A stretch of 64,000 nucleotides of DNA from Candidatus Latescibacterota bacterium. GTDB taxonomy: Bacteria; Latescibacterota; UBA2968. The DNA is taken from contig OZ242311.1 in assembly GCA_965207885.1 (NCBI GenBank), positions 32,001 through 96,000 on the forward strand, written 5' to 3'. Positions 1 to 64,000 of the stretch are shown here, piece by piece; the first letter of the stretch is position 1; each line of letters begins with the position of its first letter. Below the pieces are notes generated by a model that was given only the letters and a program-made list of their open reading frames with translations, was not told the origin of the DNA and did no database searches. Both the position numbers and the translations under genes were made by a program.

Positions 1-274
1 ACTCGAACGCGAGCCAATCGTGTACCTGCACGACCCACTCGCCGTAGGCGCGGCCATCGCATCCGAACTCCTCCGCTCAGAAACCCTGTACATCGACATA
101 GAAACATCGGGCGACCTCACCATGGGCCAGGTCGTCACAGACCGCCGCGGCCTGCCCCCGCCCTATCGTCTTGGAGAACCCGTCAACTGCGCGATGCACG
201 TCAATGCCGAAGCATTTTTATCTCTATTTCTAACGCGGATTTTCAAAAGCGCGAATAGACGAATAGACGAATAG
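1..274 (+). CDS. Nucleoside hydrolase (IU-NH family), C-terminal part; 5' end outside the window
   Basis: YLHDPLAV motif and DIETSGDLTMGQVVTDRR are typical of the IU-NH C-terminus. Confidence 0.8.
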   Translation, partial: LEREPIVYLHDPLAVGAAIASELLRSETLYIDIETSGDLTMGQVVTDRRGLPPPYRLGEPVNCAMHVNAEAFLSLFLTRIFKSANRRIDE

Positions 275-392
275 ACGAATAGACGAATAGACGAATAGAC
301 GAATAGACGAATAGACGAATGGCGATACACGCTGATTTTGGGAGGATGGGCGGGGTTCGTTGATTCGTAGATTCGTAGATTCGTAGATTCGC
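252..392. repeat. Octamer-array inverted element, copy 1: (CGAATAGA)x8, G-rich core, (TAGATTCG)n
   Basis: Eight CGAATAGA units at 252-315, core TTTTGGGAGGATGGGCGGGGTTCG, then inverted NNNATTCG units to 392. Confidence 0.9.
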
Positions 393-398
393 ATCACC

Positions 399-1364
399 TC
401 ACGGCCTCTCTCGCAGCCTCAGATAACTCTGATAGCGTTCAAGCGAGACCTCACCATCATCCACAGCCGCCCTCACCGCGCAACTGGGTTCGTGGACATG
501 CGAACAATCGCGAAACCGACAACCGCCGAGAAACGGGTGAAAATCTCTAAAAAGAACGGGAACATCTTCGGGACTTATATCGTACAGATAAAACTCTCGA
601 ACACCGGGCATATCGCCGACAAACCCTCCCCCATCAAGCGCGACCAATTCCGTATGGGTCGTCGTATGTATGCCCTCGCCCGTAGCCTTGCTAACAGGTC
701 CTGTACGCAATTGCAATCCCGGTTGCAACCAATTGAGCAAACTCGACTTTCCAACGCCGGAAGCCCCCATAAAAAGGGTAATCTTCCCGCGCAAAAGATC
801 GAAAAACACCTCTCTACCCGCATCGGAAATAATACTGGTATAAACCACGGGATATCCCATTGCCCTGTACGGACGCATAACCCGATCTGCCCAGGCCTCA
901 TCGGCGAGATCGAGCTTATTGAGACACAGTGACACCGGTATTTGCTGCCACTCTGCAATACCCAACATGCGATCCAGCAAAATCCAATCCGGATCTGGCT
1001 CACCCGCAGACACAATGGGAACAACCTGATCGATATTGGCAGCTAAAAGCTGCTCTCTATAAGACCCGCCAGACGCGCGCCGAGAAACCTTATTACTGCG
1101 GGGACACACCTCGCGAATCATACCCCTATTATCGGCACCCTCAGAAAAAACCACGCGATCCCCAACCGCAACCGGATCAATCACGCGCACCCGCCTGACA
1201 GACTGCACGCGGCGGCGGCGCGAACCCGGCGCAGCTTCGGGATATTCGAGCTGTTTCCGCAAACGAGTCGAAAGCGCGCACATCACCACGCGATCGGCGG
1301 TCTGGACGACATAATTGCCGAGGTGATGGCGGATAACAGTACCTTCATTATCAGATTTAGACAT
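399..1364 (-). CDS. rsgA: Ribosome small subunit-dependent GTPase A
   Basis: AVGDRV OB-fold, NKLD, GASGVGKSS, HTTT, DMPG, and C-terminal CRFRDCSH..EPSCAV zinc motif. Confidence 0.95.
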   Translation of the reverse strand: MSKSDNEGTVIRHHLGNYVVQTADRVVMCALSTRLRKQLEYPEAAPGSRRRRVQSVRRVRVIDPVAVGDRVVFSEGADNRGMIREVCPRSNKVSRRASGGSYREQLLAANIDQVVPIVSAGEPDPDWILLDRMLGIAEWQQIPVSLCLNKLDLADEAWADRVMRPYRAMGYPVVYTSIISDAGREVFFDLLRGKITLFMGASGVGKSSLLNWLQPGLQLRTGPVSKATGEGIHTTTHTELVALDGGGFVGDMPGVREFYLYDISPEDVPVLFRDFHPFLGGCRFRDCSHVHEPSCAVRAAVDDGEVSLERYQSYLRLRERP

Positions 1365-1453
1365 AGCTACTCAGAGCCTTCTCACTGTAATGGACGCCCC
1401 AAAATAACGCCCGCCAGATGTACTTGTCAAGCGCCGCAGCCTTTGCAAACGGG

Positions 1454-1482
1454 TTGACATTTAACGGGGTTTTCTCCATATT
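1454..1482 (+). promoter_or_regulatory. Sigma70-type promoter candidate
   Basis: TTGACA-N17-CATATT upstream of the 1522 ORF. Confidence 0.5.
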
Positions 1483-1521
1483 TCCCCGACATTTACAGAC
1501 TGACTAAAAAAAGGAAAAATA

Positions 1522-2271
1522 ATGAGACGCGACCTCAACCCATTTTTGTCGAACTGGGATTATGACCCCACTGATATTTGTGTACGCAAAATTCAGGGCC
1601 TGGACGGACGGAAAAAATTGCAAGTACGCCTGGATCTGGGCGTAATGCAAATGGAGTTAAATGATCGGCCCGACGGAACGCGTCCGCACGGCCATTTTTC
1701 ATTGCTCGAATACTATTTAGACCAGCTCGAAGCCGAACAAGCGCAATCTGGCACAGATGAAAACTTTTATCTCGACAGAGAGGCGTGCCTCGAATTGAGT
1801 CAAGAGGGATTGTTATTTTATCACCGCTATGTCTGTCTGATGCGATTGGGCGATTTTGAAGCAGTCGCGCGCGACACCGCCCACAATCTGGCACTACTGG
1901 ATCTCGTGCGGGCTTATGCCAAAAATGAACAAGACCGGGAAATATTTGAACACTATCGGCCTTACGTACTCATGATACACACCCGTGCGCGAGGTGAAGT
2001 CTGTTTGCAAAAAGGCGATCATTCCGGTGCCCTGAATCACATTGAAAACGGAATCGACAAAATTCAAACATGTATGGCAAATTCCGGCATTGAAGCAGAC
2101 GAAGAAATCGAAGCCCTCTCGGAATGGGCCGAAGAAATAGAACGCGATCGTCCAATCACCTTGCAACAAAAACTGGCACAAAAACTCCAAAAAGCCATTG
2201 CCGAAGAGCGATATGAACAAGCGGCTCGGTTGAGAGACAAGCTCATCTCGCTGGAAAAAAACAATTTGTAA
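1522..2271 (+). CDS. UvrB/UvrC-motif-containing protein
   Basis: C-terminal LQKAIAEERYEQAARLRD UVR coiled-coil motif; RBS AAGGA. Confidence 0.75.
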   Translation: MRRDLNPFLSNWDYDPTDICVRKIQGLDGRKKLQVRLDLGVMQMELNDRPDGTRPHGHFSLLEYYLDQLEAEQAQSGTDENFYLDREACLELSQEGLLFYHRYVCLMRLGDFEAVARDTAHNLALLDLVRAYAKNEQDREIFEHYRPYVLMIHTRARGEVCLQKGDHSGALNHIENGIDKIQTCMANSGIEADEEIEALSEWAEEIERDRPITLQQKLAQKLQKAIAEERYEQAARLRDKLISLEKNNL

Positions 2272-2371
2272 AAGCCTCAACCCGGGCATCACAATGCAAA
2301 AACATCCTGATTCTAAACACCGATGTGTTTTCGAATCGGGATTTTTTGTATCTCACCTGTAAAGGCCGTCA

Positions 2372-3601
2372 ATGGGCTATGAATGGATCATAATCAGACG
2401 ACACCTCTTCAGCGTTGGTCGTCGCATGGGATTAACCACAATCATTGCCATCATCGGTGTCGGGCTGGGCGTTGGGGCACTCGTCATCACCCTATCGGTA
2501 ATGAATGGCTATGCAGACATGATCTTTGACCGCCAGGTAGGCATCAATCCCCATATAACCGTGCGGCGCCCGTACAGCGAACGCATAGAAAATTACGCAC
2601 CCATCGTCCAATTGCTCGAAAAACATCCCGAAGTAGTCGGCGCCAATCCCGTCATAGAAACAGAAGGTTATGTACTGAGCAGGGTCAAAGATGTGGGCAC
2701 TGTCACATCGGGCGTATTGGTGCGGGGCGTAGATGGCATTGTGAAAAGCAGCGACATCGCCCATCACATAACCGAAGGGAAAATGGAATTAACCCACATT
2801 GAAGGCAATACCTTTGGAATCGCAATAGGCAAAACACTCGCCGAAAAATTGGGTGCCTCCGTGGGATCAAAAATTCGCCTGCTGGCCGCCCCTAAAGACC
2901 TCACCAACATACCCCCCCTTCGACAATATGTGATAACCGGCATTTTTGAAACGGGATTTTACGAATTTGACGCCTCACTAATCTACATATCCCTCGCGGC
3001 TGCACAACGGGACCTGCAATGGGGTGACCTGGCAACGGGCATTCAAGTACGCCTCGTCAATGCATTTGAAGCCGATCGCGTCAGCGTTGAATTGCGAGAG
3101 ACATTGGCGACAACGTATTCCGATATGTTCCCCACATCGTGGATGTATGCCCAGGGCAATCTGTACGCGTGGATCCAGTTGCAAAAATGGGCGAGTTTTG
3201 TGGTCTTGAGCTTGATCGTGGTCGTCGCGGGATTCAACATCATCAGCATACTAACCATGACCGTAAATGAGCGCAGACGCGAAATTGGCATCTTAAAAGC
3301 AATGGGAGCAGCACCCAAAAGCATCGCCCAAATTTTTTCCCGTGAAGGCCTGATAATCGGCGCGAGCGGCGTGTTATTCGGCAACATATTGGGCGGGGGC
3401 CTGTGCTGGATACAAAAAGTCTATGCGCCCATATCGCTCTCCGGCGATGTTTATTTCATCAACGCCCTCCCCGTAACCATAAACATACTGGACTTCGCGA
3501 TGACCTCTGCACTGGCATTGTTATTATGCCTCGTATTTGCCCGCTGGCCCGCAAAACGAGCGGCAACACTGGACCCCGTAGAATCCATTAGATATGAATA
3601 A
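2372..3601 (+). CDS. Lipoprotein-releasing ABC permease, LolC/E family
   Basis: LSVMNG, MacB periplasmic domain, REIGILKAMGA FtsX motif, DPVESIRYE end. Confidence 0.88.
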   Translation: MGYEWIIIRRHLFSVGRRMGLTTIIAIIGVGLGVGALVITLSVMNGYADMIFDRQVGINPHITVRRPYSERIENYAPIVQLLEKHPEVVGANPVIETEGYVLSRVKDVGTVTSGVLVRGVDGIVKSSDIAHHITEGKMELTHIEGNTFGIAIGKTLAEKLGASVGSKIRLLAAPKDLTNIPPLRQYVITGIFETGFYEFDASLIYISLAAAQRDLQWGDLATGIQVRLVNAFEADRVSVELRETLATTYSDMFPTSWMYAQGNLYAWIQLQKWASFVVLSLIVVVAGFNIISILTMTVNERRREIGILKAMGAAPKSIAQIFSREGLIIGASGVLFGNILGGGLCWIQKVYAPISLSGDVYFINALPVTINILDFAMTSALALLLCLVFARWPAKRAATLDPVESIRYE

Positions 3602-4865
3602 TACCTATGAATACTTCATCGCGCGGCGACTCATGCGCGCCATGCGCCAGCAGCGTCAGATATCGTTTACCGCAGCCATAGCTATTACAGGCGTAACCAT
3701 TGGGGTTGCCGCCCTCGTAATAGTCCTGTCCGTTTTCAACGGCTTCTCGTCTCTATTGTGGGACAGCCTGTTGAGCGTAAGCCCGCATATCGTCGTACAA
3801 AAACCCCATGCACAGCCCATGCCGCCCAACGAAGAACAAATCGAACAATTAAAAAAATTGGCCTCTGTACGCGCAGCAGCACCTTTTATATCAACCGAAG
3901 GATTTGCGCTCCGGCGACCCCCTGGCGGCGAAATGATCCAGGCTGGCGTAGCCGTGCGGGGAATAGACGCCGCGCAACTGGCAAAAATTACAGACCTGAA
4001 TGCATATTTATGGGCAGGCGACCTCGACCTGAACATTCAACCACCCGACCCCGATCAGGACGCGCGCGCTACCAGACGCGCCAAAGTATATGGCACGGCC
4101 ATTGGACGCGTACTCGCAGACCGGCTCGGCGCAGTAATCGGCACCGAAATCATGCTGGGACTGGTCCCCAAAGAAGTCTTAATGGGACAACAACCGCAAT
4201 TATGGCCCTACAAAGTAACAGCCATCTTTCACACCGGACTGGATGAACTCGACTCCGCACTCGCTTTTGTATCGCTCGAAGCGGCACAACGTGACCTGGG
4301 GTGGCGCGATCAGATCTCGGGCATCCAGATTCGGCTCGCCGAGCCATTTGAAGCACATCACATCGCACCCACCCTTCCCATAGGAACGGATTTTGACGTC
4401 ATAACCTGGATGGACACACACCGCAATCTGTATGCATCCATCCGTCTGGAAAAATGGTTTAGCTCCCTGGTACTGTGTCTCATCGTAATGGTAGCCGGAT
4501 TCAATATCGTCAGCATTTTGACCATGACAGTAGGCGACAGACAGCGCGACATCGGCATATTAAAAGCAATGGGCGCAACACCGCGTGCAATTGGCAAAAT
4601 CTTCACACTCAAGGGCCTGGGCGTTGGCCTGACGGGCGTCGTCTTTGGCAATGCAATTGGCTATCTCCTGTGCTGGTCGCAACAAACCTTTGAATGGATC
4701 AAACTCCCCGGTCAAATTTACATCATCCAGGCACTACCCGTAAAAATGCTCGCCATTGATTTTGCATACATCTCTCTCGCATCTGTAGGCCTGTGCTTCG
4801 CATTCGCCCTCTTGCCCGCCCGCAAAGCCGCCTCACTTGCGCCCATCGTGGCATTGAGGGAATAA
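3594..4865 (+). CDS. Lipoprotein-releasing ABC permease, LolC/E family (second paralogue)
   Basis: LSVFNGF, RDIGILKAMGA, four-TM FtsX layout; overlaps the upstream paralogue. Confidence 0.88.
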   Translation: MNNTYEYFIARRLMRAMRQQRQISFTAAIAITGVTIGVAALVIVLSVFNGFSSLLWDSLLSVSPHIVVQKPHAQPMPPNEEQIEQLKKLASVRAAAPFISTEGFALRRPPGGEMIQAGVAVRGIDAAQLAKITDLNAYLWAGDLDLNIQPPDPDQDARATRRAKVYGTAIGRVLADRLGAVIGTEIMLGLVPKEVLMGQQPQLWPYKVTAIFHTGLDELDSALAFVSLEAAQRDLGWRDQISGIQIRLAEPFEAHHIAPTLPIGTDFDVITWMDTHRNLYASIRLEKWFSSLVLCLIVMVAGFNIVSILTMTVGDRQRDIGILKAMGATPRAIGKIFTLKGLGVGLTGVVFGNAIGYLLCWSQQTFEWIKLPGQIYIIQALPVKMLAIDFAYISLASVGLCFAFALLPARKAASLAPIVALRE

Positions 4866-4870
4866 ACACC

Positions 4871-5326
4871 ATGCAAAAGCTGAATTTCCCAACCTCATCC
4901 ACATTTGACATCGCAAACCGCGACGGAAGCGAAATGATCTTAGACCCCCTCCGTCAAAAATACGTGGTATTAACCCCTGAAGAATGGGTGCGTCAGAATT
5001 TTGTGCGATACTTAATCGAAGGATTGGGCTACCCACAGGGACGCACCGCAATCGAAACCGGATTTGTATTTCAGGGCATGCAGTGTCGCGCCGATGTACT
5101 CGTATATGACGCAAAAGGAAAAGCACTTCTAATGGCAGAATGCAAAGCCCCCGAAATAAAAATCACCCAACAGGTCTTTGATCAGATTGGGCGATACAAT
5201 ACAGTCGTACAGGCCACCTATCTCATAGTGACGAATGGCCTGCAACATTATTGCTGCGCAATTGATCGAAAAAACAACGCATATCGCTTTATAGACACAC
5301 TGCCGCGATATGGAGATATAACATAA
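4871..5326 (+). CDS. Stand-alone HsdR N-terminal (HSDR_N_2-like) domain protein
   Basis: TPEEWVRQ, RADVLV..ECKAP, QIGRYN, TNG motifs; ATG at 4871. Confidence 0.8.
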   Translation: MQKLNFPTSSTFDIANRDGSEMILDPLRQKYVVLTPEEWVRQNFVRYLIEGLGYPQGRTAIETGFVFQGMQCRADVLVYDAKGKALLMAECKAPEIKITQQVFDQIGRYNTVVQATYLIVTNGLQHYCCAIDRKNNAYRFIDTLPRYGDIT

Positions 5327-5338
5327 AAAGGAGATCTC

Positions 5339-6928
5339 ATGATTGATCTACTGAGCTTTATCGTCGTACTCTGCGTATTAATCTCCTGCGCCACAACCGC
5401 GTGGGCAGAAGGAAACCACAGCAAATTGGTATATCCGGGACCTGACGGACGGCTGGTCTATGTACCGGATGAAAAGGGCAATATAATCCCGGACTTCTCG
5501 CACTGCGGGTACATGGGTGGCGGTGTGGCACTGCCAGATATACCCGTCGTATTGACCGTTCGCCCCCAGGCCGAAGGAGACGACACAGCGCGATTGCAAG
5601 CGGCAATTGACGACCTATCTGCGCGCGCACCGGACGCCAATGGATTTCGCGGAACCTTATTACTCAAACGCGGAAAATATCGCATTGGTGGAACCCTGCA
5701 CATTCGGACAAGCGGCGTCGTACTCCGCGGTCAGGGCGAAGGTGAAAACGGCACAGCATTGATCGCAACGGGAAAAGGAAAGCGCACATTGATCGAATTT
5801 AAAGGCCAGGGACGCAGACCGCGAGAAATAGAAAACACGCGACAGAAAATCGTAGATAACTACGTCCCCGTAGGCGCAAAAATATTTTCTATAGAAGATG
5901 CTTCGAATTTCGCACCAGGCGACGCGATCATCGTACATCGCCCCAGCACCGCAAAGTGGATCGCAACCATAGGCATGGACCGCATAGAAATGAAACACCC
6001 CGGCGTTCGGCAATGGAACCCCGGCTCTTACGACTTCCACTTTGACCGCACCATAACCGCCATAAAAGGCAACCAGATAACAATCGACGCACCAATGGGC
6101 AACGCGATAGAACGCGAATACGGCGGCGGATCGATTTACAAATACGAATACCCCGGGCGCATTGAACAGGTCGGCATCGAAAACTTGCGCGGTGTATCGG
6201 AATTTGATAAAGAAAAAAAGGATCCTCGGCGAGAAAACGAATACATCGACGAAGACCACGCCTGGAACTTCGTCGTATTCTCCTATGTACAAAATGCCTG
6301 GGCGCGCGACATCACCTCGATCCACTTTGGCTATGCGTGTGTAACCATTGGCAACCAGGCAAAATGGATGACCGTACAGGATAGTCAGTGCCTCGACCCC
6401 GTATCAAAAATCACCGGATCGCGGCGCTACTCCTTCCCCATCCACGGACAATTATCCCTCGTACAACGGTGTTATACCCGACGCGGTCGTCACGATTATG
6501 TACTACACGCCCGCGTACCGGGACCAAATGCATTCGTGGATTGCGTAGCGGACATCGCGCACTCCGACACCGGACCCCATCACCGCTGGTCTGTCTGCAC
6601 CCTATTTGACAACGTAATCGTAAACGGCAACGCCATCAACGTACAGGACCGGCAAAGTTCGGGCACCGGCCACGGCTGGGCAGGCGCACAAAAAGTATTG
6701 TGGAATTGCGAGGCAGAGAGTTTTATCTTACAAAAACCCCCAACATCGCAAAATTACGCCATCGGCTGCATCGGCGAAAAACGAGATGGACGGTACAAAC
6801 GCAAAGATGGATACTGGGAATCGCATGGACAAAAAGTAGTTCCGCGCAGTCTGTACTTAAAACAACTCGAAGATCGCCTGGGCACAGAAGCCCTAAAAGC
6901 AATAGGCGCATACGGGAAGGGAGATTAA
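5339..6928 (+). CDS. Secreted beta-helix (pectate-lyase-like) protein
   Basis: Signal peptide, IPDFSHCGY, GDDTARLQAAID, GVVLRG motifs. Confidence 0.65.
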   Translation: MIDLLSFIVVLCVLISCATTAWAEGNHSKLVYPGPDGRLVYVPDEKGNIIPDFSHCGYMGGGVALPDIPVVLTVRPQAEGDDTARLQAAIDDLSARAPDANGFRGTLLLKRGKYRIGGTLHIRTSGVVLRGQGEGENGTALIATGKGKRTLIEFKGQGRRPREIENTRQKIVDNYVPVGAKIFSIEDASNFAPGDAIIVHRPSTAKWIATIGMDRIEMKHPGVRQWNPGSYDFHFDRTITAIKGNQITIDAPMGNAIEREYGGGSIYKYEYPGRIEQVGIENLRGVSEFDKEKKDPRRENEYIDEDHAWNFVVFSYVQNAWARDITSIHFGYACVTIGNQAKWMTVQDSQCLDPVSKITGSRRYSFPIHGQLSLVQRCYTRRGRHDYVLHARVPGPNAFVDCVADIAHSDTGPHHRWSVCTLFDNVIVNGNAINVQDRQSSGTGHGWAGAQKVLWNCEAESFILQKPPTSQNYAIGCIGEKRDGRYKRKDGYWESHGQKVVPRSLYLKQLEDRLGTEALKAIGAYGKGD

Positions 6929-7669
6929 ATGGCAAAACGCAAACGACGACCACAAGCGGGACCGGAATTTATGCGGCGCACACAGTTTAAGAACCTGGGC
7001 CCAACCGGTCAGGCGCGCAGAGAACCACCGCCCATGCCCGAATTGCATTACCAGGGCGAAACAATAGACCTGCCCGAACCCGCGCAGATCGAAACAACGC
7101 AAATCGACCTGCGCCAGGCCATAGACGAGCGCAAAAGCGAGCGGGTATTCTTCGATGAACCCATCACGCTGAATGAGCTAACCTACTTACTCTGGGCAAC
7201 GCAGGGCGTAAAAGAATTTGAACAGGGCGAAACATTTCGCACCGTACCATCGGCAGGTGCGCGCCACGCATTTGAAACCTATATCGTAGCGAACAACGTG
7301 GAAGGATCGGACCGCGGGTTATATCGATACCTATCTATGGGACACAAACTGGGAATAATCGACCAATCAGACGAAATTGGCGAAAGAATTGCCAACACCA
7401 CCTTGCAACCCGAACTGATCCAGACAAGTGCCGCCACATTCATCTGGACAACAGTAGCCGCGCGAATGACCTGGCGCTACGGCGACCGGGGATATCGCTA
7501 CATCCACCTCGATGCCGGCCATGTGGGACAGAACCTGTACCTGGGCGCCATGGCCGTAAACTGCCGCGCCTGCACCAGTGCGGCATTCAACGACGACGAA
7601 TTAAATCGGGCACTCAAACTCGACGGCGTCGGACATTTTGCCGTATATTTCGGCTCAGTTGGAAAGTAA
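6929..7669 (+). CDS. SagB/ThcOx-family nitroreductase
   Basis: RKSERVF, RTVPSAGARH, RYGDRGYRYIHLDAGHVGQN. Confidence 0.85.
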   Translation: MAKRKRRPQAGPEFMRRTQFKNLGPTGQARREPPPMPELHYQGETIDLPEPAQIETTQIDLRQAIDERKSERVFFDEPITLNELTYLLWATQGVKEFEQGETFRTVPSAGARHAFETYIVANNVEGSDRGLYRYLSMGHKLGIIDQSDEIGERIANTTLQPELIQTSAATFIWTTVAARMTWRYGDRGYRYIHLDAGHVGQNLYLGAMAVNCRACTSAAFNDDELNRALKLDGVGHFAVYFGSVGK

Positions 7670-7685
7670 ATAGGAGGATAACCCC

Positions 7686-8855
7686 ATGAAAATTGAAGCA
7701 ATCGACTTTCTGATCGTGAAAAGCGAACCCGTAACCCCGGAATGGCGACCATTGCGCACCATGCGGGAATATCCCGGCGCGCACAAAGTGCGATTTGGTC
7801 ATCGGCTCTTTCAAGGCGAGGGGATTCAGCTCACAAAAAGACCGGCTTACCTCACCCTGCTTCGCATCCGCACAGATGCAAACCTGGAAACCTGCGGTAT
7901 TTTTTCCATGGGCTGGGCACAGGAAGACCTCGAATGGGCAGCGCGCACATTCAAAGTACAGTGGGAACCGGAAATCACAGGCACGGACGCCCTGGACCGG
8001 GAGTATATGTGGCACAAAATGTGGATGGCGCGGCGATATTTCCACATGACATCCACCACACCGCTCGCCCTCATCGACTCCCTCCTCTGGGACCTCGCGG
8101 GCCTGCACGCACAATTACCCGTCCACAAATTGCTCGGCGGCTTTCGCAATCGCATCCCCGCCTACCTCACCGAAACCGGCATACCCTACGAAGACACGCT
8201 AAAATCCGCCCAACGGGCTGTTGACGAGGGATACAAAGGCTTCAAAGACCACTCCATGCTCGGCGTGGAAACCAACCTCGCGCTCGCCAAAGACATACGG
8301 GACCTCGTAGGCGACGAAATGGTACTCATGCACGACCCGGTACAACAATACTCTGTCGAAGATGCAATCGTAGTCGGACGCCGACTCGAAGAACTGAATT
8401 ATCTCTGGATCGAAGAACCCCTGCAGGAATTCGACATCAACGGCCTGAAGCGACTCTCAGACGCAATCGACCTTCCAGTAATGGCACTGGAATCCATCCA
8501 GGGCAACCCCTATCTCGCTGCACCGTACCTGTCAATCGGCGCCATCGACATCGTGCGCCAAACAGGACTGGGCATCACGGGACAAATGAAATTGGCCAAC
8601 CTGGCGGAAATGTTTGGACTGAACTGCCACGGAGGAAATCCCCACGTCGTAGCCGCAGTCCGAAACGACGACTGGTGGGAAGTCTCAGCCTGGCCACCCA
8701 CGGGCGCAGACAGATCCCTCGCGTCGGCATTTGCTGGCTTAATCGAAGAAACGACCGAAGTACGAGACGGCTACATGTACGTACCGCAAACGCCCGGACT
8801 CGGGCGAAAAGTCGACTGGGACCGAATCCAGGCGCAGACCGTGATGGAGATTTGA
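7686..8855 (+). CDS. Mandelate racemase/muconate lactonizing enzyme family
   Basis: LWDLAG, KGFKD, MHD, WIEEP, PGLG. Confidence 0.85.
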   Translation: MKIEAIDFLIVKSEPVTPEWRPLRTMREYPGAHKVRFGHRLFQGEGIQLTKRPAYLTLLRIRTDANLETCGIFSMGWAQEDLEWAARTFKVQWEPEITGTDALDREYMWHKMWMARRYFHMTSTTPLALIDSLLWDLAGLHAQLPVHKLLGGFRNRIPAYLTETGIPYEDTLKSAQRAVDEGYKGFKDHSMLGVETNLALAKDIRDLVGDEMVLMHDPVQQYSVEDAIVVGRRLEELNYLWIEEPLQEFDINGLKRLSDAIDLPVMALESIQGNPYLAAPYLSIGAIDIVRQTGLGITGQMKLANLAEMFGLNCHGGNPHVVAAVRNDDWWEVSAWPPTGADRSLASAFAGLIEETTEVRDGYMYVPQTPGLGRKVDWDRIQAQTVMEI

Positions 8856-8892
8856 GCGGAGCGCAATATCGTCCGTCAAATTAAAGAAACCA

Positions 8893-8929
8893 AAAAAGCC
8901 TCGTTGGTCAAATTGCCAACGAGGCTTTT
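8893..8929. terminator. Intrinsic, probably bidirectional, terminator
   Basis: AAAAAAGCCTCGTTGG-loop-CCAACGAGGCTTTT. Confidence 0.75.
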
Positions 8930-9018
8930 GAAGGAACATATCTTTCAAAATATCCCTCATCCACCGCTCAAAATATACACTCTCACCGCCAACGCTTGCA
9001 CTCCTCCATCTCCGCTTC

Positions 9019-9189
9019 AACAGGCGATCCACAAATTCAAGTTGTAAACAAGACCGCAATACTACATATTGAAGGCATAATGAGATGCATGAACTTCTTT
9101 TGAACCTTTTTATCACTCAATTTTGTGATAATCGCATTTTTGGCCTGATATTTGCTTGAGTTCTGACTGTTGTGTGTGTCCAAAAAACG
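9019..9189 (+). promoter_or_regulatory. Conserved leader, copy 1, with sigma54-type promoter (9141-9156) and TTATCAC-N8-GTGATAA palindrome (9110-9131)
   Basis: Highly similar to the reverse complement of 63180-63332; TGGCCTGATATTTGCT has GG-N10-GC spacing. Confidence 0.7.
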
Positions 9190-9224
9190 GATAGCCTGGT
9201 TTGGAAGTAACAAAAGGAGAATGT

Positions 9225-9494
9225 GTGAACGAAACTACAGAATTGAGAGACCGGCAAGGCCAACACGCGGAACGTCTGATCAGATTGGAAACGCTAATTG
9301 AACAGAACCAGGAACGTGTGAACCGCTATGAGGAAGACCAGAGGGCTTTTGTAAACCGCTATGAGGAAGACCAAAGGGCTTTTGTAAGCCGTTATGAGGA
9401 AGACCAGAGGGAAGCACGAAGCTGGCAAAAGTGGACTGTCACCCTCATGTGCGGCAGTTGGATTACGCTCATGGCGGCTATCTTTTTGAAGTAA
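9225..9494 (+). CDS. Small coiled-coil protein with C-terminal TM helix, copy 1
   Basis: RBS AGGAGA then GTG; three YEEDQR units; hydrophobic C-terminus. Confidence 0.7.
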   Translation: MNETTELRDRQGQHAERLIRLETLIEQNQERVNRYEEDQRAFVNRYEEDQRAFVSRYEEDQREARSWQKWTVTLMCGSWITLMAAIFLK

Positions 9495-9505
9495 AAGGAG
9501 AATGC

Positions 9506-9742
9506 GTGAACGAAACTACAGAATTAAGAGACCGGCAAAGCCAACACGCGGAACGTCTGATCAGGTTGGAAACGCTAATTGAACAGAACCAGGAACGTGT
9601 GAACCGTTATGAAGAAGACCAAAGGTCTTTTGTAAGCCGCTATGAGGAAGACCAGAGGGAAGCGCGAAGCTGGCAAAAGTGGACTGTCACCCTTATGTGT
9701 GGCAGTTGGATTACGCTCATGATGGCTATTTTGTTGAAGTAA
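9506..9742 (+). CDS. Small coiled-coil protein with C-terminal TM helix, copy 2
   Basis: Tandem near-identical duplicate with its own AGGAGA RBS; two YEEDQR units. Confidence 0.7.
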   Translation: MNETTELRDRQSQHAERLIRLETLIEQNQERVNRYEEDQRSFVSRYEEDQREARSWQKWTVTLMCGSWITLMMAILLK

Positions 9743-9766
9743 AAGAAAGATTGTAACTGATGTTTC

Positions 9767-9964
9767 TCATTCTTCGATTAAGTCATAAGAAGAATAATTT
9801 CGCTGACCGTTTTGAAAATCCTTCAGTGCCTTTCGGAGATGCATAGCGTTATTTGGCGAGGTGAGCAGGTAGTCCGTCTCGTCAGGCTCAAATTTGCTCT
9901 TAGGATCAAGTCGAACAGTAGAGCAATCGGGGGGTTTGTCTCTGTGAATCGTGTTTTCGTCCAT
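9767..9964 (-). CDS. YefM/Phd-like antitoxin (C-terminal-type), partner toxin missing or truncated
   Basis: ETDYLLTSPNNAMHLRKAL resembles the YefM C-terminus. Confidence 0.55.
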   Translation of the reverse strand: MDENTIHRDKPPDCSTVRLDPKSKFEPDETDYLLTSPNNAMHLRKALKDFQNGQRNYSSYDLIEE

Positions 9965-9965
9965 T

Positions 9966-11420
9966 TCAGCCCCCTTTGTTGTTCACCGTATTTATAATTA
10001 TTTTTTCAAAATTCTTAAAAAACGTATCACAGTGCTCTTTCATATCGTTGTTAAATTGGTGATGCTTGTCATTCTTGTCATTCTTGTCATTTGGTATTGG
10101 CAAAAATACCACATAAAAAGGAATTTCTTTGCCCTGCTGACGTAGAACATAGGGAGGAATCGGTCCACCTGATTTTCTCAACTGATCATCAAGCATTGGG
10201 TAAATAAATCCACATCCCTTAATAGGGCGATCATTTCCGTATTGCCCAATATAGGTATGCAACTGGAAAAGGTCCTCACGCTTTACGCCATATCGATGGT
10301 CGTATGTTTTGTATTTGACATCAAAAACATAAAAGCCACCATTACTTTCAAAAACTATATCTGGTTCAAGCCTGCGAGTGTAGTCTTCAAAGGAGCCTGT
10401 AGGAATCTCAGGTATTCTTTCGGACTTACTCAGTAACGGTATCCCACCTCTTATAAGTAGCTTTCGGATGAAATATTCAAACAGCATGGAGACATCAAAC
10501 AAGAAGGCACTGGTGTCTTTTTCTTCGCCAAAGCTCAATCCCCCACGTTGAATAACCCGCTTCGAAAGATCAATCAACACATTGTAATCGCTATAAAATG
10601 GATTAGAAAAAGGTCTCGTATTCAGAATTTCTTGTCTGGACCTTTTGAAACCCTGATTGGCAGCTACGAATGAATTGTAAATATTTCGAGACTCATAGCA
10701 AAAAGGATTGTCTTTAACCGTTTCGTAGGCTTCAATAAATAAAGAAACCGCTGGACTATTATAGCTGTGCTCTCTGTATGAACACAGATACTTGCCAGAT
10801 GTTTTGTTCTGAAAGAAATCAACCGGGTCTATATAGCCCCTTACCTTTGAGGTCCGTTCATCCCTGGTTATGTAGGCTTTGGGAAGTCCCAGCCGATAAG
10901 CGCGTTTGAATTTTATATTCCAGAGATACGCCAAAAGCCATTCATAATCATCAACATCGCTCTCGCCGCCAACATTTTTTAACTCAAGAAAACCATCTGC
11001 ATCCGCAATGATATACTGCAAAAAACGGTTTCCAAAACGCGAGCTTATTTTGAGTGCATAATCTCCTCTTTTTACAAAACCTATCAAATTGCCCGTGTCC
11101 AGGGTGAAATTCGTTGCGGTACCACTTACACTGATAAATCCATCATCTGTATTATGCTCATACTCTTCATTATTGAACAAAACGAGAGCATCTGATCGTT
11201 TATTTTTGTCTTGCAGGACCACTTCAATATCACGAGATATTGAAGTGATAAAATTCCAAATCTTGTCTTCATAATGTTCGGGCTTTGTCCGCCTACCAGG
11301 CCGCGCGTCAAATGTAATTCCTCCACCATCCAGCCGGTGATTTTGGACTTTTCGATCAGAAAATAGGTAATTTTGATTATCTACCAGATATCCATCTTTT
11401 ATGAAGTGGAATAAACGCAT
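9966..11420 (-). CDS. mcrC: McrC-family restriction endonuclease subunit
   Basis: LFEYFI, LEPDIVF..VFDVKYK PD-(D/E)xK motif, REDLFQL; directly downstream of McrB. Confidence 0.85.
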   Translation of the reverse strand: MRLFHFIKDGYLVDNQNYLFSDRKVQNHRLDGGGITFDARPGRRTKPEHYEDKIWNFITSISRDIEVVLQDKNKRSDALVLFNNEEYEHNTDDGFISVSGTATNFTLDTGNLIGFVKRGDYALKISSRFGNRFLQYIIADADGFLELKNVGGESDVDDYEWLLAYLWNIKFKRAYRLGLPKAYITRDERTSKVRGYIDPVDFFQNKTSGKYLCSYREHSYNSPAVSLFIEAYETVKDNPFCYESRNIYNSFVAANQGFKRSRQEILNTRPFSNPFYSDYNVLIDLSKRVIQRGGLSFGEEKDTSAFLFDVSMLFEYFIRKLLIRGGIPLLSKSERIPEIPTGSFEDYTRRLEPDIVFESNGGFYVFDVKYKTYDHRYGVKREDLFQLHTYIGQYGNDRPIKGCGFIYPMLDDQLRKSGGPIPPYVLRQQGKEIPFYVVFLPIPNDKNDKNDKHHQFNNDMKEHCDTFFKNFEKIIINTVNNKGG

Positions 11421-11430
11421 CGTTTATATT

Positions 11431-13110
11431 TTACACTCCAAATGCTTTTCCAAAAGCCCCTATCAATTCTTCGCCGCGACCCGTCCCTCGCAAATACTCC
11501 TGTAACAAGGGGTGAATGTGATCATCCCAAATTTGTTTACGGACCTCAGAGATTGACAAACTGGACGGATATTTCAGATTCATCAAATAAGCGTGACCGA
11601 TTTGATAATCAGATCCAAGCAACGCTTCGCTCTTGATTTGCTTATTCAGATTTTCAAGATTATCGGCTAATTCAGTCCATTTTCTATGATGCTCATTGAG
11701 ATGGTATTTAAGATGGTCTTTAAGTAATGTATAATCTGGCATTATCTCTTCCCACCTGAACCTTCTACGGAGAGCCAGATCAAAGCTTTCAACGCTCCGG
11801 TCAATGGTATTCATAGTTCCAATCAGGTAAACATTGGATGGAATAAAAAATTTGTATCCCTGACTCTTATCACGAAACATGCCTGTCTTCGGGTCATTCA
11901 AGTTGGCATATTGAGTTTTGATACATCCTTCTTTAACACCGCGATATTCCAGGCAATACATCAATTCACCAAATACACGGGATAGATCTGCTCTGTTGAT
12001 TTCATCAATGATAAAAAAGAATGGCGGCACCGCATCAGCTACGCGTCTGTCAGCTACACATACACGTCTGGAGGAGTCCTGACGTTTAAAAATATGCTCC
12101 CAACGGGAGGCTGGAAGTTTGCGTTCATACTGCTTAAGCTCTCCGATAGTGATTTCCTCCCAATCCTTATCAAGCCCAAGTTTATAGACATCAATTTCCC
12201 ATTTACCCGCTTTTCGGCAGAACTCTTTGAATACGCCATTTTGTAGCGTGAGTTGAGCCTCACCATTATGATCTAAGATGGGACGTAACCCTTCCATAAA
12301 ATCCTCATAACCAAATGAGGGATGAAACTGAACGACCTCTCTTTGTGTGTCAATTGTATAGTCGTCATTTTCTGGTGCAAACTTCTCTTTCCAAATATTA
12401 AAATACGATTCTGTTTGCTGACGGGCTAAATATGTTTTTCCAGTACCCGGAGGACCGTATTTGACAACTTGTTTATTCTGTTTAAATGGATTGGATAAAT
12501 TCTCGTATAAGTCCCAAACGAACATACTCAAGTAGAAGTCATCTGTTTCCTCATCTCTGAGCTCATCTTGAAATTCTTCTTTTAATTTGCAAAGCAAAAA
12601 TTGATTTTTTGTAAACCAGCCCTGGTCTTGATCCTGATAGTCAGGGATTATTTCTTCTCTAATTAACCAATTGAAGACCTCATTAAATCTATCGATATCA
12701 ACAGTCGTGGATACCTCACGAGTGCATGCTGCTGCCACTCGATTCACCAAAACAGGGTTTCTCCCTTTCCCTTGTTTTTCCCATGCATCCTGGAATTTTT
12801 TAAACGATTCTTGAGTTGGAGAAACGATAAACTCACTGAGAGTTGATAAGAAATCTTCATTTCTTATAAATGCCTGGAAATTGTCTTTGCTCAAGATAGA
12901 TTGACCATTGTTAGCAATATCATTATTTGGCTTTCGCAATAATCTATCAAGAAATTCTTGGTCGTTTTCATTCAGTTCTTGACCGTTTTGAATACGCCGT
13001 CGCATTTCTCCTACTTCATCACAAAATTCCTTATAGGAATCATGCCACCCTCGCACTATGTGTTTACGGTTATCAACAAGATCTTTATAAAGATTCTTAA
13101 GCCTGCTCAT
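11431..13110 (-). CDS. mcrB: McrB-family AAA+ GTPase
   Basis: GPPGTGKT, VQFHPSFGYEDF, IIDEINRA, GTMNTIDRS, ALRRRF, IGHAY. Confidence 0.92.
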   Translation of the reverse strand: MSRLKNLYKDLVDNRKHIVRGWHDSYKEFCDEVGEMRRRIQNGQELNENDQEFLDRLLRKPNNDIANNGQSILSKDNFQAFIRNEDFLSTLSEFIVSPTQESFKKFQDAWEKQGKGRNPVLVNRVAAACTREVSTTVDIDRFNEVFNWLIREEIIPDYQDQDQGWFTKNQFLLCKLKEEFQDELRDEETDDFYLSMFVWDLYENLSNPFKQNKQVVKYGPPGTGKTYLARQQTESYFNIWKEKFAPENDDYTIDTQREVVQFHPSFGYEDFMEGLRPILDHNGEAQLTLQNGVFKEFCRKAGKWEIDVYKLGLDKDWEEITIGELKQYERKLPASRWEHIFKRQDSSRRVCVADRRVADAVPPFFFIIDEINRADLSRVFGELMYCLEYRGVKEGCIKTQYANLNDPKTGMFRDKSQGYKFFIPSNVYLIGTMNTIDRSVESFDLALRRRFRWEEIMPDYTLLKDHLKYHLNEHHRKWTELADNLENLNKQIKSEALLGSDYQIGHAYLMNLKYPSSLSISEVRKQIWDDHIHPLLQEYLRGTGRGEELIGAFGKAFGV

Positions 13111-13142
13111 TTTTGTTCTTCTCAGCTATATTTAGAGATTCT

Positions 13143-14261
13143 CTACCCCAACCATCGCTTTCGGGGAAACCGCGCATATACGTACTGACTGTCGTACGTA
13201 TTGTCCTCCGCATAGGACGAACGCCCACCCAGCAACTCGCACGCATATCTCTCGATCTCTTCATCCACCAGATCAACACCCAAGCCTGGACCCTCGGGAA
13301 TCGCGATATAACTATCGACCACCTCGGGTTGCGGAGCCATCACCTCATACCGCGCCTGAACATCGCCCGTTCGGTGCTCCCAGATCAAGAAATTTGGCAG
13401 CGTCGCACACAAATGGATAGACGCGATCTCCCCCACCGGACCCAGCGACCCATCGTGCGGCGCAAACTGGATATAGTGTGCCTCGGCCATACCCGCGAGC
13501 TTCTTCATCTGAGCCAGACCCCCGAACCGCCCAGCATCCGGCTGAATAACATCCACAATCTCGCGCTCAATAAGCTCCCGAGCACCGAAGACATAGGCGA
13601 CTCGTTCCCCGGCAGCAAGGGGGATATTGATCGCTTCGGACACGCGCGCAAGCGCCTCCACATTCTCGGGCGCGACCGGTTCCTCGTAAAAAAACACCCC
13701 GAACTCTTCAAGTCTGCGACCCATAGAAATCGCATCGCGCGTCGTCATCCACGGCATACCGTGCAAATCGACCATAATATCGATATCGTCCCCTACCTCA
13801 TTGCGTATCGCCGTAATATCGCGGATACAGTGCTCAATCCCCCCCATCTTGAGACCGGTAAAGCCCTGATCCACGAGTTCCCTGGCGCAATCGGCCGTAT
13901 TCGCGTGCGTGTACACCCGCAACCGCTCGCGCATCCGACCGCCCAGCAATTGCCAGACCGGCATATTAAACGCCTTCCCCTTAATATCCCACAGCGCCGT
14001 CTCAATCGCCGAAATCGCACCCGCACCCACAATGCCCGACATCCCGTGGGTTTGCAAAAACATCTTGCTCCACAACCGCTCGATATTAAAGGGATCCTCA
14101 CCAATAATCAAGCTCGCCTTGTGGTGAATCTCCGTCTGAATACTCGGCCATGCAGTCGCCTCTCCCACACCATAGATTCCCTCATCCGTAAAAACCCTGC
14201 AAAACAAAAAATTTCTGCCATCCTGCCCAGCAGTATAGGTCTTAACATCCGTAATCTTCAT
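13143..14261 (-). CDS. Mandelate racemase family (galactonate-dehydratase-like)
   Basis: TDEGIYGVGEA, ALWDIKGK, VDLHG, EEP, GER, QPD. Confidence 0.88.
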   Translation of the reverse strand: MKITDVKTYTAGQDGRNFLFCRVFTDEGIYGVGEATAWPSIQTEIHHKASLIIGEDPFNIERLWSKMFLQTHGMSGIVGAGAISAIETALWDIKGKAFNMPVWQLLGGRMRERLRVYTHANTADCARELVDQGFTGLKMGGIEHCIRDITAIRNEVGDDIDIMVDLHGMPWMTTRDAISMGRRLEEFGVFFYEEPVAPENVEALARVSEAINIPLAAGERVAYVFGARELIEREIVDVIQPDAGRFGGLAQMKKLAGMAEAHYIQFAPHDGSLGPVGEIASIHLCATLPNFLIWEHRTGDVQARYEVMAPQPEVVDSYIAIPEGPGLGVDLVDEEIERYACELLGGRSSYAEDNTYDSQYVYARFPRKRWLG

Positions 14262-14276
14262 TCTCTCACCCCGCGA

Positions 14277-16391
14277 TCATGGATCGCAATGAATCTCGTG
14301 CCCCTCTCCGGGAAACCAGAAAACATCGACAAAAACACCCAGAAAAACACCTGCGATATAGCCCATAATCATACCCAGGAAAAAGGGCGCATAGCGCCGA
14401 TAGCGCTCCAAACCGCCCAACTTCATAATAATCGTCTTCACACCCCACATCAGGAAAATACTAAAAGAATTATCCTGCATCTCGACCATGCCACAGATCG
14501 TAAAACCAATGGGATGGATTGGAAAACCCGGGAAGCGATACCGCAGAAAGTAGAGCGTACCTGTAAAAATGCCGCCAATACCCATAAACAAAAAGCGATT
14601 CCAGTCCGTAAACAGCACATCGCCCTGAATTCGGGACACAGCCAGACGGCTAAAACCCGCCCCATTGAGAGATCCAATCCCCTTAAAAGTCGTCCGGCCA
14701 AAATTGGCACTGCCAATACCGTAATACCCCTGGTATATGACGAATATGATAACCACCGCCGCACCGAGCAAACAGCCGATGAGCACAGTCGGCGCCACGG
14801 CTTTGCGGCTGCGCTTTGCCATCGCCATGCTCAACCGCGGAACATGCGCCATCTGCGTCGTCGCAAACGTCTTCCCATCCGCCACGAGACTCATCGTAAG
14901 CGTCAAAATAGAAGCGCCAGCAGGCCCCATATTCCCAACACCGACGGCATGCCATGTAAACCCCGGCGCCGTGAGAGGCACCCGAAGATAGACCAGACCG
15001 CTCTCCACCACAATGCGGGACATCCCCACAAACAAAACGAGCATCGCAAATGACCATGCGAGAATCGTCTCCGCTCCCATACCCGCGCGCCAAAGCCAGA
15101 GAAAAACAAAACCGCAACACGCCAGCAAAAGCCAGACAGCCGTGCGATAGGACATAATCTCTTCGGAATCATCTACACTTTCATCGCGCAAAAACGCCTT
15201 GCGAAAAATATCTCGAAAATGAGACCGCGCAATCCAGAACCCCCAGCCGACAAAAACGGCCATCCCCCCAAATGTCATCCAGCCAATCGCCGGATGGCTC
15301 GAACTCCACGGATCGTTCGGACCCAAATCCAGGCCAAAGCGGTTGAACAGCCCCACCACACAGATCTGAACCACATGGAAAAACCACAGGCTAAAAAGCA
15401 CCTCCAGCTTGGTAAAATACCCCAGACAAAACGTGAGCAACACAAACGTGGTCACAATACTCGGAAAGCCCGGCGCAACCGAAATCACATTCCGCCCATA
15501 TCGCCCTGCCAAAAACGGAAACATCGGCAAATTGACCGTGAACCACGTAAACACATTCCACGCAATAATGGCAAACGTAAGGCCAAACCCCCATTGAAAC
15601 AGGCGATTGCGCACAAGCGTCCTCAGCGTACCCGTCGTACCCGAAACACCCGTGAGTTCCAGCAGCGCGGTGGCGACCGGAAAAGACAGCCGCTCGTATT
15701 CCATCCACTGTTTCCGCAGCAAAACGCTCAGACACAGGTGAATCGCCAAAATACTCGCAATCAGCGCACCCCACCAGAAAAGCACCGAAAACCACTCGCC
15801 CCACGGAAACGCTGCACCGGGCACTTGCCCCTCGTAAAATCCGCGCACCGCATCGCGGTCGGTAATCGTCGTCCAACTCGGCATGTACGGCAAGAGAAGC
15901 TCATCGAACCGGTTTTCTGGCGACGCGTAATACGCCGGCATCGTCAGCATCTGTAAAAACCACACCGTGAGCCACTCGCCCTGCATAGTAGATGCGACAA
16001 AACCGATACAGCAAACCGTGAGCAATTCCGTCGGAGAAAACCCGATACCGCGCCGCTCGAGAAAAGCGTTCAGAATCAGAAGCCCCACGAAAGGGATGAG
16101 CATCGCCATCGAAAGATGCGAATGATCAGCCCGCGTTGAATTCACCACAAAACTGGTATAGGTCGGCCACAGGGGCATAAGCATGGCCATACCCAGCCCA
16201 ATCAGGAGGGATCGTTTGGTAATAACGGAAGAGCCTTCAGTGGTTTCTGATTTGGGAAGGCGCGGTTTTGGAGATGCGGACATAGAATTTGGGATTGATG
16301 GTGGACTGAATAAGGGAATTGCTGGGGACGGCACAGGAGCCTGTCCCGTAGTGACTCTATACGGGAACCGTCCCCTACGATTACTCTTCAT
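14277..16391 (-). CDS. Multi-pass membrane protein, DUF6785/DUF6784-like putative transporter; start uncertain
   Basis: Many TM helices; RKQWMEYERLSFP and FPIHPIGF motifs. Confidence 0.65.
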   Translation of the reverse strand: MKSNRRGRFPYRVTTGQAPVPSPAIPLFSPPSIPNSMSASPKPRLPKSETTEGSSVITKRSLLIGLGMAMLMPLWPTYTSFVVNSTRADHSHLSMAMLIPFVGLLILNAFLERRGIGFSPTELLTVCCIGFVASTMQGEWLTVWFLQMLTMPAYYASPENRFDELLLPYMPSWTTITDRDAVRGFYEGQVPGAAFPWGEWFSVLFWWGALIASILAIHLCLSVLLRKQWMEYERLSFPVATALLELTGVSGTTGTLRTLVRNRLFQWGFGLTFAIIAWNVFTWFTVNLPMFPFLAGRYGRNVISVAPGFPSIVTTFVLLTFCLGYFTKLEVLFSLWFFHVVQICVVGLFNRFGLDLGPNDPWSSSHPAIGWMTFGGMAVFVGWGFWIARSHFRDIFRKAFLRDESVDDSEEIMSYRTAVWLLLACCGFVFLWLWRAGMGAETILAWSFAMLVLFVGMSRIVVESGLVYLRVPLTAPGFTWHAVGVGNMGPAGASILTLTMSLVADGKTFATTQMAHVPRLSMAMAKRSRKAVAPTVLIGCLLGAAVVIIFVIYQGYYGIGSANFGRTTFKGIGSLNGAGFSRLAVSRIQGDVLFTDWNRFLFMGIGGIFTGTLYFLRYRFPGFPIHPIGFTICGMVEMQDNSFSIFLMWGVKTIIMKLGGLERYRRYAPFFLGMIMGYIAGVFLGVFVDVFWFPGEGHEIHCDP

Positions 16392-17364
16392 TAACCGCTT
16401 GCATCAGCGCGTGGATGTATCCATACGTGTACGCAAAACCGACCTGCCTCGATTCGGGACCGGAAATACCCGGAACGTGATCGGGCATAATCATATATTC
16501 ATAGCCGACTTCTTTGAACGTCCGCAAAGCCTTCAGCATATCCACATCGCCCTCATCGGGGAACACCTCGACAAAATTGCCAAGCCCGCCCTTGATATTG
16601 CGGAAATGCACATTGAAAATCTTCTTGCGCTCTCCAAAATAACGGATCACATCATAGGCGTCCGCACTGGGATCTTCCAGGCTCTCGGACATACAGCCCA
16701 GGCAAAAATTCAATCCATTATACGGACTATCGTACAAATCGATAAACTTCTTAAAACCATCCACCATACCGAGCACGCGCGCGACCCCGCGATACGTCGT
16801 CCCATATCCGATACCCGGATCCGAGGGATGACACGCCATCTGAATCTTGTACTCCTCCGCCACGGGCATAATATTCTGAAGCCAGTGATCGATGCGCGCC
16901 CACATCTCGTCTTCATCCGCAGCACCGCCTTCAAACTCGCCCAGAGACTGATCCAACTTGTCGTACTCAAACGACGACAGCCTCGCGCCCCCGCGTCCGT
17001 ATCGCGGCTCTGTCCGCATATGCCCCAAAATCGTGATATTGTAATTAAGCCCGCGCAACCCTGCCTCCGCCGCCATTCTAACCGTCTCGCACATCCGCTC
17101 AATAGCCCGGTCACGCTCGTCGCTTGGACCCAGGAAAATCGCGCCAGCTTCGTTTTGGAAAGCATTGCTTGAACCCAGCGGAATGTGAATCATCTCCAAA
17201 TTAATGCCGTATTTATCATACCGATCGCGCATGGACTTAATCGCATCGGCACTCCACTCCGCCCAGGGTCCCTCTGGTGTTTGATCGACATTAAAAACCC
17301 CGAGTTGCGCGAGAATCTCGATATCCGTGTCGTTCCGACAAGCCACCTGCGTTCCGATATACAT
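16381..17364 (-). CDS. uxuA: Mannonate dehydratase family protein
   Basis: MACHPSDP, GLNFCLGC, HFRN, FPDEGDVDM, PDHVP. Confidence 0.8.
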   Translation of the reverse strand: MYIGTQVACRNDTDIEILAQLGVFNVDQTPEGPWAEWSADAIKSMRDRYDKYGINLEMIHIPLGSSNAFQNEAGAIFLGPSDERDRAIERMCETVRMAAEAGLRGLNYNITILGHMRTEPRYGRGGARLSSFEYDKLDQSLGEFEGGAADEDEMWARIDHWLQNIMPVAEEYKIQMACHPSDPGIGYGTTYRGVARVLGMVDGFKKFIDLYDSPYNGLNFCLGCMSESLEDPSADAYDVIRYFGERKKIFNVHFRNIKGGLGNFVEVFPDEGDVDMLKALRTFKEVGYEYMIMPDHVPGISGPESRQVGFAYTYGYIHALMQAVNEE

Positions 17365-17472
17365 GGTAACCTCCAATTTGTGAAGTTAGAACTGCGATAG
17401 TGCCAAAATACGTTCCGATCCTCTCAATGTCAATGTGTATGATTCGGCTTTTTATTTAAAAAGCTCTGTGAC

Positions 17473-17515
17473 AAAAAAAGCCCCGGAGCAATAAGCTATA
17501 GGGCTTTTATTTTTT
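17473..17515. terminator. Intrinsic terminator candidate
   Basis: AAAAAAAGCCC...GGGCTTTTATTTTTT. Confidence 0.5.
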
Positions 17516-17543
17516 GTAACGATCAGCGGCCAGCTAAAAATTT

Positions 17544-17578
17544 CCAGGCTCGCGGCTCAAAATCCTGCCGCGATGACA
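17544..17578. repeat. REP-like hairpin, copy 1
   Basis: GGCTCGCGGCTCAAAATCCTGCCGCGATGAC; similar to 22104-22138. Confidence 0.55.
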
Positions 17579-17618
17579 ATCTGCCTCTTCACACTTCTTA
17601 CTTCCCACTTCACACTTC

Positions 17619-18620
17619 TCAATCCCAGGGCAGCGGAACCCCCAGACGCGCGCTAACCTCGCGTGCGTTTTCCTGTTCCATCTCGCCATAGCGAATACCC
17701 TCGGCGCGATGGAGTGCCATGCGCTCTTCTTCAATTGCACCTGGCAGCAACGCGCGGTCCTGTCCCGGCATCGGCTCGTACGTCTCGCGCACCGTTCTCA
17801 CCATGTGATCTGACTCAGCCCGGAAAACCTCCTCGGAAACCGCCTGATCAACGCGGATCGCAAGAACACAACCACCCGCACCTGACGAGGGCCATTTCTC
17901 CTTCATCTCATGAGAAGACGGAAGACCGGTCCCCGCCAACCCCCCCCCCATAATCGAAGCCACCGCCGTGTACCCAATACTCTTAAAAAACGCCGCTGGA
18001 ATCATCTCGAACAAAGCCTCAAACTCCGGACCCCGCTGGTAATCCGCCAAAATACAGGTCGCCGCATCCAGAACAATCGGAGGCTCGTCCCCAGAGGGAA
18101 TCGCAAAACATATTGGAGGATTGCCAAAATAGCCGAGAAGCGGTCCCCTGCCATCCCTCTTTGCATTTCCCTGCTGCCTGCCCTGCACGCAAAAACCAAT
18201 ACACCCCGCCTCGGAACACATCCGCGCATAATGACCCGCCGAACCAATATGTCCCACATGCCGCGCCAGCCCCATACCCATACCCACCTCTCTCGCTTTG
18301 CGAATCGCGTGCTCTGCCGCACGCACCATCGGGAGATACCCCACCGTACCATCCCCATCAATAACAGCACACGTCGGCGTCTCACCGATCACCCGCACAT
18401 TGGGACGCGGATTGAGACTCCCATTTTCAAAACTCTTGCAATAGCCATTCACAGTCCGCGTACCGTGGCTGCGAACACCTCGCAGATCGCTATTGACCAG
18501 CAGGCGACTGATAACCCGCGCGTGCTCGATCTCAAGCCCCGCCTTCTCAAAACAAGCCGCAGCAAAATCCAGAAGGCGATCTTCATAGACGTGAACAAAA
18601 GATTCAGGAGGTTGATTCAT
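17619..18620 (-). CDS. Ldh_2 family (malate/L-lactate dehydrogenase-like) oxidoreductase
   Basis: DLRGVRSHG, HVGHIGSAG, GNPPICFAIP, LDAAT. Confidence 0.85.
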   Translation of the reverse strand: MNQPPESFVHVYEDRLLDFAAACFEKAGLEIEHARVISRLLVNSDLRGVRSHGTRTVNGYCKSFENGSLNPRPNVRVIGETPTCAVIDGDGTVGYLPMVRAAEHAIRKAREVGMGMGLARHVGHIGSAGHYARMCSEAGCIGFCVQGRQQGNAKRDGRGPLLGYFGNPPICFAIPSGDEPPIVLDAATCILADYQRGPEFEALFEMIPAAFFKSIGYTAVASIMGGGLAGTGLPSSHEMKEKWPSSGAGGCVLAIRVDQAVSEEVFRAESDHMVRTVRETYEPMPGQDRALLPGAIEEERMALHRAEGIRYGEMEQENAREVSARLGVPLPWD

Positions 18621-18686
18621 AGGAAAAATCCAAACGTAAAAGGTAAAAAATAAAGAATATTATCTCTCTTAATAATATCTATGTAT

Positions 18687-18947
18687 TTAGCGTTGATATA
18701 CGTCGCGCCGATGAGCGATACGATTGATGATAACGCGTTGATTTGCATCGTCAATTTCATAAAGAATGCGATAGTCTCCTACGCGAATACGCCACGAATT
18801 TGGGCGACCAACCAGTTTTTCTACACCTGAAGGACGTGGCTCAGATTCCAGTTGAAGAAGATGTCGGTTAATGCGTTGACGAATATGGCCCTGCAGCCTA
18901 CGGCGTTCTCGTTCTGCCGATGAACGCATGTGAACAGCGTAAGCCAT
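18687..18947 (-). CDS. RelE/ParE-family toxin
   Basis: PRPSGVEKL, WRIRVGDYRILYEI, HRRDVY. Confidence 0.9.
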   Translation of the reverse strand: MAYAVHMRSSAERERRRLQGHIRQRINRHLLQLESEPRPSGVEKLVGRPNSWRIRVGDYRILYEIDDANQRVIINRIAHRRDVYQR

Positions 18948-18949
18948 TG

Positions 18950-19204
18950 CTATGGTACTTCTCCCGTTTCACGGAGCAAATCGCGCAAAGGCCGCGTTTC
19001 GCTATTCTCCTCATTCGCCTCATCCATTAACATGGCGTCAACAGCATCCTGTAGATGGGGAGGAAGCGTCTCCCAGTCTGTTTCCTGAGCGACCTTTTGA
19101 ATTAAAGTCTTGAAATCGTCATATCCAAGTATCACCTCAATGACCTCGCCCGAGTCATCATATACCCATTTTGGAGAACGTGGTTTTTCGAGAATGCGTG
19201 TCAT
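18950..19204 (-). CDS. Putative antitoxin
   Basis: Small acidic ORF immediately upstream of the RelE toxin. Confidence 0.65.
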   Translation of the reverse strand: MTRILEKPRSPKWVYDDSGEVIEVILGYDDFKTLIQKVAQETDWETLPPHLQDAVDAMLMDEANEENSETRPLRDLLRETGEVP

Positions 19205-19251
19205 ATTATCCTCAATCTACTTTGCTATCGTCTATTTTCCCGCCCCTCATC

Positions 19252-20085
19252 TCATGACCACAAATAAACCTCTGGGTCATCCTCAGACATGCCGATAAAC
19301 GACGCCAGCACCACGCGGGGCTGAGAGCCTGCGACAAAAGGAACTTCGTGAATCGTCTCCGAATAAAAAAAGTAAAGATCACCCGGTTCCAGACTGACCT
19401 GCACGCGCGCAATCCCCTCCTCCTCTGCGTACTCGCGAAACCGCCTCTCCTCGAGAGGGCGTTGAAACTCAGGCGACATAGGTGCCCTGTACAGGACCCC
19501 CTCGCCGCTATCACCTCGATCCTCGCTATTCTGAAAACACAGCACACCCGCAAACTGATGTCTGAACCGGGAAACCGTAAAATTGTAGCGCTTGGAACGC
19601 TTGGACACGGAATCGTAATGCGGGTAATGCCCCACGCCCTCGTGATAAGTTCTAAAAATAGAGGGACCGTAAAGACGACCGTCAACGCTCCGAGCCGTCA
19701 TAACCCGCTTATCCGGAAGCATCCTGGCAAGCGCATCGTACAGCGTCTTCACGGGATCCTCATACCCGTCAAACAAATACGAAAAAAGATCATGCGTCTG
19801 ACGAGAATGTTCGTAAAAAGCATCTGGATCATTCCCGTGGTGACCCAGACTCGTACCGATATCGACCCGCCGAGGACTACCATCACCCACCTTGCGCGGA
19901 TCGTAGAGCAAACCGCGCTCGTAAAACCGCTCAATAAGCGCCGCACAGTGATCCGACGGAAACGCGCGGCGCACGATAACAGCGGGAATATCGCTCGCCA
20001 TCATCGCATCGAACGGCCGCGGAACCTGCGCGAGAATCTCATCAACCGTACCCTCAACAGGGGACCAGACCACTGTTTGAGACAT
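19252..20085 (-). CDS. 2OG-Fe(II) oxygenase-like protein
   Basis: HYD...PGDLYFF..HEV...R facial-triad pattern. Confidence 0.65.
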   Translation of the reverse strand: MSQTVVWSPVEGTVDEILAQVPRPFDAMMASDIPAVIVRRAFPSDHCAALIERFYERGLLYDPRKVGDGSPRRVDIGTSLGHHGNDPDAFYEHSRQTHDLFSYLFDGYEDPVKTLYDALARMLPDKRVMTARSVDGRLYGPSIFRTYHEGVGHYPHYDSVSKRSKRYNFTVSRFRHQFAGVLCFQNSEDRGDSGEGVLYRAPMSPEFQRPLEERRFREYAEEEGIARVQVSLEPGDLYFFYSETIHEVPFVAGSQPRVVLASFIGMSEDDPEVYLWS

Positions 20086-20096
20086 CGCAATTTCTC

Positions 20097-20876
20097 CTAA
20101 TCTAAAAACTCAAGCACTCTCATTCGGTCAATCCAGCGCTGGCGCCTCAGATCTCCGTGGACATTTGCCAGCCAATGCGGCGGATGGATCGGCTCTGCAG
20201 GGCGATCGAATCTGACCGCAGTATCCGCATTCGACCTCCCCTGCTCCCGCGTCACACGCTCTTCCTCAGCAGTCTTGGGATTATTGTAATAGACAACCGT
20301 ACACATCCGGCGATCAACACCACCACCAAGACTCGCATGCCAGAGCCGCAGGTCAAAAGCCACCACATCTCCCGGCTCTGACGCACACACAAAAGCCGGC
20401 ACCTCGTCGAGATCCAGGCGAGACGCTTCTCGTGCCTGTCGCAACTCATCGTGAAAAGGGCATATATGTGAACCCGGTAACACGCGCAACGCGCCACTTT
20501 GTGCATCCACTGGCTTGAGATAAAAAGCGAACTTAACGCCATACTGGTGAGGACTCCGCGTATCCGGATGCCACTGCGTATCGCCCACATAGCGATTGGC
20601 ATCGCAAGCCACGCCAAACACATCCTCCCCGTAGAGTTGCTCTGCCACCCTGCAAAACCTGAGATCTTCCAGCAAACCCGCGAAAAAGGGCGTATTCGAT
20701 CCCAGCATAGGCACCCAATGCCGACGCGTACCGTCAAAAGGCGCATGTCGATACGCCGCTGTCAGAGCATGCTCGAACTCTTCGTTAATCGTCTTCAACT
20801 CGTCCTGATCAAACACCTGCCGAAGAATCAGAAATCCGAACGTCTTAAAATAATGAACCTCTTGCTCCGTCAGCAT
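20097..20876 (-). CDS. Phytanoyl-CoA dioxygenase (PhyH) family
   Basis: WHPD, GALRVLPGSH, PGDVVAFD..LWHA. Confidence 0.85.
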   Translation of the reverse strand: MLTEQEVHYFKTFGFLILRQVFDQDELKTINEEFEHALTAAYRHAPFDGTRRHWVPMLGSNTPFFAGLLEDLRFCRVAEQLYGEDVFGVACDANRYVGDTQWHPDTRSPHQYGVKFAFYLKPVDAQSGALRVLPGSHICPFHDELRQAREASRLDLDEVPAFVCASEPGDVVAFDLRLWHASLGGGVDRRMCTVVYYNNPKTAEEERVTREQGRSNADTAVRFDRPAEPIHPPHWLANVHGDLRRQRWIDRMRVLEFLD

Positions 20877-20889
20877 AAGCCCCCCTATT

Positions 20890-21984
20890 CTAAGACACAG
20901 AACTCAAAGGCTCTGAAATCGCGGCAACCTTCTCCTCATCCAATTCCATCCCCAACCCCGGACCTTCTGGCAAAATCACATAACCCTTCTCGTATTGTAT
21001 GCGCTCCTTAACCACATCGCTCTCGTACAGCAACCCACCTGTCGGATCGCCCGGATAATCGAGATTTTCCACCACAGAACCAAACGTCGCCTGAGCCGCC
21101 ACGCCAATGGACAGCTCCTGCGTCGTACCCACCAGACACGACAGACCAGCCGCATCGGCAACCTGCGCGATATGCAGCGCATTTGTGAACCCCCCCGCGC
21201 CCGACAAACTGATATTGAAAATATCGACATACCGGTGCCGGGCAAACTGATAGGCCTGATCCAGTGAACTGACGTGCTCGCTGATGGGCAGATCAATGCG
21301 CTTTCGCACCTCGTATTGACCCTCCAGATCTCTCCGGTCAGAGACTGATTCCAGATGAAAAGGCCTGTAATACCTCAGCAAAACATCCAGCGCCTGCACA
21401 ACCCGTTTCCACTTATGCGCGCCGCTAAAATCGAGCGACTTCAACACAAACTGATCGCCCCAGGACGACTTCACCCCATCCAAAAAAATCTCATCCGCCT
21501 CCACATTGCCGCCGTGATACAACCGAAACAGATCCTGACCCTCCTTCATCCGGCGATTGACTCGCGCGATATTCGCCTCGGCATCTTCCCTGGAATAATT
21601 CCTGAAAATCGGATAACACACGCGCCACTTATCCCTCAGCGCTCCGCCAAATACACCTGCAACCGACTGCCCCTGGATCTTGCCGACCAAATCGAAAAGA
21701 CCGATCTCAAACCCCGCTCGAATCGCCCCACCCATGCGGAACCGGGACCTCGCTTCAATGGTAATCGTACGCCACGCCAGCGGATCCTTCCCCACGAGCA
21801 ACGACTCGTAGGCACCCTTGACATCATTGAGATCGTACATAACACTCCAGTCGTTCACATCGGACATCTCCCCCAGACCGATCAATCCCTCATCAGTGTG
21901 AATGCGAACAATAACGTGACGAGACAAATGTCCAGTCTCACGCCTCGACGCAACGGGAGTCAAATCAACGCTCGTGATCTTCAT
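20890..21984 (-). CDS. Enolase superfamily (muconate cycloisomerase-like)
   Basis: TDEGLIGLGE, FDLVGK, PGLGMELD. Confidence 0.8.
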   Translation of the reverse strand: MKITSVDLTPVASRRETGHLSRHVIVRIHTDEGLIGLGEMSDVNDWSVMYDLNDVKGAYESLLVGKDPLAWRTITIEARSRFRMGGAIRAGFEIGLFDLVGKIQGQSVAGVFGGALRDKWRVCYPIFRNYSREDAEANIARVNRRMKEGQDLFRLYHGGNVEADEIFLDGVKSSWGDQFVLKSLDFSGAHKWKRVVQALDVLLRYYRPFHLESVSDRRDLEGQYEVRKRIDLPISEHVSSLDQAYQFARHRYVDIFNISLSGAGGFTNALHIAQVADAAGLSCLVGTTQELSIGVAAQATFGSVVENLDYPGDPTGGLLYESDVVKERIQYEKGYVILPEGPGLGMELDEEKVAAISEPLSSVS

Positions 21985-22103
21985 AACCACACTCCTTTGC
22001 CAGAAAAAGCATAACTATTTGGGCGTATTAACTTCAAACTAACGCATTTTTTTGGCAATATCAAGTATTACTGAGGACTGGGGACTGGATGACAGGCAAA
22101 ACC

Positions 22104-22138
22104 TCTGGATCGCGGCTCAACTTCACGCCGCAATGACA
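22104..22138. repeat. REP-like hairpin, copy 2
   Basis: GGATCGCGGCTCAACTTCACGCCGCAATGAC. Confidence 0.55.
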
Positions 22139-22165
22139 GCGAATGGGGGCTAACCGCCGATCACT

Positions 22166-22999
22166 TCAATACTTTCGCGCCAGCGGATCTGCACCGAGAA
22201 CATTGGGATGGGCAATTGCATTGCGGAGGGCTGTATAGAGAGGAAGAAGGCACTCGACATTTTGCGCGAGAGATCGTATCACAAAAAGATCGGACCTTGG
22301 GGAAGCAAAGGAAAGCAAAAGAGAACCCTGCGAGGGTTTCAACAAAGGAGTGAGCGATTGGGAAAGACTTTTGACCAGATATGCAAATCTCACAGAAGAA
22401 CCAGCAACAAAAATATTAAAAACAACACCATAAACCCCAAAAGCGCCCGCATATACCGGCGACAACGTCCCCGGCTCAGAATAATAGCGCTCCACCAGAA
22501 CCGGACGTTCGGGCGTATGCACAGTAATATCAGACCGGTAACTCGTGTACCCAAAACACTCGCCAAAAGCCACGCGTCCAGCCGTATGACCATCAGCCAG
22601 CACCAGACACGAATCAGACCCCAGATGCCACGTCTGCGCCTGCTCAAAAACACTTCGCGAGTATGGAACAACGGGATCGGGCAAAACAACGGCAAGGCTC
22701 CCGGCTTCCACCGCACCGCTAATTATCTGCTTACACGGAATACCATTGGGACTCTTATAAACTTTGGTAAACGCCTGAGTACCCAGATAAAGAGATGCCC
22801 CCTCACCACAGCGCACACACAGCGTCGTCGCATCCCCCTCCACCATACCGCCCCCATAACTGGAAAGCACAATAGCGCAATATTCGCCCTGCGCGGCGGG
22901 ATTGAGCAACTTCAAAGGTGCAACTGAGCGACAGGCAGTAAGGACAGAACGGGAGCCATTGCGAGTCACCTCAATTTGGGAAGGGAGGGGAGACATCAT
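22166..22999 (-). CDS. ureD: Urease accessory protein UreD
   Basis: [31 protein letters not shown]; lies in the urease operon. Confidence 0.9.
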
Positions 23000-23727
23000 C
23001 GCGCCTGAGGTAACAGAACAGACCTGCGTGCATCGAGAACATGCTCAATAATCTCATCAAGCCCCGACCCGTGTTTGAGACAGGCAAAAAGCGTGGGACC
23101 ATCGCCGCGCATCTTCTTTGCATCTCGCGCCATAACCCCCAGGTCTGCGCCAATGAGATCGGCCAGATCGGTCTTATTAATAACCAGCAAATCCGATTGG
23201 GTAATACCCGGACCACCCTTTCGGGGAATCTTGTCCCCAGCGGAGACATCAATCACATAAATCGCGTAATCAACCAACTCCTTGCTAAAATGCGCCGCCA
23301 GATTATCGCCGCCACTCTCCACAAAAAGCAGATCGATATCGCACCCAAAGCGAATCATCAAATCCTCGAGCGCATTCAAATTGAGCGAAATATCCTCCCG
23401 AATAGCTGCATGCGGGCATCCGCCCGTCTCAACCCCAATAATGCGATCGGCCTCAAGCGCCTTGTGACGCAAAAGAAACTCAGCATCTTCGCGTGTAAAA
23501 ATATCATTCGTAACCACGCCGAGACTGAAGCGATCGCGCAGAGCTTCGCACAGCACGCGAACAAGCGCCGTCTTCCCCGTACCCACCGGACCACCAACCC
23601 CCACGGTAAACGCCCGCTGAGAAAAATCGCGGTCATAGAGAACCGACTCGCGCAAAGTAAAGTCACCCGGAGAATCAAAAGGCTCGTGAGAATGATCGTG
23701 GCCGTGATGGTGATGATGATTGTGCAT
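22996..23727 (-). CDS. ureG: Urease accessory GTPase UreG with His-rich N-terminus
   Basis: [33 protein letters not shown]. Confidence 0.97.
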
Positions 23728-23784
23728 AGAAAATCCTTTAATTTAACATACGGATCAAAGTAACCGATACCTGGAAATTTGCAC

Positions 23785-23847
23785 TGATTTGGGGAACGCT
23801 GGGCGGGGTTCGTTGATTCGTCTATTCGTCTATTCGTCTATTCGTCT
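23785..23847. repeat. Octamer-array element, copy 2 (core plus one arm)
   Basis: TGATTTGGGG...TGGGCGGGGTTCGTTGATTCG followed by (TCTATTCG)x3. Confidence 0.8.
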
Positions 23848-23848
23848 T

Positions 23849-24523
23849 TCAACTCTGAAACAACCGCGAATACAAATACTCGTGCATACCCTGTGCAATA
23901 TCCCACTGGGGCGCACAGCGCGTCGCACACGTATAATCTACCTGCGCGACAGAAGTCACAGCATTAATCGCCGTCTTGTGATGATGTTTTTGCAACCGCG
24001 CAGCTTCGAGAGGCCCAATCTGCCCCAGGCGAACAGCTGCACTGATCTGATCGCGCAAAAACTGATACATAAAAATCCGACACGTCTGCCCGCGTTTAAG
24101 CCCCGCAATCCGGAACGTCGCACCAAAAACAATCGTATAATGAGCCGGCACAGGTTGCGAAAGTAAGATTTTGTGCAACCGCGTCATCGCATCGGAAAAA
24201 TACAAATCGCGCATCAGCCGCAGCAAATTGCGCCCTTGCACCTCACTGCCGCGGACAATCGCCGGTGCCGTAAGCATCGCGTCGTACGCGAGCAGCATAT
24301 CCGTCAAATTTGCGGGAATCAAATCACCCTTAAAACACGCATTAACAAACGGAATCTCACTATTTGCCGTCGCGTGAATCACCGTTTGAAGATACGCATC
24401 CAGATCATCAGAAGACCGCAACAACCCCATCTGTTTGGTGGCCTCCAGCCCATAGGAAAAAGCATATCCACCCGTAGGGAAATTGCTATCGGCAAGTGTG
24501 AGAAGATCGAATAGCATAATCAA
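23849..24523 (-). CDS. ureF: Urease accessory protein UreF
   Basis: [31 protein letters not shown]. Confidence 0.95.
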
Positions 24524-26223
24524 AACAAATTATAAAGCTGCGCCAGCGGCAATTTCTCTGCCGCCTCACAGGTAAGCAATTCGCCATTGACCGTAACGCT
24601 ATAAGTCTCCGGATCAATGTGAATATCGGGAATAAAATCATTGAGCTTCATATCCCTCTTCCCAATATCCCGACAATTGGACACCGCAACAACGCTCTTG
24701 GACAGATCATAAGACCCAACCGTATCCAGCGAAATCCTGGAGACAAAAGCGAGAGACGCAGAACCCACGGCATTGCCATAAGCGCCGAACATCGGACGCG
24801 GATACACGGGTTGCGGCGTGGGAATCGAAGCATTTGGATCGCCCATCTGCGAATATGCGATTATGCCTCCCTTAATCACCATCTCGGGTTTTGCACCAAA
24901 AAAAGATGGCTTCCAGAGCACCAGATCCGCGAGCTTGCCCACCTCAACCGAACCGATATAATCGCTCAAACCATGAGCCGTCGCGGGATTAATCGTATAT
25001 TTGGCGATATACCGCTTCACACGCCCATTATCATTCCCCTGATCGCCGCGCAGTGCACCGCGCTGCTCGCGCATCTTATGGGCGGTCTGCCACGTGCGAC
25101 AAATAACCTCCCCCACGCGCCCCATCGCCTGACTATCCGATGCAATAATCGACAGCGCCCCCATATCGTGCAAAATATCTTCTGCCGCAATCGTCTCCTG
25201 CCGAATGCGGCTCTCGGCAAAAGCCACATCCTCGGGTATATTTTTATCCAGATGATGGCACACCATAAGCATATCCAGATGCTCATCAATCGTATTCGCC
25301 GTAAAAGGCCGCGTGGGATTGGTGGAAGAAGGCAAAACATTCGCCTCGCCACAAAGACGCATAATATCCGGCGCGTGTCCCCCACCCGCACCCTCGGTGT
25401 GATACGTGTGAATCGTGCGCCCCTTAAAAGCCGCACAGCTCTGCTCCACAAAACCCGACTCATTGAGCGTATCCGTATGAATCGCCACCTGAACATCGTA
25501 TTCATCGGCAACCGAAAGACAGGAATCAATAGCAGCAGGCGTCGTACCCCAGTCCTCGTGGAGTTTAAGCCCGCATGCACCCCCTTCAATCTGCTCAATA
25601 AGCCCCTGCGGAAGCGAAGAATTGCCCTTGCCCAAAAAACCAAAATTGAGGGGAAAGGCATCACTCGACTCCAGCATCATGCGAATGTGATGCGCCCCCG
25701 GTGTACACGTCGTAGCATTGGTCCCTGTCGCCGGACCCGTACCGCCACCCAGCATAGTCGTAATACCCGAAGCTATCGCCTCTTCAACCTGCTGAGGACA
25801 GATAAAATGGACATGCACATCGAGCGCGCCAGCCGTGAGCATATGACCTTCGCCCGCGATAACCTCGGTCGTAACCCCCACGATGAGATCGGAATCAACA
25901 CCCGACATAATATCGGGATTACCCGCCTTGCCAATACCGGCGACACGCCCGTCTTTAATCCCAATATCCGCTTTGTATATCCCCGTATAGTCAACGACAA
26001 GTGCATTGGTAATAACAAGATCCAGCGCCCTATCCTGCGACACACCCGTAGCCTGGCCCATGCCATCGCGGAGTACCTTACCCCCGCCAAACTTGCACTC
26101 ATCGCCGTAAATCGTATAATCGTTCTCCACTTCAACGACAAGATGGGTATCGCCCAATTGAACGCGGTCTCCCGTCGTGGGACCGTACATACTGGCATAA
26201 GCGATTCGGTCAATCTGAGACAT
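24520..26223 (-). CDS. ureC: Urease alpha subunit
   Basis: [43 protein letters not shown]; ATG at 26223. Confidence 0.97.
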
Positions 26224-26974
26224 TTGGAATCCCCTTAAATCCACCATCCCCCGCCCTTTGCAAAGCCACTGCCTTATTCTCATCGATCTGCCCCGAAATA
26301 AGGCCATTACCCCCATAAACTGTGCGGTTGCCGGCAATAGCCACGAGATCAACCGTCCTGCTCTCGCCCGGTTCAAAACGCACGGCAGTACCAGATGGAA
26401 TATCGAGACGGAAGCCATAGGCTTTTTCGCGATCAAACGAAAGCGCGGGATTAACTTCAAAAAATGTATAATGCGAACCCACCTGTATCGGACGATCTCC
26501 GGTATTGGTCACAAAAAGAGAAATAGTCTCCCGGTCCGCATTGAGCGTAATTGGCTCAACCGCCGTGGTCCCGGCACCCGGCATTTCCGAAACCGCATTA
26601 TCCGGTGACCAGGGCGAGCGAACGCGCGCGAGACCCGAACCGTACAACGCGAGTTCAGAATCACCTTCTGCGCGGCAGATGGGATGGTGAACCGTCACGA
26701 GCTTCGTCCCATCGGGAAACGTACCCTCCACCTGCACCTCGTGAACCATATCCGGAACACCGGGCAAAACATCTTCCGTACCCAACAACTGCTTGCCCTT
26801 GTCCATAAGTATAGCAACGGACTCGCCATCGCGGATAAACTCGAGAAGCTGTGCCGCGATAAGCGACACGGCTTCGGGATAATTGAGACGCAAGCCCCGG
26901 GCATACCGCTTCTGCGCGAGAAAACCCGCGTTGTGGAGCATCAATTTGTCAATTTCTTTTGGCGATAAATACAT
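26210..26974 (-). CDS. ureA: Urease gamma/beta fused subunit
   Basis: [23 protein letters not shown] (gamma); [19 protein letters not shown] (beta). Confidence 0.95.
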
Positions 26975-26990
26975 GGAAAATCCCTTACAA

Positions 26991-27143
26991 GCGAATCAAC
27001 GAATCAGCGAATCAACGAATCAGCGAATCAACGAATCAGCGAATCAACGAACCCCGCCCATCCTCCCAAAGCATGTGCTGACATGATGTAAGTCAGTATC
27101 AGTATGTATGCCAATTCGTCTATTCGTCTATTCGTCTATTCGT
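26991..27143. repeat. Octamer-array element, copy 3 (inverted orientation)
   Basis: Alternating CGAATCAA/CGAATCAG array, core CCCCGCCCATCCTCCCAAA, then (TTCGTCTA)x3. Confidence 0.9.
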
Positions 27144-27157
27144 GCTTTAATCCCTGA

Positions 27158-27877
27158 TTAAAACGTGAGATACTGCTTAATACTCTCATCCGACAGCTCA
27201 TCCGCAGAACCGCACAACGCAACCGTTCCGCGATCCATCAAATAGAAATAATCGGCAATCTGCCGGGCAAAATCAAAGTACTGCTCCACCAGAATAATGG
27301 TGAGATTCCCTTTATCCTTCAGATGGATCAACACATTCTCGATATCGAGAATAATCGAAGGCTGAATACCTTCTGTAGGCTCGTCCAGAATGAGAATATC
27401 CGGATCGCCAACGAGCGCACGGGCAATGGCGAGTTGCTGTTGCTGCCCACCACTGAGATTACCCCCCATTCGATCTTGCATATCGGCCAACACGGGAAAA
27501 AGGTCGTAAATCAGATCCTCCGGCAGAGATGCAAGGCCATCTGTACGCGCTTCCAGGCCAATTTGCAAATTCTCATACACCGTCAACCTGGGAAAAATCT
27601 CGCGCCCTTGCGGCACATAACTCAAACCCGCGCGCGCCCGCAAATCCGGTGCCTGCCCCGTTATATCCTCACCATTCAATAGAATATTCCCTCGCCGAGG
27701 ACGCAACAGACCCATGATCGTCTTAATAAGCGTCGTCTTCCCAACGCCATTGCGACCCATAACCGCCACAATAGCCCCCCTGGGAATATCCATATCAATA
27801 TCGCGTAAGATCAGACTCTCGCCGTAATAAACATCCAGACCTCGAACGGTAAGCACAGTATCTGTGATCGTCGTCAT
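27158..27877 (-). CDS. urtE: Urea ABC transporter ATP-binding subunit
   Basis: GRNGVGKTT, YVPQGREIF, LSGGQQQQL, LDEPTEGIQP. Confidence 0.92.
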   Translation of the reverse strand: MTTITDTVLTVRGLDVYYGESLILRDIDMDIPRGAIVAVMGRNGVGKTTLIKTIMGLLRPRRGNILLNGEDITGQAPDLRARAGLSYVPQGREIFPRLTVYENLQIGLEARTDGLASLPEDLIYDLFPVLADMQDRMGGNLSGGQQQQLAIARALVGDPDILILDEPTEGIQPSIILDIENVLIHLKDKGNLTIILVEQYFDFARQIADYFYLMDRGTVALCGSADELSDESIKQYLTF

Positions 27878-27897
27878 TAAAATCCTATCCCATCCAT

Positions 27898-28650
27898 TCA
27901 ATGCTGCGCACTACCCAAATAACACTCAATAACCCGGGGATCATTTTGCACCTGATCCATCGGTCCCTCAACGAGCACCTTGCCCTCGTGGAGAACCGTA
28001 ACAGTGCGGGCGATCTGTCTCACAAACTCCATATCGTGCTCAATAACAATAATCGCGTGATTCATCGTCAGACGTTCGAGAAGTTCCCCCGTCTTAACCG
28101 TCTCTTCATCCGTCATACCAGCAGCGGGTTCATCAATCAAAAAAAGCTCGGGATCTTGCAAAATAACCATCGCAATCTCGAGCCACTGTTTTTGCCCGTG
28201 CGAAAGCGCATCGGCAACCGTATGCAGATGGTCAGCCAAACCCGTCTGCTCTGCAACAGCCTGGATGCGATCGCGATTCTTATCCGACAGACGCGAAACA
28301 AGCGAAAAGAGAACCGTGCGGTCAGTCTTGAGCGCCAGCATCAAATTCTCGTACACCGTAAGAGAAGTAAAAACAGACGGCGTTTGAAACTTCCGCCCAA
28401 CACCCGCCTTGACAATCGCATCTTCGCTCATCTGCGTGAGATCGAACTTCTCAAAACGCGCACTGCCGCAATCGGGTCTGGTCTTCCCACACAAAACATC
28501 GAGAAAAGTCGTCTTACCCGCACCATTTGGACCGATAACAACGCGCAATTCGCGGTCGTGCAGGACAAACTCATCTATGTCGAGCGCGACAAACCCATCA
28601 AAGGACACGCGCAAATTTTCAACAGTCAGCAGAACCGGATCAAATATCAT
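27898..28650 (-). CDS. urtD: Urea ABC transporter ATP-binding subunit
   Basis: GPNGAGKTT, GRKFQTP, LSHGQKQWLE. Confidence 0.92.
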   Translation of the reverse strand: MIFDPVLLTVENLRVSFDGFVALDIDEFVLHDRELRVVIGPNGAGKTTFLDVLCGKTRPDCGSARFEKFDLTQMSEDAIVKAGVGRKFQTPSVFTSLTVYENLMLALKTDRTVLFSLVSRLSDKNRDRIQAVAEQTGLADHLHTVADALSHGQKQWLEIAMVILQDPELFLIDEPAAGMTDEETVKTGELLERLTMNHAIIVIEHDMEFVRQIARTVTVLHEGKVLVEGPMDQVQNDPRVIECYLGSAQH

Positions 28651-28651
28651 A

Positions 28652-29746
28652 TCAATCCTGACTTTCAGCAGGTACAGGTGCTGGGATGCGTGTGGGCAAG
28701 AATCGCTTCAAACTACTTAGCTTTATCTTAGACCGCAGACCAATGAGACCATCGGGAAAAAAGAGCACAACGCCGATAAAAAGGAATCCCAAAAAATAGA
28801 GCCAGGTACCGGGGAACGCACCCGTCAAAAAACTGTAGAGAAGATTCACAAGAACCGCACCGATAATCGGACCAATCAGAGTCCCCCGCCCGCCAACAGC
28901 AACCCATATCACCATCTCAATAGAAGCCTGCACATCCATCCGGCCCGGTGTAATAATCCCGGTCTGAGGCACATAGAGCAACCCACCCAGAGCACCGAGC
29001 ATACTGGCCATCACAAAAATAAATACCTTGTAGCTCATAACGCGATAGCCGATAAAACGCAACCGATGCTCACTATCGCGAACCGCAATAAGCACGCGCC
29101 CGAGCTTGGATTTCACCACAAAGCGGCACAAAAAATAGGAAACAAAAAGCGTGACAAAAGCAATAACATAAAGACCGCGTTTGCTCGCCGGATCCGCCAG
29201 CTCAAAACCGAGCAACGTCTTAAAATCCGTCAGCCCATTGGTACCGCCGAGCATGGTTTCATTCCGCAAAAAAATGAGCCAGACCCCCAGGGCAAGCGCC
29301 TGCGTAATAATCGCAAAATAAACCCCCTGGAGCCGGCTGCGAAAAGCCAGAAACCCAAAAATGAGCGCAATAATCACCGGAACCATAAGCGCCAGAATAA
29401 ACGCAAATGTAAAAGTGTGAAAAGGCTCCCAAAAAAGCGGCAATTGTTCCACGCGATTCCACACCATAAAATCCGGCAACGTACTCCCATAAACCCCTTG
29501 CGTACCCGTCTTGAGCAGCATGTGCATCCCAATCGCATACCCACCCAAACAAAAAAAGAACGCCTGACACAGCGACAGAATACCCGTATATCCCCAGATC
29601 AGATCAATCCCCAGTGCGGCAATCGCAAAACAAAAATAGCGACCCCAGAGATTCAACGTCGTATCAGAAAGCAACCCCATAGCATTGAGCACGGGCGCGG
29701 CAATGCCAAAAATGAGGAATACAATGATAGGACGGTAATAGGTCAT
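28652..29746 (-). CDS. urtC: Urea ABC transporter permease
   Basis: DLIWGYTGILSL, LPDFM, GGTNGLTDF. Confidence 0.92.
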   Translation of the reverse strand: MTYYRPIIVFLIFGIAAPVLNAMGLLSDTTLNLWGRYFCFAIAALGIDLIWGYTGILSLCQAFFFCLGGYAIGMHMLLKTGTQGVYGSTLPDFMVWNRVEQLPLFWEPFHTFTFAFILALMVPVIIALIFGFLAFRSRLQGVYFAIITQALALGVWLIFLRNETMLGGTNGLTDFKTLLGFELADPASKRGLYVIAFVTLFVSYFLCRFVVKSKLGRVLIAVRDSEHRLRFIGYRVMSYKVFIFVMASMLGALGGLLYVPQTGIITPGRMDVQASIEMVIWVAVGGRGTLIGPIIGAVLVNLLYSFLTGAFPGTWLYFLGFLFIGVVLFFPDGLIGLRSKIKLSSLKRFLPTRIPAPVPAESQD

Positions 29747-29762
29747 AAGATAGCTCTCGCGT

Positions 29763-29980
29763 GCGAATCAACGAATCTGCGAATCAACGAATCTGCGAAT
29801 CAACGAATCTGCGAATCAACGAATCTGCGAATCAACGAATCTGCGAATCAACGAATCTGCGAATCAACGAATCTGCGAATCAACGAATCTGCGAATCGAA
29901 GCTCGTAGTGATTTGGGGTGGTTGGGTGGGATTCGTCTATTCGTCTATTCGCGCTTTTCTCGTCTATTCGTCTATTCGCG
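29763..29980. repeat. Octamer-array element, copy 4
   Basis: About eight CGAATCAA-CGAATCTG 16-mers, core TGATTTGGGGTGGTTGGGTGGGATTCG, then TCTATTCG arms. Confidence 0.9.
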
Positions 29981-29983
29981 TTT

Positions 29984-31657
29984 TCACTCGTCTCTCCCCT
30001 TCGCGGGAAAGATGCCTGTGGGACGCAACTGTAAAAAGAGGATAATAAGACCCAAAATGAGAACCTTGGCATACACGGCTTCGGCAAAGGGTTCAATAAC
30101 CTTATTGGAAACACCAATACCGAGACCCGCCACAACAGTCCCCAAAATTTTTCCAACACCGCCAACGACAACCACGAGAAAAGCATCGACAATATACGTC
30201 TGCCCCATATTCGGCACGACATTGCCAATAAGCGTCATAGCCCAACCCGCGATACCCGCGATACCCGTACCGATAAAAAACGCAATCGCATCAACGCGAC
30301 GGGTGGGAACACCCATACAAGCACTCATCTCGCGATTTTGTGTAACAGCGCGCAACCGAAGACCAAACCGGGTCTTAAAGAAAAACGCGACCAGACCAAC
30401 CAGAATAACAGCCGTGAGACCAATGATAAAAATCCGGTTATACGGCAACATAACCTGCGGTGCCAATTCAAAACCACCACTGAGAATCTGGGGCAGCTTG
30501 ACAGCCGTGAGATCGCCAAAAATCGTACGCGCGAGTTGCACCAGAATAAGACCAATCCCCCATGTAGCCAGCAAACTCTCGAGCGGACGATTGTAAAGAC
30601 GGCGAATAACCAGAGACTCCACAAGCAAACCCATACTGCCAGCCGCGAGAAATGCAACCGGCAAAGACAGCAAAAAAAACAGATCGATATACGCAGCGGG
30701 CAGGACAATCATGCAAATATTCTGAACAATAAACGTAAAATAAGCCCCAACCATCATAAACTCGCCGTGCGCCATATTGATAATACCGATCTGCCCATAA
30801 ATAACCGCCAGACCAAGCGCAATCAGAATCAAAATAGACCCCAGACTGAGACCGACAAAAGCGGTCTGGATCACCACCATAATCTGGTTAAATGTCTCCA
30901 ACCCCTGAATCGCATCGCGTATCTCGTTCTGAACCGCGGGATCTGACTCGGCAATATTGCCACTGGCATCGGGCTCAACACGCGCGCGCAAAAAAGAAAG
31001 GACAAATGTATTATTGAGTTCACCCAGTGCTTTAGCCGCATTGAGACGAACTTCGGGGTCGGAATGTGTGAGTTCGAGCTTGCCCAGAGCAACGCGGATC
31101 AGACTTTGGATACTGCTATCCGTCTCTTTTTCCAGAGCATCTCGCAACATGGGGACCGCGTCCAAATCGCCGCGATTGCCCAGCGTTTCTACAGCAACGC
31201 GGCGCTTGCCGGAATCCGGATGAAAAATCTCCATCTGCGTGAGATAGGGTTGAATAAGCGCGCGGATGCGGCGGTTGCTATCAATCTCTTCGAGATCAAT
31301 CAGCGGCGCAATGAGGGGCTTGCCCTCGTCGTCCAAAATGGGATAGCGTTTGGGATAGGCGGTATAGAGCGGGGCGAAGGTATCGCCATAATCGTCTTCT
31401 TGCATTTCGCCGATAATGACGAGCTCGTTATTCTTCAGATAGAGTTCACCATTGAAAAGCGCGACCATCAGGGCATAATAAGCGACATCTTTTGCATCCG
31501 AAATAGCTCTGACCGCAGTAGTGATACTATCGCGGTTATTGCTGGTAATGCGCCCGAGTTGCAACTGGTGATCCATCTGTGCATGGACGGAAGATGTGCC
31601 CAGAATGAAAACCAGCGCGCAGATAGAGCGCAAAAAATTGTGGCGTTTTATTTTCAT
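29984..31657 (-). CDS. urtB: Urea ABC transporter permease with N-terminal HEAT-like periplasmic extension
   Basis: INMAHGEF, RPLESLLATWG; signal peptide and HEAT-like repeats. Confidence 0.9.
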   Translation of the reverse strand: MKIKRHNFLRSICALVFILGTSSVHAQMDHQLQLGRITSNNRDSITTAVRAISDAKDVAYYALMVALFNGELYLKNNELVIIGEMQEDDYGDTFAPLYTAYPKRYPILDDEGKPLIAPLIDLEEIDSNRRIRALIQPYLTQMEIFHPDSGKRRVAVETLGNRGDLDAVPMLRDALEKETDSSIQSLIRVALGKLELTHSDPEVRLNAAKALGELNNTFVLSFLRARVEPDASGNIAESDPAVQNEIRDAIQGLETFNQIMVVIQTAFVGLSLGSILILIALGLAVIYGQIGIINMAHGEFMMVGAYFTFIVQNICMIVLPAAYIDLFFLLSLPVAFLAAGSMGLLVESLVIRRLYNRPLESLLATWGIGLILVQLARTIFGDLTAVKLPQILSGGFELAPQVMLPYNRIFIIGLTAVILVGLVAFFFKTRFGLRLRAVTQNREMSACMGVPTRRVDAIAFFIGTGIAGIAGWAMTLIGNVVPNMGQTYIVDAFLVVVVGGVGKILGTVVAGLGIGVSNKVIEPFAEAVYAKVLILGLIILFLQLRPTGIFPAKGRDE

Positions 31658-31753
31658 GCGTTTAAGTCAACACCTCCACAGCGAGAGACACCGCCCACCT
31701 ATGAGAGAACCAGAGGAAAGCGGCATCCCTCTTTTGCGGTGTGCTTTTTCAAG

Positions 31754-32653
31754 TTAAAACGTAAAAATAGATTCAAAAGCAAACAGGGTTACTTCGGAAT
31801 CAATATCGCGGCGCAATTCGGCCAACACACCCCAGTTATCGGTAATCGTATAACTGGGACTAAAGGTAATCTCCGTAAACTTTCCATCGGCATCTGTATC
31901 CAGACCGCTATAGCGCACAGTCGCACCGACCTTGTCGGACAAAGCCATATTACCCATTAAAATCCAGCCATAGCCACTATTGCCACTTTCCCCCCAGTTC
32001 GCCAGATAGTTGTATTCCGCAGCCAGTGTCACGGGACCCGTGGCATACATTCCCCAGGCATTGACGAGCGACTGTTCAAAACCACCCATATCTTCCCAGA
32101 GATACGCGACCTTCGCCGTAAATGCTTCAACAGGTGTAAAAGCAACCTGTGCTTCAAAACCCAGATCGTCAAAACTGGTATCGGTCCCATCCCACACGCT
32201 GGAGACAACAGAGCCAAAAAAGCCGACTTTGCCATTGCCAAAACCCACAGCAGCGCCATTTTGATAACCACCATAAACAAGTGTAGCAGAATAAGAATAT
32301 TGATACAAACCTGTGGGTTCTGCAGTCTCCCAACCCGAACAACTCAAAAATTTACCGCCCGTAATGCTAACGCCATTCGGCGCTTTATAAGTCACAAAAG
32401 CCTGCTCGAGATCAACAGAGCCACCACTGAGGCTATTGATATCGGCCTGGGCTGACAGCCCGTGTCCATAATTGTAAATAAAGTCAACTTCAAACTGATC
32501 AAAAGACAGACTATTGGATTTGGTTGCCGTATCATACGTTGACGACATATCAAAAAATCCCGTAACCGTGAGGTTATCTGTAATTTTGATCTGAGCAAAT
32601 GACGAAGTGGCGGAAAAAGCCAGCAGCGCGAGAAGCAGCAACAGTTTTTTCAT
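31754..32653 (-). CDS. Outer-membrane beta-barrel porin
   Basis: Signal peptide, LEQAFV, alternating beta pattern, C-terminal Phe. Confidence 0.75.
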   Translation of the reverse strand: MKKLLLLLALLAFSATSSFAQIKITDNLTVTGFFDMSSTYDTATKSNSLSFDQFEVDFIYNYGHGLSAQADINSLSGGSVDLEQAFVTYKAPNGVSITGGKFLSCSGWETAEPTGLYQYSYSATLVYGGYQNGAAVGFGNGKVGFFGSVVSSVWDGTDTSFDDLGFEAQVAFTPVEAFTAKVAYLWEDMGGFEQSLVNAWGMYATGPVTLAAEYNYLANWGESGNSGYGWILMGNMALSDKVGATVRYSGLDTDADGKFTEITFSPSYTITDNWGVLAELRRDIDSEVTLFAFESIFTF

Positions 32654-32704
32654 TTTTTTCTCCTGTTTTGCGGGCGGAGCAATCCAATAGCCCCGCCCAA
32701 ATTT

Positions 32705-33970
32705 TTACTGACCGAGCATATAGGTGCCCATGTACTTGACATGATCGCAATCTTTGTCCGCACTCGTGATATCGTCCCAGGGATCGGGAGCGACGAGGCC
32801 ATCGGTCTCATATACAATCTTGAATTGACCGTTCTTGCGGATCTCGCCAATCAGCACGGGCTTGTGCAAATGGTGATTCACCGGATCCATCATCACCGTA
32901 CCCCCCGGACCGTCAAACTTGAGGCTGTAAAGCGCGGGACGCACGGCATCGACATCAAAAGAACCGGCTTTTTCCACTGCAGCTTTCCACAGATAAACAC
33001 CCACATAAGACCACACAATGGGATCATCGGTAACCCGCTTGGCACCACCGGGCAACCCATTTGCCGCGCAATAATCCTTAAACTTCTTCACAAATGCGCG
33101 ATTGTCCGCAGAGGAAATAGATTGGAAGTAATTCCAGGCAGCCAGATGACCGACGAGAAACTCCGTATCCATCGAACGCAATTCATCTTCAGCAACAGAA
33201 AACGCCATAATCGGGCACATCGCCGATGTGAGACCCTGGTTGGCAAATTCCTTATAGAACGGAACATTGGAATCGCCATTGATAGTGGATAAGACAGCAG
33301 CGTCGCCATTTGCGGCAAAGCGCTTGATCTTCTGAACTATGGTCTGATAGTCCTGATGGTGAAAAGGCGTATATTCTTCAATAATATTTTCTTCAGGCAC
33401 ACCCTTGTGCAGCAAGAAAGCGCGAAGAATCTTATTCGCGGTACGCGGGAAAACATAGTCCGTACCCAGCAGATAAAACTTTTTATAACCGCCCCCTTCT
33501 TCACTCATCAGATATTCAGCAGCGGGAATCAGTTGCTGGTTGGGCGTAGCACCGGTATAAATAATATTGCGAGAACACTCCTCCCCTTCGTATTGAACCG
33601 GATAAAAAAGCAAACCATTGCTCTCTTCAAAAACCGGCAAAACAGACTTGCGCGAAACCGAAGTCCAGCACCCAAAAGTCACGGCGACCTTCTCCTCCCG
33701 AAGCAGCATTTTGGCTTTCTCGGCAAACAGATCCCAGTCCGATGCCGGATCGACAACCACGGGTTCAATCTTCTTCCCCAGCACGCCGCCACTGGCATTG
33801 ATCTCCCCAACAGCCATAAGCACGACATCGCGCAGTGAAACCTCAGAGATCGCCATGGTCCCACTCAGAGAGTGCAACACGCCGAGCTTAACCGTCTCCT
33901 CCGCGTGAACACTAAGACCTGTGGTACATAGCAATGCAGCGACAAACAAAATATTCAAAAACTTTTTCAT
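32705..33970 (-). CDS. urtA: Urea ABC transporter substrate-binding protein
   Basis: LHSLSGTMAISE, FGCWTSVSRK, YPVQYEG, GTDYVFPR. Confidence 0.95.
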   Translation of the reverse strand: MKKFLNILFVAALLCTTGLSVHAEETVKLGVLHSLSGTMAISEVSLRDVVLMAVGEINASGGVLGKKIEPVVVDPASDWDLFAEKAKMLLREEKVAVTFGCWTSVSRKSVLPVFEESNGLLFYPVQYEGEECSRNIIYTGATPNQQLIPAAEYLMSEEGGGYKKFYLLGTDYVFPRTANKILRAFLLHKGVPEENIIEEYTPFHHQDYQTIVQKIKRFAANGDAAVLSTINGDSNVPFYKEFANQGLTSAMCPIMAFSVAEDELRSMDTEFLVGHLAAWNYFQSISSADNRAFVKKFKDYCAANGLPGGAKRVTDDPIVWSYVGVYLWKAAVEKAGSFDVDAVRPALYSLKFDGPGGTVMMDPVNHHLHKPVLIGEIRKNGQFKIVYETDGLVAPDPWDDITSADKDCDHVKYMGTYMLGQ

Positions 33971-34087
33971 ACGCGTGATACCTCCATCCAGTGTGTAGTT
34001 TGTGATACATCGAAAAAACAAAATCTTCTTAACGAATAGGTTAGCCTACAAAAAGCCTCCTTTCGATGAGCTATCAGCGAGACCTAT

Positions 34088-34122
34088 CCCCCCGGCCCCC
34101 TTTCCTACGAGGAAAGGGGGAG
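34088..34122. repeat. GC-rich hairpin (REP-like)
   Basis: CCCCCTTTCCT-ACG-AGGAAAGGGGG perfect stem. Confidence 0.55.
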
Positions 34123-34359
34123 CAAGGCTTTCCTAAAAACCTTGCACCGATGGTTGCTTTCATTGTGACGGGCAAAAAGTTACATTTAAATTATTTCAAA
34201 AAGATTAAACAGAGATAAACTCGATATTTCTTTATTTTTTTATTTTCAGACAGAATTTTAAGACAGCACCCTTTTTCAACGTGGATTTTCTGCTATATTT
34301 CGAATATCTTAAAACATGGCCGTTGACTTCCTCAATACCATTAAATCAATGAGGCTTCC

Positions 34360-34767
34360 ATGACAATCCCAGAACGAATTGACGAATTTCTCAAAGGAAA
34401 AGCATTCGGCGTTGTCGGCGCATCGCGAGACCGGGCAAAATACGGCAACAAGATCTTGCGGTGTTATCTACAGCACGGATTGACCGCTTATCCCATCAAC
34501 CCCAAAGAGGCAGAAATTGAAGGACAACCCTGTTTCCCCGATATAGATTCACTCCCTGAACCCGTTCACGGCATCTCAATCATCACACCACCTCCCGTGA
34601 CAGAAACCATAATCCCTCAAGCTCATGAAGCGGGCATTCAACACGTGTGGATGCAACCCGGTGCTGAGAGCACAACCGCAATTTCAATGGGAGAAGAATT
34701 GGGACTTTCGGTTATCGGCGACGGCTCGTGTCTGCTCGTTGTATTGGGCTATCGAGAAGATGGATAA
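34360..34767 (+). CDS. CoA-binding protein
   Basis: VVGASRDRAKYG, YPINP, WMQPGAE. Confidence 0.9.
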   Translation: MTIPERIDEFLKGKAFGVVGASRDRAKYGNKILRCYLQHGLTAYPINPKEAEIEGQPCFPDIDSLPEPVHGISIITPPPVTETIIPQAHEAGIQHVWMQPGAESTTAISMGEELGLSVIGDGSCLLVVLGYREDG

Positions 34768-34772
34768 AAAAG

Positions 34773-35912
34773 ATGAAACTTTGCCTATTTTTAATCTTCT
34801 ATTTTCTCGCTATTGGGCTTTGTCAAGCCAACGACAGTATTGAAACAGCCAAAGCGCAAACCTATGAAGCCATTGACCTGCACCCATTGAGAGACGGGAT
34901 GAGTCACTGGCGCAAGCGATATGGACGCGACCGCAACGATCCGATGTACGATCCCTCGCAAATTGTCCATATTGCCGAAAACATGCTCGCTTACCAGAAC
35001 GCAGATGGTGGTTGGCCCAATAATATAGATTGGCAGGCGCAGATTGACCCCGACACAGTCAGAGCGATCAAAGGCGAACGGCGGATGGTCAGCACATTTG
35101 ACAATCACAACACGTACTCACAGATTGATTATCTGGCAAAAGTGTACATTGCGACTGACCTGGATCGATATCGCAATGCAGTCGAACGGGGTCTGGACTA
35201 TATATTCCGCGAGCAACAACCCACAGGTGGATGGCGCGGTTGGGATGTAGATGCCATTACTTATAATGACGGCGTAATGATTGGCATAATGACCCTGTTG
35301 AAAGATATCGCAGACCGCAAGCCTCAATTTGCATGGACAAGCCATGAACTACACGCCAAAGCCAAAGCCGCACTGCACCGGGCGATTGCTGTAACCCTGA
35401 AATGCCAGATCGTCGTCAAAGGCAAAAAAACGGGATGGAGTCAGCAACACGACCATATAACTTATAAACCCGTAAAAGCGCGCACTTATGAACTGCCGTC
35501 CATTACAGCGGGACAAACGGCGAAGATCGTGCATTTTTTAATGCGTATTGAAAATCCGAGCTCCGAGATAATAGATGCAATCGAAACTGCGGTACAATGG
35601 TTTCAAGAGGCAAAAATAGAAGGCATTCGACTAAAACGCATCGAAATAGACCCCACGCGCTTTAGAAATCACACAGCGACCACAGACCTGATCGTCGTCA
35701 AAGACCCGGACGCCCCGCCTTTGTGGGCGCGCTTTCACGAAATAGGTACAAACCGCCCCTTTATGGCCAACCGGGACGGCAACAAAGTCTATTCTCTATC
35801 ACAGGTCGCCCTGGAAAGACGAACCGGATATGCGTGGTATGGCTACTGGCCCGCGCGAATTCTGGAAAAAGATTATCCTATTTGGAAAAATAAAAACAGG
35901 AGACAAAAATGA
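34773..35912 (+). CDS. Pectate lyase, PL10/PelA family
   Basis: Signal peptide, QNADGGWP, TFDN, ITYND, WSQQHD, ARTYEL, ERRTGYAWY. Confidence 0.88.
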   Translation: MKLCLFLIFYFLAIGLCQANDSIETAKAQTYEAIDLHPLRDGMSHWRKRYGRDRNDPMYDPSQIVHIAENMLAYQNADGGWPNNIDWQAQIDPDTVRAIKGERRMVSTFDNHNTYSQIDYLAKVYIATDLDRYRNAVERGLDYIFREQQPTGGWRGWDVDAITYNDGVMIGIMTLLKDIADRKPQFAWTSHELHAKAKAALHRAIAVTLKCQIVVKGKKTGWSQQHDHITYKPVKARTYELPSITAGQTAKIVHFLMRIENPSSEIIDAIETAVQWFQEAKIEGIRLKRIEIDPTRFRNHTATTDLIVVKDPDAPPLWARFHEIGTNRPFMANRDGNKVYSLSQVALERRTGYAWYGYWPARILEKDYPIWKNKNRRQK

Positions 35913-36844
35913 TCTATAGAACATTTGGCAAAACGGGATGGCGCGTTTCCGTCGTAGGACTGGGCACATGGAACCTGGGCAACCAGTGGGGCGAGTTGAG
36001 CGATCAGGAGGCAACCGATATTATATTAGCCGCGATTGACAATGGCATGAACCTGCTGGACGCCGCCGAATCCTATGGCATCCCCAACGGCATGAGCGAA
36101 TTGCGCATTGGCAAAACCCTGACACCATCCATGCGCGACAAGTTGGTCATCGTAAGCAAAATCGGCAACTGGGGGAGTCGCACCGGGGCACCTGTGCCAA
36201 AAACAGGCGTTGATGCCATTCGCCTGTGCGGACACGCCTGCCTGGGCCGCATGCAAACCGACCGAATCGACGTCATGTTATGCCATGAAGGTAGCATTGA
36301 AGACCCAACCGTGTACATCGAAGGATTTGATATCCTGTGCAAAGAGGGATTTGTTCGCGCCTATGGCATCTCGACAAATAGTCTGGATGTGCTGAAAAAC
36401 TTCTACGAAATATCGAACGGCATCTGCGCCGTAGTAGAAGTGGATTATTCCCTGATCAATCGCGAACCAGAAGCGGGATTTCTCGATTACTGCACAGAAA
36501 AAAATCTGGGCATCCTCGTGCGAGGCCCATTGGCCAAAGGCGTCTTATCCGGCAAATACAACCGCGAAAGCGTATTTGCCGACACCGTGCGCGACGACTG
36601 GAACCCGGGACAATCCGATCGCGAAGAATACGAAGACATGCTCGACAAGCTGGAAGCCATCAGACAAACCATTGGAGACGACTCAAAACTGGTAGAAACC
36701 GCTCTCCGGTATGTCATCTCGCACAAATCCAATCCCATTGTCATCCCCGGCGCAACAAAAGTCGAACAAGTCATAGACAATGCGCGAGCAGGTGCCGCCT
36801 TACTGGATGAAGATCTGTATCGGAAATTGGGAGGAAACATCTAA
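35909..36844 (+). CDS. Aldo/keto reductase
   Basis: GLGTW, DAAESYG, SKIG, GPLAKG, IPGA. Confidence 0.9.
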   Translation: MIYRTFGKTGWRVSVVGLGTWNLGNQWGELSDQEATDIILAAIDNGMNLLDAAESYGIPNGMSELRIGKTLTPSMRDKLVIVSKIGNWGSRTGAPVPKTGVDAIRLCGHACLGRMQTDRIDVMLCHEGSIEDPTVYIEGFDILCKEGFVRAYGISTNSLDVLKNFYEISNGICAVVEVDYSLINREPEAGFLDYCTEKNLGILVRGPLAKGVLSGKYNRESVFADTVRDDWNPGQSDREEYEDMLDKLEAIRQTIGDDSKLVETALRYVISHKSNPIVIPGATKVEQVIDNARAGAALLDEDLYRKLGGNI

Positions 36845-37833
36845 TGCAAACACGGGTTCCTTTTGAAAAATTAAAAGACGCATTTGTCGCGGCGCTCCTG
36901 AAGGCAGAATTATCACAGGACCGCGCGGAATTGTGCGGGCGATTATTCGCAGAAAATCAGCGCGACGGTGTCTATTCTCACGGCCTGAACCGATTTCCCG
37001 GGCTACTGGCAAAACTGAGCGAAGGGCGATTAGACGGCACAGCCGAACCCGAATGCGTAAACGCCCTCGGCGTCTTAGAACAATGGGATGGCAAAATGGG
37101 AATAGGGCTGGTCAATGCCCATCTCGCAATGGGACGCGCAATAGAACTCGCAAAAGCAAACGGCATGGGATGCGTGGGCTTGCGCAACACCAACCACTGG
37201 ATGCGCGCTGGAGCTTATGGCCTGCAAGCCGCCGACGCGGGATGCATCGGCATGTGCTGGACAAATACAACCCCGCTCATGCCGCCCTGGGGTGCAACGG
37301 AAAAACGCATTGGAAACAACCCGATGACAATGGCCATCCCGAGAAAAGAGGGACACATCCTCCTGGACATGGCGATGAGCCAGTATTCCAATGGCAAACT
37401 GGAAGTCTTACAAGCGCGAGGAGAGACCCTGCCCATCGCCGGAGGATTTGATACAGAGGGCAATCTGACATGCGACCCCGGTGCCATACTCGATTCAAAA
37501 CGCGCCCTCCCAATCGGCTACTGGAAAGGATCGGCACTCGCGATCGTACTCGACACCCTCGCCGCGCTATTATCAGCTGGTCAAACAACGCACGACATCG
37601 GCGCACAGGGCGATGAACACGCCGTATCGCAAACCTATATTGCAATTGACGTCACATCATTAAACGGACGTGAACTATGTGAACGCATTGTAAACGGCAT
37701 CATTGACGACCTGCATGAAGTTCACGAATCCGCGCGCTATCCCGGCGAAGGCATGTTGCGAACGCGACGCGAGAGTCTGGAGAAAGGGGTGGTGGTAGAG
37801 GAGGATCAGTGGGAGGAATTATTGAGGATATAA
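36844..37833 (+). CDS. yiaK: 3-dehydro-L-gulonate 2-dehydrogenase (2,3-diketo-L-gulonate reductase)
   Basis: DGVYSHGLNRF, NTNHWMRAG, MPPWG, DMAMSQYS, LPIGYWKGS. Confidence 0.88.
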   Translation: MQTRVPFEKLKDAFVAALLKAELSQDRAELCGRLFAENQRDGVYSHGLNRFPGLLAKLSEGRLDGTAEPECVNALGVLEQWDGKMGIGLVNAHLAMGRAIELAKANGMGCVGLRNTNHWMRAGAYGLQAADAGCIGMCWTNTTPLMPPWGATEKRIGNNPMTMAIPRKEGHILLDMAMSQYSNGKLEVLQARGETLPIAGGFDTEGNLTCDPGAILDSKRALPIGYWKGSALAIVLDTLAALLSAGQTTHDIGAQGDEHAVSQTYIAIDVTSLNGRELCERIVNGIIDDLHEVHESARYPGEGMLRTRRESLEKGVVVEEDQWEELLRI

Positions 37834-37854
37834 CCATTTTTCAGGAGCATTTTT

Positions 37855-38703
37855 ATGTCTAACCCATTATTACCCACGACCAATGCCGACGGCTTGCCCG
37901 TCGCGCCCATGAGTGAAGAGCAGAAATACACATTTGACCTCAAGGGATGGATCTGCTTACCCGGCTTGCTCAGTGAAGAAGAACTCATCCCCATACGCGA
38001 ACACCAGATGAAACTTCTGAACGAAAGCGAATCACTGCCCCCTGATGAACGCGACAATCACGGCGGCGCATCGCAAATACTACTCGACCACCCGGCTGTG
38101 GTCGGTGTATTAAACGAAATCATCTCACATCAGGCACTGGCAACCGAAGACTGCTACGGATTTCGGTTCGACCATACGTACACCAGCCATCGACGAGCCG
38201 GTCACGACAACTTCCGACCCCATGGCGGGGGTGGATACTTCAACTTCTGCGGTAACTCACACATCTATCAAATGCAACCCGGGAAAATTCACGCGGGATT
38301 GATCCGCGTCGTCTGGGAATTAAATGAAGTGCGAAAAGGCGACGGCACCATGTTCTTATCGGGCAGTCACAAAGCCGCATTCCCGCGACCCGAAACCCTG
38401 AGCGGACGCGAAAGCGACCTGTGGGACACGTATTCCTGCGTTGCGGGATCCGCAGTAATCTTCACCGAAGCCCTGTGCCATACGGGCACTACATGGGGCA
38501 ACGAAGAATGGGACCGATTGAGCCTATTCACCTGTTACAACACCGTAAATGCAAAATGGGGCAAAAAATGTCCACCGCCTGAAGTCATTGCCGCCATGCC
38601 CCCAAAGCGCCAAACCCTGTTCCGCGGCGTCTGGCACGGCATGCGCGAAATACCAAATGTGAATAAATACTACGACGAAGCTAATATCGGACGCTACGTA
38701 TAA
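37855..38703 (+). CDS. PhyH-like dioxygenase
   Basis: FDLKGW, HGG, LSGSHK, FTEALCH. Confidence 0.7.
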   Translation: MSNPLLPTTNADGLPVAPMSEEQKYTFDLKGWICLPGLLSEEELIPIREHQMKLLNESESLPPDERDNHGGASQILLDHPAVVGVLNEIISHQALATEDCYGFRFDHTYTSHRRAGHDNFRPHGGGGYFNFCGNSHIYQMQPGKIHAGLIRVVWELNEVRKGDGTMFLSGSHKAAFPRPETLSGRESDLWDTYSCVAGSAVIFTEALCHTGTTWGNEEWDRLSLFTCYNTVNAKWGKKCPPPEVIAAMPPKRQTLFRGVWHGMREIPNVNKYYDEANIGRYV

Positions 38704-38717
38704 AACAGGAGTAACCC

Positions 38718-39362
38718 ATGAACGTATTGATCACCTCGGGCAAAACAGCACTATCCCGGGCACTATCAGCAGAATTGGCAAAAGAACACAACGTCGTCCT
38801 GACAGATCTCGTAGATGTAGAAACAGATTGCGACTTTGTTAAATGCGAACTCGGGCACGAAGGAGAAACAGAAACCCTCGTACAGAGAATGGACGCCATA
38901 GTGCACCTCGCGGAACTGCCCGAAGAACTGAAAAGCGATGAACGGGAAATAGACTTTCAAACCCGATGTACTTATAACATCATGCACGCAGCACGGGAGA
39001 AAAACGTCCCCCACGTCATCTATATCAGTTCCCTCAGCCTATTCGCGTCATGCGACCCCAACTGGAATGTCACAGAAGTCTGGGCACCGCGACCCACAAC
39101 AGAGTCGGCACCCATGGCGCGCTACCTGGGTGAATTTACCTGCCGAGAATTTGCACGCGAGCACTCAGTCCGCGTAACCTGCCTGCGATTTGGAGATATA
39201 GACGGCGATGGCGACACAGCATTGACAACAGAAGACGCGGTAAAAGCCATCGGCAAGGCACTGGTAAAAAACGGACCCATGTGGCAGGTATTACACGTAC
39301 AATCAGACGTTGCAAATGCCCGGTTCCCCACAAATCAGGCAAAGCAAACACTGGGACTTTAA
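38718..39362 (+). CDS. NAD-dependent epimerase/dehydratase-like protein (degenerate Rossmann motif)
   Basis: VLITSG, DAIVHLA, YISSLS, CLRFG. Confidence 0.7.
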   Translation: MNVLITSGKTALSRALSAELAKEHNVVLTDLVDVETDCDFVKCELGHEGETETLVQRMDAIVHLAELPEELKSDEREIDFQTRCTYNIMHAAREKNVPHVIYISSLSLFASCDPNWNVTEVWAPRPTTESAPMARYLGEFTCREFAREHSVRVTCLRFGDIDGDGDTALTTEDAVKAIGKALVKNGPMWQVLHVQSDVANARFPTNQAKQTLGL

Positions 39363-39375
39363 CAATGAGGTAAAC

Positions 39376-40098
39376 ATGAAAGTTGTAATCTACGGAAGCA
39401 ATGGCCAGTTGGGACCGCATGTGGTCAAAGCTCTGGAAGGACATGTGGATCTGCGCTTAACCGACCTGGAGCCATTTGACACCCCACACGAAATGATGAT
39501 CGTAGATGTATCAGACCCCGATGCGGTCGCGCGCGCGGCAGAGGGCATGGACGCAATCGTCAACCTATCGGTCTTGCGCCCCCACCGACAGATCGCCTTT
39601 GATGTCAACACCCTGGGATGCTACAACATCATGCGCGCAGCAGTTGCACACCGAATCCCGAGGGTCATCAACACAGGACCGCACTTCACCGTACAGGGCG
39701 CACCCTACGAGGCATTGGATTACAACATCGGTCCCGATGTCCCCCCCAAACCCAGCACAAACCTATACGCCCTATCCAAGGGCCTGGGCCAAGAAATCTG
39801 CCGAATCTTCACCACACAGAGCGATGTCTATGTACTGTGTTACTTATTCTACATCTTCTGCTATCACGACGACCTGTCAAGACCCGGCCTGAACCGCCCG
39901 TTCCTCGTAACCTGGCGCGATGCTTCAGCGGCATTCTTGCCGGGCCTGACCATCGACCTCAAAACCCTGCCATCGCAATGCGAAGTCTTCAACATCTTTG
40001 CAAACCGACCGCACCAGAAATTCTCAAACGAAAAAGCAAAGCGTATCTTGGGGTGGCAGCCGAAAGATGACCTGGCGCATACCTATACAAAAAAATAA
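39376..40098 (+). CDS. NAD-dependent epimerase/dehydratase (uronate-dehydrogenase-like)
   Basis: GSNGQLG and YALSK motifs. Confidence 0.75.
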   Translation: MKVVIYGSNGQLGPHVVKALEGHVDLRLTDLEPFDTPHEMMIVDVSDPDAVARAAEGMDAIVNLSVLRPHRQIAFDVNTLGCYNIMRAAVAHRIPRVINTGPHFTVQGAPYEALDYNIGPDVPPKPSTNLYALSKGLGQEICRIFTTQSDVYVLCYLFYIFCYHDDLSRPGLNRPFLVTWRDASAAFLPGLTIDLKTLPSQCEVFNIFANRPHQKFSNEKAKRILGWQPKDDLAHTYTKK

Positions 40099-40153
40099 AA
40101 AATTCGACTTTGAAACCCGAAAAGGGATCGAAAAGACCAGTACAGCATCTGCT

Positions 40154-40405
40154 ATGACCATACCTGCAATTCATCCGGGAGAACACCTCGCCGAAGAGTT
40201 GAGAGCACTCGACCTGAGCGCAACATCACTCGCACGACGGATTGAGGTACCCACCACCCGAATCACTGAAATCCTCAACGGACGACGTGCAATTAATGGC
40301 GATATGGCCCTGAGATTGGCTCATTTTTTTCATACCAGTGCAGAATTCTGGCTAAATTTGCAGAAACTCTATGAGTTGCGAATTGCTGAGGAGAAAGTCC
40401 GATGA
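40154..40405 (+). CDS. higA: HigA-family antitoxin, orphan
   Basis: IHPGEHL, HTH, ILNGRRAI..MALRL, FWLNLQ..YEL. Confidence 0.85.
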   Translation: MTIPAIHPGEHLAEELRALDLSATSLARRIEVPTTRITEILNGRRAINGDMALRLAHFFHTSAEFWLNLQKLYELRIAEEKVR

Positions 40406-40545
40406 TTACGTCGAGACACAGATTGCGAAAGCTGTTGCTGAAGTCAAGGGCAAATCATGAGACGCCTGTGCCATTTGTCGCCTATTACAAAGAATGCATG
40501 TGTAGCAACTTCTGCACTATCCACTAAAGCGAAGTAACTGCAACG

Positions 40546-41421
40546 ATGTTAATTAATGACCATAAAAAAATAATTAAAGTATATAAGGAAACATCTTTAT
40601 ATCTTCAAAACAATCCGAATCTTTCGGAGGAGCTTGAAATCTATATTTCCTCGTTTTATGAACTCAATGACCTGATTCCTCAGTACATTGACAGACTCGG
40701 ATCTGGCCACTTTTTTCCTTTTTTCGAGGCTTATACAGAACTCGAAAATTCAATTGAATTGAGCAAACAAGGCTTCTATCGCCATGCTCTTTTTTCTTTT
40801 AGAAACTCATTAGAGTTAGTAGTGATAGGTCTCTATTTTGATAGAGAGGATCAAGCGCACAAAGAAATTCGATCTTGGTTTACGTCTGATGATCCAACCC
40901 CACGTTTTAGTCGGATGCTCGATAAACTGCTTCAACTACCCAATTTTGCTATCTTCAGTGCTGAACGGCCGATGCGTGATGAAGTGAGACAACTTTATAG
41001 TGAACTTAGTGATTTTGTGCATATAAGAGGCTTTAGATATAGCTCCACAGGCCAAGGCAAAGTACATTTCAATAGTTTTAGTGAACAGGCTTTTTTGAGA
41101 AACATTTGTTTATTGAAGCAAATTGTACATTGTTGCATAAAACTGGTATTACTCAAGTACCCAATCGGTGTTCAAGAACTCCCACTATGGGAAAAATTTG
41201 GGTTCAATAAACCAATTGGAGGTTTTTTAGAATCACCTAACGTTGTCCTCCGTTTACTACCATCCTCTGATGTATGCCTTCTTCAAGAAATCAGTAACAA
41301 TGACTTGGAGGTACAAGAATTATCTGAAGAGATTCACAACATGCCTGATTTAACAGAGGAAGAAATAGATCTTCAACACCAAAGATATCGTCAAATGCAT
41401 AAAATCAGGGCGCATCATTGA
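40546..41421 (+). CDS. Hypothetical AT-rich protein, possibly HEPN-like
   Basis: 291-aa ORF; G.YRHA...RNSLE and LYSELSDFVH patterns. Confidence 0.6.
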   Translation: MLINDHKKIIKVYKETSLYLQNNPNLSEELEIYISSFYELNDLIPQYIDRLGSGHFFPFFEAYTELENSIELSKQGFYRHALFSFRNSLELVVIGLYFDREDQAHKEIRSWFTSDDPTPRFSRMLDKLLQLPNFAIFSAERPMRDEVRQLYSELSDFVHIRGFRYSSTGQGKVHFNSFSEQAFLRNICLLKQIVHCCIKLVLLKYPIGVQELPLWEKFGFNKPIGGFLESPNVVLRLLPSSDVCLLQEISNNDLEVQELSEEIHNMPDLTEEEIDLQHQRYRQMHKIRAHH

Positions 41422-41621
41422 ATTAAAGCGCGACTTGGCCTGGACCAGTTGCACCTCGTCCCCAATGCAGGTTCTTGCCGCTTATCCCCCGATGCCGTAA
41501 TTTGTTAAAAAGGCAGCAATTGCCTATAATACGGAAACTCGAGTTGATTGATAACGACGTGATTTGACTCGGTCCAAGATTGAGAATCCGATGATCGTAT
41601 TATTTATATAATAGTCCTATA

Positions 41622-43343
41622 GTGGAGACATACATGGCGCTTCATAGTGCTGAGCAAAACGTCGTGAACAAGCAGGGACTGAATACTCAAGTAGCGGATC
41701 CCACTTACCGCAAAGTTTTGCGGATCAATCCTCGCCGTCTCCTGGGGGCGTACTACACCCCTGACGCACTTGCAAGTATTTTGGCAACATGGGCACTCGC
41801 GCCTAGGAAGGGGAACGTCTTAGATCCGAGCTTTGGCGGGTGTGCGTTCCTTAACGCGGCAACTACGATTCTGGCTTCCAGGGGTATTTCAAAACCCGGT
41901 AAGCGGGTCTTCGGCGTTGATGTGGACCCGACGTGTATGGAGTACGTACGCAAGGATCAAAATCTCGTCGAGAAGAATTGCATTATTCGAGACTTTCTCA
42001 GCTTGTCTCCAAAAGATATACCCGGGGCACCGTTTCACGCCATAATCGGCAATCCTCCCTACGTGCGTCACCACTGGTTCAATGGAGCGACTCGAAAGGC
42101 AGGCAGGGTAGCCATGGCTGCCGCAGAAGTAGCACTTCCCGAAACTGCGAGTGCCTGGGCGTATTTTCTGATTCACACACTGAGCTTTATCGCAAAGAAC
42201 GGCCGACTCGCAATGCTTGTTCCAGAAGCGATCCTTCAGGCGGACTATGCCACTGTCGTCAGGGACTTGCTTACATCCCGTTTCGATCATGTCTGCCTGG
42301 TTCACATTCGTGACCGTCTGTTTGAGGGCACAGATGAAGCTGTAGTCGCAGTCGCTGCTTCGCAATATGGTGGTAAAAAAGGCGTCTTGCGCGTTGAAGC
42401 CGTCGAGCGGTCTGAGGACCTGGCAGCAGTCCTGAACACCCCAAAAGGCGGGCGTTCTACTTCCCATTTGACAACCCCAAAAGGACGCCGCATTGACTCA
42501 CAGACTGTCCAATTACTCGGTGAATTGGAGCAACATCCTGCGGTCCAAAAGATTTCCGATGTCGCAACCGTGAGTATTGGTTTAGTCACAGGCGCCAACA
42601 AACACTTCATCCGTAATGCCGAAAACTTGAAACAACTTGGTATTCCTCACGAGTCTTGTGTACGACTAATTTCTCGTACGCGATGGCTATCAGGGCTAGA
42701 TTTTACTGAAGAGGATCTCCAGAAACTCGTCGAAGCGGACCAACAAGCCATCCTGGTTCGGCCCACGCCAGAGTGCGAAAATACTCCCGGCATCAAGCAG
42801 TGGATTGACGAAGGGATTAAGGCCGGTATTCACGAACGATATAAATGCACCATACGCGATCCCTGGTTTCGTGTTGATCCAAAGCCTGTACCAGACGCCT
42901 TCGCTACATGTGCCCGTATGGGCGCTCCCTTGCTCGTTCTCAACCGGGCTGGTTGCCAATGTACCAACGCACTTCATGCGATGTACTTGCATTGTCGAAG
43001 CAATGCCTCTCTACCAGCCATCGCTATGGGGTTCCTCACAAGTGCCGTGAGTGTCTGGGCAGAACTCCACGGACGGCGGTACGGAGGAGGCGTCTTGAAG
43101 ATGGAACCCGGTACCCTGAATAGAACGCCGGTACCGATAGTTCAGGGCGCGGAAGCCGCCTTCGACGAACTGAATAAACTCATTCGAGATGGGCGAGAAA
43201 CCGAAGCAAGAAAACGGGCGGACGATCTCGTGCTCAGAGATCAATTGGGTTTGCCAAAGAAAGACATTAAGCGATTACAGCAGGCACACGCCCTGTTGAT
43301 GATCCAACGCCGCCCCACCAGGAATGGAACCGGACATGGCTAA
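41622..43343 (+). CDS. N6-adenine DNA methyltransferase (gamma class, Eco57I-like)
   Basis: GAYYTP, VLDPSFGGCAFL (motif I), GNPPY (motif IV), long C-terminal TRD. Confidence 0.9.
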   Translation: METYMALHSAEQNVVNKQGLNTQVADPTYRKVLRINPRRLLGAYYTPDALASILATWALAPRKGNVLDPSFGGCAFLNAATTILASRGISKPGKRVFGVDVDPTCMEYVRKDQNLVEKNCIIRDFLSLSPKDIPGAPFHAIIGNPPYVRHHWFNGATRKAGRVAMAAAEVALPETASAWAYFLIHTLSFIAKNGRLAMLVPEAILQADYATVVRDLLTSRFDHVCLVHIRDRLFEGTDEAVVAVAASQYGGKKGVLRVEAVERSEDLAAVLNTPKGGRSTSHLTTPKGRRIDSQTVQLLGELEQHPAVQKISDVATVSIGLVTGANKHFIRNAENLKQLGIPHESCVRLISRTRWLSGLDFTEEDLQKLVEADQQAILVRPTPECENTPGIKQWIDEGIKAGIHERYKCTIRDPWFRVDPKPVPDAFATCARMGAPLLVLNRAGCQCTNALHAMYLHCRSNASLPAIAMGFLTSAVSVWAELHGRRYGGGVLKMEPGTLNRTPVPIVQGAEAAFDELNKLIRDGRETEARKRADDLVLRDQLGLPKKDIKRLQQAHALLMIQRRPTRNGTGHG

Positions 43344-45660
43344 GTTCACTGTTGACACCCACTTGTTCCGAGAACTCGGAGAACTACTGGTCGGACGCGA
43401 CTCCACCGCCTTGATCGAACTGATCAAGAACGCCTACGATGCCGATGCGACCGAGGTCACTGTATATGGTGAGCGACTCGACAATCCAGAAGAGGGACAT
43501 ATCCTGGTAACGGACAACGGCGTGGGCATGAATCCGGAAGAGTTCACGAAAGGTTTTCTGAGAGTTGCTTCGCGTCTGAAGGAGCTGGGCGAGCGGCGAT
43601 CCATCTTATTCCAACGCCGTTACACTGGTGCGAAGGGAATTGGTCGGCTTGCTGCTCATAAGCTTGCGCGAAAACTCGAAATTGATAGCGTACCGCAGCT
43701 CTCTGAATTGGATAGGACTCGAGAAGCTCTGAACGCCACAATAGATTGGGACAAAATAGAGCAGTACGAAACCCTGGATGAACTTGACTCTACCGACGCG
43801 ATTCTTCTGGACACCAAGACAATAAGCAAGAACACTCGTTCAGGAACAGCACTTCTCCTATCGCGGTTGCGACGAGCCTGGACCAAGACTGAGCGTGCGA
43901 GGTTTTTAGCTGAGGTTCAATCGTTTGATCCCCCTTCGTTTTTGTGTGAGCCGCTCCCGCGATCGGTTATCGAAGAGCCACTGCTGTTCGACACGCCAAT
44001 TGTACGAGACCAGGGTTCCGATGCCGAGACCTCTTCATTCCGGGTAAACCTTGAAGGAGACTTTGCCGCAGGTGAAGACTACTGGGCGCTTGTTGCGGCA
44101 ACGTTTAACTGGATACTGGAGATTCGGACAGATCCCAATAATGGACACATAGGCTTTGGAATTGCTCCTACAAAAAAGAAGCTGAGGGAAAATCCCGAGA
44201 TTGAGGCATTCTATCATACCATACCTCACCCTACTCCCGAGCGTGGACCCCATTTTGACGCACGTATTCTGGTGAGAGAGGGCCATCAAAAATTTACTCG
44301 AGACCAACGGACGTGGGCAACGAACACCAGTGGCGTTCGAGTTTATCTGGAAGGGTTTCGCGTCCTACCGTATGGAGAACCAACAGACGATTGGCTCTCC
44401 ATTGACGCGGATTATGCGAGACGCCCCCGGCAGCTCGAAATGCTCAAGGATATTGGATTCGGCACAGAAGCTTCTGACCGCAATATTGGACTTGTTCGTG
44501 CGCCGAGCAACAATTACTTCGGCGCAGTTTTTCTTACCCAAAATCGCTGTCCTGAAATGCGACTTCTGGTGAATCGAGAAGGGTTTGTCCCAGAGGCGAG
44601 TTTCGAAACCCTGGAGCGGTTAGTCCGGATGGGAATAGACTTCCTGACTCGCGAGCGTGCAGCGGAGTCCTACGAGCGGCGTCAACAACGAAGGGAGGAT
44701 CGGCGTAAGGGTTCTACAAAGGAAGATACCCCGCAGAGTTCCACCGATATAAGTCATGTAACCAACGACAATATTGAAGTCCCTGAGTTTTTGGAGCGAA
44801 TTCAGGAAGCAACTCATTTAATGAAAAAAGCTGGTGAACATCTTACCGGCGATGACAAAGACGCGACTAATGCAGCTATGCAGAAGTTGGATGAGGTGAA
44901 AATACTCGCTGAAGATTTTGAAGATTTGATTTCAGAACACATGCTCTTATATGTCCTCGCTTCTGTGGGAACTCAGATGGCCGCGTTCGTACATGAGATC
45001 AACGTCTTACTCGCAGCATCACAAACCATTGAGCAGGTGCTTGAAGAGGTGCTTGCTGAGGGTGGTCTATCGCTTGATGAAAGGCGCAGGTTCAGGCGTA
45101 CCTTGAACCGCGCGACAGAGCTCAAACACAGTCTGGAACGTCAAGCCTCTTACTTGATGGACGTCGTGAGTGTTGATGCGCGCCGCCGCCGGTCTCGCCA
45201 GCGTTTATGTGAACGTTTCGATGCCGCAGTTCGTCTCGTACAGCATCAAGCAGAACGCCGAAGTATCAAAATTGACAATCATATTCCACCCGAATTGAGG
45301 TCTCCTCCCCCGATGTTTCCCGCTGAGATTACAGCGATATTCGCCAATCTCCTGACAAATGCGGTTAAAGCCGCTGGAGAGGATGGACATATCCTTGCTT
45401 CAGCATCCAGTGGAAATGATCAGGTTCGGATTCGCATCCAGAACACCGGCACTGCCGTCCAACTCAATGACGCCGAGCGCTGGTTCAAACCCTTCCAATC
45501 AACAACATCTGAAGTAAACCCCGTGTTGGGCCAGGGGATGGGGCTGGGACTGACTATTACACGGAACCTGTTGGATAACTATGGAGCAGTTGTGAAATTC
45601 ATCCAGCCGGATAGCGCATTTGCAACTGCAGTCGAAATAGCCTTGCCAAGTAGGAGTTAG
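43336..45660 (+). CDS. MORC/MutL-like GHKL ATPase fused to a histidine kinase
   Basis: N-terminal ELIKNAYDA, DNGVGM, GAKGIGR; C-terminal FVHEIN H-box, NLLTNAVKA, GMGLGL. Confidence 0.85.
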   Translation: MAKFTVDTHLFRELGELLVGRDSTALIELIKNAYDADATEVTVYGERLDNPEEGHILVTDNGVGMNPEEFTKGFLRVASRLKELGERRSILFQRRYTGAKGIGRLAAHKLARKLEIDSVPQLSELDRTREALNATIDWDKIEQYETLDELDSTDAILLDTKTISKNTRSGTALLLSRLRRAWTKTERARFLAEVQSFDPPSFLCEPLPRSVIEEPLLFDTPIVRDQGSDAETSSFRVNLEGDFAAGEDYWALVAATFNWILEIRTDPNNGHIGFGIAPTKKKLRENPEIEAFYHTIPHPTPERGPHFDARILVREGHQKFTRDQRTWATNTSGVRVYLEGFRVLPYGEPTDDWLSIDADYARRPRQLEMLKDIGFGTEASDRNIGLVRAPSNNYFGAVFLTQNRCPEMRLLVNREGFVPEASFETLERLVRMGIDFLTRERAAESYERRQQRREDRRKGSTKEDTPQSSTDISHVTNDNIEVPEFLERIQEATHLMKKAGEHLTGDDKDATNAAMQKLDEVKILAEDFEDLISEHMLLYVLASVGTQMAAFVHEINVLLAASQTIEQVLEEVLAEGGLSLDERRRFRRTLNRATELKHSLERQASYLMDVVSVDARRRRSRQRLCERFDAAVRLVQHQAERRSIKIDNHIPPELRSPPPMFPAEITAIFANLLTNAVKAAGEDGHILASASSGNDQVRIRIQNTGTAVQLNDAERWFKPFQSTTSEVNPVLGQGMGLGLTITRNLLDNYGAVVKFIQPDSAFATAVEIALPSRS

Positions 45661-45662
45661 CC

Positions 45663-46808
45663 TTGAGTATGAATAATATCAATAAGCCGTCCATTCTTAT
45701 CATTGACGATAACCCTGACCTCGTCAATATAGAGTTGGGAGACCGCGCAACGACTTATGTAATTCATCCTCAGGATGTAGAAAGATCGGACCTGAATAAT
45801 GCTGATCTGGTTCTGGTGGACTATGCGCTGGAATACTGGTCAGAACGGGATAATCTATCGATCATTTCACTCCAGCCAGCAACCGGAATGGCTCTTGCGG
45901 TTGTGCTACGGGAGCAAGTAGATCAAAATGAAAAAGACAAATTAACAGCATTTGCGCTATATACAGCTCGTCTCAGAGATATTAAGGGGCGATTTGCCCC
46001 TGCGACTGCTCAACACGTTCTTGCGCGCCTGAACAATCTGGAATGGATATTCCCAAAGACGAATCCTGATAGCTACTCAAAGACGAATCCTGATAGCTAT
46101 AACCAGATACTCCTTCTTGCGGATGCTGTCCGGGAGCTTCCAGGCCAATGGTCGAAAGATTCGGATTCAAGGGTGCAACAACTTCTCGATATGGATAAGG
46201 ACAACGAATCGTTTGAGCGCTGCTGGCGTGATGTTAAAGATTGCCGGGTGCCAATTGAAGAATTGTCTGAGGGAGAACATAGCATCCTTTTTATTCGATG
46301 GTTGCTTCATCAAGTATTGCCGTATCCTTGCTTTCTGTGGGCGGAGCACTGGGTTGCAGCACGCCTTGGGATTTCTATTGATGCCCTGCGTGAGGTACTG
46401 GAGGGAGATAGCGATCTGGCGAAAGACTTGGAGTCCATGCGCTATTCGGGGATTCTCGCGGATTTTTTGGGAGATAGGTGGTGGCGTGGTGCTATCGAGG
46501 ACTACGCCTGGAATTTAGTAGAAGGACACACGGCTAATGTACAACATTTACGAGATGCCTTGGCCGAGCGTGCCGGAATGAAACTGAAGTCAATTGACGT
46601 CAACCCCGCTGTGGTTTGTGTGGATAAAAATTGGCAGCCCATCGACAAATTCCTATCGCCAATGGATACCATAACCCTGCATCCTGACCACTGGCCCGCG
46701 TTTGCCGACCCAGCCTGGATGGACATCGAGACTGTGCGAAATGAAGCGACTCTGTTGCCATTGGTGGATCCCCTTGACCAATACCTCATCGAGAATGATG
46801 AAGAATAG
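45663..46808 (+). CDS. Response-regulator receiver domain plus unknown C-terminal domain
   Basis: ILIIDD, LVLVDY, LYT, FPK receiver motifs. Confidence 0.75.
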   Translation: MSMNNINKPSILIIDDNPDLVNIELGDRATTYVIHPQDVERSDLNNADLVLVDYALEYWSERDNLSIISLQPATGMALAVVLREQVDQNEKDKLTAFALYTARLRDIKGRFAPATAQHVLARLNNLEWIFPKTNPDSYSKTNPDSYNQILLLADAVRELPGQWSKDSDSRVQQLLDMDKDNESFERCWRDVKDCRVPIEELSEGEHSILFIRWLLHQVLPYPCFLWAEHWVAARLGISIDALREVLEGDSDLAKDLESMRYSGILADFLGDRWWRGAIEDYAWNLVEGHTANVQHLRDALAERAGMKLKSIDVNPAVVCVDKNWQPIDKFLSPMDTITLHPDHWPAFADPAWMDIETVRNEATLLPLVDPLDQYLIENDEE

Positions 46809-46818
46809 GACGGCAAGA

Positions 46819-47547
46819 ATGGCTGGGTTTCGCTTTCATTTTTCTGAACTGATCCAAGAGGCCGAAGTGATGCAAACCTTGTCAAAGAGGTTCCTTGATC
46901 CGAATAGGATGTGGGTTTTCTACAGGTTCTTGAGCGCCCTCCGCAGTATTGATGGAAAACCTATAAAAAATGTTTATCCTCTGCAACTTCATTGCCTTCA
47001 CACAAGACCAAGCGATCAGTACGACAGGAAAGCAGGGAAAAAGATATATGCGGTTATTTCAGGAAAGTGGCAGTTGCGACCATTAGAGAAGCACGAGATA
47101 GAATTCTGCGGGATCGCTTCGACGAGGATTGAGTTGTACGCTTCGGATGCTCCTGAGACACGCTTAGCAATGTGGAGCCTGGAACTGGGTGCTGAAGACA
47201 GTCCTGGCTGTTATGTTCACGCTCATATTCTCGGGGACCCCGTCGATCCTCGATTCCCGAAATCAGTTTCTATTCCCAGATTGCCCAGCCTCTTCGTCAC
47301 TCCGATGAGTGCTGTAGAGTTCGTCCTCGGCGAACTCTTCCAAGATAGGTGGTCCAAGGTGACCGACAGCAATGCTAAAAAAGTGACTCGTTGGCGTGAT
47401 ACCCAAAAAAGGTGGCTTCAGAGTCTGTTTTCATGGTACAATGACCAAATGGAGAACGCGAGTTCCTCTCCGTGGATGGCATTAAAGAAGGCAAAGCCAC
47501 CAGAAGACGGCATGTTTCTCCAAAAATCCAGAAGACGGAGATCGTGA
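46819..47547 (+). CDS. Hypothetical protein with HxH motif, fourth gene of the module
   Basis: ATG at 46819, 10 nt after the receiver stop; GCYVHAHI motif. Confidence 0.65.
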   Translation: MAGFRFHFSELIQEAEVMQTLSKRFLDPNRMWVFYRFLSALRSIDGKPIKNVYPLQLHCLHTRPSDQYDRKAGKKIYAVISGKWQLRPLEKHEIEFCGIASTRIELYASDAPETRLAMWSLELGAEDSPGCYVHAHILGDPVDPRFPKSVSIPRLPSLFVTPMSAVEFVLGELFQDRWSKVTDSNAKKVTRWRDTQKRWLQSLFSWYNDQMENASSSPWMALKKAKPPEDGMFLQKSRRRRS

Positions 47548-47580
47548 AAATTTAGTTAGAGCCACATCGTGTCGTGCGCA

Positions 47581-47619
47581 GACCAATCAAAATCGCTGAC
47601 TGATTGGTCTTATTTTTTT
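47581..47619 (+). terminator. Intrinsic terminator
   Basis: GACCAATCA...TGATTGGTC followed by a T tract. Confidence 0.7.
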
Positions 47620-47735
47620 GTCTAATTGTCTTTATACTCAAAAACACCATTGCAAAGCCCTGTTTTCACGCTTAAATTGCAGATATTCGTACCATTATTA
47701 TTATGGCCACAACTCCTGCCACAAGGAGAACAAAC

Positions 47736-48965
47736 ATGAAAATCCGACCCGACCTCGTTCCAGAGACCGAGCGGAACAACCTCGAAGTCATCCAACTCAC
47801 GGATGAAACGGTCCCCTCATCACACATCTACATGGAAGCGCAGATCTTCACGCCCGACTCCCAGCGGCTAATCATTCACCGGTCTGCACATCCCCACGGC
47901 TCTGACCCGAAGGACCCCGAGCACCAATTCCTCATCTGCGACCTCGAAGACCATTGCAGCTTAACGCCCATCACCACCGAACTCGGAACCACCGGACCAT
48001 CCATCTCCCCCGATGGCGAATGGCTCTACTACTTCGTCAACGAAACAGAACCCGGAGGCGGACGCCTGACACTCAAACGCGTCAAAATGGACGGAACAGA
48101 ACGCGACACCATCTATGTCCTGGACCACGCCATACCCGACACCGACTTCAGATTGAGCCGACCATATCCCCTCTCGACAATCTCATCCGACGGCAAGCGC
48201 ATCGCCATCTCGGGATTCCTCGGCGACGGCAAAACCGCAGGCGCGCCCTGGGGCCTCCTCGTCTTCGACATTGAAAAGCCATCTGTACGCCTGATCTTTC
48301 ACGGACCATCCTGGTGCAATATCCACCCACAATACACGCGCCAAACAGGCCCTGTCGCCTCCCACGACATCATGATCCAGGAAAACCACGGCAACACCGC
48401 ATCGCCCGACGGCAGCGTAGAAACACTCGTCAGTGGACAGGGCGCAGACATCCACCTGATCCGTGACGACGGCACCGCACTGCGCGACTTCCCCTGGGGA
48501 CGGGACGGAAACGAATTCTGCCAGGGGCATCAATGCTGGCAGGGACAAAGCGACATCGCCATCACCAGCACGAGCACACGCGAACCCGCTGAAAGACAAC
48601 TCATCTCCGGACGCGCCGCGTCTCACATCGGCGACGAAGGCATCAACACCCCGGGCGGCTGGCGAAACGACCTGTCCCGATCCTTCGACACGCCCGACTT
48701 CTGCCACTTCGCAACAGACATCGACGGAACGCGGTTAATCACAGACGCAGGTCCAATAGACGCGGGCGGATCAGTCTGGCTATTCGACCTCCCCGAAGAA
48801 GAGGAAGGCGCCCTCGCAAACGCGCGGAAAGTCGCGGACCCCGGATCGTCCTGGCAAAAAAACACACACATCCACCCCTTCCTCTCCCCGGATGGACAGT
48901 CGGGCTTCTTCAACTCCGATGAAAGCGGCATACTACAGGCGTATATGGTACGCGGTTGGTCTTAA
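47736..48965 (+). CDS. Beta-propeller protein, oligogalacturonate-lyase-like
   Basis: HIYME..FTPD, SPDG repeats, HIHPFLSPDG..FNSD. Confidence 0.65.
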   Translation: MKIRPDLVPETERNNLEVIQLTDETVPSSHIYMEAQIFTPDSQRLIIHRSAHPHGSDPKDPEHQFLICDLEDHCSLTPITTELGTTGPSISPDGEWLYYFVNETEPGGGRLTLKRVKMDGTERDTIYVLDHAIPDTDFRLSRPYPLSTISSDGKRIAISGFLGDGKTAGAPWGLLVFDIEKPSVRLIFHGPSWCNIHPQYTRQTGPVASHDIMIQENHGNTASPDGSVETLVSGQGADIHLIRDDGTALRDFPWGRDGNEFCQGHQCWQGQSDIAITSTSTREPAERQLISGRAASHIGDEGINTPGGWRNDLSRSFDTPDFCHFATDIDGTRLITDAGPIDAGGSVWLFDLPEEEEGALANARKVADPGSSWQKNTHIHPFLSPDGQSGFFNSDESGILQAYMVRGWS

Positions 48966-48975
48966 GCAAAACTAA
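48920..48975 (+). repeat. Direct repeat A (3' end of the Ogl-like gene); second copy 54201-54256
   Basis: TGAAAG(C/T)GGCATACTACAGGCGTATATGGT(A/G)CGCGGTTGG...ACTAA. Confidence 0.9.
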
Positions 48976-48989
48976 AAGGAGATACCAAA

Positions 48990-50918
48990 TTGATTCCCCG
49001 ACAAGTGCTGTTTGGCAACCCAGAAAAATCCATGGCCCGAATCAGTCCCGACGGCGAGTATCTCAGCTACCTCGCGCCAGTAGAGGGCGTTTTGAACGTC
49101 TGGGTCACCGCAGTAGAAGATCCCGACTCAGCCAGACCGATCACCAAAGACGAAGAACGCGGCATCCGCCTCTACATCTGGACCTATGATGGGCAGCACA
49201 TCCTGTACTACCAGGATGCCAAAGGCGACGAAGACTGGCATGTGTACGCGACGAATATCACCACAGGCGAGACCCGAGACCTGACGCCCTTTGAAAAAGT
49301 CAACGCGCAGATTCTCTCAGTCAATGAAAAGACGCCCAACGAAATCCTGATCGGCATCAACAACCGCAATCCGCAGCTACACGACGTCTATCGAATCGCG
49401 CTTTCCACCGGCGAGCGGACCCTGATCGAAGAGAATCCGGGCTTTGTCTCTTACCTGTTCGACAACGACGACCGCACGCGTTTTGCCATGACATTTTCGC
49501 CGACCGGAGGACAGGAGATCCTCCAAAGGGATGAGAGCAACCAGTGGCAACCCTTCATAGAGGTTCCCAACACCGACGCCCTGACGACCTATCTGACCGG
49601 CTTCGACAAATCAAACCAGATCCTCTATATGATCGACAGCCGCAAGCGAAACACGGCCGCCTTATTCACCCTCGACCTGGCGTCCAGGAAACAAGAACTG
49701 GTAGCCGAGAACGACCGCGCGGATGTGGGTGGGATATTGGTTCATCCAACAGAGAAACACGTACAAGCCGTATCGTTCATTTACGACCGCAACCGCTGGC
49801 ATGTGCTGGACCCGGCGATTCAAGAGGACATGGATTACTTGCACTCGGTGGAAGACGGCGAATTGTCCATCACCAGCCGCACGCTCGACGACCGCTTGTG
49901 GACAGCGGCCTACGTCCTGGACAACGGGCCGGTCAAATACTACCTGTACGATCGCACAAGGAAGCAGGCGAATTACCTGTTCAGCAACCGCACGGACCTG
50001 GACGAGTACCAACTGGCCAGGATGCATTCGCTGACCATCAAATCCCGGGACGGGTGGAACCTGGTCAGCTATCTGACGCTCCCCCCCGACAGCGCCCCCG
50101 ACGGCGACGCTCGGCCGAGCAATCCTGTACCGCTGGTTTTACTGGTTCACGGGGGTCCCTGGGGACGCGACATCTGGGGCTACAATTCGGAGCATCAATG
50201 GCTGTCGAACCGCGGTTACGCCGTGCTGAGCGTCAACTTCCGCGGCTCGACCGGCTTCGGCAAAGAGTTCACCAACGCTGGCAATGGCGAGTGGGCCGGC
50301 AAAATGCACGACGACCTGATTGACGCTGTCAACTGGGCAGTCCGTGAAAAGATCACGCAGCGCGACCAGGTGGCGATAATGGGCGGCAGCTACGGCGGAT
50401 ACGCGACCCTGGTCGGATTGACCTTCACGCCCGAGACATTCGTCTGCGGCGTCGATATTGTCGGCCCGAGCAACCTCGTCACGCTACTACAAAACGTACC
50501 GCCTTATTGGGTCCCGATCCTCCCAATGATGAAAGACCGCGTAGGTGACTGGACCACAGAAGAGGGCCAGCAATCCTTGCTCGCCAAATCGCCGCTTGCG
50601 CGCGTAGATCAGATCCAGCGCCCGCTGCTGATCGGCCAGGGTGCCAACGACCCGCGCGTCAAACAAGTCGAATCCGATCAAATCGTCGAGGCGATGAAAC
50701 AAAAAAACATTCCCGTGACCTACGTGCTTTATCCAGACGAAGGGCATGGATTCGCACGACCGGAAAACCGCTTGTCGTTTTACGCCGTCGCTGAGGCGTT
50801 CTTATCCGAGCACCTGGGCGGACAGTTTGAACCGGTCGGAAAGGACTTTCAAGGAGCGAAAATTCAGGTGCCAGAAGGAGCGGACCAGGTCCCCGGACTC
50901 CAGACGGCCCTGGCGTAA
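48990..50918 (+). CDS. S9 family (prolyl oligopeptidase-like) peptidase
   Basis: VHGGPW, GGSYGG, NDPRV, DEGHGF triad. Confidence 0.93.
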   Translation: MIPRQVLFGNPEKSMARISPDGEYLSYLAPVEGVLNVWVTAVEDPDSARPITKDEERGIRLYIWTYDGQHILYYQDAKGDEDWHVYATNITTGETRDLTPFEKVNAQILSVNEKTPNEILIGINNRNPQLHDVYRIALSTGERTLIEENPGFVSYLFDNDDRTRFAMTFSPTGGQEILQRDESNQWQPFIEVPNTDALTTYLTGFDKSNQILYMIDSRKRNTAALFTLDLASRKQELVAENDRADVGGILVHPTEKHVQAVSFIYDRNRWHVLDPAIQEDMDYLHSVEDGELSITSRTLDDRLWTAAYVLDNGPVKYYLYDRTRKQANYLFSNRTDLDEYQLARMHSLTIKSRDGWNLVSYLTLPPDSAPDGDARPSNPVPLVLLVHGGPWGRDIWGYNSEHQWLSNRGYAVLSVNFRGSTGFGKEFTNAGNGEWAGKMHDDLIDAVNWAVREKITQRDQVAIMGGSYGGYATLVGLTFTPETFVCGVDIVGPSNLVTLLQNVPPYWVPILPMMKDRVGDWTTEEGQQSLLAKSPLARVDQIQRPLLIGQGANDPRVKQVESDQIVEAMKQKNIPVTYVLYPDEGHGFARPENRLSFYAVAEAFLSEHLGGQFEPVGKDFQGAKIQVPEGADQVPGLQTALA

Positions 50919-50929
50919 ATGAGAACCAC

Positions 50930-51901
50930 ATGACAATCTCCCTCGACCCCATCCGCGACGATTTGATCGCCTGGGCGGAATCCCTCTACCTCCCGGACAC
51001 TGGAGCCTTCCGCAACGGCGACACACCCGCGCCCAGCCTTCCGAGCACCCTCTTCATCACCTATATTTTATACAGCATAAACGCGCTCGGCGCAGTCGCG
51101 CTTGACCGCGCAAAATGGATCGCCTGGATCCAATCGCAACAGAGCGAACAGGACGGATCCTTTGCCTTCCCGCCCTCAGACAATCCGCGCCGTGGGATCG
51201 CATTTTGGAACGCAGTTCGCGCACTCAATATGCTGGGTGCTCAGGTCCTGAAATTCCCCGACGACCAGCGCAGCGCAACAACCATCACCGGACTCCGCCA
51301 ATGGTTCAAAACGTGGAAAGCATCCGGCGACACCCATCACGAAGTCCTCGCGCGCGTACCCATGCTCGTCAGCCATCCAGACCCCGCCTGGATCAACGCT
51401 TTCTTCGACGAACTCGCCGCACAACAGCACCCCGCGCTGGGAACATGGCCCGCTGAAGGATCCACCAACATCAGCCGCACATTTGCCTACAGTCTGATCT
51501 ACACCGGAATGGACAAACTCCCGCCACAACCTGAGAAAATCGTAGATGCCATGCTAAATCTCCAGGAAGAGAATGGCTTCTGGCACGGACGCCCCAACTT
51601 TTCAACCATGGACGCGGTCTATCTCCTATCGCGACTGCCAAAAGCCATCGGGTGGCGCGAGACAGAAGCAAACGCCGCGCTACACCGCACAGCAGATGCA
51701 CTCATCCCCTATTACAAAGCGCACGCCGAACGCGACAAGCAGGACACCCATCAATTCGCGGCCACCGTACAAACACTCGCCCTGCTATACGAAGCCTTGC
51801 CCCGGCGATTCACAACATCGCACCCGTGGCGATTCGGATGGAGCAACAGGGCGTTCTGGCAATGCCGCGTAATCAAAGAGAAACTAACCGTCCATTATTA
51901 A
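50930..51901 (+). CDS. Hypothetical protein, possible prenyltransferase-like alpha/alpha barrel
   Basis: QQSEQDGSF and LQEENGFW QW-like repeats. Confidence 0.6.
   Translation: MTISLDPIRDDLIAWAESLYLPDTGAFRNGDTPAPSLPSTLFITYILYSINALGAVALDRAKWIAWIQSQQSEQDGSFAFPPSDNPRRGIAFWNAVRALNMLGAQVLKFPDDQRSATTITGLRQWFKTWKASGDTHHEVLARVPMLVSHPDPAWINAFFDELAAQQHPALGTWPAEGSTNISRTFAYSLIYTGMDKLPPQPEKIVDAMLNLQEENGFWHGRPNFSTMDAVYLLSRLPKAIGWRETEANAALHRTADALIPYYKAHAERDKQDTHQFAATVQTLALLYEALPRRFTTSHPWRFGWSNRAFWQCRVIKEKLTVHY
51758..51877 (+). repeat. Direct repeat B (3' part of the 50930 gene); second copy 54257-54376
   Basis: 120 bp, near-identical by eye. Confidence 0.95.
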
Positions 51902-52119
51902 CACACGAAAACGGGTCAAGTCCAAGATACGAACACTGGATGAGGCCCAGTTCCCAACGGCATTCGGCTTGGCGATGGAAGCAGAGGAATACACACAGGT
52001 AAGGGAGAAGCAGGTCAAAGAGGCACTATCGGACATGGAGCATCTGGGGCTGGACGATCGATCTACTGATGAACCTGATGACCCCAGCATGGACATTATA
52101 GATCAAGAACAGAACGCAG

Positions 52120-52176
52120 ACAGGACCTGGTCTGGGGATCGAACTCGACGAAAGCGGTCGTCAATAAACATCGTGC
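52120..52176 (+). pseudogene. Direct repeat C: 3'-end fragment of an enolase-family gene, continuing at 53459-53474; second copy 55489-55560
   Basis: ACAGGACCTGGTCTGGG..TCGAACTCGACGAA...CATCGTGC|ATAAGGTTGCGTAAAA versus CACCGCGCGTAAGGTTGCGTAAAA. Confidence 0.85.
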
Positions 52177-52217
52177 GTGACTACTCCCAACGCTAAAGCA
52201 GTTGGGCTTCTTGGCGG

Positions 52218-53342
52218 TCAATCCGCCTGACGTTGTAGCCCCAACGTCAATATGTTTATCGCAGCATTGTGGTCTCTGTCCGTCTTATAGCCACACGCCT
52301 TGCAATGATGCACACGCTCAGAAAGTGCTTTCTTCTCTCTATGTCCGCATGCAGAGCAATCTTGTGACGTATATTCAGGATCAACGGCCTTGAATCCAAT
52401 ACCAGCCTCTTCCGCTTTGTATTTGAGACAGTGCCGAAACAGGGACCATGCTACGTCTGCTATTGATTTAGCCAATCGTCTGTTCTTTTGCATCTCTTTC
52501 ACGTCCAATTTCTCTACGGCTATGAATCCGTGACGATTGACCATTTTTCTTGATTCTTGATGAGCAAAGTTATGTCGTTTATTACGGATACGCTCATGCA
52601 CTCTACCAATGACTTTACGACGCTTTTCTCTTACGGCGTCGGTCTTGGGTCTTTTTTTCACCGCGTCCCATTTGCGCTGTGTTTTGGCAAGAGATTTCTC
52701 TTCTTTCCTAAAGAATCTCTGATTCTCTATTTTCTGTCCGTCACTGGTCACAGCAAAGGAATTGAGACCCACGTCAATGCCAACAGCAGAGCCAGCGGTT
52801 GGTTTCTTCTCTTTTTCGCCAATATCGCAAGAGATAGACACAAACCACTTGCCTGTTGCTGTGCGTGTGATTGTGCAAGACTTAGGGATACCCTCAAGTG
52901 ACCTGTGCTGGACAATGCGAATGCAACCAATACTGCCCAATCGCAAGCCCTTGTCGTCCAATCGACATCCATTGGCAAACTGAGGATAGGTGATAGAATC
53001 ATAGCGATGCTCATTCTTGTATCTGGGAAAGCCAGCTTTCTCGCCTGTCTTTGACTTCCCTTTGAGACGCCGAAAGAAACCTTTGAATGCCAAATCTACT
53101 CTTGCTGACACTTGTTGCAACACCTGACTATACACTTGCTTGAAAGCGGCGTGTTGTTGTTTTAACACTGGTATTGTTTTGGTCTGGTCATATTCAGAGA
53201 GAGACTTATTCTCATTTTTCCATGCTTGTATTCTGGCACAGAGTAGTTGATTATAGAGAATACGACATTCGTCAATATGCGCCAGCAAGATTTGTTCTTG
53301 CTTTTTGGTCGGACGCAATCTGTATTTGAATGATTTAACCAT
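52218..53342 (-). CDS. tnpB: RNA-guided endonuclease TnpB
   Basis: HTH N-terminus, GIDVG, IAVEKL, CSACG..CKACG zinc finger, DRDHNAAINI. Confidence 0.95.
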   Translation of the reverse strand: MVKSFKYRLRPTKKQEQILLAHIDECRILYNQLLCARIQAWKNENKSLSEYDQTKTIPVLKQQHAAFKQVYSQVLQQVSARVDLAFKGFFRRLKGKSKTGEKAGFPRYKNEHRYDSITYPQFANGCRLDDKGLRLGSIGCIRIVQHRSLEGIPKSCTITRTATGKWFVSISCDIGEKEKKPTAGSAVGIDVGLNSFAVTSDGQKIENQRFFRKEEKSLAKTQRKWDAVKKRPKTDAVREKRRKVIGRVHERIRNKRHNFAHQESRKMVNRHGFIAVEKLDVKEMQKNRRLAKSIADVAWSLFRHCLKYKAEEAGIGFKAVDPEYTSQDCSACGHREKKALSERVHHCKACGYKTDRDHNAAINILTLGLQRQAD

Positions 53343-53348
53343 AATAAA

Positions 53349-53377
53349 AATATATACTTATATGCATTTTTTGTCAA
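53349..53377 (-). promoter_or_regulatory. Sigma70 promoter of tnpB, probably leaderless
   Basis: TTGACA-N17-TATATT ending 6 nt before the ATG. Confidence 0.6.
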
Positions 53378-53464
53378 GATTTTTATCGCTAAAGCAATAC
53401 CAAAATCACAAGCCCTCATATCCCAACGCTAAAGCTGTTGGGTTTTACGGGCTGTTTGATAAGG

Positions 53465-53493
53465 TTGCGTAAAATTGCAACATTTGCTATAAT
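53465..53493 (+). promoter_or_regulatory. Sigma70 promoter of the vapBC-like operon
   Basis: TTGCGT-N17-TATAAT. Confidence 0.6.
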
Positions 53494-53529
53494 TTATTGC
53501 TTCCATGACATCATTAAAGGATTTTAGCC

Positions 53530-53784
53530 ATGAATAAAATGATAAAAACAAAAGTAACAGCGCAAGGGGTTTTGATCCCTCGGCAGTTGTTAGAAGGAAT
53601 AGAGGAAGTAGAAATAAAAAAAGAAAATGATGTGATTACAATTATGCCGACGGGACAGATGAACGCCTGCGGTAGTAGTACACAGCTTGATCCCATTTGG
53701 AATCTGGGTGAAAATCCAGTCGAATGTGGTATTTCAGATGCTTCCGAACAGCATGACAAATATTTGTATGACACATCTTCATGA
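53530..53784 (+). CDS. AbrB/MazE-like antitoxin
   Basis: KVTAQGVLIPR swapped-hairpin pattern, DASEQHDKYLY; ATGA overlap with the PIN toxin. Confidence 0.75.
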   Translation: MNKMIKTKVTAQGVLIPRQLLEGIEEVEIKKENDVITIMPTGQMNACGSSTQLDPIWNLGENPVECGISDASEQHDKYLYDTSS

Positions 53785-54194
53785 ACACAAATATATTCTT
53801 TCTTGATACAGGTTATCTCATTGCCCTTGAAGCTTCTAACGACAAAAATCATACACGCGCAAAAAATCATTGGCGAACTTTTATTCGCACACGCCCGTCT
53901 TTAGTGACCACCTCCTTTGTTTTCGATGAGGTGGTCACTTTTTTTAATAGTCGAAATCGACACGAAAAGGCCGTTGAAGTTGGCTCGCACCTCTTGAATA
54001 GTCCTTCTGTTCAGCTAATCCAGGTGGATGACGCCCTTTTTCGCAAAGGTTGGGAATATTTCGAGCAACATTCAGATAAGCTCTACTCTTTGACAGATTG
54101 CATTTCATTTGTTGTTATGCAGCAACGGAAAATTCAGACTGCCCTAACTTTTGATAGGCATTTTACTCAAGCCAATTTTTTGACCATTCCCTAA
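53781..54194 (+). CDS. vapC: PIN-domain VapC toxin
   Basis: FLDTG, VFDE, SLTDCISF, TFDRHF. Confidence 0.9.
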   Translation: MNTNIFFLDTGYLIALEASNDKNHTRAKNHWRTFIRTRPSLVTTSFVFDEVVTFFNSRNRHEKAVEVGSHLLNSPSVQLIQVDDALFRKGWEYFEQHSDKLYSLTDCISFVVMQQRKIQTALTFDRHFTQANFLTIP

Positions 54195-54200
54195 ATCTCC

Positions 54201-54376
54201 TGAAAGTGGCATACTACAGGCGTATATGGTGCGCGGTTGGCTTTGAGTAGGACTAAGCGGCCACCGTACAAACACTCGCCCTGCTATACGAAGCCTTGCC
54301 CCGGCGATTCACAACATCGCACCCGTGGCGATTCGGATGGAGCAACAGGGCGTTCTGGCAATGCCGCGTGATCAAA
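54201..54376 (+). pseudogene. Abutting gene-end fragments A' (54201-54256) and B' (54257-54376)
   Basis: Copies of 48920-48975 and 51758-51877. Confidence 0.9.
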
Positions 54377-54423
54377 AAAGCATTGACCGCATTGCCACAC
54401 ACCAGCACAGGAGCACATCAACC

Positions 54424-55548
54424 ATGAAAATCACCGACGTGGAAACCATCGTAATCCAAAACATCCAGCCCTATCGCGGGGGGCAATACTGGCTCTTTGT
54501 CCAGCTCATCACCGACGAAGGCATCGTGGGATTGGGCGAGCGACCCTCGGGAAATGCCACCAATTTGGACGCCCAAATCAGCCTCATCAAAAACCTCTGT
54601 CAGCAATTCGCCATCGGCACAAGCCCCTTTGACATCGAAAGCCTGTGGCAGCGAATCTTTGCATCTCGGCACGACTATCGCCATCCCGGCCTCGACGCAA
54701 CACCCGCCTTGAGCGCCATTGAAATGGCGTGTTGGGACATTGTCGGCAAAGCATTGAACCAGCCCATCTATAACCTGCTCGGCGGCAGAGTCCACGACAA
54801 ACTCAGGGCTTATGCCTACATGCCCACCGACGGCATCTGGGAAAATCCAGAACGCGCGGGCGAAATTGCAACCCGCCTGGTCGCGGATGGAAACACCGCC
54901 TGCAAATTCGACCCCTTCCACCCGATCTTTCCCAACCCGCGCGACTTCCCACTCAAAACCATCCGCCACGTCGCCAAAATATTCAAAAGCATCCGGGACG
55001 CAGTAGGCGACGAATTGGAAATCGGCATCGGCACCCACGGACAATTTAGCACATCGGGCGCAATCCGCGTGGCAAAAGAACTGGAAGAATTCAGTCCCTT
55101 CTGGTTTGAAGAACCCGTCCCCCCGGAAAACATCGACGAAATGGCCCGCGTCGCCGCCCACACCAGCATCCCAATCGCCACGGGGGAACGACTCGTCACC
55201 AAATACGAATTTGCCGAACTCCTCAAAAAACAGGCCGCACAAATCCTCCAATTAGACGTAGGACAATGCGGCGGAATATTGGAATCCAAAAAAATTGCCA
55301 GCATGGCCGAAGCCCACTACGCCCTCATCGCACCCCACATGTATTGCGGTCCCATCGCCGCAGCAGCCGCGGTGCAACTCGACACATGCTCGCCGAACTT
55401 TCTGATCCAGGAATTCAACGCCAACGACCTCCACAGCGAAATATTCATAGAACCAATCCAATTTGAAAGCGGCTATATCACCCCGCCAACAGGACCTGGT
55501 CTGGGCGTCGAACTCGACGAATCAGTCGTTGCAAAACACCGCGCGTAA
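54424..55548 (+). CDS. Mandelate racemase/muconate lactonizing enzyme family
   Basis: TDEGIVGLGE, WDIVGK, KFD, GTHG, EEP, TGER. Confidence 0.9.
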   Translation: MKITDVETIVIQNIQPYRGGQYWLFVQLITDEGIVGLGERPSGNATNLDAQISLIKNLCQQFAIGTSPFDIESLWQRIFASRHDYRHPGLDATPALSAIEMACWDIVGKALNQPIYNLLGGRVHDKLRAYAYMPTDGIWENPERAGEIATRLVADGNTACKFDPFHPIFPNPRDFPLKTIRHVAKIFKSIRDAVGDELEIGIGTHGQFSTSGAIRVAKELEEFSPFWFEEPVPPENIDEMARVAAHTSIPIATGERLVTKYEFAELLKKQAAQILQLDVGQCGGILESKKIASMAEAHYALIAPHMYCGPIAAAAAVQLDTCSPNFLIQEFNANDLHSEIFIEPIQFESGYITPPTGPGLGVELDESVVAKHRA

Positions 55549-55562
55549 GGTTGCGTAAAAGC

Positions 55563-55597
55563 AAACGCCCCAGCATCGTTTATGCCGGGGCGTTTTT
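55563..55597. terminator. Intrinsic terminator
   Basis: AAACGCCCCAGCAT..ATGCCGGGGCGTTTTT. Confidence 0.75.
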
Positions 55598-55646
55598 GTG
55601 TCAGATAAACCAATTCCCAAAGGGTTTTTCTGTTTAGCGAACTCAT

Positions 55647-57443
55647 TCACCGAAACGCGATGCGATAAGTCAATGTATTTTCAGCATTGATGTACGCCGT
55701 CACGACCTGGCGATCACCGGATTTGAGATCGGTATCGGATAAAGTGAGTGCGTTTTCGGTTTCAATACAGAGCGAAACATCACCGCGCGTGAGAACCGCC
55801 CCGTTCTTTATTGTATCCATATCCCCTTTCAAAATCGGGAGAACCTCAGTAAATGCACCGGGATAGCTGACAGAAACAGTAATCGCATCGCTGGCAAAGA
55901 GAATCGTCTTACTGCCAGCTTCGCCGAGGGGATAGGTAATCTCGAGATCGCCATCGGGCAGATCGCGGATACCGGGTCGCGGTATGATCGGATCCCCATC
56001 AATCCGAAAAGCAGCAGCAATATCGGTCTTTTCACAGAGCGTATTATTAATAATCGTCCCCCAGGCAGCATAGTCTGTATCCGTTTGAGACTGCAGAACA
56101 GCACCAGCGCGAGGATGCCAGATCAACCCCAGCCCATACCGCTGTTGGGCACTCAGCACAGGCCCCGTATTAAAAGCAGCGTAATAAGTTGGACGACGGA
56201 CAAACGAAAAAACCACCGGATGGCGGCTGTCAACCCGCTGGTGTGTGAAACGGTCTCGTGCGATATAGGGCAACATCGCAGTGGCCGCTTTTTTTTGTTC
56301 TGAACTGGGATACCATGTAATGTGGTCCCGGTGCAAAAAAGCATAAGGCGTAAAAGCCCAAAATTCACCGACCTGGAGCGGCGCAACAGAGGGCCAATTG
56401 GCTTCAAGGCGGGCGCGCGCATCTGCAATATCCCGTGCATGTGCCTCAGCCGTACGCCCATAAGCGCGGGGCAACTCGAGTACTTCACCGAGCGCAGTCG
56501 TGTCGATATCCCCAGAATTAGACCTCTCGGCACCGCCGAGATTGGCGCGATACTCAGTGAGAAAAGCTCTCTGCTGGCGGGTTTCAATACCGCGGTTGAG
56601 CGCGTAACCCGTACCATCGGGTTCGCGCACGGCATTGTAGGAAAACCAATCGTACCAGCGCTGTTCTTTCTCCAGAAAAACAGATGCCCGATCCGTGCCG
56701 CGAGCATAGTGATAGGCAACGTGGATATCGCTGTGGTGAGTACCGAGAAAATAGCCCCAATCGGGACCGCTACGCTCGTAAAAATAACCTGCTGGACTCT
56801 GAAATTCCGTCAGACTATCTTCAAGACGCTGATCGAGCAAACGCTCGAGTTCTGCATCGGGAAAGAGATCCAGATACGCCAGCGCACCACCCCAGGCATT
56901 GGCATACTGATTGGTAAAATTGCGACCCTGGGTTTGCAATTCATCAATCGTAAAAGTGGCGTAGAGTGCTTTGCGGTCGGCGGCTATGACGCGCTCGTGC
57001 AGGGCTGAATCAATGTCCGGACCGCTGTCGAGCAGGTGGAGGGTTTGCCCCATAAACTTTGTGGCAAAAGCAGTAGCGGCGAGATTCCACTTACCGGGAC
57101 CGTACTCGCTGAAACGCCCATCCCCGTTTTGAATGCCGCACCAGAAGTCGAGCGCAGCTTCGAGACGCTGGCGCAGGTCGGGCTGTGCGTAAAACACATT
57201 CCAGGGGCGGTCGGTGCAATAAAAGAAAGCCAGCGCCAGAATATTCTCCATAATACGCGCATTGTGCGGTTTATTATCCTTCGGATTCCGCCAGACCGAA
57301 ATATTGATAAAGCCGCGATCGGGGCCGTACATCTCAACAGCATTGGCAACCCGGTGAAAATGCGACAAATAATAGGGCAAATCGAGTTCGCCATCGGCAA
57401 AGTCGGCTGGTGAAAAATCAGCAACAGGCGCGGGATTAAGCAT
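55647..57443 (-). CDS. Hypothetical protein, possible alpha/alpha-barrel lyase-like
   Basis: 598-aa ORF with RBS AAGGAG; codon usage like neighbours. Confidence 0.65.
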   Translation of the reverse strand: MLNPAPVADFSPADFADGELDLPYYLSHFHRVANAVEMYGPDRGFINISVWRNPKDNKPHNARIMENILALAFFYCTDRPWNVFYAQPDLRQRLEAALDFWCGIQNGDGRFSEYGPGKWNLAATAFATKFMGQTLHLLDSGPDIDSALHERVIAADRKALYATFTIDELQTQGRNFTNQYANAWGGALAYLDLFPDAELERLLDQRLEDSLTEFQSPAGYFYERSGPDWGYFLGTHHSDIHVAYHYARGTDRASVFLEKEQRWYDWFSYNAVREPDGTGYALNRGIETRQQRAFLTEYRANLGGAERSNSGDIDTTALGEVLELPRAYGRTAEAHARDIADARARLEANWPSVAPLQVGEFWAFTPYAFLHRDHITWYPSSEQKKAATAMLPYIARDRFTHQRVDSRHPVVFSFVRRPTYYAAFNTGPVLSAQQRYGLGLIWHPRAGAVLQSQTDTDYAAWGTIINNTLCEKTDIAAAFRIDGDPIIPRPGIRDLPDGDLEITYPLGEAGSKTILFASDAITVSVSYPGAFTEVLPILKGDMDTIKNGAVLTRGDVSLCIETENALTLSDTDLKSGDRQVVTAYINAENTLTYRIAFR

Positions 57444-57496
57444 GAATCAACTCCTTTGTTTAACGATTCGTCGAAGAGAGCAAACCATTGAAAAAT

Positions 57497-57530
57497 AAAA
57501 AAGCGGTGATCCGAAGACCACCGCTTTTTT
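57497..57530. terminator. Bidirectional intrinsic terminator
   Basis: AAAAAAGCGGTG...CACCGCTTTTTT. Confidence 0.75.
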
Positions 57531-57547
57531 GCGTTTATCGCGAACAC

Positions 57548-58666
57548 TTATTTATCGCGATGTAAAATCTGTCGCAAACGCCCGACTTCGCGTTGCAGAT
57601 AATTGATATGTTGATAAACCGCTGCATCTTTGGGCTTCACCAGAGGCGCTGGACGCAAAGCGACCAGAGCAGCGCTATCCATCTGATCCAGCTCGACTTG
57701 TATCGCCACCACCTGTCCCTCGCGTCGAATACCTATCGTTGCGGTCTCGCCCGGCGTACTTTCCAGCACCATCCGCTTCAAATGCACTGGACCACCAATG
57801 GCGCGCCCACGATATGAAAGCACCACATCGCCCGGCTGAATCCCGCCCTCAGTTGCAGGACTATTCGGCTGCACATTGACCACCACCACCTCGTTGCCCC
57901 GTGGTGCAACCTCCACACCCAGTTTGCCATACGCCATTTGCCCATGTGCAACCAGCGCGCGCGCCACCCGCATCGCGCGATTGATCGGAATGACAAAAAC
58001 CGACGACGGCAGGGAGGTCCATCCAAATAGAGAACCATCGTCTTGAGTAACGGTGCGAATCGGGTCTTCATAGCGCCACACCATACCCCCAACCCGTCCA
58101 TTACCGCAAAACACGGGAGCCCCGCCATAACTGCTCTGCACGCGGGCCGACACCTGAAACAAATCCCTATCCCGATAGATTCCGTACACCATCCCAACAG
58201 AAGGCACCAGATTGCCAAAGTCATTGCCCAACAAAAGGGCGTAATGCCCAATTTTAATATACTGTGAATCTCCCACCACAACCGTGGGCAAATTCTCTGC
58301 CTCAACGCGAATAACAGCAATCCCCGAAATCGGATCTGCCCCCACGAGCGCCGCCCGCACCTGCACGCCAGAAGCCAGCGTCACCCGAATCTCATCGGCA
58401 TCTGCAATAGCGGCTTCAATCGTTAAAATATAACCCTGGGGATCAAAAATAAACCCCGTGCCGTGGGTAAACACCGAACCAAACGGCCCGCTATCTGCCC
58501 GCGCACGGGGAGGATAGAGCGTGTGAATCCGCACCACACTCTGCCGATTATCTTCCAAAATTGCAGCAATTTCCTCTTCAAGCGTGCACAACAGGCTGCG
58601 TTCTTCCGTCCATCCCCTGCCCACAAAGAGCAGGCACAACGCCATTGTGCAACACAAAGATCTCAT
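57548..58666 (-). CDS. HtrA/S1C trypsin-like protein with PDZ domain; catalytic residues appear lost
   Basis: GTGFIFD..GYILT, IPIN, PDZ motif GIQPGDVV; signal peptide. Confidence 0.8.
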   Translation of the reverse strand: MRSLCCTMALCLLFVGRGWTEERSLLCTLEEEIAAILEDNRQSVVRIHTLYPPRARADSGPFGSVFTHGTGFIFDPQGYILTIEAAIADADEIRVTLASGVQVRAALVGADPISGIAVIRVEAENLPTVVVGDSQYIKIGHYALLLGNDFGNLVPSVGMVYGIYRDRDLFQVSARVQSSYGGAPVFCGNGRVGGMVWRYEDPIRTVTQDDGSLFGWTSLPSSVFVIPINRAMRVARALVAHGQMAYGKLGVEVAPRGNEVVVVNVQPNSPATEGGIQPGDVVLSYRGRAIGGPVHLKRMVLESTPGETATIGIRREGQVVAIQVELDQMDSAALVALRPAPLVKPKDAAVYQHINYLQREVGRLRQILHRDK

Positions 58667-58698
58667 AATCCCGCCTCTCTCCACTTGTCGAGTCAACG

Positions 58699-59295
58699 TC
58701 AAAATGAATACGAAACGGGAACTTGTTTCACGCGGCGCAAATCGCGCATATCCGATGGCAGTTGCTTCAACCGCGATGCGGAATCCACACGCGCCGAATC
58801 CCGATAATGACGAGAATCCAGACTATAAGACTCCTTGGACAAACGCTCCAATTCCAGAGCACCAACATCAACACTCGGCAATATCTGGCCCTTCATCAGT
58901 GGAATTTCCGAACGCTCCACTGCCACTTGCGGCACCGGTGTTGTATCGCCATGGAAAACCGCCTGAGTCAACCCCAGGCCGATCACCACAGCCGCAGCCA
59001 GTGTTGTAATCTTCCGCGAGACAGAAGAAAACATTGCGCGACGTGCCTTGTTCAAAGGGTGTTTTTCTTTTGCCATAGCCATTGCCAAATGGCTGCGCAA
59101 GGTAAAATCAAACTCAGCCGATGGGCGCACCTGTGGCAATTGCGCCAGGCGCTCCCTCAAAGTTTGCACATCGGCCAACAAAGTGCGACAATGCTCGCAC
59201 TCGGCGGCTTTGCGCTCCATTTCCGCCATCTCAACCGGACTCATTTCGCCATCTACATAAGCCGAAACTCGCGCTTCAAAATCGGTAACGGTCAT
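58699..59295 (-). CDS. Anti-sigma factor (zf-HC2-like)
   Basis: SAYVDGEM...CEHC, single TM helix; follows the ECF sigma gene. Confidence 0.8.
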   Translation of the reverse strand: MTVTDFEARVSAYVDGEMSPVEMAEMERKAAECEHCRTLLADVQTLRERLAQLPQVRPSAEFDFTLRSHLAMAMAKEKHPLNKARRAMFSSVSRKITTLAAAVVIGLGLTQAVFHGDTTPVPQVAVERSEIPLMKGQILPSVDVGALELERLSKESYSLDSRHYRDSARVDSASRLKQLPSDMRDLRRVKQVPVSYSF

Positions 59296-59333
59296 GTCTA
59301 TATTTTACCTCCGAGCAGGGTTTCCGGGATGTC

Positions 59334-59945
59334 TTAGACATTCAGGCCCACATCCCGACCTTCATTTTTCAATTTTTGTTGTAATTTTAAGCGCCCGCGA
59401 TTGACGCGCGATTTCACCGTCCCAACCGGACACTTCACAATTTCAGAAATCTCGTAATACGACATACCTTCCACATCGCGCAACAAAATCACCTGGCGGT
59501 AATTATCGGGCAACGAAGCAATGGCATTCTGAATCTCCACATCGGCCAGAGAAGATTCCGCCATGCGATCGGGACGCATAGATTCATCGGGCAAATCCAT
59601 GCCCGTATCTGACTCCTCGTCTCGATCCAGTGAAAACAACCGCCATCGCTTGCGCCTCCTCAACTCACTTTTGGCCAAATTTCCGGCAATCGTAAACAGC
59701 CAGGTAGAAAAATTGGCAATTGCACGGTATTCCTCGCGCTTTCCAAACGCGCGCAAAAACGCCTCTTGCACGATATCTTCTGCTGTTTCCCGATCGCTCA
59801 CAAAGCGAAAAACAAAATTGTACAACCGCCCTTGATAGCGCCGCACAATTTTTCCATAAGCATCAATATCTCCAGCAGATACTTCAGCTAAAATCTCCAC
59901 ATCGGGTTGTTCGCCAAGTCCATATCTCGAATTTGCCATAAGCAT
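59334..59945 (-). CDS. ECF sigma factor (RpoE/SigW-like)
   Basis: AEDIVQEAF, FSTWLFTIA, GTVKSRVNRGR. Confidence 0.92.
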   Translation of the reverse strand: MLMANSRYGLGEQPDVEILAEVSAGDIDAYGKIVRRYQGRLYNFVFRFVSDRETAEDIVQEAFLRAFGKREEYRAIANFSTWLFTIAGNLAKSELRRRKRWRLFSLDRDEESDTGMDLPDESMRPDRMAESSLADVEIQNAIASLPDNYRQVILLRDVEGMSYYEISEIVKCPVGTVKSRVNRGRLKLQQKLKNEGRDVGLNV

Positions 59946-60151
59946 GGAATTCCTCCCCTTCGGGCATGTATTCCCCCTCCCATCCCAAAGCTTTACATCC
60001 TCAATCCTACTATTAAACCCCCCATGCACCGTCAGGGTTCCCAAAAATACGCGCCGACTGTTTTTCCACATTGCGCCTTCGTCAATCCCGTCTTATATTC
60101 ATCACCCCAAATCCGAAACTGATGACATTCATAAGAAAGCGAGGAACCCCG

Positions 60152-62146
60152 ATGGCAGCAAATCAGGTCGTCGAACAAAACGGACAATACATCCCACCGC
60201 AAAATCTCAGCACCAATGCACATGTCCCCAGCATAGATGCCTACGGGAAACAATACGAAAAATCAATTGCCGATCCCGAAGCATTCTGGGTAGAAATTGC
60301 CAATACATTTCACTGGTACAAAAAATGGGACACCGTGCGGTCCTACAACTACAATATAGATAACGGGCCGATCTCTATCAAGTGGTTTGAAGGGGCCAGA
60401 ACCAACATCACGTACAACTGCATTGACCGTCACCTCGCGTCTCGAGGAGATCAAGTCGCCATCTTATGGGAAGGCAATGAGCCTGGTGAAGACGCCAAAC
60501 TCACCTATAGTGAACTGCATGAACAAGTCTGCAAATTTGCCAACGTACTCAAATCTCGAGGCGTAAAAAAAGGCGACTGCGTCTCCATCTACATGCCCAT
60601 GATCCCCGAACTCGCCATCGCTATGCTGGCCTGCGCGCGCATCGGCGCTGTCCACTCCATCGTCTTTGGCGGCTTCTCTGCCGAAGCACTGGCAGACCGC
60701 ATCGTCGATTCCGCCTGCCAGATCGTACTCACCACAGATGGCATGTTCCGAGGCGACCGCCCCATGGAACGCAAGCAACCCGCCGACGAAGCCATCGCAT
60801 TAGCCAACTCGCGCATGGGCAACATTAGTGTTCACACCTGCATCGTGGTCCAGCGCGTAGGTGAAGACAGTGGCATCGCATGTCCCATGCGTGAAGGACG
60901 CGACTTATGGTGGCACGAAGCCATGTCAGAAGCTGATGCCGACTGCCCCTGCGAAGAAATGGACGCCGAAGACCCGCTCTTCATCCTCTATACATCTGGC
61001 TCTACCGGCAAACCCAAAGGCGTACAGCACAACGTAGGTGGCTACATGGTGTACACGGGCTACACGCACAAAAACGTCTTTGACTATCAGGATGGCGACA
61101 TCTACTTTTGCGCCGCCGACATAGGCTGGATCACAGGTCACTCCTACATCATCTACGGACCCTTATCAAATGCCGCCACCACCATCATGTTTGAAAGCAC
61201 GCCCGTCTATCCCGACCCGGGCCGATATTGGCAGGTCATCGACAAATACAAAGTCAACCAATTCTACACTGCGCCCACAGCCATACGCGCCCTCACCCGA
61301 GAAGGCGACGAATGGCCCGCCAAATACGACCTGTCATCCCTCAAAATACTCGGCACTGTGGGCGAACCCATCAATCCCGAAGCCTGGCAATGGTATCACC
61401 GCAATATCGGGAGAGAGCGGTGTCCCATCGTAGATACCTGGTGGCAAACCGAAACCGGGGGCATCCTCATCAGTCCCCTGCCCGGTGCAACCCCCACCAA
61501 ACCCGGATCCGCGACTTTTCCCCTCTACGGCATCAAACCCGTGGTCCTCGAACCCGAATCGGGCAAAATCGTCGAAGGCAATGGCGTAGATGGCGTACTC
61601 GCCATCTCAGAACCCTGGCCGGGACAAATGCGCACCGTCTATGGCGATCACAAACGCTTTGAAGAAACCTACTTCCAGCAATACAAAGGCTTCTACTTCA
61701 CCGGTGACGGCTGTCGTCGAGATGAAGACGGCTACTACTGGATCACCGGCCGCGTAGATGACGTCATCAATATCTCGGGCCACCGCATGGGCACCGCCGA
61801 AGTCGAAAGCGCCCTGGTCTCACACGGAAAAGTGGCCGAAGCCGCTGTAGTGGGTTTCCCACACGAAATCAAAGGACAGGGCATCTATGCCTACGTCACC
61901 CTCAACGTGGGCGAAGCCTATACCGACGACCTCAAAGCCGAACTCGTCCAACAAGTCCGCACCGAAATCGGCCCCATCGCCACCCCGGACGTAATCCACT
62001 GGGCACCGGGCTTACCCAAAACGCGATCGGGCAAAATCATGCGCCGAATCCTGCGCAAAATCGCCGAAGACGACACCTCGGACCTCGGCGACACCTCCAC
62101 CCTCGCCGACCCAACCGTCGTTGACGACCTCCTCGCCAACCGGTAG
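60152..62146 (+). CDS. acs: Acetyl-CoA synthetase
   Basis: [37 protein letters not shown]. Confidence 0.97.
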
Positions 62147-62151
62147 GATAC

Positions 62152-62184
62152 AAAAAAGCGGGCACAAAATCGTGCCCGCTTTTT
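62152..62184. terminator. Bidirectional intrinsic terminator
   Basis: AAAAAAGCGGGCAC..GTGCCCGCTTTTTT. Confidence 0.85.
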
Positions 62185-62199
62185 TAATCAACCATCATC

Positions 62200-63153
62200 T
62201 CACGGCACTGCGTCATCTAACATATGTTCAAATGCTTCAAGACTGGACACCTGGACCGCCGAGCGGAGCACCTGTTTGAGGCGTTGCAAATCTTCAATGG
62301 CGGCAATGCGAGCAGATAGGGGATCTGTCGCGCGGAGATCAAATCGAATCTCCAAAACATCAAGAATATCTGCAATAGCGCGGTCTCTTTCACCTCGCTT
62401 AAGGCCCTGCTCAAGGCCCTGCTCAAGGCCCTGCTCAAGGCCCTCTTCTCTGGCTTCCTCTCTGCTTTGTTGGGTAAGGGATTGAAAAAGAGATGATTCG
62501 CGCAAGATGTCCATGATGCCCTCCTTGAAAATAATATTAGAAATCGTTTCAGACGCATATACCAACTCGCTCAACGCCACCATCCCTGCCAGATAATCCG
62601 CCCTATATGACCGAGCGATGGGACGCGTCCGAGCCGTGTGAATACACTGATGCAACCACGCATCCGAAGCCATCCCTTCAGGTGGCTTCATCAATGGCGT
62701 GAAGGGTATCAGACCCGATTGCCCCGATTCGAGGACGCGCTCGCCTTCTATCTCAATCAGTCTGATCACGCGATACCGAATTGTGATTTCGTAGTCAAGA
62801 TGCGCCTGGACATAGTACCCGGTATCGTGCTGCCCCGCATTGGGACGCAGGTAGATCACGTTGGAATAAATCGGCAGACCGTATTGCCGAATCGCATGTC
62901 CGATATAGCCCGCCATGCGGCGCGGCATAGGCGGATTGGTGCTGTCAGTGGTTTGAAACTCGTTGTGGACCAATACCTCCTCGTCATCGATACGCACGCG
63001 AATCAGGCTATCGGTCTGGTGTGCTTCAACAGTGTATTGTTCTGTGTCAATAACTGCGAGAACTTCAATGTCCTCGCGCCCGAGGGTAAAGCCAGCAAAG
63101 TCGTGGGGATATTTCTGAATCAAGTGTTTGGATATCGTATCAAATTCGGCCAT
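62200..63153 (-). CDS. Rpn-family PD-(D/E)xK nuclease / putative transposase
   Basis: D..SK, TDSL..HNEFQ, MPRRMAGY, C-terminal GLEQ repeats and LEIRF. Confidence 0.8.
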   Translation of the reverse strand: MAEFDTISKHLIQKYPHDFAGFTLGREDIEVLAVIDTEQYTVEAHQTDSLIRVRIDDEEVLVHNEFQTTDSTNPPMPRRMAGYIGHAIRQYGLPIYSNVIYLRPNAGQHDTGYYVQAHLDYEITIRYRVIRLIEIEGERVLESGQSGLIPFTPLMKPPEGMASDAWLHQCIHTARTRPIARSYRADYLAGMVALSELVYASETISNIIFKEGIMDILRESSLFQSLTQQSREEAREEGLEQGLEQGLEQGLKRGERDRAIADILDVLEIRFDLRATDPLSARIAAIEDLQRLKQVLRSAVQVSSLEAFEHMLDDAVP

Positions 63154-63179
63154 GTGAGATGCCTGGTCTGAGGGTTGGT

Positions 63180-63332
63180 CGTATTTTGGACAAACGCAAC
63201 AATCAGAACTCAAGCAAATATCAGGCCAATTATCACAGAATTGAGCGATAAATTGCATATAAGCATCTCATTATGCTTTCAATATGCGGTATTGCGCTGT
63301 GGTTCACAACTTGAATTTGTGGATCGCCTGTT
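63180..63332 (-). promoter_or_regulatory. Conserved leader, copy 2, with sigma54-type promoter (63213-63228)
   Basis: Reverse-complement homologue of 9019-9189. Confidence 0.7.
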
Positions 63333-63537
63333 TGGCACAGAACACGCCCTGAATATTTTGAGCGATAAATGGGCGGTCATGTGAAAGATATGTGCCACTT
63401 GCTTGATATGATGGACCCAAGTCTGTGATCTTCTCATTTCAAACATCTCGGTGCTTGCCAATCGCAGGCCAACTAATAAAACCCCTTGTCAGAATCAGGA
63501 TGGGTAGGATGTGAGGATTTACAGGATACTCACCCGC

Positions 63538-64000
63538 TCAAACACTTTCGCTCTTAACCCTACGGTGTCGGAAAACTTCGCGGCAATGATAGTCATATCG
63601 CACAGACTTGATGTCCAATACAAGGATGCTTTTCATATCCAGTCGCAAGGTTGGTTCACTGTATGTGGGCAATTCCTCATCTTCATTATCTCCTAGAGAG
63701 AACGAGTAGATATCCACAAGAGTTGCATCGTCGTTTCGAGGCGGCGTTGAATGAGTCAGAGGTACGGTTTCGAACACATTGATATGCCTGATATAGCTGT
63801 CATCATCTTCGTCGTGATCTTCGTCATATTTGTCGTAGAGGCTATAAACCTCCACTTCTGTACCTTCGGGGAAGTCATCGGGTGCTACGCTAGAAGCGTG
63901 GTTGAACAGCACCACATTGCGGCCACAACTGGTCTGCGATGAGCGGAAGATGATTCCGTCCAACGGCGTATTCAGCTTGTTAGCCAAGTATTCGGCTACG
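63538..64000 (-). CDS. RES-domain protein, C-terminal part; 5' end outside the window
   Basis: EYLA...DGIIFRSSQ...NVVLF RES motif. Confidence 0.7.
   Translation of the reverse strand, partial: VAEYLANKLNTPLDGIIFRSSQTSCGRNVVLFNHASSVAPDDFPEGTEVEVYSLYDKYDEDHDEDDDSYIRHINVFETVPLTHSTPPRNDDATLVDIYSFSLGDNEDEELPTYSEPTLRLDMKSILVLDIKSVRYDYHCREVFRHRRVKSESV

Follow-up and report, generated by a model that had tools for sequence, protein, structure and literature searches.

A four-gene adenine methylase, MORC-type kinase and receiver cassette from Latescibacterota, conserved across bacterial phyla and probably involved in phage defence

Ambrosia (AbrR-AbrA-AbrB-AbrC-AbrD), from Pseudomonas aeruginosa, is a validated anti-phage system described in a 2025 preprint (bioRxiv 10.1101/2025.09.30.679545). 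According to the available portion of that preprint, its parts are an XRE protein, an N6 methylase, a kinase/HSP90 ATPase, a REC-wHTH protein and an HNH protein, every one of them required; the receiver mutation D60A abolishes defence, expression rises on infection, and phage grown on cells expressing the AbrA methylase stayed sensitive to the system. Soluble kinases with the architecture HATPase_c_3-DHp-HATPase_c, derived from paraMORCs and found together with atypical receivers beside methylases, had been reported in 2021 (PMC8011034, in the portion available). The paper on the paraMORC ATPases themselves (PMC2292703) contains neither the word “receiver” nor the word “two-component”. The initial annotation of the DNA studied here had suspected that similar kinase fusions were already catalogued, and the available text of the 2021 article and of the Ambrosia preprint confirms this suspicion.

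Here we analyze a locus in a 64,000-nucleotide stretch of DNA from a Candidatus Latescibacterota bacterium (the window), which we consider to be probably a mobile cassette against phage, Ambrosia-like, of the MORC-kinase/receiver/methylase class but with a different effector. This reading is built on what we observed: the four genes are conserved together, their catalytic motifs are intact, selection on them is purifying, the insertion slot varies and defence genes are frequent neighbours.

Organization and conservation of the locus

The locus comprises four co-directional genes and two candidate expression signals:

41502..41530, forward strand: candidate sigma-70-like promoter TTGTTA-17-TATAAT, 5' of the methylase gene, with 10 of 12 consensus matches
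41622-43343, forward strand: gene 1, methylase ORF (probable start ATG 41634)
43336-45660, forward strand: gene 2, GHKL-S5/histidine-kinase fusion
45663-46808, forward strand: gene 3, receiver plus output region (start TTG 45663 or ATG 45669)
46819-47547, forward strand: gene 4, putative effector of 242 aa
47580..47619, forward strand: terminator-like hairpin (47580-47610; stem of 10 bp, loop of 11 nt), followed by a T run

With the starts of the ORF calls, genes 1 and 2 overlap by 8 nt, 2 nt separate genes 2 and 3, and 10 nt separate genes 3 and 4, in agreement with the tight packing and the junction lengths initially annotated. Translation of gene 1 probably begins at ATG 41634 and not at 41622, because a GGAG lies just upstream of this ATG and two close relatives have the same start. 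The promoter candidate is the best of the region, yet the regional total of such candidates (8) is at chance level (9.1). The single terminator claimed for the operon stands in part: the hairpin and its T run are present, but with -12.6 kcal/mol (z -1.69) the hairpin is only modestly stronger than shuffled sequences, 11 of 200 of which fold as well, and a consensus scan of the region did not pick it up.

The arrangement itself is far beyond chance because the same gene order recurs across phyla. A gene-order comparison across genomes, which the initial annotation had called for, was carried out by scanning species-representative genomes with a receiver alignment. It yielded 54 loci that, according to their record titles, belong to Latescibacterota, Poribacteria, Gemmatimonadota, Acidobacteriota, Chloroflexota, Myxococcota, Planctomycetota, Actinomycetota, Cyanobacteria and Proteobacteria. 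The kinase accompanies the receiver at 52 of the 54, gene 4 at 51 and the methylase at 45, so the four-gene module is conserved and widely transferred across phyla; missing partners are explained by contig ends, by IS-broken or decayed copies and by two orphan receivers, and two Haliangium copies have no methylase in view. A search of metagenomes anchored on gene 4 gave 67 loci, reduced to 50 after removal of 16 duplicates and one locus without readable ORF. Where enough flank was present, 36 of 37 had the receiver next to gene 4, and the kinase was present in 28 of 29 and a methylase in 17 of 17. There is no fifth conserved gene: the next commonest neighbour cluster occurs in just 6 of the 54 loci, and a fifth component, be it the HigA-like gene or the 291-aa gene described below or any other neighbour, was rejected for that reason.

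All four genes are under purifying selection. Compared with six close loci, dN/dS is 0.13-0.19 for the methylase, 0.10-0.23 for the kinase and 0.14-0.40 for the receiver, and it is highest for gene 4 (0.33-0.52, with one value saturated). Broken or partial copies also occur, namely the IS-split L008, L013/L023 and L041. The orphan receivers L025 and L028 (about 10001-11110) stand without kinase, gene 4 and methylase, the latter among type I restriction-modification (R-M) and PDC genes.

The kinase, its receiver and the methylase

In gene 2, Pfam places HATPase_c_3 at residues 24-147 and HATPase_c at residues 665-771, and residues 3-187 best match restriction enzymes of the BbrUII/HgiDII family (E 8e-22). 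Its GHKL-S5 module is homologous to HEF_HK-type modules (HH 99.5%, 22% identity over 430 residues), from which the S5 label is taken; with an N-terminal GHKL domain of intact motifs followed by S5, gene 2 carries a paraMORC-type module. No transmembrane segment was seen by eye. The motifs initially annotated in the locus (ELIKNAYDA, DNGVGM, GAKGIGR, FVHEIN, N-box, QNTG, G2 and NPPY) are all present, and all 46 full-length homologues compared keep the GHKL motifs, H553 of the DHp domain, N675 and, in G1, N703 without exception; in a second set of homologues (n=29), G1 reads NTG in 27 and NNG in one, with no call in one. The odd G1 is no sign of a dead kinase, because VanS, which lacks the second Gly as well, and ThkA also carry Asn at the Asp position (10.1101/2022.12.12.520123, available portion). 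The candidate explanation of a kinase dead because its G1 reads QNTG was rejected on that ground and because the Asn is invariant in homologues. The same portion of that source mentions one kinase with an Asp-to-Asn G1 change that prefers GTP, which VanS does not. Leaving nucleotide preference aside, the kinase of gene 2 is probably active.

Residues 6-159 of the 379-aa gene 3 product fold as a REC domain (VIA Z 11.9, rmsd 2.6, 119 aligned). The receiver residues D13, D14, D51, T99 and K130 (numbered from ATG 45669) are present, D13, D14, D51 and K130 being invariant in 49 of 49 homologues and position 99 being T or S in all 49. The claim of intact receiver residues (DD, acceptor D, T, K) is thus borne out and, with H553 and D51 both invariant, so is that of a His-to-Asp relay, which appears intact by sequence. 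The output region (~220 aa) contains a segment that looks HTH-like. This segment, at about 206-294, is common to sister cassettes, with HH probabilities of 75-95% for four of the nine receivers tested, and the structure model shows a helical segment at 225-283. Sub-threshold library matches were to DUF4423 (13 of 101 homologues) and EutK_C, both of which we take to be HTH-type families; searches of the Atlas and of PDB sequences with the output region returned no matches, and structural comparisons of gene 3 gave lists taken up by REC domains.

Gene 1 codes for an N6-adenine DNA methyltransferase of the M.Eco57I type, with PF22837, PF02384 and PF07669 above the Pfam cut-off and a match to the PADLOC model MTase_II (E 5e-93); as initially annotated, no recognisable restriction endonuclease lies beside it. 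The NPP[YF] motif occurs in 41 of 42 methylase rows, the remaining row being truncated, and an NPP[YF] adenine methylase is the partner in 41 of 41 complete loci, where it lies upstream (28), downstream (10) or downstream and convergent on the opposite strand (3). This linkage outlasts rearrangement and replacement, since there are three positions and the displaced methylases are just 23-43% identical to gene 1 in their catalytic domain.

A comparison of the closest loci revealed a mosaic kinase. Its ends are 85-94% identical, while residues 240-620 split into two alleles. The first is common to the window and L004 (86-91% identical). The second occurs in L001-L003; over residues 240-440 and 535-620 its identity is 61-69% with the first and 80-85% with the otherwise more distant L005. 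Despite the two kinase alleles, the methylase stays 88-91% identical throughout these loci, and the receivers do not divide according to the DHp allele. To judge from these alignments, the mosaic is due to recombination in the part of the protein expected to sense. Domain-wise identity correlations (0.65-0.84 between proteins) singled out no domain as tracking the methylase recognition domain.

These alleles matter for a reading in terms of conventional R-M logic, in which the methylase would protect self, the MORC clamp would find unmethylated sites and the relay would license cutting by gene 4. Such logic would fit the resemblance of the gene 2 N-terminus to BbrUII/HgiDII-family enzymes and the M.Eco57I type of the methylase, and action of this kind was put forward for paraMORCs. 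However, the methylase and its putative reader do not vary together, because the S5-linker-DHp alleles diverge (~63% identity) while the methylase does not, and AbrA methylation failed to protect phage in Ambrosia (bioRxiv 10.1101/2025.09.30.679545, available portion). We hold this reading to be unlikely, and the Ambrosia result leaves unsupported the earlier claim that the ATPase senses unmethylated DNA to tell self from non-self.

The putative effector and the insertion slot

In an anti-phage cassette, as we favour, gene 4 would be the effector. It has 516 homologous clusters at 50% identity, an alpha+beta structure model (pLDDT 85) and an invariant core of P129, G130, H134, R154 and P156. 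All of 145 diverse homologues keep H134, while position 136 is Q in 115 of them and H in 16. The “HxH” signature annotated at first is therefore a feature of the window copy, HxQ being the common form, and a conserved HxH site was rejected. No Pfam family was found for any of 104 homologues, and gene 4 has no PADLOC match either. HNH families matched none of these 104, and gene 4 shows neither conserved Cys pairs nor an H-N-H pattern. Foldseek searches of PDB and BFVD with the model gave no match at E <= 0.001, and VIA gave a best Z of 3.8, with UBC/RWD-fold rows (Z 3.1-3.2) scoring level with unrelated ones. No relative of gene 3 or of gene 4 turned up in viral contigs.

The sister cassettes, whose kinases are more distant and whose methylases are of the Eco57I type, code for proteins of 220-290 aa with the pattern H-x-D ... 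H-x-Q ... P-R-I. Their pooled profile matches gene 4 with an HH probability of 73% and a score of 40.5, compared with at most 19.8 in 15 shuffles; adding two members lowers the probability, to 41% for gene 4 and 3% for DUF2290. Gene 4 is likely related, as these profiles suggest, to the effector-slot proteins of the sister cassettes. Kinship with DUF2290 itself is a weak lead: a 15-sequence DUF2290 profile scores 30.0 against gene 4 (probability 21%), with controls at 15.4 or less in 15 column shuffles and at 16.5-20.1 for three unrelated profiles, and one Atlas row at 0.86 for gene 4 carries DUF2290 on 15% of its members. An earlier comparison with five sequences had scored within the shuffled range, and DUF2290 (PF10053) is above the Pfam cut-off in none of the 104 homologues and has no match in G000. 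Plasmids add further variation. A Rhizobium plasmid cassette has a distant gene 4 with the motif HPPFHMQ, and a Clavibacter plasmid copy (L100 10493-11107) has methylase, kinase and receiver followed by an unrelated protein, PIN-like by eye and without a Pfam PIN match, making an RNase-effector variant possible. The position 3' of the receiver is thus taken by an HNH protein in Ambrosia, by this PIN-like protein in the plasmid copy and by motif-sharing proteins in the sister cassettes.

Flank comparison placed the cassette in a variable insertion slot bounded by an NAD-epimerase gene and a beta-propeller gene:

40087..47722: variable insertion slot with the cassette, a HigA-like HTH gene and a 291-aa gene
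40154-40405, forward strand: HigA-like HTH_3 gene, upstream of which no toxin gene was seen; not a conserved part of the cassette
40546-41421, forward strand: 291-aa gene of low GC; not a conserved part of the cassette

The HigA-like gene lies 1.2 kb from the cassette and is also present in the slot of G076, a genome without cassette. The 291-aa gene has no significant Pfam, NCBIfam or PADLOC family; it accompanies the cassette whole in L087 and partially in L001 and is absent from the other loci. The cassette occurs in 5 of 21 genus genomes and 6 of 168 phylum genomes. Among the 16 genus genomes that have both flanks, the slot is empty in nine, holds the cassette in five and, in two, other genes of defence type, an AAA_21 ATPase and its 187-aa partner. 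In these nine, and in a second copy within G000, the empty slot joins the flanks with 3-6 nt between them. The AAA_21 ATPase (PADLOC PDC-M07A-like) recurs in the slot with or without the cassette (L094 629-2442, L095 457-2258, L003 4226-5581).

Defence genes are frequent neighbours. For 29 loci, we compared the two closest genes on either side with PADLOC models (E <= 1e-8): 32 of 105 flanking proteins matched, versus 6 of 48 other genes of the window, one of the six being a real defence gene; this control consists of one window, and related loci do not count as independent. We judged that 15 of these 29 loci have a neighbour clearly of defence type (type I R-M, retron, Septu-, Hma- or Druantia-like genes). 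By contrast, a Pfam scan alone detected a defence-type neighbour at just 2 of 16 more distant loci. Seven loci (duplicate, short, broken or close kin) and two without usable flank were left out of these surveys. The defence role claimed in the initial annotation is likely, given the conserved cassette, the variable slot and the defence-type neighbours. Patchy spread over phyla and plasmids, and a slot shared with toxin-antitoxin-like genes, would also suit a selfish addiction cassette, in which methylation and the relay would restrain gene 4 as a toxin that kills cells once the element is lost, with any phage defence secondary; but broken and partial copies and orphan receivers persist, and a two-ATPase relay is an elaborate device for that purpose, which makes this reading quite improbable. 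Least probable of all is a non-defence regulatory module, in which the soluble kinase would sense nucleotide pools or DNA state and regulate the methylase, with gene 4 as accessory subunit: NTP sensing by the GHKL domain at the N-terminus was suggested in PMC8011034 (available portion) and the invariant G1 Asn permits altered nucleotide use, but gene 4 is the fastest evolving, its position is held by nucleases in relatives, and the slot and neighbours are of defence type.

The window contains other mobile or defence-type features. McrB-like AAA_5 and McrC genes (9966-13110, reverse strand) form a low-GC patch (39%) that constitutes a second defence insertion and is not part of the segments that recur elsewhere in the assembly. 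These second copies, 95-98.5% identical, account for most of the window (G000 C1, about 5.83-5.86 Mb and 6.155-6.203 Mb) and include the empty version of the cassette slot; they reflect either a true duplication or an assembly that merges two strains. A 1.2-kb element with a TnpB/Cas12f-like gene (374 aa; 52174-53378, reverse strand) has about ten further genome copies at 77-95%, and a PIN-domain (VapC-like) gene (53781-54194, forward strand) sits in another low-GC slot.

Proposed mechanism and comparison with known systems

In the anti-phage cassette that we favour, the soluble GHKL-S5 clamp of gene 2 would engage DNA or an infection-linked cue and thereby switch on the fused kinase, and a phosphoryl group would pass from H553 to D51 of gene 3. 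Phosphorylated gene 3 would then act via its HTH-like output; the likeliest way, which has been proposed for AbrC, would be to induce or release the effector. Gene 4 would be this effector, probably a nucleic-acid-attacking enzyme working via the invariant H134 and R154. The methylase would be required, supplying a DNA mark or a sequence read-out and not necessarily plain host protection. A more far-reaching version, which we put forward only as a tentative speculation, would have gene 4 found an unrecognised effector superfamily (a His/Arg-dependent nuclease or other toxin of unassigned fold) together with the sister effector-slot proteins and DUF2290, switched on by the MORC clamp; the fused kinase, with its invariant G1 Asn, may use GTP, and the S5-linker-DHp block would serve as a specificity cassette that is swapped without regard to the methylase. 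Should gene 4 be the effector, what it does would also account for DUF2290, which is part of a validated anti-phage system.

Detocs reportedly bases anti-phage defence on a kinase/receiver relay, as the present cassette would; it is said to have no methylase or MORC module and to carry its effectors fused to the receiver. More distant arrangements in our own data include another MORC-kinase clade (L183-L185, L188-L190 and L194), with a ~433-aa partner without Pfam family and a C5 methylase adjoining in five of seven loci, convergent in four, as well as a haloarchaeal plasmid (L101 6674-10055) with a distant MORC-kinase/receiver pair, an N6 methylase in divergent orientation and, lying between the two, a gene for a YgjP-like peptidase. 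In the anti-phage system of a helicase and DUF2290 (PMC9122126, available portion), the DUF2290 motif HPxSH...RIP...P..P..FI.F aligns with PGCxFHxQ...PRLP...TP...EF of gene 4; the partner there is a helicase, whereas here it is a relay and a methylase, and the profile match is weak (21%). The paraMORC ATPases of R-M loci, including the BbrUII/HgiDII family, likewise have an N-terminal GHKL and S5 beside a methylase, but carry a C-terminal nuclease or TIR where gene 2 has a histidine kinase (PMC2292703, available portion). The HEF_HK (PF19191)/Response_reg_2 (PF19192) pairs share a soluble GHKL, DHp and CA kinase followed by an atypical receiver and are methylase-linked. Their usual methylase is a C5-cytosine enzyme, in contrast to the adenine methylase and fixed fourth gene found here, and their receivers have 540-600 aa, compared with 379 aa for gene 3, with output parts of no detected similarity. 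Gene 2 and three homologues do not match PF19191, which two control proteins match at E 1e-27 or better; PF19192 is hit by 9 of 101 receiver homologues (best E 0.062), none in G000.

Ambrosia is the closest in order, with a methylase, a kinase/HSP90-like ATPase, a receiver, there with a DNA-binding-like output, and a small effector following one another as in the window (preprint, available portion). The cassette matches three of its five components, as judged by domain type and gene order and not by comparison with Abr sequences. The effector is an HNH protein there, whereas gene 4 has no HNH match, and Ambrosia is mainly found in Gammaproteobacteria (available portion of the preprint), whereas the present clade spans many phyla. 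Among 93 small ORFs upstream of 38 loci (at most the three longest of each locus, within 750 nt), there was no XRE controller, two of the ORFs having HTH_17. Examination of 17 regions in 401 genomes of another class found sister cassettes, none of them with adenine methylase plus HNH. Literature searches, mostly outside subscription journals, found no publication on this exact clade. On this evidence, we would say that the cassette works like Ambrosia, by likeness of domain type and gene order, and do not file it as a member. The MORC-kinase/receiver/methylase kind is already known, from 2021 and from Ambrosia in 2025; the present clade lacks Ambrosia's XRE and HNH and falls outside the 2021 Pfam models. 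Among phosphorelays linked to DNA methylation, a single member is validated; this clade represents a minimal four-gene version of the class, present in many phyla. With neither controller nor known nuclease, it offers a clean test of the cue perceived by the MORC-kinase and of the reason why the methylase is retained.

Follow-up and report, generated by a model that had tools for sequence, protein, structure and literature searches.

The window, a 64-kb stretch of Latescibacterota DNA, was compared with 20 related Latescibacterota loci (designated L001 and so on). The part considered here, 47703 to 55597, has the following features.

47703-48965, + strand: PD40 beta-propeller gene (ORF; Pfam PD40 only; in 12 of the 20 loci), called Ogl-like in a preliminary description
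48920-48975, + strand: repeat A, the final 46 nt of the PD40 gene and 10 nt 3' of it
48990-50918, + strand: S9 prolyl-oligopeptidase-family gene (Pfam Peptidase_S9)
50930-51901, + strand: gene X, prenyltransferase-like alpha/alpha toroid (ORF, domain matches)
51878-51901, + strand: type-1 X tail, EKLTVHY and stop, then spacer ACACAC to 51909
51910-52101, + strand: pseudogene of a small gene Y (the "orphan"), judged by homology to P0185, P0187, and P0189 and by tblastn
52114-52176, + strand: first piece of C, a diverged enolase-superfamily 3' stub with its own stop (repeat searches, alignment)
52177-53458, - strand: IS200/IS605-type element with TnpB only (52218-53342; Pfam and NCBIfam)
52185-52209 and 53421-53445: hairpin units near both ends of the IS (repeat family D9)
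53459-53529, + strand: second piece of C (53459-53474) and conserved cargo-slot leader
53530-53784, + strand: putative vapB antitoxin gene, 84 aa (ORF; 4-nt overlap with vapC)
53781-54194, + strand: vapC, PIN-domain toxin (Pfam PIN, E = 2e-14; PDB VapC20, E = 9e-16)
54201-54256, + strand: A', 3' stub of a diverged Ogl-like allele (repeat searches)
54257-54427, + strand: B' (54257-54376) and type-2 tail, ending in KKALTALPHTSTGAHQP and a stop that overlaps the next ATG
54424-55548, + strand: intact enolase-superfamily (MR/MLE) gene (Pfam MR_MLE_N and MR_MLE_C)
55484-55560, + strand: C', 3' end of the enolase-superfamily gene
about 55565-55597: putative stem-loop terminator, read by eye

The Ogl-like identity of the first gene was not confirmed, and the name is kept only as a label. 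The gene previously called an enolase appears from its domain matches to be a sugar-acid dehydratase-like member of the enolase superfamily; its NCBIfam galactonate-dehydratase-like match lies below cutoff. VapC has putative acidic residues D9, E50, D105, and D124, picked by eye from the translation. Pfam, NCBIfam, PADLOC, and PDB gave no family match for its partner, whose position suggests the antitoxin role.

Self-BLASTN of the window and a repeat search recovered, as significant, all three interleaved pairs of direct repeats that had been proposed. B (51758-51877 and 54257-54376) is identical at 119 of 120 positions (E = 5e-55), and A and C are diverged, as described: A (48920-48975 and 54201-54256) matches at 48 of 56 positions (E = 5e-11), with six of the eight mismatches in the last 16 nt, and C (52120-52178 and 55489-55546) is 81% identical over 59 columns (E = 3e-7), with an 89% core at 52115-52152 and 55484-55521 and a second piece, 53459-53474, that aligns with 55545-55560. 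ORF positions confirm that each repeat is a gene 3' end, made up of the final codons and stop of the PD40 gene (A), X (B), or the enolase-superfamily gene (C).

The region is a recombination hotspot, an island of defense and toxin-antitoxin (TA) genes that lies between conserved chromosomal genes. Five of the 20 loci have the empty allele that had been predicted, with X abutting the enolase-superfamily gene (L002, L009, L010, L011, and L013); five have 1.9 to 4.5 kb between the two genes, and in five more (L004, L008, L012, L018, and L019) X runs into more than 9 kb of cargo. Cargo includes Zorya II (L003), an AAA_22 ATPase (L005, L006, and L007), HEC-01-like genes (L006 and L008), and HmaA helicase (L004, L008, L012, L018, and L019), with TIR-APAZ and a short pAgo additionally in L004. 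Three adjacent slots (between X and the enolase-superfamily gene, between the latter and dn1, and upstream of the Ogl-like gene) share cargo. The S9 gene is variable: L012 lacks it, and L005 retains stubs of its 5' and 3' ends. Erosion by deletion is frequent in this region, with remnants of the enolase-superfamily gene (18 nt plus 347 nt, L014), the S9 gene (52 plus 61 nt, L005), dn1 (82 nt, L009), HtrA (72 nt, L015), and vapB (L015); the suspected bias toward 3' ends is real for this region, where 11 of the 12 remnants counted retain 3' material. Across all four core genes, the window's nearest relative changes among many loci every few hundred bases, which indicates that homologous recombination is frequent.

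One relative, L001, carries the whole composite with identical junctions, in a 5.7-Mb single-chromosome record from another species-level lineage; it is the only one of the 20 loci with vapBC, with a repeated A, B, or C, or with a tandem copy, full or partial, of X or the enolase-superfamily gene. An assembly artefact, that is, a chimeric join of strain variants, might be suspected, since the source genome is evidently of metagenome type and has close strain relatives, but the recurrence of the composite in L001 means that it is not a misassembly, and independent collections contain ORFs that run across the X/Y and Y/C junctions (P0033, P0186, P0188, and P0185); we regard an artefact as extremely improbable. 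In the alignment of the window with L001, the cargo (IS excluded) differs at 24 of 1,610 columns and the flanks at 744 of 11,317 (Fisher p = 1e-20), corresponding to about 99% and 93 to 94% identity, so that the composite is, on alignment evidence, younger than its flanks.

This roughly 10-fold lower divergence of the composite would suit a history in which RecA-mediated recombination of B with B' releases a mini-circle (tail 1, Y, C, IS, vapBC, A', B), which is transferred and, through one crossover in X, integrates into a naive genome and rebuilds the composite, with vapBC punishing loss. The 120-nt direct repeats that bracket the cargo in both genomes are 97 to 99% identical, and pop-out would yield exactly the type-2 empty allele found at four loci. 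However, the low-divergence tract includes tail 2 as far as 54437 (51 nt with no differences) and, to the left of B, about 160 nt, an extent that linear DNA with two homology arms explains at least as well, and the origin of junctions J2, J3, and J4 is left unexplained. We consider such a circle unlikely.

The two ends of X bear on what had been proposed for this locus. The B' frame ends in CRVIKKALTALPHTSTGAHQP and a TGA that, as reported, overlaps the downstream ATG (54424-54427). Past the 120-nt block, the tails of B and B' align as homologous but diverged alleles, and a reading of them as unrelated sequence was rejected. The type-2 tail occurs in four of the five empty loci (L002, L009, L010, and L011) and in protein P0002, so that B' is a genuine C-terminus; it is not demonstrably the original one, since the empty site of L013 has a type-1 tail (EKLTVHH and stop) without an insert, as do the window and L001 with one. 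Because both types are found in empty sites, the resident copy of X cannot be picked, and the claim that the insertion created a new end for X falls. Its companion, that the insert supplies the stop, has support: every occupied allele has its own short X tail and stop.

In pairwise comparison, the B and B' copies of the window and L001 show 1 to 5 differences among themselves in 120 positions, against 5 to 12 from any other locus, and the identity stops abruptly where the tails begin. This similarity fits gene conversion or a recent common source rather than the latest event, so divergence cannot be read as a record of event order.

That record had been part of a larger proposal, in which an autonomous, integrase-free vapBC cassette entered gene 3' ends by short homology and hopped serially from the enolase-superfamily gene to the Ogl-like gene to X, each hop duplicating the target end, giving a new stop, and carrying the old ends as a dated trail. 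Three 3' ends do flank or accompany vapBC, the ORFs tested in the 64-kb window yielded no integrase domain (as had been noted for the insert), and both the individual X tails and the prevalence of 3' remnants are as this model predicts. Against it, tail 1 exists in L013 without any insert, conversion explains the likeness of B and B' better, and a duplicated X end is missing from the other alleles within reach that have cargo between X and the enolase-superfamily gene. Neither vapBC nor a duplicated A follows the Ogl-like gene in any of the 12 loci that hold it, although vapBC had been anticipated there. We also know of no mechanism that duplicates 56 to 170 nt of target without prior homology, and count this against the model.

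Two pieces of the supposed trail have other origins. The orphan aligns with the C-terminal half of P0185 and P0189 (114 to 131 aa), of which P0187 is a longer ORF call of the same gene (148 aa), and for which no Pfam family was found. It is best read not as a captured gene end but as a decayed Y that retains its leader, an ATG at 51940, and the 3' half to the natural stop (TAG, 52099-52101), with a 177-nt internal deletion (a 59-codon gap after the leader) and, in the window, 4 extra nt at 52055-52058. In P0185 an intact Y runs on into C-like sequence; the junction between Y and C is thus older than the decay of Y. C, in turn, had been taken for the end of an earlier target. Combined with 53475-53529, it matches, at 82 to 86% identity, the enolase-superfamily 3' end and downstream DNA in L002, L006, L007, L009, and L011, and a leader of about 65 nt is shared by five loci upstream of differing, unrelated two-gene modules (Gp49/HTH, HTH, DUF6932, and others). 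By this homology, C and the vapB leader are the native left flank of the cargo slot downstream of the enolase-superfamily gene. The leader holds a putative promoter with an extended -10 box (TGCTATAAT, 53485-53493), read by eye; a consensus promoter scan did not call this box. The IS splits C directly after the stop of the stub: its left edge, placed at 52177 by comparison with copies in L005 and L004, falls exactly at the end previously given for C, and its right edge is approximate (±2 nt). Taken together, these observations make the serial cassette very improbable.

A' differs from the resident allele. Over the first 40 nt it shares 98% identity with the L006 allele and 95% with the resident allele of the window, its ending (GWL and stop) is otherwise found only in L012, and its end lies within 1 nt of the point where L012, which has no S9 gene, switches from the Ogl-like gene into X. 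By manual count, A' has equal numbers of base differences from L012 and L003. These data bear on whether the resident Ogl-X-enolase block was merely duplicated internally, with no foreign DNA, and then suffered deletions and long neutral decay of the stubs. The order and orientation of A', B', and C are the resident ones, and island duplications are known (a 1.2-kb tandem in L015; a 264-nt copy on either side of the enolase-superfamily gene in L006). Yet the X tails are different allelic types, each a working end in other species, the A/A' differences cluster in the allele-specific last 16 nt, and vapBC, the leader, and the IS have 34 to 45% G+C against 55 to 63% in neighboring genes. We judge purely internal duplication distinctly unlikely.

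To us the repeats look like recombination scraps in a much-rearranged Latescibacterota defense hotspot, not the trail of a new type of mobile cassette. It is moderately probable that one-ended (illegitimate plus homologous) recombination imported a diverged second Ogl-X-enolase block with vapBC and that deletions left the 3' stubs. The starting arrangement would have had vapBC just 3' of the enolase-superfamily gene, behind the conserved leader, with Y between X and that gene. A fragment reaching from the Ogl-like gene to vapBC would then have been added to a chromosome already holding these genes, with a homologous joint at one end and an illegitimate joint at the other, about 6 nt past vapC and 46 nt before the Ogl-like stop, either by homology-facilitated illegitimate recombination or by unequal crossover. 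From the resulting partial tandem duplication, with vapBC at its center, deletions would have taken out the second copy of X (and of S9), the interior of Y, and the greater part of the first enolase-superfamily copy, leaving only untranslated 3' stubs; the IS would have landed in stub C later, gene conversion would hold B and B' alike, and the finished composite would now pass from lineage to lineage through ordinary homologous recombination within the genes on either side. The junction between A' and B' may reflect deletion in place or a second one-ended insertion. Retention of 3' ends alone had been thought odd for a tandem duplication, but where genes are co-directional, a duplication edge or deletion end inside a gene must leave a 3' stub, and three such stubs would be expected.

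The favored history has weak points. It needs about five events, which we count against it, and no intermediate was seen among the 20 loci, none of which has vapBC in the slot downstream of the enolase-superfamily gene, a placement that had been anticipated. The link between A' and L012 is one dinucleotide and a common breakpoint, and gene conversion is supported by a handful of sites. On its left side, each of the three deletions ends next to a gene boundary, a pattern that this history accounts for only through presumed selection for silent 3' stubs.

The process involved is of an already known kind. Integrase-borne islands and prophages insert into the 3' end of tRNA, tmRNA, or protein genes and bring a replacement 3' end; here, too, a direct repeat of a gene 3' end brackets the insert and the gene end still works, but the 64 kb holds no recognizable integrase or excisionase, and each repeat consists of 120 nt of ordinary coding sequence leading into one of two allelic tails. 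Integron cassette arrays and CALIN elements place a fixed leader or promoter before exchangeable small modules, many of them TA-like. The slot downstream of the enolase-superfamily gene resembles them in its leader and exchangeable modules; it differs in having no integron integrase and in repeats that are gene ends, not attC-type imperfect palindromes, and the repeat search of the window found no inverted repeat flanking vapBC. C-terminal displacement and homology-facilitated illegitimate recombination have reportedly been treated by Jackson in 2009 and by de Vries and Wackernagel in 2002.

Another parallel is found in Rhs, CDI, and T6SS effector-immunity loci, whose 3'-end displacement and orphaned 3' strings are, in the account we draw on, explained by homology-facilitated illegitimate recombination (Kirchberger et al. 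2017, PMC5361080). As described there, an intact gene ends in an alternative 3' region with new cargo behind it, the former 3' end and a piece of the conserved part are moved downstream, and in-gene homology serves as anchor with an illegitimate second joint and no integrase. X, however, is not a polymorphic toxin and has a variable tail of 7 to 20 residues, vapBC takes the place of an immunity gene as cargo, two further genes have left stubs, and the junction between A' and B' fits reductive deletion equally well. Small chromosomal TA islets, said in PMC13617665 to be acquired and then eroded in place, with integration proposed to occur through flanking core-gene recombination, likewise lie between core genes without mobile-element genes and decay to remnants, as does vapB in L015; duplicated flanking-gene ends are not part of the islet description available to us from that source. 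The region also matches, as far as their published outlines go, chromosomal integration and core defense hotspots with conserved genes on both sides (Oliveira et al. 2017, PMC5635113; Johnson et al. 2023, PMC10250203). Here three adjacent slots have cargo in common and one allele keeps stubs of flanking genes inside its cargo, which sets this region apart; like those hotspots, it has the same flanking core genes across genomes, empty alleles, fast turnover of cargo that is mostly defense and TA and usually without an integrase, and exchange by homologous recombination in the flanks.

Self-BLASTN and a repeat search of the window recovered three direct repeat pairs (A/A', B/B', and C/C') interleaved around vapBC in the order given by the preliminary description, and each proved to be a gene 3' end. 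A comes from a gene whose PD40 beta-propeller is upheld, although its name, Ogl-like, lacks Pfam confirmation. B comes from gene X, for which a prenyltransferase-like toroid family is the sole Pfam match, below cutoff, and C from the enolase-superfamily gene Eno. From B to B' the arrangement, here called the composite, contains a 204-nt “orphan,” C split by an insertion sequence (IS), a leader, vapB and vapC, and A'; G+C is 34 to 45% across 52300-54250 versus 55 to 63% in the adjoining genes.

Genes and repeats of the composite (window coordinates; identities and E values from self-BLASTN)
47703-48965: Ogl-like (PD40) gene
48990-50918: S9 peptidase gene
50930-51901: gene X
54424-55548: Eno, MR/MLE enolase superfamily
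48920-48975 and 54201-54256: A and A', 48/56 identical, E 5e-11
51758-51877 and 54257-54376: B and B', 119/120 identical, E 5e-55
52120-52178 and 55489-55546: C and C', 81% identity, E 3e-7
53459-53474 and 55545-55560: second piece of C and its partner, paired by alignment

VapC is assigned by Pfam to PIN (E 2e-14) and matches the VapC20 structure (E 9e-16), and its acidic residues D9, E50, D105, and D124 were read by eye in the translation. Searches of Pfam, NCBIfam, PADLOC, and PDB assigned the putative vapB, an 84-aa ORF overlapping vapC by 4 nt, to no family or structure. The closest VapC relatives are the homologous proteins P0064 to P0068 (76 to 89%); plasmid relatives are distant (at most 56%; Salinibacter, cyanobacteria, haloarchaea), and 53459-54256 had no DNA match in the plasmid collection. 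Pfam found no tyrosine or serine recombinase domain in the window ORFs tested (12 + 12 + 35), among which TnpB is the sole transposition-related gene, bearing out the claim that the vapBC unit is integrase free. The repeat search detected no inverted repeats bounding vapBC, and an Rfam scan of 47000-58000 (E ≤ 0.1) gave no match. A junction motif serving as a recombination site was considered and rejected; by eye, the three junctions (after ...ACTAA, ...ACACAC, and ...GCGTAAAA) showed no motif in common, and the idea is further disfavored because the junctions sit at gene ends, where selection would place them anyway.

The IS is of the IS200/IS605 type and encodes TnpB only (HTH, OrfB, and zinc-ribbon domains in Pfam and NCBIfam); having no tnpA, it is non-autonomous. 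The repeat search placed a 25-nt hairpin unit close to each end, comparison with two other copies set the left edge at 52177, and the flanks, once rejoined, match the C' sequence with no target duplication. Relatives of this IS lie downstream of Eno in one related locus (L005) and beside a truncated S9 gene in another (L004). Most of the 45 IS differences between the window and related locus L001 cluster in the interior (52641-53196), while the ends and flanks are nearly identical, a pattern that suggests exchange with other IS copies.

Homologues of X led to 20 related loci (L001 to L020), mapped by tblastn; 17 are labeled Latescibacterota or Latescibacteria, and several are whole chromosomes. 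X directly adjoins Eno in five of them (L002, L009, L010, L011, and L013), so the empty allele that had been predicted does exist. The gap between X and Eno is 1.9 to 4.5 kb in another five, occupied by the composite in L001 and by other DNA in L003, L005, L006, and L007, and more than 9 kb of cargo follows X in L004, L008, L012, L018, and L019. The Ogl-like gene was unmatched in the 10 kb of DNA upstream of position 8047 in L007, which has S9 and X.

Cargo identified in the related loci
L003: Zorya type II (ZorA2/B2/E2)
L005, L006, L007: AAA_22 ATPase, 533 to 555 aa
L006: HEC-01-like (HEC-01A/B) AAA_21 and DUF4276; AAA_21 ATPase also in L008 and L018
L004, L008, L012, L018, L019: HmaA-type SNF2 helicase
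L004: TIR-APAZ and short pAgo

Two more variable slots adjoin the one between X and Eno: downstream of Eno and upstream of the Ogl-like gene. Just upstream of the latter, the window has a 7.6-kb insertion (40092-47722) that L001, L003, L010, and L013 lack, and the insertion site is a second hotspot. The inserted DNA encodes an HTH protein, a type II methyltransferase like Eco57I (41622-43340), and a HATPase protein resembling restriction enzymes (43324-45657), and includes two further ORFs assigned to no family. A 237-nt stretch of the HTH gene (40153-40389) is 90% identical to positions 14718-14954 of L003, within the cargo between X and Eno, and the slots thus have cargo in common. In L006, a 264-nt copy (92%) lies on either side of Eno (13164-13426 and 16633-16895). 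Other repeats were observed in the island: an AAA_21 gene of L008 lies between 79-nt direct repeats (19154-19232 and 20695-20773), and a 1.2-kb tandem duplication (98%) lies at 11294-13696 in the cargo of L015.

Alignment of X ends across loci revealed three tail types following ...CRVI(K/E). Type 1, EKLTVH(Y/H)* followed by ACACAC, occurs in the window, in L001, and in the empty allele of L013. Type 2, ...ALTALPH...GAHQP*, overlaps the Eno ATG and occurs in the empty alleles of L002, L009, L010, and L011, in the homologous protein P0002, and in B' of both the window and L001. Type 3 comprises other short tails with their own stops and is found in all nine loci with other cargo. Both ends of X present in the window therefore serve as working ends elsewhere (tail 1 in L013 and L001; tail 2 in L002, L009 to L011, and P0002). 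In the window, X with tail 1 is intact, and B', 120 nt of the conserved part of X, sits with tail 2 at a distance of 2.5 kb downstream. The preliminary description took the window's tail for a new end created by insertion; types 1 and 2 can be aligned, differing by substitutions and one small indel, so tail 1 is instead an existing allele. The variable segment begins within the last codons of X, and every cargo type therefore brings a tail and stop of its own. The ACACAC that follows tail 1 in the window also forms the right cargo border in L003 and L006. L013, with tail 1 and ACACAC, could be a derivative of the composite formed by deletion between the two ACACAC copies, but its B differs from that of the window at 10 of 120 sites and so shows no special kinship.

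The “orphan,” previously regarded as a fragment held in the insert, is a dead gene, here called Y. Searched exhaustively against proteins, the frame-0 translation of 51888-52112 matched nine at E ≤ 0.001, seven of them at E ≤ 1e-10, and the orphan corresponds to the C-terminal half of the longer, intact P0185 (131 aa) and P0189 (114 aa). The window retains the leader, matched by the N-terminal extension of P0187, the ATG at 51940, and the 3' half, which closes with the natural stop (52099-52101); 59 codons are missing, and there are 4 extra nt relative to L001. In P0185, intact Y is read through into C-like sequence, and P0186 and P0188 contain the Y|C junction as well, so this junction is widespread and predates the decay of Y. 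Y has no Pfam family at E ≤ 1, and when 51900-52125 was compared with all 20 loci and the window (tblastx and blastn-short), L001 alone matched.

C likewise turned out not to be an earlier target end. With the IS taken out, C plus 53475-53529 aligned at 82 to 86% with the Eno 3' end and the next ~65 nt in five relatives (L002, L006, L007, L009, and L011); C and the leader are thus native DNA of the enolase-downstream slot. The leader contains TGCTATAAT in four of these loci and GGCTATAAT in L006, and the small modules that follow it are unrelated: Gp49/HigB-like plus HTH in L007, HTH in L009, DUF6932 in L011, and others in L002 and L006. Since the leader is common to other cargo, vapBC with C on its left has the look of cargo from this slot; vapBC itself occupies the slot in none of the 20 loci. 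Eno passes straight into its terminator in the window and in L001, L010, and L013. An extended -10 box was read by eye in the leader; a promoter scan called no promoter in the leader or in B'. In the distant locus L015 (18820-19038), a vapB 3' remnant (77% to window 53691-53750) precedes the HtrA terminator and a 72-nt 3' stub of HtrA, with other core genes absent nearby, indicating that this toxin-antitoxin (TA) family has a past history in the island.

Every junction of the composite is also present in L001, which excludes misassembly. Differences between the two are few within the composite: 5 in 301 columns across tail 1, Y, and C (4 of them one indel), 4 in 798 across the leader, vapBC, and A', and 1 in 171 across B' and tail 2. 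The flanks differ at 227 of 3839 columns on the left and 515 of 7428 on the right. The low-divergence tract (51561-54450 minus the IS) thus has 24 differences in 1610 columns versus 744 in 11317 for the flanks (Fisher p = 1e-20), or 98.5% identity for cargo versus 93.4% for flanks, and spans about 51590 to 54437. Because the cargo is less diverged than its flanks, the unit was exchanged between lineages after the flanks diverged. Homologous recombination of the ordinary kind, acting in X and Eno, would be the obvious route, since the four core genes are all mosaic, with the window's closest relative switching at intervals of a few hundred bases.

Repeat divergence had been read as a record of the order of events; it is not a clock. 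Across genomes, B typically differs at 5 to 18 of 120 sites, whereas B and B' of the window and of L001 are all only 1 to 5 sites apart; the window pair has a common base absent from the L001 pair, and vice versa, and B/B' identity breaks off where the allelic tails begin. Such a pattern is consistent with gene conversion, or with a recent shared origin, the repeats having sufficient length for recombination. Both A and C are short, with mismatches concentrated at their allele-specific extremities; over its first 40 nt, A' has 95% identity to the gene of the window itself and 98% to that of L006. The end of A' falls within 1 nt of the point at which the Ogl-like gene passes into X in L012, a locus without S9, and the ending GWL* is found in A' and L012 only, a weak hint that A'-B' may derive from an S9-less allele.

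Retention of gene 3' ends extends beyond the composite. Remnants were gathered by eye and by screening with BLASTN for incomplete matches to core genes.

Gene remnants in the island
Composite: A', B', and C, 3' only
L004: S9, 3' only, 406 nt, uncertain because it adjoins an IS at the contig start
L009: dn1 (downstream of Eno), 3' only, 82 nt
L015: HtrA, 3' only, 72 nt; vapB, 3' only
L002: HtrA plus terminator, 3' only, within a 76-nt direct repeat (83%; 12891-12964 and 15078-15153)
L005: S9, both ends (52 + 61 nt), internal deletion
L014: Eno, both ends (18 + 347 nt), internal deletion
Y: both ends, internal deletion
L011: dn1, 5' only, about 12 to 20 nt

In this small, non-independent sample, with the composite counted once, 3' material is kept in 11 of 12 remnants and 5' material in 4 of 12 (maximum, 52 nt). 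Where genes are co-directional and the downstream gene is intact, a duplication edge or deletion end inside a gene makes a 3' stub obligatory, and a 5' stub retains start signals, so that a truncated protein is expected from it; both effects would favor 3' stubs. The L002 repeat brackets a small ORF and a 598-aa gene absent from L009 and L011, another variable gene with a duplicated gene end on its flanks. In P0030, an X homologue of 189 aa on a 2-kb contig, residue ~133 (...GDTH) is joined to ...QFAATVQT by an internal deletion, and the 3' part begins about 2 codons ahead of the start of B.

From these comparisons, we infer that the most likely history began with the order X-Y-Eno-leader-vapBC. 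A fragment that began in the Ogl-like gene and reached vapBC would have joined a chromosome already holding these genes, one end by homology and the other illegitimately, about 6 nt past vapC and 46 nt ahead of the Ogl-like stop, possibly at a CTCC microhomology. Such one-ended joining would yield a partial tandem duplication, from which deletions would have taken most of Eno copy 1 (junction ~52114), the inside of Y, and X copy 2, with or without S9, at junction 54256/54257; the IS would have entered C afterwards. Counting against this history, it requires about five events, and no intermediate was found: L001 alone among the 20 loci has a tandem copy of X or Eno, and vapBC is in the Eno-downstream slot in none. 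Equally, a second one-ended insertion, with its anchor in X and displacing the 3' end of that gene, could have left A'|B' as its illegitimate joint. The proposal of an integrase-free cassette hopping between gene 3' ends is unsupported as a class, given that tail 1, C, and the orphan are all explained otherwise, and we consider it improbable that the composite is a functioning, integrase-free “homology-arm cassette” whose stubs serve as portable arms for host recombination. If it were, a vapBC circle or fragment could enter relatives at X, the Ogl-like gene, or Eno and leave the target gene unbroken, vapBC addiction would penalize pop-out, and the 3'-stub bias would reflect a general mode of TA and defense cargo movement in these bacteria.

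This locus is a well-resolved case, from an uncultivated phylum, of integrase-free turnover of defense and TA cargo between core genes, with cargo common to three neighboring slots and a variable segment that takes in the final codons of the gene upstream. The short, silent 3' stubs left by recombination can be mistaken for the signature of a mobile element, and comparison with relatives is needed before duplicated gene ends near TA genes are taken to define a new class of element. If the 3'-stub bias held genome-wide, it would offer general insight into the gene-loss scars that bacteria tolerate.

Other features were observed elsewhere in the window. Intergenic arrays of an 8-nt unit (CGAATAGA or CGAATCAA and the reverse complement), with up to 8.5 copies of a 16-nt double unit, occur at 252-391, 23816-23847, 26990-27051, 27114-27143, 29762-29897, and 29933-29993. 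They surround urease-accessory and ABC/branched-chain-type transporter genes and may be operator arrays. A 171-nt inverted copy (80%) links 9019-9189 with 63180-63332, 54 kb apart; 9200-9745 holds a ~285-nt tandem repeat containing a 33-nt sub-repeat; and a McrBC pair lies among sugar-acid metabolism genes at 9966-13107.

The site between X and Eno has the tested features of a core-gene-flanked defense hotspot. Such hotspots (PMC5635113 and PMC10250203) have conserved flanking genes, are empty in some genomes, hold unrelated, defense-enriched cargo at one site, and exchange it by homologous recombination in the flanks; here, X and Eno are adjacent in 5 of 20 loci, the cargo includes Zorya, Hma, HEC-01, pAgo, and vapBC, and exchange of this kind is inferred from the lower divergence of the cargo shared with L001 and from the mosaic core genes. 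TA islets integrated via flanking core genes and later eroded are described in PMC13617665. Integrase-borne islands carry a recombinase, and with none in the tested window ORFs the composite is not such an island; the repeat search and Rfam also gave no sign of integron structure. At Rhs, CDI, and T6SS loci, C-terminal displacement leaves strings of orphaned 3' regions and is attributed, in PMC5361080, to homology-facilitated illegitimate recombination. The anatomy of B and B' is alike, in that an alternative 3' end sits on an intact gene and an orphan 3' fragment downstream retains part of the conserved region, whereas X tails are 7 to 20 residues long, with no toxin domain paired with an immunity gene. 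X is not a polymorphic toxin, and the locus therefore lies outside the Rhs/CDI/T6SS displacement class, though it works alike.
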